From positions 89,962,001 through 90,026,000 of the forward strand of contig OX597816.1 in NCBI GenBank assembly GCA_951406725.2: a stretch of DNA of 64,000 bases, given 5' to 3'. Made by a program: the position numbers and the translations under genes. Below, in pieces: positions 1-64,000 of this stretch. The first letter of the stretch is position 1. Each line of letters starts with the position of its first letter. This DNA is from Octopus vulgaris. Lineage: Eukaryota. A model generated the notes under the pieces. The model searched no databases, was not told the DNA's origin, and saw only the letters and a list, made by a program, of their open reading frames with translations.

Positions 1-133
1 TGTTGCTTCTTTCTCGCTTATAATCACCCCACATTACTGTATGGTTAAAACCGTATAGTTTTTGGTGCATCTAAGTTAAGTACCATATTCAAGTAAATTC
101 ATTAAAATTGACTTGAATCTTTATTGCTTTTTG

Positions 134-365
<232 letters not shown>

Positions 366-604
366 GTAAATCCATAGACCAAAACATGTATTCGAAGTTG
401 GAACTTTTTGAACGTATTTTTCCTCTTTATTAATACGAAATAGACAGATTAAGTACGATTCTATAATTAAATTTTTAATTACGATTACTATGATGCTATA
501 TATGGAATAAATTATCCTCCTTACAAGAGTTTAAAGGAATGAAGCAATTAAATTAACACTGGTGTAATAATATTTTCTTATAATACAATATTGTCAAAGC
601 TTAC

Positions 605-800
605 CTGCTCCGGGATATGAATACATCAAAATATCATCAGATCTAATTTTTACTGTATTCAGTTTAGGTAAAGCAGTTGCAGCTATTTCTAAATAAAGAA
701 TATTGTATCCTTTATATTGATAAACAGGCAAAGGCTTCCCGTCTTTGCCGAAAAATTGTTTAAAATTAATTCCGGTTTCTTTTATTTCTTCAGAAGCCAT
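605..800 (-). CDS. Cytosolic sulfotransferase (SULT family), first coding exon; gene continues off the left edge
   Basis: MASEEIKE...KIRSDDILMYSYPGAG matches the SULT N-terminal R-x-DD(I/V)...YP(K)xGT PSB motif. The exon ends at G|gtaagc (phase 1) exactly in that motif. Confidence 0.8.
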
Positions 801-1124
801 GTTCTGTTCCTTATTTATGGCTGTTGTTGATATATGAATTGTTATCGTTAGTTTTAAACTCTAAAGCTTAGTAATAATATCCTTGTGAGAATGTAATTTT
901 CTGTTCCTTCGCACAGAGTGAAACAAAAAGCAACTGGGAGGATGCCTTGCCTTGTGTGTGTGGATTCGTGTTTGTGCATTAATTATGTAATGCATAGATT
1001 ATTTTATATTTATGTGCCTATGTGCACAATTTTAGAAATGAACCAGGCTTTTCTTTAGCCTGTTCGGTTTATCTATCGTACTAGACACACACAAGCGCAT
1101 GCACGCATACACACACACACACAT

Positions 1125-1502
1125 ATTCTTTTATTCTTTTACTTGTTCCCGTCATTAGACTGCGGTCATGCTGGGGCACCACCTTGAAGAAATTTAGTGA
1201 AATGAATCCCCCCCCCAATACTCTTTTTAAGCCTAGTATTTATTCGATCGGTGCCTTTTGCTGAACTGCTAAGTTGTGGGGGACGTAAAGAAACCAATAC
1301 CAGTAGTCATGCGGTAGTGGGGGGGGCAAACACACACGCACGCACATATACATATATGTGTGTGTGTGTGTGTGTACGATGGGCTTTGTTCGACCCGAGG
1401 CTATGGCAGTACACTGTTGCCCAAGGTGCCACGCAGTGGGACTGAACCCGAAGCTATGCGGTTGTGATGCAAGTTTCTTACCACACAGCCACGCCTACGC
1501 CT
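1125..1502 (-). mobile_element. tRNA-derived CORE-type SINE with internal (GT/AT)n
   Basis: Minus strand has a tRNA-like head (GTGGCTGTGTGG...GGTTCAGTCCC), a GCACCTTGGGCAA core and an AAAAGAAT tail. Related copies occur elsewhere in the window. Confidence 0.8.
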
Positions 1503-1541
1503 GATATATATATATACATACATATATATATGTATGTACGT

Positions 1542-2187
1542 ATCATCATCATCATCGTTTAACGTCCGTTTTCCATGCTAGCATGGGTTGGACGGTTCGA
1601 CCGGGTTTGGGAATCCAGGAGGCTGCACCAGGCTCCAGTCTGATCTGGCAGTGTTTCTACAGCTGGATGCCCTTCCGAACGCCAACCACTCCGTGAGTGT
1701 AGTGGGTGCTTTTTACGTGCCACCGGCACAGGTATCCAACTACAATTTCCATTTGATTTTTATTTGATGTTGAGGTCTCCTCAAGCACAGCAGGTCACCG
1801 TACGATCAAGGTAAGCACACCAGGCCCGTCTGCGATCCAATGTACTTTAGATGGGCTGGGGCTGCTATGTGAAGCTGGTGCAGGAAACAGCCATGAACCT
1901 CACGTTATTTGTCGGGTCTTCGCAGTCACAGCATATCTCCAGAGATCTCAGTTTTTTTGTCATTGCCTCGGTGAGGCCCAACGTTCGAAGGTCATGCTTG
2001 ACCACCTCATCCCATGTCTTCCGGGGTCTACCTCTACCCCGGATTCCTTCAACTGTTTAAGAGTGGCACTTCTTCACACATCTCTCCTCATCCATCCGTT
2101 GTACATGACCATACCAGCGCAAACGTCTCTCTTGCACGCCACATCCAATGCTTCTTATGTCCAGCATTTCTCTCAGGGCGCTTACAC
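1542..2187 (-). mobile_element. 5'-truncated RTE LINE: ORF2 C-terminus, 3' UTR and (GAT)n tail
   Basis: Minus strand reads ...ERRLRWYGHVQRMDEER...GRGRPRKTWDEVVKHDL, then the family 3' UTR ending GGACGTTAAACGATGATG. Confidence 0.85.
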
Positions 2188-2189
2188 GG

Positions 2190-3112
2190 AGGTCTTCGGA
2201 CCGTGCTTGCATTCCAGGAAATTCCAGCTGACCTATTGGAACCCACAGGTTAACAGGGTTACTGGCGATCGTTAGCCTAAAGGACACAATCCCCTGTTGT
2301 TGACATTGAGTAACGAGGTCATCTCCTCCTCCATATTCTAAAGAGGCCACTCGCTAGAGAGACCTTAAGCCCGTGAGTTTGGAGATCTGATGATACACTG
2401 TAAAGCTAAGCGCTTTATGTACATAAAACCAAAGATGATCCCATAAACCGACCTATTCTAACATTCTTTCCACTTGCTATTTCTCGCTCCCTCCTCTTTC
2501 ACATTTCTTGGCCTTCTATTCATTCTCATCACTTTCCCTCCTCCTTTACCTCACTTTGTCCCATTCCTTTCTTTTTCTCTCTTTCTCGTCCCTCCCTAAT
2601 TGTTCAACACCTCTGTCCCTACCCTTCTCCTCTCCTTCCATGTGACCAGTGTTCCGCCAAGCCTGACCTTTCTTTCTTGGCTCGACTACAAGCCGTGTAG
2701 CATCTCTTATATTCCTTCCAATAACTTTCTTCTCTTATGTTCCTGCCGTAAGGCTTCACTTCCACACACGCCAGCTTAATTTAATTCGTCCTTAGTCGAA
2801 AGACACCTGTTGTTTGTATTTGTAATTGTGTACCATTTCTCTGGGGGTTTTTTACGTCCTTGTTTTCATATACATTCCTTGCTTTCTTCCAAAGTATCTA
2901 GTGTGCTTAGCTTAGATTTTCTTGGGGCCGGCCAGATTAGAGCAGACTCGAGTGTAACCGGCCGAAACTGCAACGATGATGTAGAACTCGACAGAAGAAA
3001 GAAAGCTCCAAATGACCCGTCCTTGTTTTTTCCTGTCCTTTTTTGTATCATCTAACTGCCTGGATGTTTTGTTGTCGCCTGTTGCGTTCTTGTTCCATTT
3101 TTTGTTTTGTTT

Positions 3113-3158
<46 letters not shown>

Positions 3159-3830
3159 CGTATGTATATCAGATTTGAAATTTTGTGTGTGTTTCAAAAA
3201 AGTCATTCAAGAAGTATGCATGTATTTGTGTATGTACTGATGCGACTCTGCCCTGTACTGTTCTCTCTCTTTCTTCCTTCCTCGTTTTCTGTCTATACCC
3301 TCTCTCTCCCTCTTCCTCCTTTACGCTCTCGTTGCTCACACGTGACCATCGTCCATCTTTCTTTCCCTCACGTGATCATCTTTCTTTTCTTTTGGTCTGT
3401 CGCACAGACCAGACGCATTCTTGTCTCTCTCCTCTCCTTTCTCCTTCAAAGAATGTTCCTCCAGCGTTCGCCACCTTACCCTGTCTGGCTTAGCGGCCCT
3501 CACTGTTTTCACTGTCCTGTTTTTGTTACCAACATTGATGCTCCGCAAATCCCAAATTTTATTTTGGAGCACGGGAGCAACTGTTTCTCAAAAGCCCATA
3601 TTGCTGTGAATTCCTCGAAATGTGGAGTAAATAAACAGCCGACAACTGATGAAGGGTCTTTCTTTATGTTACTTGTCTTGTTTTCCATTTTATTTTTCTA
3701 GTTGTTCGTATAAAAACGTTTGTCTTCGTATTTCATGTTGTTTTCGTATTTCGTATTTCTTGTTATCGTATTACATGTTGTTTACATTTTGTGACGTCCT
3801 GTACCCATATATACATATATATATGTGTGT
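2190..3830. repeat. Unclassified interspersed repeat with two pyrimidine-rich halves, possibly Penelope-like
   Basis: CpG-retaining, CT-rich blocks separated by a (TATG)n microsatellite, with scattered CTGATGA/CGAAA motifs. No convincing protein motif. Confidence 0.3.
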
Positions 3831-3901
3831 GTAAGTATGTACATATATGTGTGTATATATGCCAATATATATATTTTATTTCTATTATATTATATATATA
3901 T

Positions 3902-4190
3902 ATCACGTGATCACGTGACCGACCAGACCATCAGATGTTTTACACATCGCTGGTCACAATGTGTTCGCATTGTTTTAGCCTTCGAATGACGCCACCCCAC
4001 TGGCTAAGCGAGCAGGCCAACAGAAGAGTGAGAGAAAGAGTGGTGAAAGAGTACAGCAGGGATCACCACCCCCTGCTGGAGCATCATGGAGCTTTTAGGT
4101 GTTTTCACTCAATAAACACTCACAACGCCCGGTCTGGGAATCGAAACTGCGAGTCAGCTGCTCTAACCACTAGGCCATTGCGCCTCCACA
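3902..4190 (-). mobile_element. tRNA-derived SINE
   Basis: Minus strand has A box TGGCCTAGTGG and B box GTTTCGATTCC; the 3' end is GGTCACGTGATCACGTGA. Flanked by TA-rich microsatellites. Confidence 0.85.
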
Positions 4191-4193
4191 TAT

Positions 4194-4258
<65 letters not shown>

Positions 4259-5034
4259 TATATAACGTGTGTGTGTGTACCCGACTTATCATTCGCCTTG
4301 TATCTTGATCTTGAATATGCAATATGTAGGTCATCTAAAATTCTCATATTCTCTTGTTCATTTTATCAAGAAGCTTCAGTTTAAACAGGTGTTTTAGATA
4401 GTGTTCAAAAGCATTTATATTATAATTAGGACAAAGTAGAAAGGTAACTGTCGTTTTAATTGGTGCAGACAGTTTATAACACATAATGAAATGCTGACAT
4501 ACTTTTCAGGTTGAACATGAATATTGAAGTGAAAAACTGGTCTTAGAGTTGTATGGAGATGTAAATCTTGTTGAACAGTGAGTAAAACGAAGTCAAGTGA
4601 AACACCCCAAAATAAAAAAAATATATAACTATACTTTTTAAATGAGTTAATTTACCAGATCGTACAAATAAAAATTGGAAATAAGCAGTATGTTAATCCC
4701 GGATATGTTTTGATTTTATTCGACCTTTTCAGTGATGTACGATCATTAACATGTATGCTAGGTCAAGGCAGAGAAATATTAAAGGTCCCCATTTTTAATT
4801 AAGACGACATTTTAGTATATTATGCTTTGACTTTCTCATGTTTTCGATTGAAGTTATAACCAGGTACTTAAATATAGGTACATAAAGACATGTCGTTTGA
4901 AGGTTGAATACTATTTTCATCCCTCTATCTCCCTCTCCGTTTCTCTCTTTCTCTTTCTCTCCCTCCCTCTCTCTCTCTCTCCCCACAGACACACGTACCT
5001 CCACGAAACAGTATGTTCATTTTTGAAGTTATGT

Positions 5035-5235
5035 ATATATTTGTGTTTGTCCTCCCTCCATCATTTGACAACCGATGCTGGCGTGTTTACGTCCCCGTAA
5101 CTTGGCAGTTCATCAAAAGCAAACTCACAGAATAAGTACTAGGCTTACAAAGAATAAGTCCTGGGGTCGATTTGTTCAACTAAAGGTGGTGCTCCAGTAT
5201 GGCCACAGTCAAATGACTGAAACAAGTAAAAGAAT
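5035..5235 (+). mobile_element. 3' half of the CORE-type SINE
   Basis: Matches the reverse complement of 1125-1330 (...CCAGTATGGCCACAGTCAAATGACTGAAACAAGTAAAAGA). Confidence 0.75.
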
Positions 5236-6342
5236 GTTTTATGCCGAGACAACTGGGGTTGTCTCACTTACCACCCTGGGACTAAAAGTATGATTGAGCA
5301 ATTCCATACACTCTCAAAGTATGTATTGATAATAGTAACAAGATAGAATAGCTTCCTTTTATTCGGGTGTTCTATATCTGACACATTGTGTACTTTGATT
5401 CCAAACGTCCAGTAAACCATCTGTTGCTCTTCATTCACAATTGTAGCCCAATTACTGACCAATATTTAACAATGGTCACGTCTTCATCTATAGCTATGTG
5501 ATTCAAAAGTCATTAAGCTGCTATATTCCCTTCTATTTCAAATAACTCCAAAGTACTTTATTATTGATGTACACAGAAAAATAAGAAAAGTAAATTGACT
5601 GAAGCAAGAACATGGGTTATTGAAATGATCAGATTGAAACATTTCACCGGGTCAATTTTACCCTACCATTTCATTCATTTTCCTGTACACCTAATTCTTC
5701 ACGACGCTGTGAAAACATTGTACTCAATATTTCATCAATCCAATTCAAAACCACCACTTGTCCCTATTATCATTGTTTGTTTCGTTGACTTTTTTTGGAG
5801 GGGGAGGTGTTTTGCCTGTAGTTAAAACTTGGTCTGAAATATATAGACCTAAACGCTTACAAATCTTTAGTTGAAAATTTTTAAAACAAAATCAAAACAT
5901 TGTGCATTTGCACAAACCTCCAAGCTGTTACTTGCTAGTCTTGTTTGGACTACTCATCTGGAATAAATAACTATAACCTGCAATACACACATGCACACAA
6001 TGGACCCACTGTCAAAGTCAGTTATATTATCATAGGTCTTTATTTTGCAGAACGTTTGTCATGTGACCCTATCAGTCAATTATCACACAACTTAACTTTG
6101 GTGCCTTTAAGAAAACACTTAATCAGTTGACCTTGTTTGTAGATAACATTTTCAGAAGCAAAGCATGTAATTATTTTCAATCAGATTATTAAACATTATC
6201 ACACTTGCTGTTCAACAAACAACTGGAGCCTACTTTGCCAAATGTAAATGGATATAAGCTGAACACTGACCAGTATCGAAAGAATTCCTCAACCTTTCAA
6301 AATTCAAACTAATACACATTTTGTTAAAATTCCTAGATTAGA

Positions 6343-6558
6343 ATAGTGAGTTGGCAGATTCATTAGGATGCCAGGCAAAATGCTTTGTAGCATTTCATCC
6401 AGCTTTATATTCTGAGTTCAAATTCTGCTGAGGTCAACTTTTACCTTCTATCCTTTCAGGGTCGATAAAATAAGTACCAGTTGAGCAGTAGGGTCGATGT
6501 AATCGACTTACCCGCTCCCACAAAATTGCTAGCCCTGTACTATATTTCAGACCAATAT
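6343..6558 (+). mobile_element. tRNA-derived SINE with GCCTTTCATCC...GGTCGATAAA...AGTACCAG core (Meta/Sauria-like domain)
   Basis: B box GAGTTCAAAT, the conserved core and TSD-like ATTCCTAGAT flanks. Confidence 0.8.
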
Positions 6559-8947
6559 TCCTAGATATATTTGGTCTTGGAACTTTTGAATTCACAAGAT
6601 TTCATTCTTACATTCTATGAACTGTTGCAAAATAATCTTTCAAAACATTTTATTTTTTATTTTTTTACATTCCAAATATTAATTCTTGTATTAAACAGTG
6701 AACTTCTTAGATTTTCTGCTTTACCACAAAAGACATTTGTGAAGAATATTTTGAAGTTTGATGATGGCACTGCTATTGATATTTTTATACAACTACATTA
6801 TGTGGTGCACAGAAAATGCAGTGAAATTTGTTTCATTACTTTTTTTTACCTGCAAGATCCATTGAGATCTGTTTTGTAGATGATTTCTTTTTTTTTTTCT
6901 CTCTACCAACAATAAAACTAGATCTTCATAATAATAAAACCTTTTTAAATTTCCTACACATACATTTGTCTCTATAGCTGCAGCCCTCTGAAATTCTTTT
7001 TCTTACAGGTATCAAAGTATAGAAGTTCAAGTTGAATATTACCAATATCAAAATCACAAGCATGAAGGTGTGGAAAAAATCTTAGGGCATTGCCCATACA
7101 TACACACGTCCCTGCTACATAATGAAAATTTATTTTAAATTTTGTTTACCAATCCTTCTTCCACATAACTGCAACCTTCTGCTACTCTTTCCTCAATACC
7201 TGTTTTCTACTTTAATTTTTGAAAGATTTCAAAATTAATATTAACAATTTTGACCTGTCAGCTTTCCCCATACTTAATTTAAGGTTTGAAAAGCACTGGA
7301 CATTGTACCTCAGACAAAATAATAAAATTATATATTGATATATTAATATCTTTTTTGTAGTTTCTCTATTTTGTGTATCAGTACCATTGTGTTGCATATA
7401 ATCATATCAAGGTAAGCATCATGATAAGATTATATATGTAAAGATTATATACATTATATAGCCATCTTTGCTGGCTATACAATATACATAATCTTTACAT
7501 TCAAGAAATATAAATATATATATATAGTATTCAAATCACTAGTTTTTTAAATTTATTGAAAAAGACTAAATATTTTATAGTGTGTGCATAGTGTTACAAT
7601 TGTTTTTTTGTTATGAAATATATATTAACCTCCTAGTCAGCTATATAGAAAATTCTAGTATTCTTAATTCTAAATTTGGAAAACATTCTCATTAATTTGT
7701 TACTAGCAACAGAAACAGTATTAACTGAAGTCAACATTCTCTAGCCTTCTACAGTATATCCATGTTAAGGAAGATATACAGAATGCTATTCTCAACCAAT
7801 ACTGCTTCTGCTGCCGTAACAAATTATACCTAGCCTACCAGCTATATGCAACATCAGTGATTTTTTTTTTGTTAATCGCTATTTTTCTATATTAGTTGAG
7901 GCTAAATTTGTCTCCATATGAGGTTGCTAGTGACTACTTGCTACTACTGACCCTCATAGAAGCAGAAATCTAAATTTAGCAATTCCACCACCACTGCTAA
8001 GCACTTTGTTGCCTGCTACTGATATACTTAGGTGCTCTTTAGCACTGTATGCCAATACAAGATGCTTTCTCAAAACAAATATTGCAGTTGCTTTCAACAT
8101 TGTAACCATGTTAAGTAAGATATAGAGAATGCTAATTCTCATTCATGCTTTATGACCATTTTCTTTTCTGTCATCTCCTTAATGGCATATGAGCTTTATT
8201 GATTAGACTAATGAACAAATCATCAGTTTCTGATGTAATAAATTAACTGCTAATTTCATTACATTAACAATGGATACCTAGTAATTTTGAATTCTTCAAA
8301 TACTAAGTGTTTAAGATGAAACTGATATTTTTTGTATATCAAAATGAATTATATTGATTTTAGAAAAACCAATCTTGAACTAATATTTTTAATTAATATA
8401 GGTATTCTTAACTAAAAGTACATATCAATAAAATTGTGACTCTAATTAACATACATTTTATTTCTTGAAGTGAATCTTTTTAAAAGAAATCTTTTTGTCT
8501 CTTTATTGAAGTCCTTCGCACAAAACTTCAACACTCATCTTCCCACAGCAAACTTATACAAATATGCAAACCTCTACAAATATAGTTCAAATGGATGATC
8601 ATTCACCTTGCCCAACTGATATAATTCATTAATTGAATAAAATGTTACGTATTGGGATGGAAAGCACTATAAAATAAGTTCTTGACAAGGTGAGTTAATG
8701 TGTGTTGATACCTGGCTGAAGCTATTTCAATGCAAAGCATAGCTAATGTTTAGAGAAAGGAGAAAAACCTCACCAATTTTCATTTGACCCACTTCTTAAT
8801 TATAAAGATTCTTTTCCTAGTCAAAAGCAAACAATATATTTGATACATCTTCAATTTTTTATGAAATATCATACAAGAAATTACATAAGTATAGATTATA
8901 CAGTGTATAATGTAGACACTATATTTTGGTTTTAACAACAAAAATAT

Positions 8948-8953
8948 TTTATT
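8948..8953 (-). terminator. Putative polyadenylation signal of Ku80
   Basis: AATAAA on the minus strand about 65 nt past the stop codon. Confidence 0.45.
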
Positions 8954-9018
8954 TCAATGTAAGAAAAAGTAAATTTAATGGAATTCTATATTCTTCAATA
9001 TAAACTGTTGACAGGCCA

Positions 9019-9033
9019 TCACATTTCATCCAA
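9019..9033 (-). CDS. XRCC5: Ku80 exon 19 (LDEM-stop)
   Basis: tttcag|TTG GAT GAA ATG TGA; completes the DDLLD tail. Confidence 0.85.
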   Translation of the reverse strand: MDEM

Positions 9034-12000
9034 CTGAAATTAAACAAAACATGCATTATAAATAAAAATAATTGTTTTTTACAAAAATCATTAATACACT
9101 TTTCTATTATTGGACTATAACATACACTAATATGTTATATTAAGGTGGCGAGCTGGCAGAAACGTTAGCAAGCCAGGCAAAATGCTTAGCGGTATTTCGT
9201 CAGTCTTTACATTCTAAGTTCAAATTCTGCCAAGGTCAACTTTGCCTTTCACCCTTTCAGGGTCAATAAATTAAGTACCAGTTGTGTACTAGGGTCGATC
9301 TAATCTACTGGCCCCACTCGCCCAAAATTTTGGGCTTTGTGCCTAGAGTAGAAAACAATGTTATTATATTTCGTTTTACTCTCCCCAGACACAACAGAAT
9401 ATTATATTTATCTTAAGAGGTCTAGTGAGAAATTTGATTCAGTTCCACTTCATAATAGGGAATTTAGTTTTTAAAAAACTGTAAAATATCTACTCCAAAG
9501 ACATAAGCTTATACAATAAATAATATTTCTTAAAATGCAATTTCAGAGTTCTGTGTAGGCTTTACAACTCACCAAATCATCTGCAGAGCCCTCCATAGGC
9601 TGATCTGGTTTTGAAGACTCTTGGCTATCAGATTTGTTTTGTCCTGCATTCTCTTCAGATTCTTTAGTATCATGTAAATTATCTGTGCCCGAGAAAAGAA
9701 TGATATTGAGAATCAGAATATTTCTTCTTATTAATAACAATCAATTTCCTATTCAAACAAAACTTTCTGACTGTAAGAAATTAAAAATGTAAAAATCAAT
9801 ACACATGAAACTCAATTGGTGAGGATCTGAGGCTTGGAAGTGTCATACTATAACAATTGAACTAAGTGTTTAACTTGTGACCACTTACAATTTGTGGAAT
9901 GTTACAAACTTTAATGTATACTTAGCTTTAATGCAACTTGAATTAATGTTGTATTGTTTAAGAGATTATGTTTTGTTATTGGAGTATTATTGATAGTTCA
10001 CTTTGTACTAAGAAGAAACATGATATAGAGAAAAGTTTAGAGGAAAAGAAATATTTGTTAACAATTAAAAAATAGTATGGAAGTGATATATTAGATCAAA
10101 CTGCTGATCTGCAAGACATTGTTTATGGCAGGCACAAACGTCACTAATGCTAAAGCAGTACCAATGTGAAAACACACACACGTTTGTGTGTGTGTGTGTG
10201 TGTACATATATATATATATATAGGGAGAGTTTACGAAAAAAACAAAAGACGAAGACAGGTGATATACAAAACAAACAAATGTATTAGTATAACGCTCAGG
10301 AATAGAAAAAGTCTTTTACGTTTTGAGCCTACGCTCTTCTACAGAAAGGGACACAGAAAAAAACAAGGAGAGAAAAACACACACACACACATATTTACAA
10401 TGGGCTTCCACATGGTTTTTGATGACCAAATTTCAATTACAAAGCATTCACCATACCATGGTTATTCTATAAGATATTCTCCCAAGATGCCAAACAATGG
10501 AATTGAACCCAACACCAAATGGCTACAAAACCAACTTCTTCATCACACAACCATGTCTAATCTTATTCAAGAAAATTATACTCTTTCTAGAAGTACACGT
10601 GTGTTAAATATCATTTGATAAAAAAAAAGATAATGGATAGAATATTCAAAGAGAATCTTCAACTTGACAAGGACAGGCAAGTAAATATCATCATCATCAT
10701 TTAACATCCCTTGTCTATGCTCACATGGGTAGGACAGTTTGACCAGAGCTGGAAAGCTGGGGAGCTGCGCCAGACTCCAGTCTGATTTGGCATAATTTCT
10801 ACGACTAGATACCCTTCCTAATGCCAACTGCTTTACAGTGTGCTGAGTGCTTTTACATGGCACCACATGGGCACTTTTACAAGGCACTGCCACAAGTGCT
10901 TTACACCACCAAAAGGATTGGTCTACACTTCTGCTGCAGAGTATGGGACTTCTTGAGTATATACAATTAATAGCCAGATATGAGATGAACAATTGCTTTT
11001 TACATCAGATTTTTTTTTAAACTTATATGTTCTAGCTTGAATACTCAAAAAAATCATTTGTTTGCAACAAGCTTTCACATTAACAACTATACTATAGCAT
11101 TCTTAAACAATTTTGCATTTATTTCCAATGGTAGAATGTACTATGGGAATGAATTTGCATTAATCTTTGGAGATGGTGTTTTCACAGTTAACCTCATTTC
11201 CTTATGTCAACCTGCCTGTGACATGTTCTAATTTCAAGATCATTTGTATAGTCTTAATTAAGCAAGGATAATATAATTTTTTAAGATTAATGAAACGAAA
11301 TACAAGACAACAGAAATTTTTTTTCACCTTTAAAATATTTCCCAGCAAGAACAAGTTGTTTGAAATCTTTTGGAGCATCATTGGGAGCCTGAAAGCATTG
11401 TTAAATAACAACATTTAAAGAAATCTTAGTAGTATATACAGAGAAAATAATTTGCTCAATATTGTTTATAAAAAGATTTACTAATATATGAATATTTACA
11501 AATCACTGAAAAATTAATTAGATTTAAACAATTTAGGTAATTACATTTGGATATGGAAAGTTGGTCTTAATCTCACTTAGGCCACACAACATAGGTCATT
11601 CTATAACAATTTCAAAATCAGTAAAAATCAAGTTCATAAATTTCTCAGGTTGTGGCACTTTGTGAATATTTCTAACTAGGGAGTTTTATACCTGCTATGT
11701 GGTATCAGAAAAGTTATCAGCACTATACTAAGTTACATCATTGCTAGGAAAAAAACAAAAATATTCTCTTTGCATTTTGGTAAGTAAATCCTGTTGTATG
11801 TTCATCTCTTCATACTGACTTTACGGTCACTAAAAGGCCCAAACAATTTACAAAAGGGACTGAGACTTGTGGAGATTTGCTGTACTTGACAAGACATGTC
11901 AAGCTAAGCAAAATCAGTTCATACATACATACAGGCATTCCTTTATGGCCATGCCCCCACTCTACCAGGTTGAAGGTCTTTATCTTGCAGGTGCTAGTGC

Positions 12001-15000
12001 CAAGTAAAATGCATTCACGCTGATGCCACATAAGGTGCTATGTGAACACACCCATACCAGTGGCACATAAAAAGCACATTCTGTAAAGTGGTTGGTGTTA
12101 AGAAGGGCATCCAGCTATAGAAACCATGTCAAAACAGACAATTGGAGCCTCTGACTGGCCAACTCTTGTCAAACCGTCCAACCCATATTCATCATGAAAA
12201 ATAGATGTTAAACGATGATGATGTGCTGGCAATAAAAAATCACAACCTACAATCATTCTCCAACATCACCTGACCATCACCAAGAAGAATCTTTGTGTGA
12301 TATACAGTCTCTTTCATTATGGGCTTTTATACAAAGGTTGTCAGCCAAATTTAGATTTTCAACTGGTCTCCTTGTAGTGAAAAAAATAGGAATATTCCGT
12401 CAGAAACAATGGTCATATTTACAGCTAACTTTACTTTCAAGTTCCATTCTTAAAGCAGATACATACACAAAGATCTTTGCCTAGATTTTCTTCTTTGTTC
12501 ACAACTATTCCCAAAACCACCAAACTGGTTATTGTTGTCCAAGTAGACAACTGCACTAGATGGTATTCCAGCTATCACTCTGAATAAATATGTTCTTGAG
12601 TTTTTCTCTTTTGACATTTTTATGTTGCTGTCATATCCTGCTTATAGTCATGTCCAATGACATTTACTTCTATAACTGTCAACACACCTCATTCAAATTC
12701 TGTATACAGGCTTTATGAGCCTCTAACTTCAAAACCTCCTACTCAGTCAGTATAGCTTCCTTGTAAAGAAACATCTTGCATTGGAGATTTGATCATTTAT
12801 TCACTTTCAAATATACTAAAATACAGGTCTATATATCTGAAGGGAACAAGCAAAAAAACCTCATTTCATCTATTTATGAATAATACACAGTCCAAACAGA
12901 CTTAGCAATATCAGATAATATTATTTAAAGAAGAGTCTCCATTTTCCCCAATTCCAAAGCTGTATTACAAAGGTTGTTTCTTCTTAAGTAAGCAACTGTT
13001 AATCTGTCTAAAGCATAACATATTCTAAATGAGAACTGTTTATATATATATATATATATATTGAGAACAGTGCATCCACCACATCCATGACACATACACA
13101 CTCTAAAATATATTACATTGAAACAGTACCAAAACTACATAATGCATTCACCCATCCTATTCCTGCACCAGTCTCCGTGTATAACCTCTATATTAAATAC
13201 ATTACATTTCTGTAACTTCTCTACAAATATATTTTAAGTTAATATTTTAAAATGTTAAAGCTCTTCCTTCATGAAAATTATTATTCTAATACACACAAAA
13301 AATACAACTGTAACTTATCTATTACCAGTATTTCACATTTTACAAAACCATGATTAAGAACAAATATATATATGATATTTTAAAGCATTTTACATCAATT
13401 TTTACTCACTAATTAAATTTGAATACCTTCACGTATTATTAAAGTGTCATGTTATAACTAGAGGATTGTTCAAAATATTTACAGTAAAGACTATATGGTT
13501 TTCAATGTAAAAATAAAAAATATCACAGAAAATATTTTAGTAATTCTTGATATTCTTAATAAAATACTAGTCCAGTTAATCAGACATAAGAATGTATATT
13601 CCTATTTAATAGAGAGCAATGAATCAGAAACAGTGTGCATTTCTTTACCTCCGCTTTCATTTGAGATGAATCCATATCAAGGCTGAAATAAAAGTAGTAT
13701 ATTCATTAACATTAAATAACATCTTTATTAAAATAATTAACATGCATTGATATTACTGGGATGCAATATTCCAAAATTTAGAATAAGAAATATAAATTAT
13801 CTACAGACAATCCAAAGATGAATTTGGGCTGGGGATAGTTTGAGAAAGACCATGAAAATGAATTTACAAATTCTGAAATTTATTATATGACAATACAGCC
13901 TTTATATAATTCACAAAAAATTGTAGAATTGATGTATCTATTTAAGATCGTCTCTCTCTCTGCATCAGTATAACAATCTTTTCAATACAAAGAATGTTTG
14001 ATAGTTGATTAAGGTTACTCAAACCTTAAAAGGCACATGAAATGTTATGAAATAATTTTTTTAATCCCAAATGTGCTATTTATGTAGCATTGAATTTTCT
14101 GATTATTCCCATAATTAAATTTAAATGGGTTCACAGATAAGCTTATGTATATGATAGTATAACTCTGTTAGGGTTGCTATCTAATTTGATAGCCACAAAA
14201 TATACAGTGGATATTGCAAGGCAATTGGCATGAATGTAAATTTCTCTGAGTTGTAGTGCATCTAAGCACTGTATACAGTAAGTTATGTGTTCTGAGTTCA
14301 AATGCCACCAAAATCGACTTTGCCTTTCATCCTTTCAGAGTCAATAAAATAAGTAACAACTGAGTACTGGGATCGATGTAATCTACTACCCACCTCCCCT
14401 TAAGATTCAGGCCCTGTTCCCATAATAGAAAGGATTGTTATTATTACTATTATCATTGAGTGAGAGAGCAGTGCATGCCATCAAAGTGACACTGGAATAA
14501 AATATACTAAGCCCAGTATACTCATCATGACTACCCGTCTGATAAGGGAACACAGGCACATGCATTACAACCATATGTGCGCGACATAGTGATCTCATAT
14601 CAAGATAAACAGTGCATGACCTTGCAAGTGGGGCCCAGTTAGAATTTTCTTCTGGTCGAGTAACCCATCCTGCTCAAAATGTCCCTGAATAAGGTTTGTT
14701 TAAGGATGTTGAGTGAACCACCCATGTTTCCAAAGGTGAATTATCCAAACCTCCAAGATTTCCTTTCAATACATGGCTATGATGCTCCCCCACTACTTCT
14801 GCTCGTGATCAGAGATGCACATATCGTCAGCCAAGGGACATGGTCAACTAATTATGGTCAAACAACTGACAAACGAATCTGTGGTATTGAGCAGAATATT
14901 TGCTGTAGCCCATCTTTTAAACCAAGACAAAACAATGTACATGATAACAATTCCCAACAGTTAAGATCAGAAGCCATAAGAGCCAGTCTGGTACTGCATC

Positions 15001-18000
15001 AGGGCAATTGTTGTTGCTGTTAGCGGCAGCGGCACCGCTGCCTGGCCCTCATGCCAGTGGCACGTAAAAAGCACCCACTACACTCTCAGAGTGGTTGGCA
15101 TTTGGAAGGGCATCCAGCTGTAGAAACCTTGCCAGATCAGATTGGAGCCTAGTGTATCCTTCTGGCCTGCCAGTCCTCAGTCAAACCATCCAAACCCATG
15201 TCAGCATGGAAAGCAGACATTAAACAATGATGATGATGATGTTTAAAATGTTTCCATCCTCTTTGAGACTTAGGAAGTCAGGACATCAGGATAACAGTTA
15301 GCAGGGTCAGAGAGGTTACTCTTCTTGAAAATGAGACACACCATCATACTTTTCTTAAGCAGAAGTAGATATTCTGGGACAGAGAAAAGTTGAAGAATTT
15401 ACTTAAGATATAATCTCACTTATGAGTACATCATTTAAAAGAGATTGCAAGAACGCTATCAGAATTGGTTGCCTTTTTATTTTTGACTAAAATAACTAAA
15501 CAAATGTCTAGACTAAATGACAGCACAGAAAAGGCAGTTATACAAAGTTATATAAAGCAATGAATCTGGGAGAGATTTTGCTATATCAGTGCATAGTGGA
15601 AATGAAGTTATAGTAAGCAACAAATGTAGCAACTTAATTGAAGAATTATAGAGAAGAGGATTCTGCAAATTTGGTAGAGATTTTTAGGTAAGATATCTAA
15701 CCAATTTTGGAGTCATAGTACTGTATGTAAAAGTACTCTTTGCTCTCAAATTATTTGTTTTCTCATTTATATGCTTGAATGATGAATCCTGGCCTACTAT
15801 TTTGAAGCCAAACACACAATACAAAACAACATCAGAAACAATAATAATTACAAAGAGAAAGTGTCTGCTCAATTGATGATGCACTTTTTATGGACCAATG
15901 CAAAAAGTTGCAATATGTTTTTAGTGAGATCCTGAAAGAAGTAACCAAGGTTTATTTAGTTAAGATATCCAAAGACAAAAGTACTGAAGGAAGTACAAAA
16001 GTACAAAAGTACAAAAGTACTGAAGGAAACTACATCTTGATCCAAATAAAAAATGGAAATAAATGTGTAGATGAAGTGCAAGAATTGTTTGAAATTCAAT
16101 GCATGTATGCTCATGAATACTGAGTAATGACTGAAAGAGTACACTTGTAAATATAAGAGGCTGAAATAGGGTTCTGAAGAAGGATCCCTGGAGTAAACAG
16201 AGTGCATAGCTCTGAGATCAGGGAGTCTCTCTAGGTTGAGTCACAACTCTAGTACTACAAACATGAGATTAGAATGTTACAGGAAGGAATCACAAGACAG
16301 ATTCTTCAAGCTCAACCATCTAACAAGAGACCTAGAGATAGACAAAGAACAAAATGGTTGGATATCCATAGTCTCAGTTGGTAACACTTGGGAATCCAGC
16401 CAGGAAGTTTAATAATGGTTACTTCTGATAGGACCCTACGAAGGAGATACTTGAGGACTCAACTCTTAAACCCCTCCCAGGGATAATGGGCAGAGAAGAA
16501 GGGTGGATGCAAGAGTATGTTTTGGAGGAACTGAGAAGAAATATTTTTAAAATATCAGTATTAAACTTACTTAAGATCAAACAGCTTTTCACCGGTCTTT
16601 TCTGTTTTATTGGGCTTCAACTTTTCAAGCTTGAAATTTTCTTTGATTTTCTCTACAGCTTCGTTATTTTCAAAAAAAGAAACTCCATGTTTAGTTGGCA
16701 ACTCAGGAATTGGTTTTGTAGGTTCTAGTACTCTTTGTTCAAAACACTGAGCCAAAATAACCAAAAACAAATTCAAATTAGAATTATTTTAATAAATCAA
16801 TAATATTAAGAATAATATTAAGAAAATACATTAATCTTTAAACAATAATAAAAAAAATAAAAAGTATCTTATCTGACTATTCTTATGAGCTATGTGCAGT
16901 TTCTTTCAAATGTGCATATTAATTTTAATATTCTTAAGAACATCTACATAATGTAATGTTTAGCTAATTAAATAATTTTTCACTTAGGAAGAACAAGACA
17001 ACATTAGCAACAGTTCATTAATAGTTAAGAGACCAAGACAATATTGGTTTCAAATGTTGGCACAAGGCCAGCAATTTCATGGGAGTGGGGTAAGTCAATT
17101 ACATCAACCCCCAAGGTTCAATTGGTACTTATTTTATCAACCTCAAAAAAGATGAAGGCAAAGTGGGCCCTGGCAGCATTTGAACTCAGAATATAAAGTT
17201 GGTGTAGTGATACTTCTGCCAGCTCACTGCCTGAGACCAAAACAATATTAACAGCAGCATTTTCTTTAATTTACTTTATTAAACAATTATACATTTACTC
17301 TACTCATTTCTTTCATTTTCTACTGCAAAAATACTGACTAAAAGCAAATCCTGCTGTAGATCACATTAATATCACATCAATTAATATTGATTTCGAATTT
17401 TGACACAAGGCCAGCAATTTCAGGGTAGGGGTTTAGTCGATTACATCAATCCCAGTGCTCAACAGGTACTTGTTTTATTGACCCCCAAAAGGATGAAAGG
17501 CAAAGTCAACCTTGGCAGAATATGAATGCCAAGCATTAGGACAGATGAAATACTGCTAAGCATTTTGCCCAGCCTGCTAATGATTCTGCCAGCTTACCAC
17601 CTTATCACATCAATTAATATTAAAGAGAAACATAAATTTAAGAATGAAGTAATAAACAAACATACCTGATAAAATTTCTGCAAAGATGGTGTAGATATGT
17701 ATTTTGTATTTAAAAATTTGTGTTTTCCTTCATTTCTAAATAAAAATAAAATATTTGATTTATCATACCAAAATATTATAACAAGTCAACAACAATTTCT
17801 GAAAATAAATCAGTTTCAGACAGTGAAGATACAAAGATATCTTATTTATACAATTAAAATATATTTCTTCACACAGCTTGTTGAGTGCCACAGACCGAAT
17901 CCATGGCTGGTGCAAAGTCCCAACCAGACCTAGGGTGACGTGGTGCTGGTGGTGGAATGATGTTGTAGGCAAGACCATTAGAGTGAAGAAACAGGCCTAG

Positions 18001-21000
18001 AAGCACTGGAAGAATTGTTGTAGCAGAGAACTATATCAGACAGCTAGGAGGGAGGCTAGAAGACAGGTATACTTAACCAAGGGAGATGCAGAAAAGAGGA
18101 AGTTTGCCAATGTTCTGCTATGTGAGGACAAGAGGCTTGAGGTATTTCGGATTGCAAAGCAAATGTGTCAGAGAAAATCGGGATGTGGTAGGAGAGAAAT
18201 GTATTTTTGCATGGCTGATGGCTCCCTTGCAGTTAGTAATTCTGCAAAGGAGGCTTGGAAGTGCCACTATGAAAGGTTACTAAATGTAGAGAATGCAGGA
18301 GAGGACAGCCTAGCCTGCCTAATGTGGACACAACAAAGGGGCTGGTTATTCAAATTGACAGTAGCTTAGTAGATGAAGCAATTGAGGATATGAAGATAGG
18401 GAAAGCTTCCAGCCCATCAGGAATCACTGCTGAGATGCTTAAAATATTTGGTGGAGTGGGGTATGACCTGTACATTGATTCTGCTGACAGTAAGCTTTCA
18501 CAATCTCATATTCTTTCTATGACAACCTTTACAAGTGACATCTTTATTTCTCTTACTTTACATTGTCACCAAGTGCAAAGGCACTGGTGCCATTCCAAAC
18601 CTATTTCTACCTAACTATATCCCAATTCGTACACCAACAATTTTACAATACAGAATACCATCTACCTCCTTTCTTGATAAATAAGCATTTCATATGTTAA
18701 TATTGTTTATATATCAGGACTACATAATACCATTAATAAGAGAGTTCTCTATGTAATTGCTGAACCTGCAAGCAATAGCAGCCAAAACCTTCCTTAACCC
18801 TTCAGCATTCTGATTGCTCTGTCAAATGTAATGCTTATATATTCACATTTTTTGAATTAATGATGCATTATCTCATAGCTTTGAGACATTGATGATACCA
18901 TTGTTTACTTTTACAATGATATTGTATGCGTGAGAGGGTGCATCAGGCCAGTTTACATATAAAACAGGTAAAATATTTGGGCCAGATATGACCTGTTTAA
19001 ATGCTAAGATGTTAAACCACACCCTGAAGTCTTTAAAAAATTAACATACTGGTCAATATGATTCTAGATAACACATTTTCTGGCATACAAGTCAAATTTT
19101 TCAGACCAAAATTTACAGCCAAAAAATGGGAGATCAGTTTATACACCAAGACAACTTTGAAGGACTACAACTTCCATGTGAAATGCAGCAGGATTTGGAA
19201 AGGTAGTGACAACATTTGAGTGTTTAGACTACATGTTTACATTATATTCTAATACAGTATATAAAAAGATAACGGTTGGAAATTCTTTGATCATAGATCT
19301 CCTCAATCAGGACTACTAAGGCTTCAGTAGCAAGAACTATTTAAACCTTAATTTTAATAAGATTAAAGTACAAAGTATAATTACTCACGAAAATGTCATA
19401 GTGTCAATCAAGTTATCCATAGCCTCCAGCTGTGCATCTGTAAAATGATTTAAATGTAAATAATTATACCATTCAACACTTCATTAAATATTGGGTTGTC
19501 CGGAAAGTTCGTGCCGATTTATAGTAGCTTACCTTTCGACTTATTTTAGAACATGGTTGAGTCCATAAAATAGGATTTGACTACACCTCCATTTTAAGCT
19601 ATCTTTTCATGGAAGAAGGTTTATGTTCCTATAACTTGTGTTAATTTTGTAACCCTTTAAAATGGAAGATAAGAAAGTTCATTTTCGGCACTTGATGCTT
19701 TGGGAACCACACAAAAATTGCTGCAGCTCAGCTGGGATGTGTTATCCGACCCTCCATATTCACCAGATATTACTCCTTCGGATTTCCACTTATTCAGGTC
19801 TCTGCAGAATAGTCTTAATGGTAAAAATTTCAATTCCTTGGATGACATAAAAAGATACCTTGATGAATTCTTTGCCATGAAACCACCTCAATTCTGGGAA
19901 GGGAGTATTTTCAAGTTAAAAGAAAGATGGAGACACATTGTGCAACAAAATGGTCCATATTTGGTTGATTAAAAAATGTAATGGCAAGTATTTATTGACC
20001 TTTTTCTTTCTTTTAAAAATCGGCATGAACTTTCCGGACAAACCAATATTTATATTAATTCAAAAAATATCAGCTAACATTATCAAAAACTACATTAAGT
20101 GAGCTTTTAAGTAGCTGCTTAACCAGCTAAAAATATAAGTCAAATTTCTCTCAAAACACCCCCCACCATCTTTAAAAAAGAGAAGACATAGTCCTGGATA
20201 TATATACAAGAAAGTCATAGCTGGAACTCCTTTGAGCATAGGTCTGTTCATACAGGACTGATCAATAACTAAACAACACTAAAGGATTCCAAACTTACTT
20301 GATGGTTTGAACTTCTTCGGATTGTCACAGCTATCCACTGGAAGTGGGTCAAATTCACAATTAAGTATGTCTTCAAAAAATGGTAATTCGTGATATATCA
20401 TACACTGAAGAATTGAAAGAAAAAAGAAATCAAATTACATGTAAACCACAATAAAAATATAAATTAAATGAACTATGAAAGTGTTGTTTGCAAGAAAAAA
20501 CCGAGAGAGAATATTTAGTGGATAAAAGAAAAGCTGTAATAGAGTAAAACAGACATGGTGCAGTGAGTAGAAATGATTGTTATACAGGTACAAAAACTGA
20601 TAGGTTATAATAACAAATTCAAACACTGGAACAATGGCATAGAAAATATTTAAATCAGAAAAGAATAGAAAAACGGATTGACAGAAACAATGATAATAGC
20701 AACAATGGTAATGATAATAATTAAACATTAAAAAGAAAACTAGAAATATAAAAGCACAACTCAGCATTTAGTATTTACTGCAGTATATGCCGTTTGTATT
20801 AAAGACTGGCCTCATGCCGGTGGCACGTAAAAAGCACCATCCAATCGTGGCCGTTGCCAGCCTCGTCTGGTCCCCCGTGCCAGTGGCACGTAAAAAGCAC
20901 CATCCGATCGTGGCCGTTTGCCAGCCTCGTCTGGCACGTAAAAAGCACCCACTACACTCACGGAGTGGTTGGCGTTAGGAAGGGCATCCAGCCGTAGAAA

Positions 21001-24000
21001 CATTGCCAGATCAAACTGGGCCTGGTGCAGCCTTCTGGCTTCCCAGACCCCAGTTGAACCGTCCAACCCATGCTAGCATGGAAAGCGGACGCTAAACGAT
21101 GATGATGATGATGATAAACCAGGTACCGAGAAACATTCTCAATCATTGAGAAACCACAAGTATAAAAAGAACTTTGGAATGTAACACGTGAGATAGTCGA
21201 GGGATTACTGTAATTAAAATGTATGTAAGACATTAGCCTATGTATTCAATGATGTAAAAATGGATATGTTTGGTACAAAGGTATTTCAAATTGAATATAA
21301 AAGGTAAGCTAAATGAAATAAACTGGGATTTAAAAGGTCTTTACATATGAAATAACATAAAAATCATGTCCTCAGAAAAAAAATCTACATTACAAACTCT
21401 TCCTCTATAGAGAAACAGACCTACTAATGATGACAACCAGTCATTATTAGAAAGAATAAATCTCCCTTACCTCATAATCATTTTTGATATGTGGTTTAAG
21501 ACAACCAATTCGAGGTCCTGAACGTGCATCATAAACTCTTCTTACAATAGCAAGCATATTAGTTTCAAATAATGCATTAACCAAAGCTGAGAAAGCAACA
21601 GATGTTACCTTTAGGAAGGAAAAAAAAATAACATTTACATTTAGTATAACAAAAACGTCATTTGAGATAAAAACAAAAAGAATAAGTTAAAAACAAAATT
21701 AACATCAATAAAGAGAAATTAAGTGACTATAGATTGACGCATACATATAGATCTTTAAGAAAATACACCCACAACTTATAATAAACATTATATCTTTTTT
21801 TTCTTACTCAACCCTCCTCACTGTCTTATCACTCTCTAACTCTTACTAAAAATCTGATGCTACCTTTCACTTCCCTAACAATGTCCGTACCCTCTCTCAA
21901 CAATAAACCTGTGTAACCCCAATAAAATCTGTCTTGAACCTTAATGAACCATCCAACCCATGCTGACATGGCAGATGGACTGATCCATTCCATTACTGGA
22001 TCCACCTACTCAACCCACCTCATTACCATTTCCACTTTGTCCTCTCCCTCTCTTTTTCACACTAACCTTTAACATTACTTATCATCTTCACATCTCCAAC
22101 ACTCTTACAAGGGTGTACCAAAGAGAAACTGGAGTTTTACATTATTTTATTCACTTAGTATTACATGTTTACACTTTTATCACCTTCAGAGTATTCCCCA
22201 TTTGAAACAATGCATCAATCCAGGTGCATTTTTCACTTTTCAAAGCAGTCCTGAAACTTTTGCAAAGTCATGCCTTTTTTTCTTTACCTCTTCTACATTT
22301 GCAAATTCCATAGCACTCGCTTTCGTCACCAGTGATGACCTTCAAAAAAATGTGACTGCTTTTGGTCTTCTGTGAGCAAGCAAGGTACGAATTTTGCTGC
22401 AACTCTAATCATTCACAATTCCCTGCTCAAAATTCATTGGCAGGAGCTCCAGGACACACCAGTCACATCAACAAGTTCATCAATTGTTCAATGCTATTCC
22501 TCCAAGACTAGTCATGAATTTTTGCAATGTTTTCATTCATTCAGGAGGTTGATGGTCGCCCTAAACAAGGTTTATCTTCAAGCAAAAAGTCACCATTCCT
22601 AAAGTGTGAACACCACTTGTAAACCTGTGTTTTGCTCATGACAGCATCCTTGTAAGTTGTTTGAAGCTTGACAACTGTTTTCCCCAGCAGAAAACAGAAT
22701 TTCACAGAAGCACATTGTTCCTTCATTACAGTCTTTGCAAAAATCGACAAACAGGGGAGAAGTACTGCAAAACAAAGACGCACCACATAGCAGCATGACT
22801 CCACCCAGTGACACTGGTTAGCAGACTGATACCTGAGGGTCACATCAAGTGGCTTCTAACAGTAAAAGCCTGAACTACAATGGGCTTGTCGCACAGAGAA
22901 TGTTCCTGGTTACTTTTGGTTACCCTCTTGCACTTCTGTTATTCTCCTCATTAACATCCTCTCACAATAAATTTATTCCTTTCTACCATCCTCCCTTTCA
23001 CTTCCCAAGCTGCATGGTGACCCCAACTGCTGGTGCCACAACAAGCACCTACTACACTCTGTTTGGTAATCAATTTAAACAGTGACAACTCAGAGCTGAA
23101 GATGGCTCTTTCATGTTGCTAAATGTAAGGCAATCTCTATAGTGCTGATACTACAAGAAAATGTATCCAGTACACTCTGTAAAGTGGCTGCTGTTATCCA
23201 GCTATAGAAACCTTTGACCACTGAATCCTGTTGAATTATCTGAAACATGCCAGCAAGGAAAGCAAACATAAAATGACAATGGTGGCAGTGATGATGGCAC
23301 CAACAGTGACAACAATGATGAATTTTTAATTATAATCTGAATCTTCAGAGACGAATTACTTTATTATGAAAAGAAAAATATTCATTTTTTTCAATTATAC
23401 CATCATGTGCATTTAAATGCTGTGCAAAACACTTTTATCATTTACAAATGAAAACGTTTTGTTTTAATGGCAATAATTACAAAAATATTAAATAACATAC
23501 TTGATCGGTTGGTTCTGCTATTACATACATAGTACTATCTCCCATGTAACTATAAACTGGAACCTGCAACAACAAAAAAAAATAATGCAAATAATTTCAC
23601 TTTTTAATGATTCTCTTAACAACATATCTTTTATTTTTTTTACTTATTTCAGCCAGACTGCAGCCATGCTAAAGAACTTTAGTCAAACAAATCAACCTCA
23701 GTATTTACAGTGTACTCCCGCTTATTCTTGGAACTGGTAACTGTTCACGGAAACCACCACATATTCACAGAATCGTAAATATTGTCCGCGATTTTTTATG
23801 GCAATATATACTTTTCCACACATTTTAAGGCTAAATTATTAATAATAATATACCGTATTTGCCAGTTTATTGGACATCCCTTGACAGCTGAAGATCCCTC
23901 AGATTAGAATAACCGCGCATCACATCGCTCAATTTTTTTAGATACAAGTACACAGTATCATATATCTCTTATTCTTGCTTTCAATCAAAGCATGCTAATT

Positions 24001-27000
24001 AGTATAGCAACTACCAGTGCATTTTTTAAATTCATCACTACATTTGATTATAAACAATGTTTATTTCAACAGGATAATTTTTAGGGTCGTGAGGCAATAT
24101 AGCCTCATTGAAATCAGGTTACTTGCTGGTCCCTTTCTCTCTCTCATTATTATTATAGTATAGATTATATAGTATGTAGTATATGGTGCTTTCGTTGACA
24201 ACATAATAGCAACCTACTGCAGTGTAACTTTTACCTTCCCAGAACATATCCAGCAGTTGTGCCTTCTCATGGAGCATCATAACCTTTTTCTGGCACATAG
24301 GTTCACTGCCAGAACTCTTAGAAGGTGTAGGACATTCAGGTGGCATCTTAGGGCTTTAATAACATGCTGCAAAAAACACAGCACTCAACAAAATACTGAA
24401 GATAGCTACTGGATGCCATTTACAAGCAGGTGGCCAAAGCATCATGGTTTGGGGTGTTACAGACCTGAATCAGAGAACTGGGCCCCATGTGTTCCAAAAT
24501 GTTGGTGCAGGCAGAGGGAATGGCATCACAGTGCAGCGCTATGTTGAGCAGCTCCTAAGACCTCATATCATGCTCTTCTTCACACATCAACATAGCCACA
24601 TGTTCCAGCAGGACAATACTCCCTCCCACATGGCTAGGGTCACCATGAACTTCCTGCGTCACCACAATATCAGAACCAAGCCATAGCCAGCTCTCAGCCT
24701 GGATTTGTACCCAATTGAACACTTGTGGGATGAAATCCAAAGTCGGCTGAACCAGGTGGTCCCAAGGCCGACAACTCGTGTGGAACTGGAGGCAGTTTTA
24801 CTCAGGGTGTGGGCACAGGTGCCAATGGCTTTTGTGAACCACTTCATGTACTCTATGTATGGCCGTTTTGAACACCAAGTCAGTGCATACACAGTATTGA
24901 ACATATCACGCCCTACAATCTCCATGTGTTGGATCTGCCCACTACCATAACACATGACAACAACCCATAGACTGTGGTCAAAGTGCATCTAAGAAATTGA
25001 CTTTATCAGATTTATCAAAATTTATCTCTGACTAATGAAACTAAAACATTTCACAGTCACATATGTTTTGCATTTCTTTTGCAGTTCAGTGTATAATGTA
25101 GGTATAAAAAAGGAATGTTAGAGAAGATAAAGTGAAGAATAATGAAATGCAGTTTGAATTTATGACAGGAAGATGAACAGCTGATACAACTTTTATTGTA
25201 AGGCAATTGAGCCATAAAGGAACCTATGTGTGGTTGCTTAGGAGAAGAAGAATGCAGTAAATTAACATTTTTATAATAAAGTTATATTTGATAATATATA
25301 ATTATATTTGATAATATTCATTGTTTTAGTCTGGGTAAGCATTAGTGCCCACCTTGTCTACCCAGATGACACATCCCTGTGAAAAAGCTTACATAAAACC
25401 AAGACTTTGTATTTAAAAGTAAAACTCAGGGTAAACTACTGCAGCAAAGCTTACATCTGATAAGAGTAAGTTACTAACAGTTTTACTTACATTTTCCTTG
25501 GATGTAAAACCAAGTACTGTAAAACATTTTGTGCTTTTATATTTTTCACTCATTTCAGAGATAGGAACAAGAGTAGAGCCATAGTAAAAACCTAAGAAAA
25601 AATTAAAATATGTCATTTCATGACACAATAGAACAAAATATTACATCACTTTACAGCACAATAAAATATTCATACATTAAGATTGTAAAATGATTTTATA
25701 AATTAAATCTTTCCTGAAAAGAAAATATATCTTTTGAAAAATACTGAATTTAAATTTCTAAAACAAAGAAAAGGGTTATTGTATAGCAACCCTCTTCTTT
25801 GTTGTACTTTTAATATCTTTCTCCAAGTTGAAATGACAAATACATGTGCATAAAACAGCCCAAGTGATCTATTTCATTTTAAGTCTTTTTCTGCTACATT
25901 GTGTGCACTCTCTACAACCAAAGCACATCAATTCTACAATACCACTCCATTACATATCATCACAGTTACCCCTTGCATATATCAGGTAATACTTTTAATA
26001 ATCCAGCTCTTATACTCCATGTTTTGCAAACAACTTGCACATGCAAGTGCTACCAGTTGAAAGCTCTGCATACTGGAAGCCAACAAGTGTATGGGGTCAT
26101 CAGGAGAGAATGCGTGCTATTTCAGGGCCTACATCTCGATGGCATCATTGCACACTGGCCCCCACCTCATTGATATGTGATCCCACTTGCTAGATCAACT
26201 GGTTATCAAATAAAGCTCAATATTCTTCTAGCCATCACTCATCTTTTTAACCAAATCCAGTGGCTAGCCTTTTCCACTGCAGTTTGGATATTGGTCATGG
26301 CAGTATTTACTTTACTATGAATTAGGCCTAACAATAACAACAGTCACCTCACACTGTGTCCAACAAATTCTCTACATCCAACTTCGATTGGAAAATGCTC
26401 TGCTTTCCAGTCTGCACCTTCACATTTCTCAAGGAGGTTTACATAACGGTTAGTCTTTCAAGCCCAAGCAGCATCCATGTTATCTTTGTGAGATTACAAT
26501 TATATCACAATCTGTTGTGTATAAGAAATATCAGCTTGCTTGGAAACAAACAGAGATTGGTGACAAGAAGGGCATCCTGCTATAGTAACTCTGCATCAAT
26601 GAATTCCATCTGACCCATCCAAACAAAAAAAAATGGGCATTAAAACAATGATAGTGGTAGTGGTCTTTATGATAAAATTTCTTGCATGTAAACTTAAAAA
26701 TAAAACCCAAAATAGCAAAATTACCAGGAACAGTGTCTTGGTACTCAATTTCTGTTTCATTTTCATCATTCAAATGCAAAGTTCTTGATTCTTTGAGTGC
26801 AGCTGCTTGATCATTAGCAAAAACTTTCTTCCAGCTTTGAGCAGGCTTGTAACCTTTCAACTAAATGAAACAAGAGAATAAACAAAGTTGAATTTCGTTC
26901 AAATAATTAGAATAGTTGTTAATAAAGTTCAGTCAATAAATCATCTAAATTCAATTAATAGTAACTAGAGCTAAAAATAACTGGTAAATTAATAACAAAG

Positions 27001-30000
27001 TATGAACATCAAAGTAAATACTCTACACCTAGTCTGTTGTCATATAGTCATGAGTTCAAATCCTACTAAGGTCTTCTTTATTTCTTCAGGTTTGATCAAA
27101 CAAGCCTTATTTTACTGAGTATCAATTTATCACCACAATGGCACCTAGAGTTACAGAGGAGCTTGGGGTTGGATCTAACTTCAGGTGACTTATTTTCTTA
27201 CGCTAATGTGAACAAATATTTTAAAATGCATATCAAATACTCAAGGTCTAAATCTAATTATTATTACCATCGTTTAACGTCCGCTTTCTATGCTGGCATG
27301 GAGTGGACGGTTTGATTGAGGACTGGTGAGCCAGAGGCTGCACCAGGCTCAATATGATGTGCCAAAGTTTCTACAGCTAGATGTCCTTCCTAATGCCAAC
27401 CACTCCAAGAGTGTAGTGGGTGCTTTTACATGACACCAGCATGAGGGCCAGTCAGGCAGTTCTGGCAACGACCATGCTCAAACGGTGTTTTTTACGTGCT
27501 ACCTGCATGGGAGCCAGTCCGGCGGTACTGGCAATGACCACGCTCGAATGTTGTTTTTCACATGCCACCGGCACATGTGCCAGTAGGGCAACTCTGGCAA
27601 TGATCACACTCAAATGGTGCTTTTCACGTGCCACCGGCACAGGAGCCGATCTGTGGCCCTGGCAACGATCACGCTCGAATGTGCTTTTAACATTCCACTG
27701 ACACAAGTGCCAATCAGGTGGTACTGTCATCAGCCACGTCAGCAATCTGCTTTATCCATAAAAATAGACTATACTCATTGGGTTCCAAATAAATGGAGTA
27801 TTAACTCCTGTAAAAGATTCCTGCACACCAGGAATATAAAACTCGATAATGGCTTGAAATTTTTTCATTGTTTTCAAGTGCTAGTCAGCTATGTTTAACC
27901 CTTTCATTATTAGATTTTTTTTTAGATGCTCTGGGTTTCTTTCAATTAATTTTAAATATAATAAAGAATTTAGTAAAATAACTTAATTATCATTAAGCTA
28001 AAGTTAAGAACATAAATTGGGACTAAGGTTTGATGGAAGATTTTAATTCAGAACTTATGAAAAGATGTTTGTACCACAGAGCCAGAGGCGGTTTCAGCTG
28101 GTTTGGTATCAAAAGGGCTAAGTAAACCTATCACTCAAATGTAACTGATATGACCCTTTACATACAAATGTAACATTTTTAATGCGATACAGTGAAATGC
28201 CAAGTTTCAGTCCGGTTCTGGGAGAAAATTGTATGCTACATTATACAATGATTGCTTATGTGAAGTGTATATTATCCATTTCTTTGCATTCTAGGGTCGT
28301 TTAAGATGTCTATAAATGGTAAAAATATATTAATATGGGTTTGTAACCCAGCAAAGAATTTATGTAGGTGTTATAAATGTTTTTATTATCATCAACATTT
28401 AAAGTCCATTTTCCATGCTGGCATGGGTTGGGCGGCTTGACAGGAACTGGCAAGGTCAGGGACTGTACCAGGTTCTATTGTCTGTTTTGGCTTGGTTTCC
28501 ATGTCTGGATGCCCTGCCTAATGCCAACCACTTAACAGATTGAACTGGGTGCTTTTTGGATTTGCATCATGTCAGTCATAACTCCTCACCCATACTGAAG
28601 ACAACCCATCTAGGAAGCTGGACACACCAAACAAACGCAGCAGTAAATGAGAAAATGAAAGCAATATTACATACCAAAATTGGATTATTACCTTAATATA
28701 ACCACAAATTGGAATTGAAAGATTGCTACCAATTTCCAGATTACATTTCCATGCTGAGGAACTATGGTGTTTTGTAAAGACATTTGGTCTAGACAATGCG
28801 TCACTGCAACAAATAAAACAAATATATAAGACTGTGTTAAAAAGAAAATGTTTAAAACAATTTATATAAGCTAAAAACTTAGATTGGGATGATGTAGTCA
28901 CGTTATCGAAAAAGACACCTATCACATCATCCTCATCGTTTAACATCCACTTTCCATGCTAGCATGGGTTGGACATATGACTGAGGGCTGGCGAACCAGA
29001 TGGCTGCACCAGGCTTCAATCTTGATCTGGCAGAGATTCTACAGCTGGATGCCCTTCCTAACGCCAACCACTCCGAGAGTGCAGTGGGTGCTTTTACGTG
29101 CCACCGGCACTGGGCCAGTCAGGCGGCACTGGCAACGACCTTGCTCGAATCTTACCCATATATAAAAAATGCCTTCAAAGCACCAAGACACTCAAAACAG
29201 TAGATGATTAGCCTAATATCAGAAATAGATATCCTCCTGGAAAGAGCACCAGTCATTCACAAAAAACATCATCCCAGGACCCTATAACTTACCAACTTGA
29301 CCATTTCACCTTTAATAATTTGAGAAAACTAGGTACTTTAGAAACATGTACTACATCAATTTACAAAAATGTACTTTTGCACATCTTAAAAACAAATTAA
29401 TGAGTGAGTGAAGGAAGGGGTAGTGGATATATGAGATCTGATGCAATCTTGTGTTAATCAGGCAGTGCGATGGGTAAGTTGTACAAGGTACTACTACCAA
29501 CAAAGAGAACTCAATACAGGTTATTTGATGGACAAGAATTTTATTGAAGTAACTGGACAACTTTTATGCCTCTGAAGGGCCAGTGGTTTCATGCCAGTTG
29601 AAAATCTTCAAATTAATAAAACACTGAAGAACTGAAGATATTACAGTGTTCAAGAGGTGGGGGTAGAAGGTTTGTCTAAAGAGAGATGTGGGTATTGATC
29701 TATTTAATTTTTAGCTTACTTCAGTTTTGTTTTGATTTAGTTGGCTTTTATGTTTAGTACAGAAAATTTGAGTGCTTAATTGTGGCGGTATGTATATGTG
29801 TGCATCAACACAGAGCCACATTCACATCACTGACTATGCTCCGAAGAAACTATTTCAATTATTTAAAAAGCACCATTCGAGCGTGATTGTTACCAGCGTC
29901 GTCCTACTGGCACTTGTGCAGGTGGCATGTGAAACATCATTCGAGCGAGGTCGTTGCCAGTGCTGCTGGACTGCCTCCTGTGCAGGTGACATGTAAAAGA

Positions 30001-33000
30001 AGACCATTTGAGTGTGGCCACTGCCAGTACCACCTGACTGGCCATCATGCCGGCAGCACATAAAAAGCACCCACTACACTCTCAGAGCGGTTGGCATTAT
30101 GAAGGGCATCCAACTGTAGGAACTCTGCAGATCAAGATTGGAACCTGGTGCAGCCATCTGGTTCGCCAGTCCTCAGTCAAATCGTCCAACCCATGCTAGC
30201 ATGGAAAGCAGACGTTAAACGATGATGATGATGTATTTATAGAAATATATGCATATATGTGCATATGTATGTATATAGATATGTGCATATGTATGTATAT
30301 AGATATATGCATATGTGTATATGTATGTATATAGATATATACATATGTGTATATGTATGTATATAGATATATACATATGTGTATATGTATATATATATAT
30401 AGATAGATACATGCATATATGTGTATATGAATGTGTGTAGATGTATGCATATATGTGTATATGTGTGTAGATATATGCATATATGTGTATATGTGTGTAG
30501 ATATATGCATATATGTGTGTAGATATATGCATATATATGTATATGTATGTGTGTAGATATATACAGGAGTCCCATCTAAAATTTAAATTGATTCAAAATT
30601 GAAGACATGCAGCAAGAAGTGATTAGGTCTTGCAGCAAGAAGTGACTATTCTTTGTAGTTACAGTGGTAATTTTGAAGATCTTTCAGACTTATTAGACCT
30701 CTTCAGCATATAATAATCTAACATACAACTGAAGATTTTAGAATGATCTTTTGGTATAAAAATTATCCATTGATTAAGCAATATAAAATAATAGCAACAT
30801 TATTTTAGATAATGAAAACATGTTAAAAATCAGCAGCATATGATGATACCAATGATATATGTATAAATGAAGATATGCGCTGAGAGAAAAACTGATATAC
30901 ATCTTAAATGCAAGAGAAATGTATTTTTACTCACTGAAAAGAGTAATTATGTCCTTTGACCATAGAATACATTTGCTCAATAATAGTTTCTGCTTCTTTC
31001 TGTTGTTCATCGCTGACTTGATTGATATCGCCTGTAGATTTTGGACTTCTTTAATATTCAAAAGGAAAAAAATGCATTAAATAGCATGAAAACTGGTAAA
31101 GCAAATCCAGTTCATAAGGAAATGATATATTATATAAATACTGTTAATATATGAATTAAATGAAAAAGATCAGGAACACTTATAGAGAACAACTAAAAGC
31201 AAATGTTTCATCATGTAGTTAAGTAACACAGTTATACAATTATAACACAGATGAAGCTGGAAGAGATATGTATGTGATATACTTGGAAAGAGTAGAAAAA
31301 TAAAAAGAAAGTAGCAGGGACCTTGAAAATTAGATCAAAAGTGAGGATGTAAAGACCACACTATTAAAAATGTGAATTAAAATGAGATTTTGCAGATGTT
31401 TTTTAATAGCTTCTTATCTGACTGATATGTGACAATCTATCTTGGATATTGTGACCTTAACTAGTTTCTATATATATAATCTTTCCCAATGCTTACTCTT
31501 TATTGAAAAAAAATTATGTCAATCCAGAGTTATAAATTGTCTCTTTCTAGCAAATAGCTAATAGTCCAGATAATATTGCATTAGTATTTCCAACCACACT
31601 ATCTACAAATATAACTGCTCTAAAATATTTATTGGTCCCATCCCAAGAAACAAAACCTCTTTGATTCATCAACTTATCACTCAAATGTTTAAACCTGTTC
31701 TAAGATACAAACCTCCTGTTTGAAATGAGCTAAATTAAAATCTCCCATCAAAATTTCATGTTAGTTTATGTTCCAGACACCAACTTAATAATGACAAAGT
31801 TATTTTACTAAATTCTTTATTATTTTCAAAATTGAGATAAATGCAATTTCAACAGAAATATGGTAACAGGGATTAATATAGTAAACATAAATAACAATAT
31901 CCAACAACTTGAACACCTCCTCAGTAACTATACCAATTCAATAAAAGCCAACTGTCAATAAACTACTATCTCTATACACACCATTAGAGAATTTTGGATT
32001 TTGTCCTATACATGATCAATGTATTGGATTGAGTTTGACATGACACTCTTCAAATTAAACTTACAACTTATGGACTTACTTAAACATTTAGAATAATAGT
32101 TTCTCTACTTTTATAACATTGAGCAAATTCAATCAAGTCTCTTCCATGAATGTGCTCATCTTTTGATTCCTATATCTCCTCTACACCAACTAGTATCACT
32201 TCCAATGACCTTATATACCCCAGACATCACTTTCAACAACAAAAACTGCCTATATATATCTGTATTTGTCCTCAACAAAGATTTCAACAAATTCAGTAAG
32301 TCGCATTAAGAAAATGAAAAATATTTAACAACTGAAACCAAAACATTACTGCATTCTGAGAAAAAACTAATACATCATCTTTCTTCCCAGAAACAAGCTG
32401 CAATTATAAAAATTATCAAATTTTTCACACATTCTTGAATCAATATTTTCAGACTACTTAGTTATAATCACAAAAAAATTCTTTCTTATCTGGAACTGTT
32501 ACTAATCTTTTACAAAATCTAACTATGAACAACTATGCCTCATATCAAGATCATTTTGCCTACTTCAAAAAGAAAAATGAACCCACCAGCAAATTACTGC
32601 CTTCACTACAAGTGTCACAGCTTTTCTGAAATTAATTACTGTATTTTACCCAAATGCAACACATTTTTATCACCAGCATTAAAACTATAGCTGTAAACCA
32701 TTAGTTTCCAAAGTGGGCAGTATTGCCCCACCCCAGGGCAGTGGAAAGTTCCAAGGGGGCGTTGAAGTGGGGCAATAAAGGGGTAGCAATTCATATAAAT
32801 ATCGGGGCGATAATGGGGTGGCAATTAATGTAAAAACAACAAAATAATGGTTCTATTTGTGAAATACAATTGCTTTGAATTTGCTTCAGATGGTTAGTTG
32901 AGTTGGGGTGCTAGGAATGTGGCCTTGGTGTCAAGCGGGGCAACAGCCCAAAAAAAGTTTGGGAGCTACTGCTGTAAACCATCAAAATTCAGAAATTTTA

Positions 33001-36000
33001 ACAAATTTGACATTAACAGTACCAACATCACATAATCATCCCATCCTTCTAATACAAGAAGACCCAGATTGGAACTTTGGTTTTTCTCCATCTTAAACTA
33101 AAAAACAAACTCAAGATGTAGTCACAATTTTCACAAATATAAGCAAATTAATTTAATAAATAGAAAGTATAAATAACATACATGACATTAAATGTAATTT
33201 CCTGCTGCTTCATATTGATCATAATGTCGCCAATTTGATCATCAACAAACAAACTCATCAAATTAGATAGCAAAATAATCTGGCGATGTTTAAGTCCTTT
33301 CTTTGTTCTGAAACAAGATAAAAATTGGGAAATATTATTGGATTTAAAAAAATTGCAATAAATTAAACTTATTATTACCTCCGCCTTAGCAAAGGCGGAG
33401 GTATTGTTTTCAGTTGTGTTTGTTTGTTTGTTTGTCCGTGGACAAGATATCTCAAGGAGCACTGGATGGATTTGGATGAAACTTTCAGGGATGTTTGGCC
33501 TCATGACTGGCATGAACTGATTAGATTTGGGGATCAATCCAGTACTGGACAAGGATTCTGGATTATTTTTCCTGTTTTTTTACTTAATTTTTTTGAGAGC
33601 GGTCAGGTTCATTTTTAGTATTCTCATTTGTAAGAGCAGACGAGTTTATTTCAGATATTCTCATTTTAAAAATCATCTCTGGCTAATCGTTGAGAGGACA
33701 TTGGTGTTGCCATGGCAGAGGTTTGCACTCTCTGAGTGCTCTTGTTTTTAAACAAAATTTTCATTCAATTGCACACAAGAAAAAAATCACGGCACAATCA
33801 TAAATAAATCTAAAGTGTTAAATAAATAAAGTTAAATGGTTTATCCTAGAACAAACTACAATATCTTTTTAATCTTTCTATATCCTGTTTCAGTCAGTTG
33901 ACAGCAGCCATGCTGGGGCACTGCCTTGAAAGGTTTTAGTCAAACAAATCAACCCCAGGACTTTTTTTCAGCCTAGTACTTATTCTATCAGTCTCTTTTG
34001 CAAAACCACAAAGTTACAGGGACATAAACACACCAACAGCAGTTGTCAAGAGGTGGGGGAGGGAGTAAACAGAGACACAAAGACATGCACACACACACAC
34101 ACATATATATCAGGTTTCTTTCAGTTTCCATCTACCAAATCCACTCATAAGGCTTTGGTTGGCCCAAGGCTATAGTAGAAGACACTTGCCCAAGGCGCCA
34201 CACAGCGGGACTGAACCTGATTGGGAAGCAAGCTTCTTACCACATAACCATGCCTGTGCCTATCTGTTGTAAGAAAGAAAATCATAGTCTGATACTATTT
34301 TCATTCATCCAGTGTACATTGTAATTTATTTCAGCTGCATTTTCTGTTCTCAAATATACAAAAAATTTTTATGAGAAAACTGAGATAATACTGAAAAAAA
34401 TTGGTACTTACTCTAAATTTGTCTGAAGATGGTCCATGGCCACAATCAATGCATCAACAACTAATATCAGTCAAGGATCATGTAAACTATTAAAAAGTGT
34501 AACTTAAATCAAAATTGTTTATAATCATTTGAAGGAATTTTATTGTTTTAAGATTTTAAATAATTTAGTTATCCTCAATGTGCAAACTGCACCTGTATAT
34601 TTATACAAAAGACCATAATTTTAATAATATTAACATTTAATTTGTAGGTTTTGATCCACCCAGGGCTTGTAGTAAAAGACATCTGCCTAAAGTGCCACAC
34701 AGAGGGAATGAACCCAAGACTACAATGTTGGAAAGCAAGCTTCAGCAAAACACTTCATCTCATGTTACTCAGCAATCACTTTGACACCTGACAACGTCAA
34801 TTTGATGGAGGGGGTGAGCACCATATGGGCAGGTTGTTCAACAAAAAGTGAACACTCATACACAAACATTTCGGCTATTTTCGTTATGCTAGCACCTGCC
34901 ATTCGAGCACCAACAATAGATCTGTCATTTTAATGACTTTTGATTATCTTTTTCTGATGATATCTGAAAAGTAACAGCAATTTTAGCATAACATATTAAG
35001 CAACACTAATAATAAATCAAAAAACATAAAAATAAACAAGCTTTTGATGGTTTTATAGATATTCCAAAATTATGATGCTATGTGTTTCCACTATTTTGTT
35101 CAACCCCTGTATATACAGACATGCCTACCCACATATGATGATCTACACCCATGCACACACAAATATACATTATATATACAAACATACATATACACACACA
35201 CACATATATATATACACACAAACATACATACACATATACACACATCATCATCATTTAACGTCTGTTGTCCATACTGGCATCATCATCATCGTTTAACATC
35301 CGCTTTCCATGCTAGCATGGGTTGGACGATTTTGACTGAAGGCTAGCAAACCAGATGGCTGCACCAGGCTCCAATCTTGATCTGGCAGAGTTTCTACAGC
35401 TGGATGCCCTTCCTAACGCCAACCACTCCAAGAGTGTAGTGGGTGCTTTTTATGTGCCACCAGCACGGGAGCCAGTCAGGCAGTACTGACAATGACCTCG
35501 CTCGAATCTTTTTACACATGCCACCGGCACAGGTGCCAGTAAGGCGACGTTGGTAACGATCACGCTCAAATGGTGCCCTTTTTTTTCCTACTGCACGGGT
35601 GCCTGTCAGGCGGTACTGGCAATGACCTCGCTCAAATCTTTTTACACATGTCACTGGCACAAGTGCCAGTAAGGCAGTGTTGGACAATTTGACCAGGGCT
35701 AGCAAGCTGCACCAGACTCCAATCTGATTTGGCAAGGTTTCTACAACTGGATGCCCTTCCTAATATCAACCACTCTAAGTGTAATGGGTACTTTTACATG
35801 CCACCAGCATGGGTGCCATTTGTGTGACACCAGTATCTGCCATGACTGCGATTTTACTTGGCTTGATGGGTCTTCTTCTCAGGCACAACATAACGCTAAA
35901 GGTCTCCGTCATCATTGCCGCCATAAAGCCTGACACTCAAAAGGAGCCTTTGACATTGACATGCCACCAGCATCAGCCACTTTGCATTGTGGGGCTCAAC

Positions 36001-39000
36001 ACTTGAAAGGTGCTTTTCATGCCACTGGCACGGGTACCAGTTACATGAGACCAGTATCAGCCATGACTATGATTTCACTTGGCTTGACGTGCCTTCTCAA
36101 GCACAGCATATGGCCAAAGGTCTTGGTTACTAGTCATTGCCTCTGTGAGGCACAAAGTTTGAAGATCATGCTTCACCACCTTGTCCCATGTCTTCCTGGG
36201 TTTACCTCTACCACAGGTTCCTTCCACAGTTAGAAATCAGCACTTTACACAGCTGTCCTTGTCCATACACATCACCATACCAAAGTAGTTGTCTCCCTTG
36301 CACACCACATCTGATGCTTCAACTTATCTCTCAAGCTGCTTACACTCTGTCAAACATGCACACTGACATTGCACATCCAGTGAAGCATACTGGTTTCATT
36401 TCTTTCAAGCCTAAGCATGTCCTCAGCTGTCACAGCCCATGTTTCACTGCTGTGTAGCATAGCTGTTCACACACAAGCATCATAGAATCTACCTTTCACT
36501 CTGAAGGAATGGCCCTTTGTTGCTAGCAGAGGTAAGAGCTCTCTGAACTTTGCCCAGCCTATTCTTGTTCTCGCAGTTACATTCTCAGAGCATCCACCTC
36601 CAATGCTAACTTGATCACCTAGATAACAGAAGCTATCTACTATCTCTAGCTTACCTCCTCTGGCAGTTGGAGTCTATTTTCAATACATTTTTGGTGTTTA
36701 TTACACCTGTGCATCTTCCACAAACAAAAACTATTTTCCCTGTTAACCTTCCTCTAATATTGCTGCACCTCTTATATATCCATAACTTACACTGGGTACA
36801 TCTTAAGGAATTTCTGCCTACATCTTTTCTACAGATCGAGCAGGGCCATCTACCTGAAGGATTTTTGAATTGTCTGCCTTCCTACTTACTGAGACTTTGC
36901 TTTTTGTTAGGTTAACTCTAAGCCCTTCAATTCTAAACCTTGCTTCCATTCCTGAATCTTCTCTATTTCTGGTAGTGGTTGAGCTATATAAACAAGGCCA
37001 TCAGCATAGAGGAGCTCCCAGGGGCAGCTTGTCTTAAATTCCTCTGTTATTGCTTGGAGGACTATGATGAACAAGAGGGAACTGAGGACTGAACCTCGGT
37101 GAACCCTTACTTGTATCCTGAATTCTTCACTGTACTCATTACCAACCCTCACTTTACAGGTAGCATCCCTGCACATGACTTGTACAGCTCTCACCAACCA
37201 CTTGTCTAACACTAATTCCTGCATTGACCACCAGACAAGGGATTGGGGGACCCTGTGAATGGCTTTCTCCAAGTCAACAAAAGCCCAAGTACAGAGGTTT
37301 ATCTTTGGCTATGTATTTCTCCTGCAGCTGTCTTACCAGAAATATAGCATTGGTGGTGCTTCTCCCTGGCACAAAACCAAACTGCATCTCATCTAGACTG
37401 ACTCTCTCCCTAATTAGTTGAGCTATGACCCTCTCTGCAACTTTCATCACCTGATCCAAAATATATATGTGTATTTATAAAGAGTAAGGACCCCCTTCAG
37501 TCATGAATGACCATGGGATTGCACCTAGAAAGTTCCCTTCCGAGGCACAAGTATAGGCAAAGTTGTTTAAGGAAGACCAGCAGTCACTCATGCATACCAA
37601 CCTCCCCTCTCCACACCACCGGTGTTACCCAAGGAAAAGGCAAAGGCCAATACAGCTTGGCACCAGTGATGTCACAACTCATTCCTACAGCTGAGTGAAC
37701 GGGAGCAATGTGAAATAAAGTGTCTTGCTCAAGAACATAACAGACAGCCTGGTCCAGGAATCGAACTCACTACCTCATGATTATAAGCCCAACGCTCTAA
37801 CCTCTGAGCCATGTGCCTTCACATATTTATATAAATGTATTTATATATCTTAGCTAAATAGGTATGCACAAGAAAATTTATTATGAAATGATTTCTCTTC
37901 TAAAAGAATATTAATATGAAATACAAAGGATACAGTCTGCTTCAGTTGTATCTGTAGGATGGAATTTAACTAGCCACTCCAAGAGATCAAAATCAGGAAC
38001 AGATAGAAATCTCTCAACACATATATTTTGGTAGTTATCTTCATGAGCCAAAGGGTTAGAAGTATTAGATGTTCCAAGCAAAATAACAGCTATTTCATCT
38101 TTACTCTCAGAAAATACCTATAACATATACAAGATTTACTCAGCAAATTCATGAAAAACATAAGATACAACACCAAACAAAATACTGATATTTGTGTTTT
38201 TATACAGAAACCACATTACAAAAGATTTTAATATTTATGAGCTGGCAAAATCATTAGCATGCCAGGTAAAATGCTTGATGGTATTTTGCTGTATTTATGT
38301 TCTAAGTTCAAATTCCTCTGAAGTCAACTTTGCTTATCATCTCTTCAAGGTTAATAAATTAAATACCAGTTGAGTACTGGGGTCAATTTAATCAACTTAC
38401 CCCCATCCGGCTTGTGCCAAAATTTGAAACCAATATCTATGAGGTTGGGATAATTCTATTAAACATGTGTTGTGCAAAATAATAACAATTTGAACCCAGA
38501 TAAACTCATTATTTACATTCGACGGATATTTGTCCTCATCTTATTTGTTGTTAACACAACGTTTTGGCTGATATACCCGCCAGATATAATAGGTGATAAA
38601 GTACCTAAGTATTGATTTGAGATCAAAATCATCATCATCATCGTTTAACGTCCGTTCTCCATGCTAGCATGGGTTGGACGGTTCGACCGGGGATCTGAGA
38701 AGCCAGAAGGCTGCACCAGGCTCCAGTCTTATCTGGCAGTGTTTCTACAGCCGGATGCCCTTCCTAACGCCAAACTATATAATGATATATAATGATAACC
38801 ATTTCTTAAAATTCTATGAATCAAAAACAATTATTATAATAGTGCCTGCCAAGCCGTTATATGACTCATTATATATTTATATCTATAATAATAATAAGTG
38901 GGAAATTCTATCTGAATGAGACTCCTGTATCAGTCTGCATTTGCTCTACATAGACATATTATAGCTTTTTAGAATCAGGATGATCCCAGGATTGAAAATC

Positions 39001-41713
39001 TGCCCTTCATTTGGTTCTTGAACATCCAGCATGGGGATCTGATTTGAATGCATCTGGGTTGCTATTTCTAGCAAGTAAAGCTTGGCTGGTTCACACCATC
39101 TTACTTAGCATTTGTCAGATGATATCAGAGATCAAAGGGGAGATCAATGACATTTGCTTCATTAATTTTACGTTGAGATAAGAACTCTGGGACAAATTAG
39201 CTAACAGTTGAAATTTAAATTGGGACTGGAAGAATAGAATAATTGCATTACAGAATTAATTCTCATCCATCTTTTACCTCTGATCAAACACCATCAGACA
39301 TATAGTCATTATAAACATAATATAATTATGCTATTTAACACTCTAGTTTTGGACCACAGGCCCAATTAGCCCACCACAGGAGCTAGCTTAAAACTCTACA
39401 CAGAATGCAGCTTTCGAGCTAGTACTTAATAAGTTTGCATTTTGTTAATATTGAAAATATCAAGATAGACATTTAGATTGACTGCAGAATTTTAACAACC
39501 ATTTTTACATTGCTTATGGGTTTAAGGTGCTAAATCATTAATCATACTATTGTGATATATTTTATTCCCTGAATAAAGCATCTAACTCTGCAGGGCCCAA
39601 AATATTAGCTTTTCCCATTCAACACTTAAACCAAACTTCTTTACATTTAACAAACAGTCCCTGGATTTGTTCTAATCAACCTGGCTGAACAAACACCTTA
39701 GGAACAGCTTTCAAATATAAAAGCAATTGCTCTAATAAATACACCATCCTACTTATGCAATTTTTTTTTTTTAATTAAATTATTTCAGTAAAATCATAAG
39801 CATTTATAAATGTTTTATCTGTAACTCATTATTAAAATTTTATCGTGTTTTAAATATCAAAATAAATGCTAAAAGTAATTAATATAAGAAATATAAAACA
39901 ATAGTAACATACTTTACGATAAACAATTTGCTTGATGATCTGCAAAGCTTGGCTCAGATATGAATCTTGAGCTAAGTCTTTACCGCACATAGATGGACTA
40001 ACATCCAAAACAATAATAATGGCCGTCTGCAATAAAAGTGTATGAAATTGTACAACATGTAACCAAACATAAAAATATACCAATTATAGTGTAATACACA
40101 CGGCAAACAATGGAGTCTCCACAATAACAATTTTCAATCCATGGCACACTCTGCAAGTCATTAAAACTATAATGTTACACCAGCCTTTTAAATATTTTAT
40201 TATATGCAGGTACCAGAATTAAAATTGTTTGAAAAGATAAATGAAGAACATACATTGCACTTTGCCTTGAAAGAACAAACATGCAATATATCATCATGAT
40301 CATTTGATAGGTTTTCCATGCTGGCATGAGTTAGATGATGAACAAGAGGGTTGCATCATGCGTCATGTTAGCTTTGGCATGGTTTCCAATGTTGGATGCC
40401 CTTCCTAATGCCAATCACTTTACAGTGTGTACTAATGGGGTTGCTAAGTAACTTACAAGACAGGAAAAAAGAGGAAAAGGGAAATAGGAGAAAGAGAAAA
40501 GCCTAAGTGGGGGAGTATTTGAAAGGGTAGAGAAGAGATTTTAGGGCAAGGGACAAGAAGTGGGGTCTTTCTATGGAGAAGATACCCTGCATTTATATAA
40601 GGATGGGAGGGAGTATCTGACAGAAAGGTAAGATGGGAGCAATAGGTTGCCAGAACAAAACCCTCAGAAAGCAAGAAATTATACAAGCAGCGGTATTTCG
40701 TCTGTCTTTATGTTCTGAGTTCAAATTCCACCGAGGTTAACTTTGCCTTTCATCCTTTCAGGGTCGATAAATTAAGTACCAGTTCCGTGCTGGGGGTCGA
40801 TCTAATCAACAGGCTCCCTCCCCCAAAATTTTGGACCTTGTGCCCAGAGTAGAAAAGAATATCTTAACGTTTCCAGCTTGCCTTAATCCTTTAGCATTTA
40901 AACCAGCCATATCCAGCCTAAATATTCTACCTGTTTTATGTTCAAACCAACCAGATCCTCCTTCTCACACCCACCCTACAACCTTATTCTAAAAATAAAC
41001 AATCACGTCATTGAAATTACAAAGCTATGTGATAAGACATGATAATTTGAAAGCAGTAATGAATAAGGTTTACATTTGACTGAATAATATGAACACTAAA
41101 GGGTTAAAAACTGGCAATACACGTATGAACCATATGTGGCACACAAGTACACTATGGCACAGGTAGTAAACAATTCCCCTAGCTTGCCAAGAGACCTGCT
41201 AGAAGAAGCAGCCAATAAACTACTACTGATTGTATATATATATATATCATCGTTTTTAACATCCATTTTTCCATGCTTGCATAGGTCAGAGAGAATTTGT
41301 TGAGATGGATTCTCTACAGCCACATACCCTTCCTGTTGCCAATCCTCTCCTGTCTCCAAGGATGGAAATATTACCTCTTGACTAGATACGCTTTCATGAG
41401 AGACTGGAAACAAAGAATACTGCTTGCATGAAAGTGATTCTCATTTGAAACTATCATGTAGTGTCCAGACAAGAAGACTAACACAAACACACATACATGC
41501 ATGCATATATACATACTTACATACATACATCATCTTTTACTTGTTTCAGTCATTGGACTGCAGCCATACTGGGGCACTGCCTGGAAGAGTTTAGTTGAAC
41601 AAATCAACTCCAGTACTTTTTTTTTTTATTCTATCAGCCTCTTTTGCCAAACCACTCAGTTACAGGGATATAAACAAACCAATACCAGTACAAACACACA
41701 TACACACACACAC

Positions 41714-41757
<44 letters not shown>

Positions 41758-44700
41758 AACAATAGGCTTCATTCAGTTTCTGCCTACCACAAGACTTTGG
41801 CCAGCCAAAGACTATAGCAGAAGAAACTTGGCCGAGGTGCCACAGAGGAACTGAATCCAGAACCATGTGGTTGAGAAGAAAAGTTCTTATCACACAGCCA
41901 TACCTGCAATATATTGTCATGTGGTCAAGAGGTTTTCCTCCCAGCCATGTGGTTTCAACTTCAGTCCAACTGTGCAGCAATTGGGCAAATGTCTTCTACT
42001 ATAGTTCCAGGCTGACCAAAGCCTTGATTTGGTAAGCAGAAAGCGAAAAAAAAAGTCCATCATATATGTTAGCACATGTGTTAATGCATGCAGTATCATT
42101 TTGATATTGCATGACAATTATAAACAAGCACTTCCACCTTTCAGTGTCCAGCGTTCCCAATCTTCGATGAAAATATGTCAGACATAGCAGGAAAACTTAT
42201 TATGCTTGGAAACAGATGAGGGTTGGCAACAGGTAGGACATTTGGGTGTAGAATATTTGACTCAACAAATTCTGTCTAATCTATGGAAAACTGGATGTTA
42301 AAGTAATGAGGATTATAATATACAGGAATCACTTGCTTTACGGAAGTAATACATTCCTGAAAATCTGACGATTATGCAAAATTTATTTTCCAATTAGGGC
42401 AGGATGCCCATTGTTGGAACGCCTTTGATTCTAGATTTGCATGTTCATGGCTGACTTGGGGGCTAAACAATAATATATTTGCCGGATCTTTTCGGTTTCA
42501 ACGGCAGTTTTTAACATAATTTCTAGGTAATTAAAAAATTTTAAAGTTCGTATATTGGTAGAATGTGTTTATAAGACATCTTTTTCTCTTGGCTTTATTG
42601 AGAAAATTCTATGGTTTGTAAAATATTTGTTGTTTTTTCTTCAATTTCAACCAATCAATGACGTGTATTGAGGTAAAAAAAATTCTGTGCCGTATAAATA
42701 AGTCCCTCGTTTAAGAAACAGATTGGGTTTATTTACATTTGTGAAGAAAAAACAAGGCGATGCTTCGGTATAGGTACACACGTGACGATAACAGAAATCC
42801 TTTTCTCCCACCCCTGTCCCCCCATATATAAAAAAAAACACTTTCTTGAAATGTATCCGGTACTTACACCGGTACACATACCGAAGTTACGCCAAAAAAA
42901 AGATACCCTTCCCCCCACCCCTAACCAACCGTAACCCTAAAACAGATTGAAATGCAATAGATCGATACTAGGGTCATAATTATGGGTGACAATTTCATAT
43001 GACACCGCTAGAAAAACTGCCGTTCAAACCGAAAAGATCCGCCAACTTTCCCAATTCTCTTTTTTTTTTTCTTCCTCTTTTCCTTCCATCCTTTTTTTTT
43101 TTCTTTCTTTCTTCGCTCATATTTGTGTTTTCTTCGGTTTTGGATTTGTAAAGTCTCATTGTTAGTACAATAAAAGATAATAAAGAATCACAACCTATTT
43201 AATAAAGGGTACACTGGACAATATAGTCCCTGACATAAAAGAAAAAAACTTGACGGGACGGTTAGAACACCTTTGATCACAGATAAATGTAAATTTAAAC
43301 TCTTTATTAAAAAAAAAAAAAAACTTGATTCTGTGGAATATAATCTGTACGGTCAGAGCGCGAAATCGACAATACGGAGTGAGAGAAAGAATTATTTAAA
43401 GGGGAGAGAAACGCTTGCCTAGGTCATACATAGAGTCGGAAATTATCTAGCGCGCCAAAAACCGTAATTTCTTCGAATCTTCACGTAGATTACGAATCAA
43501 TAAAAAAAAAATAGCGAGGAGAGGAATTTTTGTCTCCCGCGCCGTACGCTTTGACGCTTAAAATTCTTTTTTTCTGGTTTTATGTTCTAAACATCTAAGA
43601 TTACGAGGTAAATTACCAGATTACGATTCTTCAAAATTATACAGGCATTTCCAACAAACAACTCTCTTTTAACAGTACTTAAAACATACAGATCCGAAGA
43701 AATCACGATTTTTGGCACACTAGGTAATTTCTGGCCCTACTCTAAAGGAATGCCCAAAAGAAGTACTTAGGATAATGGGTGGAATTCCAGTTTAAACACC
43801 CCATATAACTCCGTATAGCTTCTTTTTTTTTTTTTATTTTAAGAAATTTTCAGAAAACGTTTATGAATTTGTGTTCTACAGACAGGAATTCATACGACTG
43901 TACAAAAACAAAACAAAGTTTAGCTGTTATTTTTAGCACATCTCACAACCATCTGATACCGTCCTCGTTTCTTTGTCACTCTGACATGTACTGATGTTTT
44001 TCACTATTTTCTCCCCATAAACACATTTAATGGTCTGATGCTGGGATTTAAGCAAAAACATTCCGACTGTCCGAAAATTAAAAAACAAAATTTTTTTTCA
44101 TAATCGTATGAATTCTCGTGTGAAGGACACTTATTTGCACTTTTCTGAAAATTCCCTAGAATAAAAAAGTTATGAGAGCTTATATCGGATGCTTAAAGCA
44201 GAATTCCAGTGTAACAACATTTATATTTTTTCTTCAAAATTATTATTTACTCTTTTGGAACTAAAATTAAAACACTAACAACTGATCCACTTTGGTCATA
44301 AATAATAACAAACAATTGGTACAAACGTAGATTTGAAAGGATGAATTAATATTACAAGTGGTAATTTATCGTTATAATAAGAGAGAGATGTGGTTACATA
44401 GCAATAAGAGTAGGGCAAAGAGTTGAAAGCTTCCGTGTTCCTAGGGGTTGAAAAGGGTTAAACAACAACACAGCTAGCATAAAAAATACTTTCATGGCAC
44501 TAAGAAAAAAATTATCACCAAACAAACTTTCATGAAGCAAATATAAAAACTAGAATTCGAACTGATATATTCAGAAACAAATTAGTACTGATTAATTTAA
44601 GTACTTTTTGCTTCATATACACACACACACACTTACGCGAAACTATATTTAGCTTATAAAATTATAAGTCATTCAATCTCAATATTTAGTTTCAAATGGT

Positions 44701-44909
44701 TTTGTATTGAATGAAAGAAGAGACTGTCTTTAAAAAAATTCCATTTACTCGTTAAAAACTACTTTCTTTAAGCCAGGTTTCCTAAAATAGAAGAATATAT
44801 TCTTTACTTCGCACATAGTTGCTAATTTTTAAGCATGGGAACCTGCACCGGAATAAAATCACAATTTATAAGATTGTACTTATTTAATACATACCTTGTT
44901 GTACGCCAT
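9019..44909 (-). CDS. XRCC5: Ku80 (X-ray repair cross-complementing protein 5), 19 coding exons, 1773 nt, 590 aa
   Basis: Exons: 44895-44909, 39913-40026, 37934-38117, 34412-34460, 33182-33307, 30935-31048, 28692-28803, 26725-26860, 25491-25591, 23501-23563, 21471-21608, 20299-20404, 19389-19437, 17666-17735, 16571-16746, 13649-13682, 11328-11388, 9573-9682, 9019-9033. All introns are GT-AG and phases join into one open frame. Ku80 motifs: AIIIVLDVSPSM, DFVDALIVAMD, GFYYGSTLVP, AFSALVNALFETNMLAIVRRVY, ELPFFED, C-terminal ADDLLDEM*. Confidence 0.93.
9143..9357 (+). mobile_element. Meta-core tRNA SINE, well-preserved copy
   Basis: GGTGGCGAGCTGGCAGAA head, B box, core, and approximate TSD ATGTTAT. 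Confidence 0.85.
9573..9682 (-). CDS. XRCC5: Ku80 exon 18 (acidic linker to EGSADDL)
   Basis: ttcttttctcgggcacag|AT...GATTTG|gtgagt; phase 1 to 0. Confidence 0.85.
10222..10376 (-). mobile_element. Penelope-like terminal fragment with a degenerate minimal hammerhead motif
   Basis: Minus strand reads CTTT CTGTAGAA GAGC-GTAG-GCTC AAAA CGTA AAAG. Confidence 0.5.
10688..10990 (-). mobile_element. RTE 3' UTR fragment
   Basis: (CAT)n tail followed by the family 3' UTR sequence. Confidence 0.7.
11328..11388 (-). CDS. XRCC5: Ku80 exon 17 (APNDAPKDFKQLVLAGKYFK)
   Basis: gctttcag|GCT...AAAG|gtgaaa. Aligns by eye with human VGSVNPAENFRVLV; phase 0 to 1. Confidence 0.75.
11940..12225 (+). mobile_element. 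RTE 3' UTR fragment
   Basis: TGGCACATAAAAAGCAC...GAAGGGCATCCAGC...GTTAAACGATGATGATG. Confidence 0.75.
13649..13682 (-). CDS. XRCC5: Ku80 exon 16 (34-nt microexon, LDMDSSQMKAE)
   Basis: cttttatttcag|C...GAG|gtaaag supplies the phase 2 to 0 bridge needed between exons 15 and 17. Sequence conservation is low. Confidence 0.6.
14205..14436 (+). mobile_element. Meta-core tRNA SINE
   Basis: TTCTGAGTTCAAAT...TTTGCCTTTCATCCTTTC core. Confidence 0.75.
14440..15010 (-). repeat. Unclassified retroposon-like repeat with an (AAT)n tail
   Basis: More GC-rich block ending in an (ATT)n-like run, sandwiched between other repeats. Confidence 0.4.
15045..15242 (+). mobile_element. RTE 3' UTR fragment
   Basis: One VNTR core unit, family 3' end and (GAT)n tail. 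Confidence 0.8.
16150..16510 (+). mobile_element. Degenerate RTE-like LINE 3' end
   Basis: Translates to a KRPRDRQRTKWLD...SW...LGIQP-like RTE C-terminus with disruptions. Confidence 0.45.
16571..16746 (-). CDS. XRCC5: Ku80 exon 15
   Basis: CFEQRVLEPTKPIPEL...IKENFKLEK, similar to human CLLHRALHPREPLPP...IKTLFPL. cag/gtaagt boundaries. Confidence 0.9.
17046..17233 (-). mobile_element. Meta-core tRNA SINE with TSD
   Basis: Flanked by GAGACCAA(G/A)ACAATATT on both sides. Confidence 0.8.
17389..17602 (-). mobile_element. Meta-core tRNA SINE with 19-bp TSD
   Basis: TATCACATCAATTAATATT at 17370-17388 and 17603-17621. Confidence 0.85.
17666..17735 (-). CDS. XRCC5: Ku80 exon 14
   Basis: NEGKHKFLNTKYISTPSLQKFYQ, similar to human TTKIPNPRFQRLFQ; tttag/gtatgt boundaries. 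Confidence 0.85.
17872..18470 (+). mobile_element. Internal RTE ORF2 fragment, degenerate
   Basis: WWNDVV..., AKEAWKCHYERLLNVEN, MKIGKASSPSGITAEMLK, with stops and frameshifts. Confidence 0.75.
18798..19011. mobile_element. piggyBac-like MITE
   Basis: TTAA|CCCTTCAGCATT...AATGCTAAGATG|TTAA. An inverted relative sits at 40887-41103. Confidence 0.65.
19389..19437 (-). CDS. XRCC5: Ku80 exon 13
   Basis: AQLEAMDNLIDTMTF, similar to human AQLNAVDALIDSMSL. Confidence 0.9.
19491..20046 (+). mobile_element. Mariner (DD34D) internal-deletion derivative
   Basis: 30-bp TIRs TTGGGTTGTCCGGAAAGTTCGTGCCGATTT with TA TSDs. Transposase N-terminus MEDKKVHFRHLMLWE is fused to the C-terminus PPYSPDITPSDFHLFRSL...NGPYLVD. 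Confidence 0.93.
20299..20404 (-). CDS. XRCC5: Ku80 exon 12
   Basis: CMIYHELPFFEDI...KFKPS. Confidence 0.92.
20805..21114 (+). mobile_element. RTE 3' UTR with 3 VNTR cores and (GAT)n tail
   Basis: TGGCACGTAAAAAGCACC at 20821, 20884 and 20932. Confidence 0.85.
21471..21608 (-). CDS. XRCC5: Ku80 exon 11
   Basis: VTSVAFSALVNALFETNMLAIVRRVYDARSGPRIGCLKPHIKNDYE. Confidence 0.95.
22107..22932 (-). mobile_element. Degenerate mariner element
   Basis: MKEQCASVKFCFLLGK...SKTQVYKWCSHF...EDKPCLGRPSTS; degenerate TIR-like ends. Confidence 0.75.
23501..23563 (-). CDS. XRCC5: Ku80 exon 10
   Basis: VPVYSYMGDSTMYVIAEPTDQ, 63 nt, phase 0-0. Confidence 0.88.
23707..24400 (-). mobile_element. Tigger/pogo-like transposon remnant
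   Basis: KKVMMLHEKAQLLDM...GKSYTAVG...NESTIYYI is a CENP-B-type HTH N-terminus. CAGTGTACTCCCGCTTAT looks like a TIR end. Confidence 0.65.
24435..25093 (+). mobile_element. Tc1 (DD34E) transposase C-terminal half and right end
   Basis: MVWG...FQQDNTPSH...P*PALSLDLYPIEHLWDEI; ends ...TTCAGTG|TA. Confidence 0.85.
25491..25591 (-). CDS. XRCC5: Ku80 exon 9
   Basis: GFYYGSTLVPISEMSEKYKSTKCFTVLGFTSKEN. Confidence 0.95.
26060..26495 (-). mobile_element. Hero-like (R2 group, RLE) LINE 3' remnant
   Basis: Minus-strand translation KTNRYVNLLEKCEGADWKAEHFPIEVGCREFVGHS...AVEKASHWIWLKR*. Confidence 0.75.
26725..26860 (-). CDS. XRCC5: Ku80 exon 8
   Basis: LKGYKPAQSWKKVFA...LNDENETEIEYQDTVP. Confidence 0.92.
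27266..27740 (-). mobile_element. RTE 3' UTR with 5 VNTR units
   Basis: GTGCTTTT-type cores recur at about 65-bp spacing from 27420 to 27681. Confidence 0.85.
27899..28117. mobile_element. piggyBac-like MITE
   Basis: TTAA|CCCTTT...AAAGGG|CTAA. An inverted relative sits at about 31690-31875. Confidence 0.6.
28692..28803 (-). CDS. XRCC5: Ku80 exon 7
   Basis: DALSRPNVF...AWKCNLEIGSNLSIPICGYIK, similar to human [20 protein letters not shown]. Confidence 0.95.
28925..29150 (-). mobile_element. RTE 3' UTR fragment
   Basis: Family 3' end with one VNTR unit. Confidence 0.8.
29862..30232 (+). mobile_element. RTE 3' UTR with VNTR units and (GAT)n tail
   Basis: Repeated AAAAAGCACC-type cores and the family 3' end. 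Confidence 0.8.
30233..30563. repeat. Compound purine-pyrimidine alternating microsatellite with higher-order ~22-30 bp units
   Basis: Recurring ATATGTGTATATGTATGTATATAGAT-type units. Confidence 0.9.
30935..31048 (-). CDS. XRCC5: Ku80 exon 6
   Basis: SPKSTGDINQVSDEQQKEAETIIEQM..., similar to human ITEQQKEGLEIVKMV; phase 2-2. Confidence 0.88.
32699..32971. mobile_element. hAT-type MITE
   Basis: 8-bp TSD CTGTAAAC (32691-32698 and 32972-32979); degenerate TIRs CATTAGTTTCCAAAGT / AGTTTGGGAGCTACTG. Confidence 0.8.
33182..33307 (-). CDS. XRCC5: Ku80 exon 5
   Basis: TKKGLKHRQIILLSNLMSLFVDDQIGDIMINMKQQEITFNV. Confidence 0.92.
33372..33748 (+). mobile_element. Non-autonomous Helentron/DINE-1-like element (HINE)
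   Basis: 5' hairpin ACCTCCGCCTT-AGCA-AAGGCGGAGGT, (TTTG)n microsatellite, GGATTTGGATGAAACTTTCAGG core, and 3' GGCAGAGGT plus GCACTC-TCT-GAGTGC hairpin before a T-rich site. Confidence 0.7.
33875..34262 (-). mobile_element. Full-length CORE-type tRNA SINE
   Basis: Same family as 1125-1502. Confidence 0.8.
34412..34460 (-). CDS. XRCC5: Ku80 exon 4
   Basis: (F)VDALIVAMDHLQTNLE, 49 nt. Confidence 0.93.
34850..34945 (-). mobile_element. Tc1 transposase N-terminal fragment
   Basis: Minus strand IVGARMAGASITKIAEMF, a Tc1-type HTH start. Confidence 0.55.
35243..37460 (-). mobile_element. 5'-truncated RTE LINE (RT domain to 3' UTR with VNTR), with a nested second 3' end near 35680-35820
   Basis: QFGFVPGRSTTNAIFLVRQLQEKY, VRVHRGSVLSSLLFIIVL, ELLYADG, RGKPRKTWD, then the VNTR-bearing UTR and (GAT)n tail. 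Confidence 0.9.
37480..37823 (-). mobile_element. tRNA-derived SINE with a V-like CTTGAGCAAGACACTT domain
   Basis: A box TGGCTCAGAGG and B box GTTCGATTCC on the minus strand. Confidence 0.8.
37934..38117 (-). CDS. XRCC5: Ku80 exon 3
   Basis: VFSESKDEIAVILLGTSNTSNPLA...PDFDLLE...EAD, 184 nt. Confidence 0.95.
38238..38435 (+). mobile_element. Meta-core tRNA SINE
   Basis: Same family as 9143-9357. Confidence 0.75.
38628..38775 (-). mobile_element. RTE extreme 3' end
   Basis: (CAT)n plus the family terminus; no VNTR unit. Confidence 0.8.
39913..40026 (-). CDS. XRCC5: Ku80 exon 2 (vWA start)
   Basis: TAIIIVLDVSPSM...QIVYRK, 114 nt. Confidence 0.95.
40688..40860 (+). mobile_element. Meta-core tRNA SINE, 5'-truncated
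   Basis: Close match to 9190-9357. Confidence 0.8.
40887..41103. mobile_element. piggyBac-like MITE
   Basis: TTAA|TCCTTTAGCATT...CTAAAGGG|TTAA. Confidence 0.65.
41532..42070. mobile_element. Head-to-head pair of CORE-type SINEs (minus 41532-41905, plus about 41915-42070)
   Basis: Both copies carry the GGGCAA.TGTCTTCTACTATAG core, in opposite orientations. Confidence 0.7.
42484..43040. mobile_element. Non-autonomous DNA transposon with 28-bp TIRs and apparent 3-bp TSD GCC
   Basis: GGATCTTTTCGGTTTCAACGGCAGTTTT ... AAAACTGCCGTTCAAACCGAAAAGATCC. Confidence 0.85.
43430..43745. mobile_element. MITE-like inverted repeat
   Basis: About 50-bp imperfect arms (TAGAGTCGGAAATTATCTAG...TTCTTCGAATC and GATCCGAAGAAA...CCTACTCTA). 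Confidence 0.6.
43781..44207. mobile_element. MITE-like inverted repeat
   Basis: About 115-bp degenerate arms bounded by GGAATTC / GAATTCC. Confidence 0.55.
44895..44909 (-). CDS. XRCC5: Ku80 exon 1 coding part (MAYNK)
   Basis: ATG GCG TAC AAC AAG|gtatgt in a CpG-retaining context, matching human ...NK|AAVV. Confidence 0.8.
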
Positions 44910-44929
44910 TCTGACAGATATATTAACTA

Positions 44930-45020
44930 AGTCTTAATTTGTTTCCGGTTTCGTAATGTTCACGATGTGTAGGTGACTAACAATTTCGAAGCAATGAACG
45001 TGTCGGAACTTGTGCACACC
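44930..45020 (-). promoter_or_regulatory. Putative Ku80 core promoter with an ETS-like CCGGAAA site
   Basis: ACCGGAAAC on the minus strand at about 44941-44949, roughly 35 nt upstream of the ATG. Confidence 0.35.
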
Positions 45021-45274
45021 ACAATCAATATAAGAAGATGTTTTAATATACTGATGATGCAATGTATACATCACAATCTAAGTAATTTAATATATCGATG
45101 ATGTACACATCGCAATCCTGGTCACGACGGTGTCACTCAATGAACAGGACCAGCTTTACAAATGCTAGGACCATTCGCTATGAGGTCCTGTAGAGCAAGG
45201 GTACTCAACTACCGGGTTGTATATCACTTGCTACCGGGTTGACCAGAAAGAATAAAATTTTAATCGCAGTCTGC

Positions 45275-45512
45275 AGAGTCAGATTCTGATTCTACAAAAA
45301 AAAACGACATTTTAAAATTTTAATTCCCGCCCCTCAGAATTTTTTTTTTTTTTTTTTTTTTTTTTTTGCGAAACACGTAGAAAAATATGGAGATTATGAT
45401 TCTAAAGTAAAATTTCTGAAAAAAAATGAGAACTGAAGAATTGTGGGGGGAATTAAAATTTTAAAATGCCTTTTTTTTTTTTTTTTTTGCAGAATCAGAA
45501 TCTCCGTACTCG
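45275..45512. mobile_element. MITE-like inverted repeat upstream of Ku80
   Basis: AGATTCTGATTCTACAAAA...CATTTTAAAATTTTAATTCCC pairs with GGGAATTAAAATTTTAAAATG...TTTTGCAGAATCAGAATCT. Confidence 0.65.
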
Positions 45513-45547
45513 AAAAGGGAGGGGGGCTCCTGTAAATATATTATATA

Positions 45548-45851
45548 TCATCAGCATCATCGTTTAACGTCTGTTTTCTGTGCTACCACAGGTTGGACGG
45601 TTCAACCGGGTTCTGGGAAGCCAAGAGGCTGCACCAGGCTCCAGTCTGATCTGGCAGTGTTTCTACAGCTGGATGCCCTTTTTAACGCCAACCACTCCGT
45701 GAGTGTAGTGAGTGCTTTTTACGTGCCAGGGGTAGCTGGCAGCGGCCACAATCGGTTGGTGCTTTTTACGTGCTACCAGCACGGAAGCCAGTCAAGGCGG
45801 CGCTGGCATCGGCCACGTTCAGATGGTGCATTTTACATGCCACCGGCACAG
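45548..45851 (-). mobile_element. RTE 3' UTR with VNTR units
   Basis: (CAT)n tail, family terminus and 3 cores. Confidence 0.8.
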
Positions 45852-47205
45852 ATATCACAACTGAGGTGTTAAAGTCAGGCAGAAAGCAGCTCTGGAAAAT
45901 CCTTGCCAAGCAATTCACACATGTAGATGAGGGAAGAATTCCCTCGCAGTGGAAAGAGTCAAATACCATTCTGCTATATAAGAAGTACGATAGGGAAGAT
46001 CTAAAGAACTACCGATCCATATGCCTGCTGTCTCACGTGTACAAGCTGTTCACAAAGATAATTATGAACAGGTTGTCACATCATCTCGACAAACAACAAC
46101 CGAAGGAGCAAGCCAGCTTCTGGAAGAACTACAGCACGATGGACCATATATTTACTTTAACACAACTACTTGAGCGAGCGAATGAGTACAAGCTGACTCT
46201 TCGCATTGCATTTGTAGACTATGAGAAGGCCTTCAACATTGTCAAAACCAACGCGGTGATGAACTCACTGCAGAGGCAAGGAGTGGAGGCACAATATGTG
46301 CAACTGCTCAGGAATGCAAATTCCGGATGTACCACCAACATAGCTCTGCTGTCATCCCCCATATGAGTGCTGGCCAAGAAGGGAGGAAGCAAGGAGATGC
46401 GATCACTCCAAAACTTTTCACCATATATCTCAAGCAGATCAGCAGAGGCATCAACTGGCAAGGTGGTGTCAACATCAATGGTGAGCTACTCACCCATCTC
46501 CATTTCACTGATGACATCATAATCATCGCTGGGACCACGGATCAGCTTCAGACCATGCTGACGGAGCTTGACATCAAAAGCTCTGCAGTAGGTCTCAAGA
46601 TGAAATACATGAAAACGAAGTTCATGCAGTCCAACAACGTACCAACAGGTTGAATGGTGGTCAGCAGTGATGAAATAGAGGAGGTAAAGGAATATGTCTA
46701 CCTGGGACAGGAAGTGAATATGTGCCAAGACATCGTAAAGGAGATCTCATGGAGGGTAAGGGCTCGATGGAAGGCGTTTAATGGCATAAGGGATGTGCTC
46801 AAGGGAAGGTTGGACAGGACCACTCACACCAATCTCATCAGTAGCACAGTTCTACCTGCAGTGTTATATGGTAGTGAAACATGGTCTGCAACAAAGAGAG
46901 AAGAGCAGAGATTGGTAACAGCTCAAAGAGCCATGGAGAGGTCAATGCTTCGAATCTCGTTGAGAGAGCATATCAGTAATGAGGTCATCAGACAGAAGTC
47001 TGACATGTGAGATGTCATCATAGAATATACACGCAACAACTTTAGATGGGCTGAACACATCGCCCGGCTCACCAATAATCGGTGGACCTGCGCAGTTGTT
47101 GAATGGTACCCATGCGAGCTGAAACGACCATTCGGAAGACCTCCACAACGGTGGATGAGGAAGGCACAATCTAGAGAGGAGTGGACAGCATGCTGTGAAT
47201 AGCGG
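45852..47205 (+). mobile_element. RTE-clade LINE reverse transcriptase, degenerate, second family
   Basis: WKESNTILLYKK...NYRSICLLSHVYKLF...FVDYEKAF...KQGDAITPKLF...LHFTDDI...YVYLGQ...LYGSETW...RWAEHIAR; contains stops and frameshifts. Confidence 0.92.
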
Positions 47206-49209
47206 TGTCAAATCTTCTTTGTCAATGGTCCAGCAAACACATTCTCCCCAAGTGTCTCAAAAGTTACTCATTGGCAGAATTACTGTTGGGTTTGGCACTG
47301 ACACTGCATGGTCAATTGTTATTAGCTACATGAACCTACCAACTAGGTTCTACTCAACATGAACCTACCATGTTCATCAGCTGTGCAATTACATGGCAGA
47401 CTTACCTCTGTTAATATCAAGGTCACAATCAATTACAACTTTTGTAGCATCCAATATCAATACCTGAACTGACGTATTTGTATGCAATGATGCAGTTAAG
47501 CATCCCTTACAGAGAGTTTATTCTGGCCTGCACAGTGTGTTCAAAGATAAACCAAAGTATATGGTTTTAACATTCAGGGGGTCAATGTCAATCAACTTAA
47601 GCAGACTTTCATCAAGTCTACTCCCCTAGTACAATACTCCTGTATTGCCATACCCAAACAATCCACACATAAAAATGCATTATCCAACAATAGTGCACTT
47701 CATACTGACAGGGTAATCAAAAGTGGAAGTGTACATTGGCTAGCTGGGTACACTCACAAATATTTTTATTACCACAAAAAAAAATGTTTTCATTTTATAG
47801 TTACTGCAGAACTTTGCATTTTCTAGGAACTTTTCATTGTTGCATGAACATTTTTTTTTTCAACAATTTTTCAATATTTAATGCACGTATTTTTTTTTTT
47901 GTCTTTTTGTACTTGTGTTGGTTTCTCTCACTTTTCACTATTTTGCCTTTTTTGTAATGATCTAGGAAGGACTGCTGTAGTGGTGATTCAAAACCAACTC
48001 CCTGGATACACGAACAGACATCACAAGCAAACCACCATAGTTCACATGATCAGTCTATTAACCAACCAATCAACATGAAGTGATGGTGTGGACAAGTTTT
48101 CTTGAACATTCTAGAATTTGACTTCTGGTCTCCTATAAAACTGTTCAGTACACATTTTCACCAGTCAGATGACACAGAAAAATGAAAGAAACCTCCATCA
48201 CCACAAATATAGCACAATTGTTTCCAGTTATGCTTGGCAAGCAACATGTTGCTGTATCAGTAGCTTGCCATAAACTCCAAGCAGTATCTCACTCTCAGTA
48301 TGTAATTATTGCTGTAAAAGGGCAATGTAGTTTGTCTTTATGTGTGATAATAAAATCTTGTTAAATGTTCATGGATTTTGTTCGGTTGCTTCTACACGCA
48401 ACCCAAGAAACATATTTTCATTTATCAACTTAGTCACCATCACAGACCAACCTACACTAAAGGCCATAACACCACTTTTCAGTAAAAAAACTTACATACA
48501 ATCTTAAACAGTAGAGCTGAGTTAGATATTATGAATGACAGATATGTCTCAGAGAAGATACATGGTCTGCAGTGGGTTGGATCAAAATTCATAGATATTT
48601 GTGTAAAAAAGAAAAAAATAATCCATTGGGTTGTTTTTGTTCTTTGTTAAAATGGGGACTATGAATTGATGTTTACCACTTATGTGACTGGCAACCAGTC
48701 AATTAAAACTCTTTCTTCTCATCCACCTTCATCTCCTGATGGAATAGGGTTCATTTTAACTCTCTAGTGCTCTACTATAAATGAACTACCACACTATATT
48801 GTGAGTATAACATTACAGCGTCATTGTATGTTGGTTTACAAACAATTTATTCTGAAATATATTAGGCCAATCATTGAGAGCAACATTGTTATGTATTACT
48901 TTGATTTTGACTTCCAAATAAGTCACCTTCAAAATAACTGAAGACTGTAACCTATCTGGCCTAGGATACTATATAGTTATTTTGTTGCAAAAACATTACT
49001 CTTATTCTTAAAATATAATGGAACATAAATTTTATTAAGTAAACAAAACTCTTCAAAAATAATATAAATGAAGTAATGATTGGTGTGAAAACTTTATTTA
49101 GGAGTTTAAAATTAAAATCCCTCAGGATTTGAAAGTTCATCTTTCAGAAAAATCTATAAAACTGGTAAATATTTGCAAACATAAATATTCAAAATATACA
49201 ACAAATTTT

Positions 49210-49405
49210 CTACATTTCCTCTTTTTCTTTCTGTTTAAGAACTTGCCATGTATTTTTACCCATTACTTCAGGACGAGTTGTAACAAAACCAGAACAAGGA
49301 ACTTGACCAGGAACTTCACATATACACCAACGAGAGCAACCATGACCAAAATTTGCAGGATGTACATTACTTTCTTTGGGTGTGGCATCTGTAGAAAGGG
49401 GATTT
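49210..49405 (-). CDS. MRPS25: MRPS25 exon 4
   Basis: tttatag|A AAT...[23 protein letters not shown]...EM*. Confidence 0.95.
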
Positions 49406-52400
49406 CTATAAAAAAAAATGAAATAAATGAAGACTTCTATGTACAATCAGTGAATATGTAATTCTATGTGAAAAGATGCACAAAGCAGTGATGGAAGGTA
49501 TACAAACTTAGAACTAGTTCAAATACATTTGAGAGGTATTTGAACCTGTATAGGATTTTCGCTGCAGTTTGTCACGGAGAAAAAAATTCTCACTTGAGGC
49601 AACTCTGAGGTGACCAGGAAGAAAAGCTTCTTTACTGTAAATCAGTAAAGATTATTAACACCTTTTTGTCTATAGGAAGAATTTTTTCTCCATGACAACC
49701 TGCAGTGGAAAACATTTACATGTTCAAATATCTCTCAAAAATATTTGAAATGATCTTAAGTTTGTATACTTTCCATCACTGCTTCATACATGTACTCATA
49801 TATTTATTCTGGCTTGACAGCTTATTTGCACTATCAGTATACAATTTTTATTGATTTGCAGTAATGGAAGTTTCGCTTCCTAATCAGATCAAAGATCTCT
49901 TGGAATCTAGTGCTGAGGAAGACAAACAAATTTGAAATGCATCCGCTAATAGAGGACATTCTAAAGTCAGAAAAAAGCCTTTACAAGTTCGAAATTTCTC
50001 AAACATAATTGAACTGGTCTTCAGTCTGTAAATATGAAAACTTTGAAGGAAAAGCTAATTTGAAGAGTTAAGGTACATTATTACTTCAGTGAACATACAT
50101 TAGGGTGATACTCAAGACAAACAAAATTTTTGAAATACAAAATACCTCCTCAACAAGTCTAACACAAACATAAAAATATCTAGAATTGTCCAACACATCC
50201 GAATGTGCAAAATCAATGCATAATTATAAGATTTAAATAAAAAGAATGGGTTGTTAAATAACTCCATTTAGCACTTTTCAAGTAGCTCTATTAAAATAGT
50301 TACATAAATATTCAACAGCAATCCATAAATACAGCTTGAATGTTTTTGGAAGTTGTACACTCCATAAAAGAGTATTTGGGTGAGATGTCTGCAATGTTTA
50401 GTTTAATATACTACTCAGCTTTTTTTTTTCCATATCCAGAGGTTTTATTGTCACAACTGATTCAGGCTGACTTTGATAATGCATCAATTTATATTTCCAT
50501 GATTTATTAAAGAGGCATTGTAGCTCTTTATAAAATAATTAAATGGAGTTTTCCAGAGTATCAAGGATATTAGTGTTAAATAGTTCTATTCAGCTTTACT
50601 CAAGCGCCTGTATATTATGGAGATACCTGTTTGTCTTAAGACAAACACTTACACACCCTCATGTACATGCACACACACACACACACATCATGTATACATA
50701 TGTAGAATATATAAATTAGAGAAAAACCACAATTATGCAATTCAAACAATGATAGACATAAACCAAATCATAAATAAAATATATATTGTTTTAAAACATA
50801 TAACTAGATCACAAAAAGAATAAAAATGAATAATCAATATATAATAAGTAAAAGAACTACGTCAGATTCTTAGCTATGGGTTACTTAGCATGTCCCAAAA
50901 TTACTTCTGGAAGGTCACTCAAAGATACCCTAAAGGTCCAGGGCAAATGAGGCCAGTCTGTTCTTTAGCTATTCATCTAAGAGAAGGTAACTCCATAACT
51001 ACTGTTCTTGTGGCATTTGTTGCACCAGACCACTACAAATTTGAAAGGTAAGAGGGAAAGGACTAGCACCCCTGCTGTCTTGTAGGGTAATTTATTGAGC
51101 ATTTAAAAAAGACTAAGAAAGAAAACCCCTACAGAAAATCCTGAGGCAGATATATATAAGGCTGTGGAGTTGGAGTCAGAGCCGTGGAGTTGGAGTCAGA
51201 AACAATTAAAGGGTAGCTGGAGTCGGAGTCGGTAAAAGTATACTGACACGGATTCCAACTCATTTATTTTTTAATATAAACTAGTTATAACATATAGGCC
51301 TACTCAAAGTACAAGTGTATGCATATGCTTTATAAGATATGTAGACCACAATCCCTTAATTACATAAAGAGAAGTCAGAGGTGCCAATAGTACAGGAGTT
51401 GGAGTCAAAATTTTTTGTTTCAACTCCACAGCCCTGGATATATATCATCATCATCATTGTTTAATGTCCGTTTTCCATGCTGGCTTGGGTTGGACGGTCT
51501 GGAAAACCAGTGGCTGCACCAGGCTCCAATCTGATCTAGCAATGTTTATACAGCTGGATGCCCTTCCTAACGCCAACCACTCTGAGAGTGCTTTTTACGT
51601 ACCACCAGCATAGGAGCCAGTCAGGCAGGCCTGGCATCAGTCATATTCAAATAGTGCTTTTTACGTGCCACCAGCACAGGAGCCAGTGAGGGGGTACTGG
51701 CATCGGCCACGTTTGGATGGTGCTTTTTATGTGCCACCGCCCAGGAGCCAGTCAGGGAGTACTGTCATTGGCCACATTCAGATGGTGCTTTTTACGTGCC
51801 ACCAGCACGGGAACCAGTCATTGGGTACTGGCATCAGCCACATTTGGATGGTGCTTTTTACGTGCCACCAGCACGGGAGCCAGAGCTAGTCAGGTGAACT
51901 TGACTATATGGCTATATATCTGCCTATATGGTTAACCAGCATCTGGCGTCCCCGGCAACTCCATAAATGTTGCAAAGATATTGACTCGTCTCCCCTTCAT
52001 GGCATGTCCATGATTAGCAAAGAGGTAAGGAACTTTCTTCTGGAACAGCCAAAGCACAGCAGAAGTGGTTAAGTTACTGTCTCTGAAAAACTGTAGATCA
52101 ATAATAGAATAGATCAACCATATCTATACATGGAAGGCTTCTTCCAGTTTTCCTCAATCAAACCCACTAACAAGGCTTCAGTCAACCCATGGCTATAGTA
52201 GAACCCAAAGTTCTGCACTGTATTCACTCATTCCATTTGACTGATATGTGGTCTTTGAGTAAGTTGTGATACAAATATACACTTTAATTTCTACAAGGAT
52301 TAAAGATTATTTAAAGTTCAATCTAGACTAATCTTCAAAAACAAAAATAAACCTTAATCTTTTAAATAACAAAAAGTATTAAAACATACTGGGTTTTACA

Positions 52401-55400
52401 AAAGATTTTCCTAATGTGTTCATGAATTTCTTCTTGTTCTTTGTTGTAAACATCCATAACAACTTTTTCACCAGAATCTGTAAAAGTAAAAGAATTGCTA
52501 AGTAGAAACAATTACAATAGAATGAATATATTGTGATTTTGGGGAAAAAAAAAGTTCTATACTAACTTTGAGGATGTTGCCAGATGTATTATTGCTCATC
52601 TTTTAAATCAAGATGTCTGATCCAAAAAATAACCTATCCAGAGCTATTGCTATGAAAGTATATACAATTCTTGGATGTTAGGCTATTAATAGGCCATTGA
52701 TTAGGCCATCTAATATGAAAATATATTCACTTGAATTTTCCTTTAAGTTTAGCATGATCAAAAGTTTTTCACATTTCCCAAAATGAGTAAATTAAAGGTA
52801 ATTTATTTCAAAACTGTTTTCTGGCTGATTTACAATAACTTATTCCATGCAAACCTGATCAGAATGACTTCTGCTGGAGCAACTGTTTTTAAAGTTAGAT
52901 AACTTCCTTCTACTATGAAGTAGATGCAGAACTTGCCTTTTTACCATCTATTCACATCACCTCTCAGCACTGCTCAAAGCTGGGAGGTAATGTGAATAGA
53001 TGGTGTGTGAGAAATTTAAAAATTGGGTAAGTAATACAATATACTGGAAGTTTCAGGATACACAGAAAGAGAAAGAAGTTCCACAAGGTGGTATTCAGAT
53101 GAAGAAATATTTTTAATTCTTGGTGTAAGGTTTAGAGAATGACAAACTTGGGTTGCAAGAAGCAAAGAAGTTGGGGTAATTAGTGATTTGACATTTAATT
53201 TCTATGAAGTTTGAAGAATATGAAATTGTCATAGTAGAGATGGAATGCTAGGTATATTTGAATCTTTTAGAGAGTTAACTGCTCAGGGGCTAAAGATTTT
53301 TTGCTATAAATACTATTAAATATTTAGGTCATTTTAGAAAGCATTTTGTGCAGTAGAGGAATATGTAAGCTGCACAATACTAATTAATTTAATGATAATT
53401 AACAAAATTTGAAGAGAAAGAGATAACAGTCCAAGGGAGAAACTTAAGTTCAATATTTGAGAGAGTTTTCTACAGCTCACTTAAGTGGTTATGGTATGGC
53501 TAATGAAGAAAATTTAGATTCATATAATCAGTTTAATACATCATGTACTGGAAGGTTAGTTGGGCCACAAAGGCTGCATATATTTCGTTTTACAAATAGG
53601 ATGTGCGACATCCTTTTTTTAAGCGAGTGATTATGTGAATCATAGAGTAGAATCTATATAAATGAAAACTATATTATTAGTTGCCTTGGCTCTTCTCTTC
53701 GGGGTTCAATAATACTTCAACTACCACTAACATGCTACAAAGCCCACAAGAGTATTGCTCCTAGATCTTGAATGCTGTACACAAACAGATATCTTAGAAC
53801 ACAACCAAGAAGCAGGCTAATTAGTGATTGGTATAAAGTCACAGACACACTACAGTCTCTAGTCCACAAGCATACTTTCTCCTCCCTTTCCTTTTCTACT
53901 GCAATTCAAATAACCTATGCCCTTAGGAGCTGACTGTATTCATGCCACTTCTGTTCAAGCTCTCCTAAATCACTAATTTCTCCTCCACTCATCACCTATA
54001 TTGTGTCCAGCATCCCACCACCACCATCCAGCTGTGCACTAATCTCTACACCCAAACCTTCCTCCCCACAATGTCAGCCTTTAGAACTCCTTTTCTCTTT
54101 GTATCCTTCCATAAGCTATCAACTTGCATCAGTTTAAGCATTAATTGCACAAAGGCTTGTGAAGGCCATGGGTACTGCTCCTTCCCCCAGATCCAGTGTC
54201 TAAAAAAAACAAAATCATAAATCGTTTTATGAAATGAGCAAAATATAGAATATATCTTACCTAAAATGAACTGTATAAAAGGTGTTGGTGTCATATTCTT
54301 CATAGTGAGTATTTGTAGCTTGGGATTTTTATACTGTATTTGTGGAATGTGCCAAAATTGAAAGTTGCTTTGAATAAAAAAGAAAAATTTATAAAGTCAT
54401 TAAAAACCATTTAATAAGATCATTAGGGCTTTCATCATGGTTTTCTATATATTTGACATTTAACAATATATGTTAACAAAATTATCTATAATACTTATAT
54501 GTGTGTGTTGTGGCTGGTCTTTGTGTCAATTTGAACTGAGACTTTTTTTCCAATTAGGGAAATTTTCATAAACAAAAGCCAGATCTTTCAAACTGAGTGA
54601 TGACATCATGAAAAAAAAAAGCCTGACCAATAGCACACACAACAACTATACAGCAAACTCAATGAATGACATCAACATAAAAAAACAGAAAACGAACAAA
54701 TCAAAATCGTTGCTTTCAAACCAGTTAAGAGTCGGTCAAGATCTAGGATCAGGACAGAAAGGTCAGTCAGGTAGACAGAACAAAAAACAGAATGCAGCCA
54801 TGCCTTCATGTCATGTTGAGCTCCACTCAGTGTCAGATGTCGACAGCCAGACCCACCAAATATGAAGAGTCTGTAGTAACACAAATGATCCGCATTCTAC
54901 TAGCTTAAGAATTCTCTCTGTCTTCTACACCTAAATATAGAAACTGTCAACCACACTGTTTCCTAAAAAAGAACTTTCTTTCACCTCAGTAGTTCCTCAT
55001 CAGATGTCCTGTCCAGTACAACATCTAACAATAAGCATTACTTGAAAACAATGACTTCTCTCATCCAGCCAGCCAGCTTTCCATTCATCTAGTTGTTAAT
55101 GTGATAACCACCACCTATATTAGTATGTCAAATTCATACATAATATGTACTAATAATAAAGCATTCCCAGGTAATTTCCAAAGTTCATACAAAGCTTTGA
55201 AACTTCAAAGTTATGTTCATTTACAGAGTACAAGGGGAAAAAATCTGTTTCACTATTCTTGATAAATGTTTCAACAGCAAAGGCATATTGTGCTCTGGTC
55301 CAAACCATGATGGCAACTAAGAAAAAATAAAAAAACATTTGCTACCTGAAAACACCATTAATCCCTGCCAAACTGCACTGGTGCCACACCAATGGCCACA

Positions 55401-57654
55401 TAAAATATGGAAGGTTTTTCAGTTGCACCTTGTGTTATAACCTTCCTCTTCTTATGGCTGAGTTCCAACCCAAATCCACTTGTCACACCTCTTGGTCCAA
55501 CATCACTGCCTCGAGGTCCTGGATACATTCCAGGCCAGTGTCTGAAATCAAGTTATCAATGTAAGTGTGACGAGGTAAGCATCACCATGAAGTAGATTCC
55601 ACAAGACTAATTCAAATGTTTGCAGTTCAGGGTGGCATACACAGCGACCAGATAGTCACAGCTGTCTTGGCCTGATCTTGCTAGCTTTTGGCAGGTCTCC
55701 ATAAAGGCATTTGTTTCTCAAATGTTACTACCATTTCACATTTAGGGCCGTTTGTAGTATCCTTGTGTAGCAGCCATCTAACCTGTTCAATAATTTCTTT
55801 GTCAGTGTCTGTGTTTCACTGCCATATAATAATACTGATTCAACAGCTGAACCCATTCCCACAATTTTTCCACCCATCAAAGTGTTCAACCATATCCTCC
55901 ACATAAATTCCAATGATGATGAAGTAATGATTATGTGTAAGCCGGTGGGGGGGGGGGATACTGTCACTAAACATCATGGAATAAATATGTCTGGAGTCAG
56001 AGTATTACCAACATGAAAGCTCGAAATTTCGTTTGCAAGATTCATGATGTGAACTCGTGTTTTAAAACAAATCTTGATGTATCTTGTGAGGGTCATTATG
56101 CCAACAATAACACATGCACTGGTTCAATTTCACTTCTTTTTTGTTAGTCAGTTGGTTAGTTATCTAACCAACCAAATTAATAACGTGTCCTCTCCCAGAT
56201 CTTAGAGATTTGAAGCAAACATGAAAGCAGATTAATTGGTTAGTTAGATAACTAATCAATCAACTAACAATAAAGAGGTGAAATTGAACCAGTGCATATG
56301 TTTTTTATTATTGGCGTAATGAATGTCCCAATATACAACAAAGCTCAAGATGTTCTTCAGAAATTTTTGGTGATAAATCAAAAAGTTCACTAGAAACAGC
56401 ACACGAATTAGTAATTTGAATGTAAAATTGAAATATGGAGAAAGATAATTTAGCAGCAGTTCATAAAATGTAGCTCATTGAATAAAGGTTAAAGTTTAAA
56501 GTGGAGTGGCGGTAGCAAGGCAACTTTGTGGGAATATTTGTAAGAGGAACAAAGCTTAAAATACCTGTACTTAACTGGTATCTTATTTTAAGCATCCCTG
56601 GGGGATGAAAGGCAAAATTGATCTCAGTAACCAAAACAAGTACTGCAAATTTTTGAAGACAATTATGCAATGCACCGCTTTGAAAATTAAACTCATTGAT
56701 TTTCTAATTATGAAACTCTATTAAACACAGTCACAATTTCTATTTTTCAATTAAAAAAAAAAAAGATATTTCATTTTATTGTCACAGAAGGAAAGTGAAA
56801 AATTATTCTAATCTGCATTAAAAAACTTCAATTTTGAAAACGATTTTTTTTTTCATAACTAATTTTTCCGTATTTTTAAACGTAGAATTCCTCAATAAAA
56901 GTTCATAACAAAAACTTGACGCGGGGGTGGTTACAAATTTCAAAAAACTGTTTTCTCTCTTTTTTCTTCCAAATATTTATCTCCGTTATTGAAAACATAC
57001 GAATCCGAAGAAAGTTTACGAAAAAGAGAATAACAAGGGTGCTATTCAAAACGGAGAAATTGAAACGTCCTTAAAACTCAAACTGAGAGCACTTTCGTTT
57101 TGTATTTGTCAATACTTAAGTCAATCTTGTGTGTATGGAACAAGATCGGGGTCATTAGATGTAAACTTATACAAGAATTTATCGTAAAAAATATTTTCGC
57201 CTAATATTAAGAATTTATAAGTTTTGTTACATATCCAAGCTTCGATGTTCCACGAAGTTTAACCCCACAAAGTTATGACCTCTTAGATATTTTCCTCGTG
57301 GTATATCAACTAAATTATCTTTTACCAAACTTAAAGATCTACCTTTCTCAGAAAAAAAAAAAAAAAAGATACATTAAACCTAAACCAATAATTTTACTAG
57401 AATCGGAAAGATCGTCATAAATACAAGCGTGTGAAGTAGAGATTGTGCGAAAATAAACGGTTTCAATAAAAAAGAAATTAGTTGTCATTGATTTAAACGC
57501 AACAACAAAACACTTACTAAGCTCCTTTACTTGCTGCATGTCCTGTGTTATAATTAATTATCATTACTTGAACATTTTTCTTAAAAACAAGTGCCCCATT
57601 TTTAAGATATTGTAAAGTCCTACGAATAGGAGCACGACCTTTCATAAAAGGCAT
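49210..57654 (-). CDS. MRPS25: Mitochondrial ribosomal protein S25 (mS25), 4 exons, 175 aa
   Basis: Exons 57518-57654, 54261-54367, 52390-52477 and 49210-49405 total 528 nt in frame: [17 protein letters not shown]...[10 protein letters not shown]...KNMTPTPF...HPANFG...[11 protein letters not shown]. Confidence 0.96.
49483..49784. mobile_element. MITE-like long inverted repeat
   Basis: About 105-bp arms: AAGCAGTGATGGAAGGTATACAAACTTAG... and ...CTTAAGTTTGTATACTTTCCATCACTGCTT. Confidence 0.75.
51157..51436. mobile_element. hAT-type MITE with GGAGTC subterminal repeats
   Basis: 8-bp TSD GATATATA on both sides; ends AGGCTGTGGAGTTG / CAACTCCACAGCCCTG. Confidence 0.75.
51445..51885 (-). mobile_element. 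RTE 3' UTR with 5 VNTR units
   Basis: GTGCTTTTTA cores at 51588, 51654, 51720, 51785 and 51851 (period 65-66). Confidence 0.88.
52390..52477 (-). CDS. MRPS25: MRPS25 exon 3
   Basis: [29 protein letters not shown]. Confidence 0.95.
54261..54367 (-). CDS. MRPS25: MRPS25 exon 2
   Basis: [35 protein letters not shown]. Confidence 0.95.
55225..55400 (-). mobile_element. Tc1/mariner-superfamily transposase start fragment
   Basis: [21 protein letters not shown] resembles the N-termini of such transposases. Confidence 0.4.
55440..55860 (-). mobile_element. RTE-like LINE C-terminal remnant
   Basis: [39 protein letters not shown]. Confidence 0.75.
56093..56322. mobile_element. MITE-like inverted repeat
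   Basis: About 85-bp arms containing ATGCACTGGTTCAATTTCAC / GTGAAATTGAACCAGTGCAT. Confidence 0.75.
57518..57654 (-). CDS. MRPS25: MRPS25 exon 1
   Basis: [45 protein letters not shown]|gtaagt. Confidence 0.96.
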
Positions 57655-57910
57655 GTTTCTAAGATGTTATTTCTCACGCGAGGAAATATCTCCGAATTTA
57701 CTTAAAACGACATGTTATCAAAAACAGGTAACTGTTGCAAAATTTGAAAGGATTTATTAAATGATAAAATAATAAATAGTCAAAAAGTGTTATATATGAA
57801 TTTATAAAACTACAAATTATACATGAAATTATATCTCTTTTTCAATCACTTTCATTTTGAATTACGGCAAATGTCGTAAAGTAATAGATTCATACAAAGC
57901 AGACGAAAGA
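57655..57910. promoter_or_regulatory. Bidirectional promoter between MRPS25 and ARMC10-like
   Basis: Only 256 bp separate the two divergent start codons. Confidence 0.75.
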
Positions 57911-58034
57911 ATGGCGACTGCGGCACCGCTGTCACATCAAGGTCGAATAGTGCTGATTGCAGCACTGGCTGGGGGTTTATTTTTTCTTGGATTTATTTTC
58001 AGTAAAAAATACTTCAAAAACAAAACTAAATTAG
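57911..58034 (+). CDS. ARMC10: ARMC10-like exon 1 (TM anchor)
   Basis: MATAAPLSHQGRIVLIAALAGGLFFLGFIFSKKYFKNKTKL G|gtaagt. Confidence 0.8.
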
Positions 58035-61000
58035 GTAAGTAATTTTAATACATATATGTTAAACTCTATTACTCTCTTACTGTAAAAATGTTAACGAAAA
58101 GTTTACATTACATCAAACTATTTCCTAATTTCATTTATTTTAATTACTGGATTGGCAACCGTCAATTAATAACGAAAATTTGAATTTTCAACGTATCTGA
58201 ATTACAATAATGTCTCATGTTGGTATAAGACCACAATTTCTTTGACTGAATAGACACAGTACATGCCTGGTACTTGTTTTCCATTGATTCTACGAGGATG
58301 TAAAACGAAGTCGAAACATGTGGGGATTTTAGCTTACAGTTCTATACTGTAAGCTAAAATCCCCACATGTTTCGACATTAGTCTGTCGTCCCACCAACTT
58401 AAATTATCGTTAAGATTTCTAACACTGACACCAGGCAAAAAAATTTGGGGTTGAGGATGACTGAATCGATTTTAATATTTAACAAGCGATTGTTTTATCT
58501 AGCCTTCTGAAGGATAAAAAAACAAAGTTGACCTCATCAGAATTTGAACATATTCTAAATAACCTTAACTAAATAAAACAAATTATTTAGTCTCGCGCTG
58601 TACTTTTGCCATTTCTCCCTTTAACAGTAATGATAATTTCTTAGATAATTTCTAAACTGGCTGGGGTGGTGTAGTTTATTAATTCTACCTTAGAATTTGA
58701 CTTGTACATGTTTTATCGTCACCGAAAAGATGAAAGGCAAATTCACTTCCGGTGGGATTTAAACACCAATGCTCTACTGATTCTGCATGCCGTTGCACCT
58801 TCCATCAATAATAATAAGTTATTCGAACAGTCGGATATGGGTGTGGCCACAGATGATACAAAAGCCCTCGAATGGGTGATTATCGAGTGACCCTGAAAAA
58901 AGAAAGAAAGAAAAAGGTGTGCTGATGAATATACTGACTTGACTCCCAAATCCCAAAAGTTTGTGAGCATCAAGCTTAACAATTCAGAAAATGGAGTGGC
59001 CAATCACTTAACCCAAGCAACAGGCCAAGAATTGCAACAAGAGCAAAAGCAACATCGTTCTTTACAGTAGCAAAAGGTACATCAAGTTCAGCTGCAAAAG
59101 GAGAAAAAACAAACGAAAGCAACCAAGACGAAATAACAACCATGCTTGCTGGAACAAATGCAGTAACCACACATGGGTGAGCCACTTAACTACACAATTC
59201 TCTGAAGGAATTGCTGGATTTTATAGACTCTAAAAACGACATAAGTTTAATAATGCGCAAGGGACTTGGTGCACTCACCATTTCCAAGACTCAACAAGGA
59301 AGGGTTCTTGTTAAAACTACGATTTACAGTATTTTGAGAAAACATTTACCACATGATACAGAAGAATTTAAAAGCTTATTCGGCAGAAGGATGTTAGAAA
59401 GCTCATACAAAGGCCATGGAAAAGGACCAAGCCAAGTGAGCACCTTTTTTTTATTTTTTATTTCTCCTCTTCCTCTTGAAATGGCAATACAAAGAATAGG
59501 TTGTTGCATAAATGCTCATGGCCTGGGGTAGCATGAAAGCAGGGACACCTACTCAACAATCCTGGGTCACTAAATCTGAATGCACTAGCCATTATCAAGA
59601 CTAGAATTTCTAAAACACAATTGTTTGCTCCCCTTCTAGGTGGCTACAAGGTTTATGCTCCTTTAGTTGACCTGGATCACATGGTCTGGTAGTGCTGTTT
59701 CTGAGAGGCCTGGGTGTAAAATGAGTACAATTTTCCCAGATCCAATCAGTAGGTTGGTAGTCTTACACATGAACAACAATGAAAGCAACAGTAGTCTTCA
59801 GACAGTGGCTGTCTATGCTCTGACAGGAGCTGGACAGCTGGATTTCTTTAGACATCCAGAGACTTTCCTGGAAACATCTTACTCATTAATGTTCATGGGC
59901 AGTTGAAATAGGATCTTGGATGCATCCAAAGATTACATGGGAGTATCTGATTGGAGAGTAGGAGGGCAAAAGTCTCATAAACTTTCTCATGCATTTCCAA
60001 TGGTCTGACAGCTTTTTGCTTTATTTTCCCCAATGCACAATATGGACATGGTCACACAGTGGCATTCAAGTCATAATTAGTTTGGGTCATTGTCAGGTTA
60101 GCAGACAGGCATAGTAATAAGGTGCACATTGTTTCAGATAGTTGGCTATTCGGACCACAAATTTGTAACATTTACAGTCAACTTAGAAAAGATGTAGACA
60201 GGGACCAGGTTACTGGAAGATGAACACATCCTTCCCAGCACTGAAAGATTTCAAGGATCAGATTAATGTACTGATTAGGCAGGAACTGATGAGAGCTATC
60301 AACAACAAATGGAGAATTTAACTAAAACGAAAAATCGGAGAAGCAACAAGTGGCCCTCAACCATTTCTTCAATGCAAAACATTAAGATTTTGTTGTCTAA
60401 GCTTGTGTATGTGTATTGAAACCGGAAGGTACAAAAACCATCTGTTGGGCCCATGTGATGGAGGTGCAACACAGCAATAAAGTTAATATTTGGTTTATAG
60501 CAGACCAAAGCAAGCATGTCCTCTCCAATTTCAAACAAATGTGAACAGTATTTCAGTAGTACTTCAGTGAAACAGTCTTCGAAGAGCAGTGGACTTGAAA
60601 CAGTGGGCTTTGAAGCCTACCCTGACAGTTTACCACAATTATCAGACAAGGAGAGTGGGTATTGTGAGAAGCTGATTTCAGAAGGTAAAGTGACATGTGC
60701 TGAAATGCTGTGTGGGACACAAATTGCCAGGACTAGAAGGTCTGCTCAATGAACCATATTTCCACATGTCAAATTTGTTCATTCCTGTCTTGGGAGCTGT
60801 CCACTGTAGTTGACAACAGACTGGGAACATCCCCAGTTGAGTGAGTTGGGGGTGGTGGCACTGTGATAAGAAAGGATTCAAACAAGGAGGATGTGATTGA
60901 AAATTCCAGACCCATAATTCTACTCAGTATAGACTAAAAGTACTCACCAAGAGGCTGATACTTGTTGTTGGTAGTGTAGTAGGAGACATGCAAACCTATG

Positions 61001-63310
61001 CAATCCTGATCAGATTTGTCCACAACAATCCCCACCTTATGCAATACATAGGGTGAATCAGGAATAGATCTGGCTTTGGATGGGTGCTGGTCAATTTGAA
61101 TCAGTTTGAGGTATTCAACCATGTGGACATTTGCTACCTGTCAGCTATCCTAAGAGCTGTAGGCTTCCGTTCTGTCTTCAGAGGCTAAATAACCACAGTG
61201 TATAGCAGCATCTGGTCAGTGAACAAATTAAATAGCCACTTCTCAGAACCTTCTGTTATTGAATGCTCAGTCACCAAGGATACTACTCCCTCTTCCCTCA
61301 CCTGTATGTCTTACCTCTAGAGCCTTCACTGCCTAGAATAGAGAGTTTGAGGGCTATTTCACTGGAACTGGGTCACAAGAGAGCCATGTCTGAATATGCA
61401 GATGATGTCAATCTTCAAATATGCATGTGCTCTCCAAACTGAAAGAGTACCAAGTATGTATTGGAACACACATAAACCTGGGCAAGTCAATGAGCTTGCA
61501 ACTAGCCACTCACAGAGGCAAGTCATATTGACCAGCAGCGATCTCTATCAATGGATTGAGGGCCCAGCGAAAATACTTGTAATCTGGTTTGGACCAAACT
61601 TCCTGCTGAGTAGGAACTGGAAGAGATCATTAATAGGGTAGCCAATCTTACTCAGAAATGGACCAAGACAAAGATGTCCTTGAAAGTTCAGAAAAGAGTA
61701 GCTCGTGCATTCATTTACCTCAGTAGTGTACAATTGTTTGACTGTCACATCTTGTCCTAAAAAATATCTGACCAAGTTGGAGTGCTTGCTTTTCTACTTC
61801 TTATGGTAGGGTCAGGTTTTGAAGGCCAGGAAATCCATCTACTGTCAATAAATACTCAGTGAAGAGTGGTCTTGGGATGCTGTTCTTGATAATGCACTGC
61901 CATACTTGCAGAAATATCTAGATCACTGTGTTAGTGTTAATGGCAATGACGAAAAAAAAAGGGTAAGTGGACTGGTGTGGGCTTCTTTTGTGTGACATGC
62001 TTTTCCACAGCACATCTCACATATGTGTATGTATATATGTGTGTGTGTATGTATGTATGTGTGTATGTTTGTGTGTTGTTATTTATATTGATTTCAGTTG
62101 AATATTTATACTTAAGCAACAATTATTTTGTATTACTCTTCCTGTATTTTGGATTGTTACTTTTACTGTATACGTTTTACTTATTTAATTGATTGTTTCT
62201 TTATAATATTCATCTCCCAATTATTGTCTTTTTCCCCCTTTTTTTTCTTTTTTGGAAGCTAATGAAGAAAAGGAAACTATGAAAAAAGATTGCAAAATAC
62301 AAAAAGAAGGATTAAAGGATGGTCTAGACTCAAATAGTCTAGGAGATGCAAATTCTGAAAAGCAACTGCTAGAAGCCATAAATATCAAAGAAACATCAGT
62401 AAAATTACAACCTGCTGCTGCAAATGAATTTGAAACTTCTGCTCCAAGCTTCAGTCAGCAGTCACAAGATGTTGAAAATTCAGTAGTCAGTTGTCAGTAT
62501 GATGACACCGAAGAAACTCTTAAAACTGTGGAACATGATATCAATTCTGATTCATCATTTGATTTCTTTGATTTAGCTACTAGTCCCAATGATTTCAAAC
62601 CAACATTTGAATTTGTTCATCCAGCTGAAAATTTAAATAGGATAAAGAGAAGTGAAAAATCAGATAACATTAATCATATTTCAGATGTATCTGAAAATGA
62701 AGAAGAAAGTACACAAGTTTCTTCACAAGAAGATATTACAAATGCTTTGGATTCAGCAATCAATAATACTGATACCATAGGAGCTGATGAACTGAAAACT
62801 CTGGTTTCACTTTTACTTTCAAAAAATGTTGAAATTCAAGAAGCAGCAATACTTGGGATTGTTAAATGTGCTGCATTTACAGACCATCAGGTAAGATGCA
62901 CAAAAATTTCTTAATAACTAATTGAATAGTTAGTTGTTTGAAGGGAATCTTATAGTAACAACAATTTCTTTAATAATAACAATATACTAGTGATGTGAAA
63001 TCTATCCCTCTCGTGCTAACATGAAAAACTATATGTGGAAAATAAGTGCTAATACTTGCAAATAAACATTCTTTAATAGAAATAATAATTTTATGACGGT
63101 ACTAGAAATTCACTTTATTGAATTTTTTCTTTTTTTTTTTACCAGAATTCACTACGTGAGTTGGGTTGTCTAGAAAAGCTTAATGTTTTGCTTAGTTCCT
63201 GTGTCACATCTTTAAAAGTTGGACATAATATTTCACCAGTTCTTATTGCATCAGTTGCTAATGCAATTTCAAATATGTCTGTCAATGAAAACAATCAAAT
63301 TATGTTAAAG
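57911..63310 (+). CDS. ARMC10: Armadillo repeat-containing protein 10-like (N-terminal TM anchor plus Arm_2 domain), exons 1-3; continues off the right edge
   Basis: Exons 57911-58034, 62259-62890 and 63146-63310 are in phase. TM segment IVLIAALAGGLFFLGFIF is followed by basic residues. ELKTLVSLL...AAFTDHQNSLRELG...NAISNMSVNENNQIMLK parallels human LQKLLYLL...AAFSVNQAIIRELG...NALNNLSVNVENQIKIK. Confidence 0.8.
58880..61930 (+). mobile_element. Degenerate Tx1/L1-clade LINE
   Basis: Endonuclease motifs CINAHGL, VAVYA, SDHKFV and PGYWKMNTS; RT motifs RPIILL and EYADDV; many stops and frameshifts. Confidence 0.75.
62259..62890 (+). CDS. ARMC10: ARMC10-like exon 2 (acidic linker plus first ARM helices)
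   Basis: Long polypyrimidine tract then ggaag|CT; 632-nt open frame; CAG|gtaaga donor. Confidence 0.85.
63146..63310 (+). CDS. ARMC10: ARMC10-like exon 3
   Basis: tttaccag|NSLRELGCLEKL...NMSVNENNQIMLK|gtaagt. Confidence 0.88.
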
Positions 63311-63864
63311 GTAAGTAAAGTCGTTTTTTGAATATGCAAAATCTCTTTCTGTTGTTTTAGCACAATAACAATTGAAAGACAATTTTTGTTCACATTTCTC
63401 AAGAATTATTTTTAACTTAAATTAACAAAAATTTAATTTATATTTTTTCTGCACAATAATTTTTTAGTTAAATTTATTTTGTATTAAATGCATATAACCT
63501 TGGAAACAGATGAATATTCTTTTAAAAATGTACTCCTGTACTTCTAAAAAAAATATTAAGAATGATTTTTAAAGAATTACTGTAAAATATACATTTCAGA
63601 TTGAATATCATCAGTGGTGGATTAGCAGAATCTTTTGAACATTTAAGAGAAAAATGAATGCTGAATCTTGTTACTGCCTTTACATTCTGACTTCAAATCT
63701 CACTGAGATGAAATTTGTCTTTCATCATTCCAGGGGTCAATAACTTAAATTGGTATAAGTACAGGAGTTGGTTTAATATTCCTATAAGAACATCCTTGAT
63801 GTGAATGGAATTATAATAAAATTCAAAGCAGACTATTAAGTGATTCAGCTAAGTTTAATACCTA

Positions 63865-64000
63865 TTTCTTTACTACCCACAAGGGGCTAAACACAGAGGG
63901 GACAAACAAGGACAGACAAAGGGACCAAGTCGATTATATCAACTCCAGTGCATAACTGGTACTTAATTTATCGACCCCAAAAGGATGACAAGCAAAGTCG
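63865..64000 (-). mobile_element. Meta-core SINE, runs off the window edge
   Basis: CTGGTACTTAATTTATCGACCCCAAAAGGATGA core on the plus strand. Confidence 0.75.

What the first reader, a model, noticed from the sequence alone, without database searches (positions are those of the whole stretch)
9019..13682. Ku80 appears to have lost its C-terminal helical domain but kept the DNA-PKcs-binding tail
Seen: exon 17 (APNDAPKDFKQLVLAGKYFK, ends phase 1) splices in frame to exon 18 (phase-1 start, strong pyrimidine tract), which encodes a disordered acidic linker ending EGSADDL, followed by LDEM*. The 1.6-kb intron between them is about half repeat-derived, and I found no Ku80-like frame in the rest. 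The protein totals 590 aa. Established: human Ku80 (732 aa) has a globular helical C-terminal domain (about residues 590-710) followed by the EEGGDVDDLLDMI motif that binds DNA-PKcs. Inference: about 90 aa of the helical bundle were deleted and the preceding linker shortened, leaving a minimal core-linker-tail Ku80. This would be a natural test of what the helical domain does in NHEJ, and could matter for repair and transposon integration in a TE-rich genome.
Basis: partly seen in the sequence, partly recalled or inferred. Interest (0 to 1): 0.8.

Follow-up and report, generated by a model that had tools for sequence, protein, structure and literature searches.

The report
Octopus Ku80 lost its helical bundle
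Octopuses and the paper nautilus make a version of the DNA-break-repair protein Ku80 that lacks most of a folded domain kept in cuttlefish, other molluscs and mammals, yet keeps the short tail that likely still recruits its partner kinase DNA-PKcs, so it would be a natural test of what that domain does.

Summary
The finding is real. The window holds the only Ku80/XRCC5 gene found in the genome: 19 exons, all GT-AG, encoding the 590-aa Octopus vulgaris protein. Spliced contigs from 4 of 4 runs (4 studies) join exon 17 straight to exon 18. The same short C-terminus occurs in O. sinensis, O. bimaculoides and Argonauta. Cuttlefish and other molluscs keep the six-helix bundle, so the loss is octopod-specific among the sequences seen. 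One correction: exon 17 is helix 1 of the bundle. Helices 2-5 are gone (81 aa versus cuttlefish), likely through an in-frame two-exon loss, while remnants of helices 1 and 6 and the tail stay conserved. DNA-PKcs and Ku70 genes are present. A published O. bimaculoides DNA-PKcs model lacks a 7-residue loop (human 1722-1728) that lies inside the region where the bundle docks; it is the only one of 77 alignment rows read with that gap. This rests on one model and could not be checked in this assembly. Likely mechanism: tail-only recruitment of DNA-PKcs, with the bundle contact lost. I found no report of it in the library searched.

The parts
9019..44909 (-). Ku80/XRCC5 gene, coding span, 19 exons, 590 aa
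   Evidence: unique GT-AG solution translating to P0003; all 14 genome matches of P0003 lie here
16571..16746 (-). exon 15, end of the Ku core (C-terminal arm, to residue 517)
   Evidence: PF03730 449-516, weak
13649..13682 (-). exon 16, shortened linker (34 nt)
   Evidence: linker 28 vs 48 aa in cuttlefish
11328..11388 (-). exon 17, residues 530-549; carries the retained helix 1 of the bundle (537-550, 12 of 14 identical to Argonauta)
   Evidence: alignments; helix 64-73 of the cuttlefish model
9683..11327 (-). intron 17 (1645 nt), inferred site of the loss of two ancestral exons (helices 2-5); repeats at 10172-10558 and 10680-10954
   Evidence: spliced out in 4 of 4 runs; no coding remnant above shuffles; repeat cover
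9573..9682 (-). exon 18, residues 550-586: acidic linker, degenerate helix 6 (9659-9642, six residues identical to Argonauta) and first part of the tail (9587-9573)
   Evidence: ungapped end-anchored match of 13 of 41 residues to P0004; tail profile 12.3 bits
9019..9033 (-). coding part of exon 19: last four residues of the DNA-PKcs-binding tail and the stop
8435..9018 (-). 3' untranslated region; AATAAA at 8507 and 8462
   Evidence: contigs run to 8435-8477; signals

Best explanation
Octopod Ku80 has lost helices 2-5 of its six-helix C-terminal bundle, likely by an in-frame loss of two exons on the octopod stem, and likely still recruits DNA-PKcs through its conserved C-terminal tail while the bundle's own contact with DNA-PKcs is predicted to be gone. 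Shown: the transcript and protein layout, a single gene copy, the distribution across species, and the presence of DNA-PKcs and Ku70 genes. Inferred: the core still forms the DNA ring with Ku70, and the 66-residue, mostly disordered stretch 518-583 is long enough to carry the tail to the NUC194 site about 80 A away. Predicted from human biochemistry: Ku-dependent kinase activation on short or blunt ends would be weaker unless DNA-PKcs has compensated, while tail-mediated tethering would remain possible. Tentative: the partner surface changed too, since the O. bimaculoides DNA-PKcs model lacks a conserved loop within the bundle-docking region.
For: Junctions in 4 of 4 runs. Same layout in P0001, P0002, P0003 and P0137; full bundle in cuttlefish and other molluscs. 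The cuttlefish model has six helices at pLDDT above 90 and matches human 1RW2/1Q2Z. Isoforms and mis-spliced models of panda, Anolis, chiton and cormorant diverge at human-equivalent 611/612, 648, 680 and 728; this places two exons (71 aa in cuttlefish) between two phase-1 introns, matching the octopus phase-1 junction (inference). The last 9 residues differ from cuttlefish P0005 at 1 position. DNA-PKcs is present, and the exon covering most of the tail-binding site (human about 1917-1974) is 56% identical to P0141. The bundle docks at DNA-PKcs 1700-1830 and the tail at 1910-1970 (bioRxiv 2020.10.19.346148). The tail, not the bundle, makes the swap dimer (PMC13041557). The bundle is needed for full activation in vitro (PMC4433226). 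Octopus is the only one of 77 rows read with a 7-residue gap at human 1722-1728 (PMC8021618 supplement).
Against: No binding or kinase data exist for any octopod protein. The DNA-PKcs loop deletion rests on one RefSeq model; that part of the gene was not found in this assembly, and cuttlefish DNA-PKcs was not seen. No source read names 1722-1728 as contact residues (one search found nothing). Apart from the gap, that block is 14 of 39 identical to scallop (hand count), close to the protein-wide figure of about 40%, so it is not specially eroded. The Ku80 core also has a long octopod stem branch (0.79 vs 0.12) and further deletions, which fits general relaxation. Woods 2015 found the whole C-terminus dispensable for recruiting DNA-PKcs to DNA in vitro, which weakens the claim that the tail does the recruiting.
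Confidence: 0.62

Rival explanations
1. Relaxed selection: DNA-PK signalling matters less in octopods, so the bundle and other parts eroded by drift and the Ku80-DNA-PKcs link is weak or vestigial.
For: Octopod stem branch 0.79 vs decapodiform stem 0.12 changes per site in the core; a further 20 aa lost in the vWA domain, 12 in the arm and 20 in the linker. Drosophila keeps a partial tail without DNA-PKcs (PMC8549938).
Against: The tail's last 9 residues are identical in the four octopods and nearly so in cuttlefish. O. bimaculoides DNA-PKcs is full length through the kinase end, and the tail-site exon is conserved. No genome-wide rate baseline was measured, so the long branch may not be specific to Ku80.
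Confidence: 0.2
2. The remnants of helices 1 and 6 form a new mini-module or linear motif that keeps or replaces the bundle's contact with DNA-PKcs or the Ku core, so function is rewired rather than lost.
For: Residues 537-550 are 12 of 14 identical between O. vulgaris and Argonauta and a six-residue helix-6 remnant is identical, against 64% identity overall and poorly conserved flanks. AlphaFold places helices at 538-543 and 584-589.
Against: The model has pLDDT below 50 over 392-590, including known core, so it says little. The hydrophobic end of helix 6 is lost, and no look-alike was found.
Confidence: 0.15
3. Artefact: an assembly gap, a mis-annotation, a minor isoform, or a full-length paralogue elsewhere.
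For: 130 lesser joints were not shown and contigs drop rare variants. This assembly does lack part of another NHEJ gene. A Tigriopus gene model shows that false bundle deletions occur (P0218 vs RefSeq P0290).
Against: Transcript contigs are independent of the assembly (4 of 4 runs); four species agree; the window has no N; there is one Ku80 locus, and the only other Ku-domain hit is Ku70.
Confidence: 0.03

Closest known systems
Human Ku80/XRCC5 (1JEQ core; CTD 1Q2Z/1RW2; DNA-PK 7K0Y)
   Same: vWA, beta-barrel and arm core (E about 1e-86 over residues 3-481 of the O. bimaculoides protein); acidic C-terminal helix motif; last intron at the same place as in a bird model.
   Different: No six-helix bundle (PF08785 absent); 56 vs 139 residues from bundle start to end; linker 28 vs 48.
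Cuttlefish Ku80 (cluster of P0005 with Acanthosepion pharaonis P0125)
   Same: Sister group in the tree (100/100); near-identical tail; helix 1 recognisable.
   Different: 727 aa with an intact bundle (106 bits; six helices).
Ku80 of organisms without DNA-PKcs (Dikarya yeasts, flowering plants, C. elegans)
   Same: Naturally altered C-terminal region.
   Different: They lack the tail motif along with DNA-PKcs (PMC8549938); octopods show the reverse: tail and DNA-PKcs kept, bundle lost.
Engineered Ku80 truncations core, core-linker and core-linker-helix (Woods 2015, PMC4433226)
   Same: They probe the same bundle and tail.
   Different: All are stop-codon truncations, so removing the bundle also removed the tail; no bundle-only deletion appears in the parts read.

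Membership tests
Ku80/XRCC5 orthologue | Ku_N + Ku barrel + Ku_C core, closer to Ku80 than to Ku70 | tested here: met
   PF03731 87 bits, PF02735 121 bits, PF03730 weak at 17 bits, under its cut-off; all 9 PDB hits are Ku80
Ku80/XRCC5 orthologue | single-copy, with a separate Ku70 gene | tested here: met
   the C7:9078387 exon matches only XRCC6
Canonical DNA-PK-type Ku80 | six-helix C-terminal bundle (PF08785) | tested here: not met
Canonical DNA-PK-type Ku80 | acidic C-terminal DNA-PKcs-binding motif | tested here: met
   sequence motif conserved
Canonical DNA-PK-type Ku80 | DNA-PKcs with a NUC194 domain in the same genome | tested here: met
   PF08163, 5 ordered exon matches on C5, best E 7.8e-21; middle of the gene not found in the assembly
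Canonical DNA-PK-type Ku80 | tail binds DNA-PKcs and Ku stimulates the kinase | not testable with these tools
   needs biochemistry
Co-evolved Ku80/DNA-PKcs interface loss | partner loop deleted in octopods, intact in decapodiforms, and part of the bundle contact | tested here: inconclusive
   gap seen in one published model; not found in G000; decapodiform state and contact residues not seen

The most novel reading that the evidence does not exclude
Octopods rebuilt DNA-PK from both sides: Ku80 shed its bundle, and DNA-PKcs shed a loop conserved from ciliates to humans that would be the bundle's landing site. The result is a bundle-free holoenzyme held by the tail and a retained helix-1 motif, which would pinpoint the human interface and show how the kinase can be activated without it.
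Probability: 0.3. Interest if true: 0.82.

Novelty: new variant of a known kind. Interest (0 to 1): 0.66.

Why it matters
The separate roles of the Ku80 bundle and tail are unresolved because the truncations I read remove the tail together with the bundle. Octopods carry the missing combination, shared by Octopus and Argonauta, alongside DNA-PKcs. A human Ku80 built on the octopus layout, and a 1722-1728 deletion in DNA-PKcs, are direct tests. It may also bear on double-strand-break repair outcomes when editing octopus versus squid or cuttlefish genomes (speculative).

Tried and rejected
Complex prediction of a DNA-PKcs fragment (P0141 455-690) with a mussel Ku80 bundle (P0008 582-700): no answer, score 0.00, no evidence either way. 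The AlphaFold model of octopus Ku80 had mean pLDDT 51 and was poor even in known core, so it is not used as proof of disorder. PF20502 hit only an unrelated HEAT exon on C22. I first considered a huge genuine deletion in octopus DNA-PKcs, because about 1670 residues are missing between C5:38796770 and 38779904. I rejected it as a likely assembly gap: a 100-N gap at 38794448 and an 11-kb satellite lie there, and the O. bimaculoides protein is full length. Searches for that middle part elsewhere in G000 gave only chance-level hits; the PF20502 and PF20500 searches ran with a strict first look. No RNA holder was on record as RNA. No cephalopod Ku80 loci in metagenome contigs, no Atlas hit, no earlier findings. 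No Vampyroteuthis, cirrate or Nautilus Ku80 was identified, so the loss is dated only between the decapodiform split and the Argonauta-Octopus split. A Ku70 SAP domain was not found by a crude motif scan of 60 kb, which is uninformative. Artemis, XRCC4, XLF and LIG4 were not searched.
Full report
Observation. The window is G000:C3:89962001-90026000. It carries a minus-strand Ku80/XRCC5 gene whose exons 2-19 have a single GT-AG solution, translating exactly to P0003, the 590-aa O. vulgaris protein CAI9719617; exon 1 lies at 44909-44895. All 14 genome matches of P0003 fall in this gene. The Ku barrel family gives one other hit, an exon on C7 that matches only Ku70 structures.

Transcript evidence. 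I laid 4 of the 24 listed runs on 8300-17800. Each has one contig of about 2.6 kb with joints 17666-16746, 16571-13682, 13648-11387, 11328-9682 and 9573-9033. The tool marks the 11328-9682 joint 'between: not known', so I used the contig coordinates: 95 letters separate exons 15 and 18 in all four (1843 to 1939, 1831 to 1927, 1871 to 1967, 709 to 805), which is exactly exon 16 (34) plus exon 17 (61). The runs come from four studies and two organism labels; their RNA status is the tool's guess, but the contigs are spliced. Rare isoforms are not excluded (130 lesser joints were not shown).

No hidden bundle. PF08785 is absent from P0001, P0002, P0003 and P0137 and present in P0004 and P0005 (101 and 106 bits). 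Neither PF08785 nor the cuttlefish C-terminal protein matches anywhere in the genome at E<=10; small exons in a 2.8-Gb genome are hard to find, so this is supporting only. A profile of the lost segment from 28 non-octopod proteins scores 109 bits on P0004 and P0005 (both in the profile) and at best 1.6 bits on intron 17, within the shuffled range. The scan is insensitive to decayed remnants.

Distribution. O. vulgaris and O. sinensis (590 aa), O. bimaculoides (602) and Argonauta hians (611) share the short end. The cluster containing Acanthosepion (Sepia) pharaonis, an unnamed relative P0004, and the mussel, limpet, clam, abalone, oyster, Aplysia, urchin and vertebrate proteins aligned keep the bundle. 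Of the best 150 representatives (of 4604 hits) from a profile search, 140 reach the end of the core and 121 of these have the bundle at 15 bits or more. By inspection of the 19 without: two have a divergent bundle (11.6 and 14 bits), most are truncated or run into unrelated sequence, and three keep a tail without a bundle. These are Octopus, Argonauta and a Tigriopus model whose RefSeq counterpart is full length. The survey is biased to close, mostly animal relatives.

What was lost. With a primate Ku80 as proxy for human numbering, bundle plus tail is 137 aa in cuttlefish and 56 in O. vulgaris; the linker is 48 vs 28, the vWA domain 234 vs 214 and the arm 86 vs 74. The cuttlefish C-terminus folds into six helices at pLDDT above 90 and its top matches are human Ku80 CTD structures 1RW2 and 1Q2Z. 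Octopus exon 17 aligns with helix 1, and exon 18 aligns without gaps to helix 6, linker and tail (13 of 41 identical to P0004); helices 2-5 have no counterpart. Isoforms and mis-spliced models diverge at human-equivalent 611/612 (panda), 648 (Anolis and a chiton), 680 (Anolis) and 728 (cormorant), and an unnamed model (P0149) skips from about 611 to 680. I infer that two exons bounded by phase-1 introns (71 aa in cuttlefish) were lost in frame and about 10 more residues trimmed; no mollusc genome was read to confirm this. The remnants are conserved: 537-550 is 12 of 14 identical to Argonauta and a six-residue helix-6 remnant is identical, against 64% overall.

The partner. In cryo-EM the folded domain (595-706) docks on DNA-PKcs 1700-1830 and the last helix on 1910-1970 (bioRxiv 2020.10.19.346148; passages and section 8). 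The tail sits about 80 A from the core (PMC8376411; passages). A review states that the tail, not the bundle, forms the swap dimer (PMC13041557; passages). DNA-PKcs is present on C5, and the exon for human about 1917-1974 is 56% identical to P0141 and 35 of 56 to scallop by hand count. In PMC8021618 (passages; supplement file 1 part 5, file 10 part 34) the O. bimaculoides model XP_014778357 is full length, but it is the only one of the 77 rows I read in that block with a 7-residue gap over human 1722-1728. An FP-type motif there is present in 64 of 77 rows by my count, and the block's last rows were not read. The passages of that paper that I retrieved do not discuss it. Against over-reading: it is one model; the region was not found in G000, where the gene's middle coincides with an N gap and a satellite; cuttlefish DNA-PKcs was not seen; no text I found names these residues as contacts; and the rest of the block is about as diverged as the whole protein (14 of 39 vs about 40%).

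Mechanism. Shown: layout, expression of the short form, distribution, partner genes. Inferred: normal Ku ring, with the tail reaching NUC194 on a 66-residue linker whose contour length exceeds 200 A (own estimate at about 3.5 A per residue). Predicted: loss of the bundle contact would lower Ku-dependent activation on short or blunt ends, because human truncations lacking bundle and tail gave 0 to about 75% of wild-type activity on most substrates while removing the tail alone cost little (PMC4433226; parts 1-3 of 6). That paper also found the whole C-terminus dispensable for recruitment in vitro, whereas PMC8549938 (passages, section 7 part 1) and PMC10657183 (passages) treat the tail as the direct binding motif that co-occurs with DNA-PKcs. 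Rivals are general relaxation (octopod stem branch 0.79 vs 0.12; no baseline) and a rewired helix-1 motif.

Novelty. Searches for Ku80 + octopus + C-terminal (6 papers listed, none on this by title and abstract start), cephalopod + NHEJ + Ku80 and Ku80 + helical bundle + internal deletion + DNA-PKcs found no report. The library lacks most subscription papers, including the primary Chaplin, Buehl and Weterings papers (names of the latter two recalled), so an engineered bundle-only deletion may exist in print. Also seen as passages only: PMC9935390, PMC8224183, PMC9006396, PMC6990542. The short proteins already sit in public annotations without comment. Verdict: a real, lineage-wide new variant of Ku80, with an unverified but striking matching change in DNA-PKcs. 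Interest 0.66.

Noticed in passing
G000:C5:38779734-38809015 (L009-L012): PRKDC in this assembly jumps from about residue 196 to human-equivalent 1917 across a 100-N gap (38794448) and a 338-bp satellite of about 34 copies (38781414-38792804); about 1670 residues were not found, likely an assembly gap.
   Followed up: partly
PMC8021618 supplement file 10, O. bimaculoides XP_014778357: 7-residue deletion of a loop (human DNA-PKcs 1722-1728) conserved in most eukaryotes aligned; it lies in the Ku80-bundle docking region.
   Followed up: partly
window 13649-13682 (exon 16): The basic cluster in the linker of primate and non-cephalopod mollusc Ku80 (the nuclear localisation signal in human, recalled) is missing in octopods and weak in cuttlefish; import may rely on Ku70.
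   Followed up: no
Ku80 core, tree: Octopod stem branch 0.79 changes per site vs 0.12 for the decapodiform stem; further deletions in the vWA domain and arm.
   Followed up: partly
Argonauta cluster: P0137, P0006, P0138: Three neighbouring accessions on a contig of the same length: one full and two partial Ku80 models, suggesting a local duplication or haplotype redundancy.
   Followed up: no
window 597-860, minus strand: Open frame resembling the N-terminus of a cytosolic sulfotransferase (recalled resemblance); no Pfam hit at E<=0.01.
   Followed up: partly
window 45686-47007, plus strand: Frameshifted LINE-type reverse transcriptase (RVT_1, E about 2e-10) starting about 0.8 kb upstream of the Ku80 start codon.
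   Followed up: partly
window 62207-62911, plus strand: 235-aa acidic open frame, probably an exon of a divergently transcribed neighbour; no Pfam hit.
   Followed up: partly
PDB 3ISM chain C: The cuttlefish bundle model also matches a chain of the EndoG/EndoGI complex (prob 1.00, rmsd 2.7 A).
   Followed up: no
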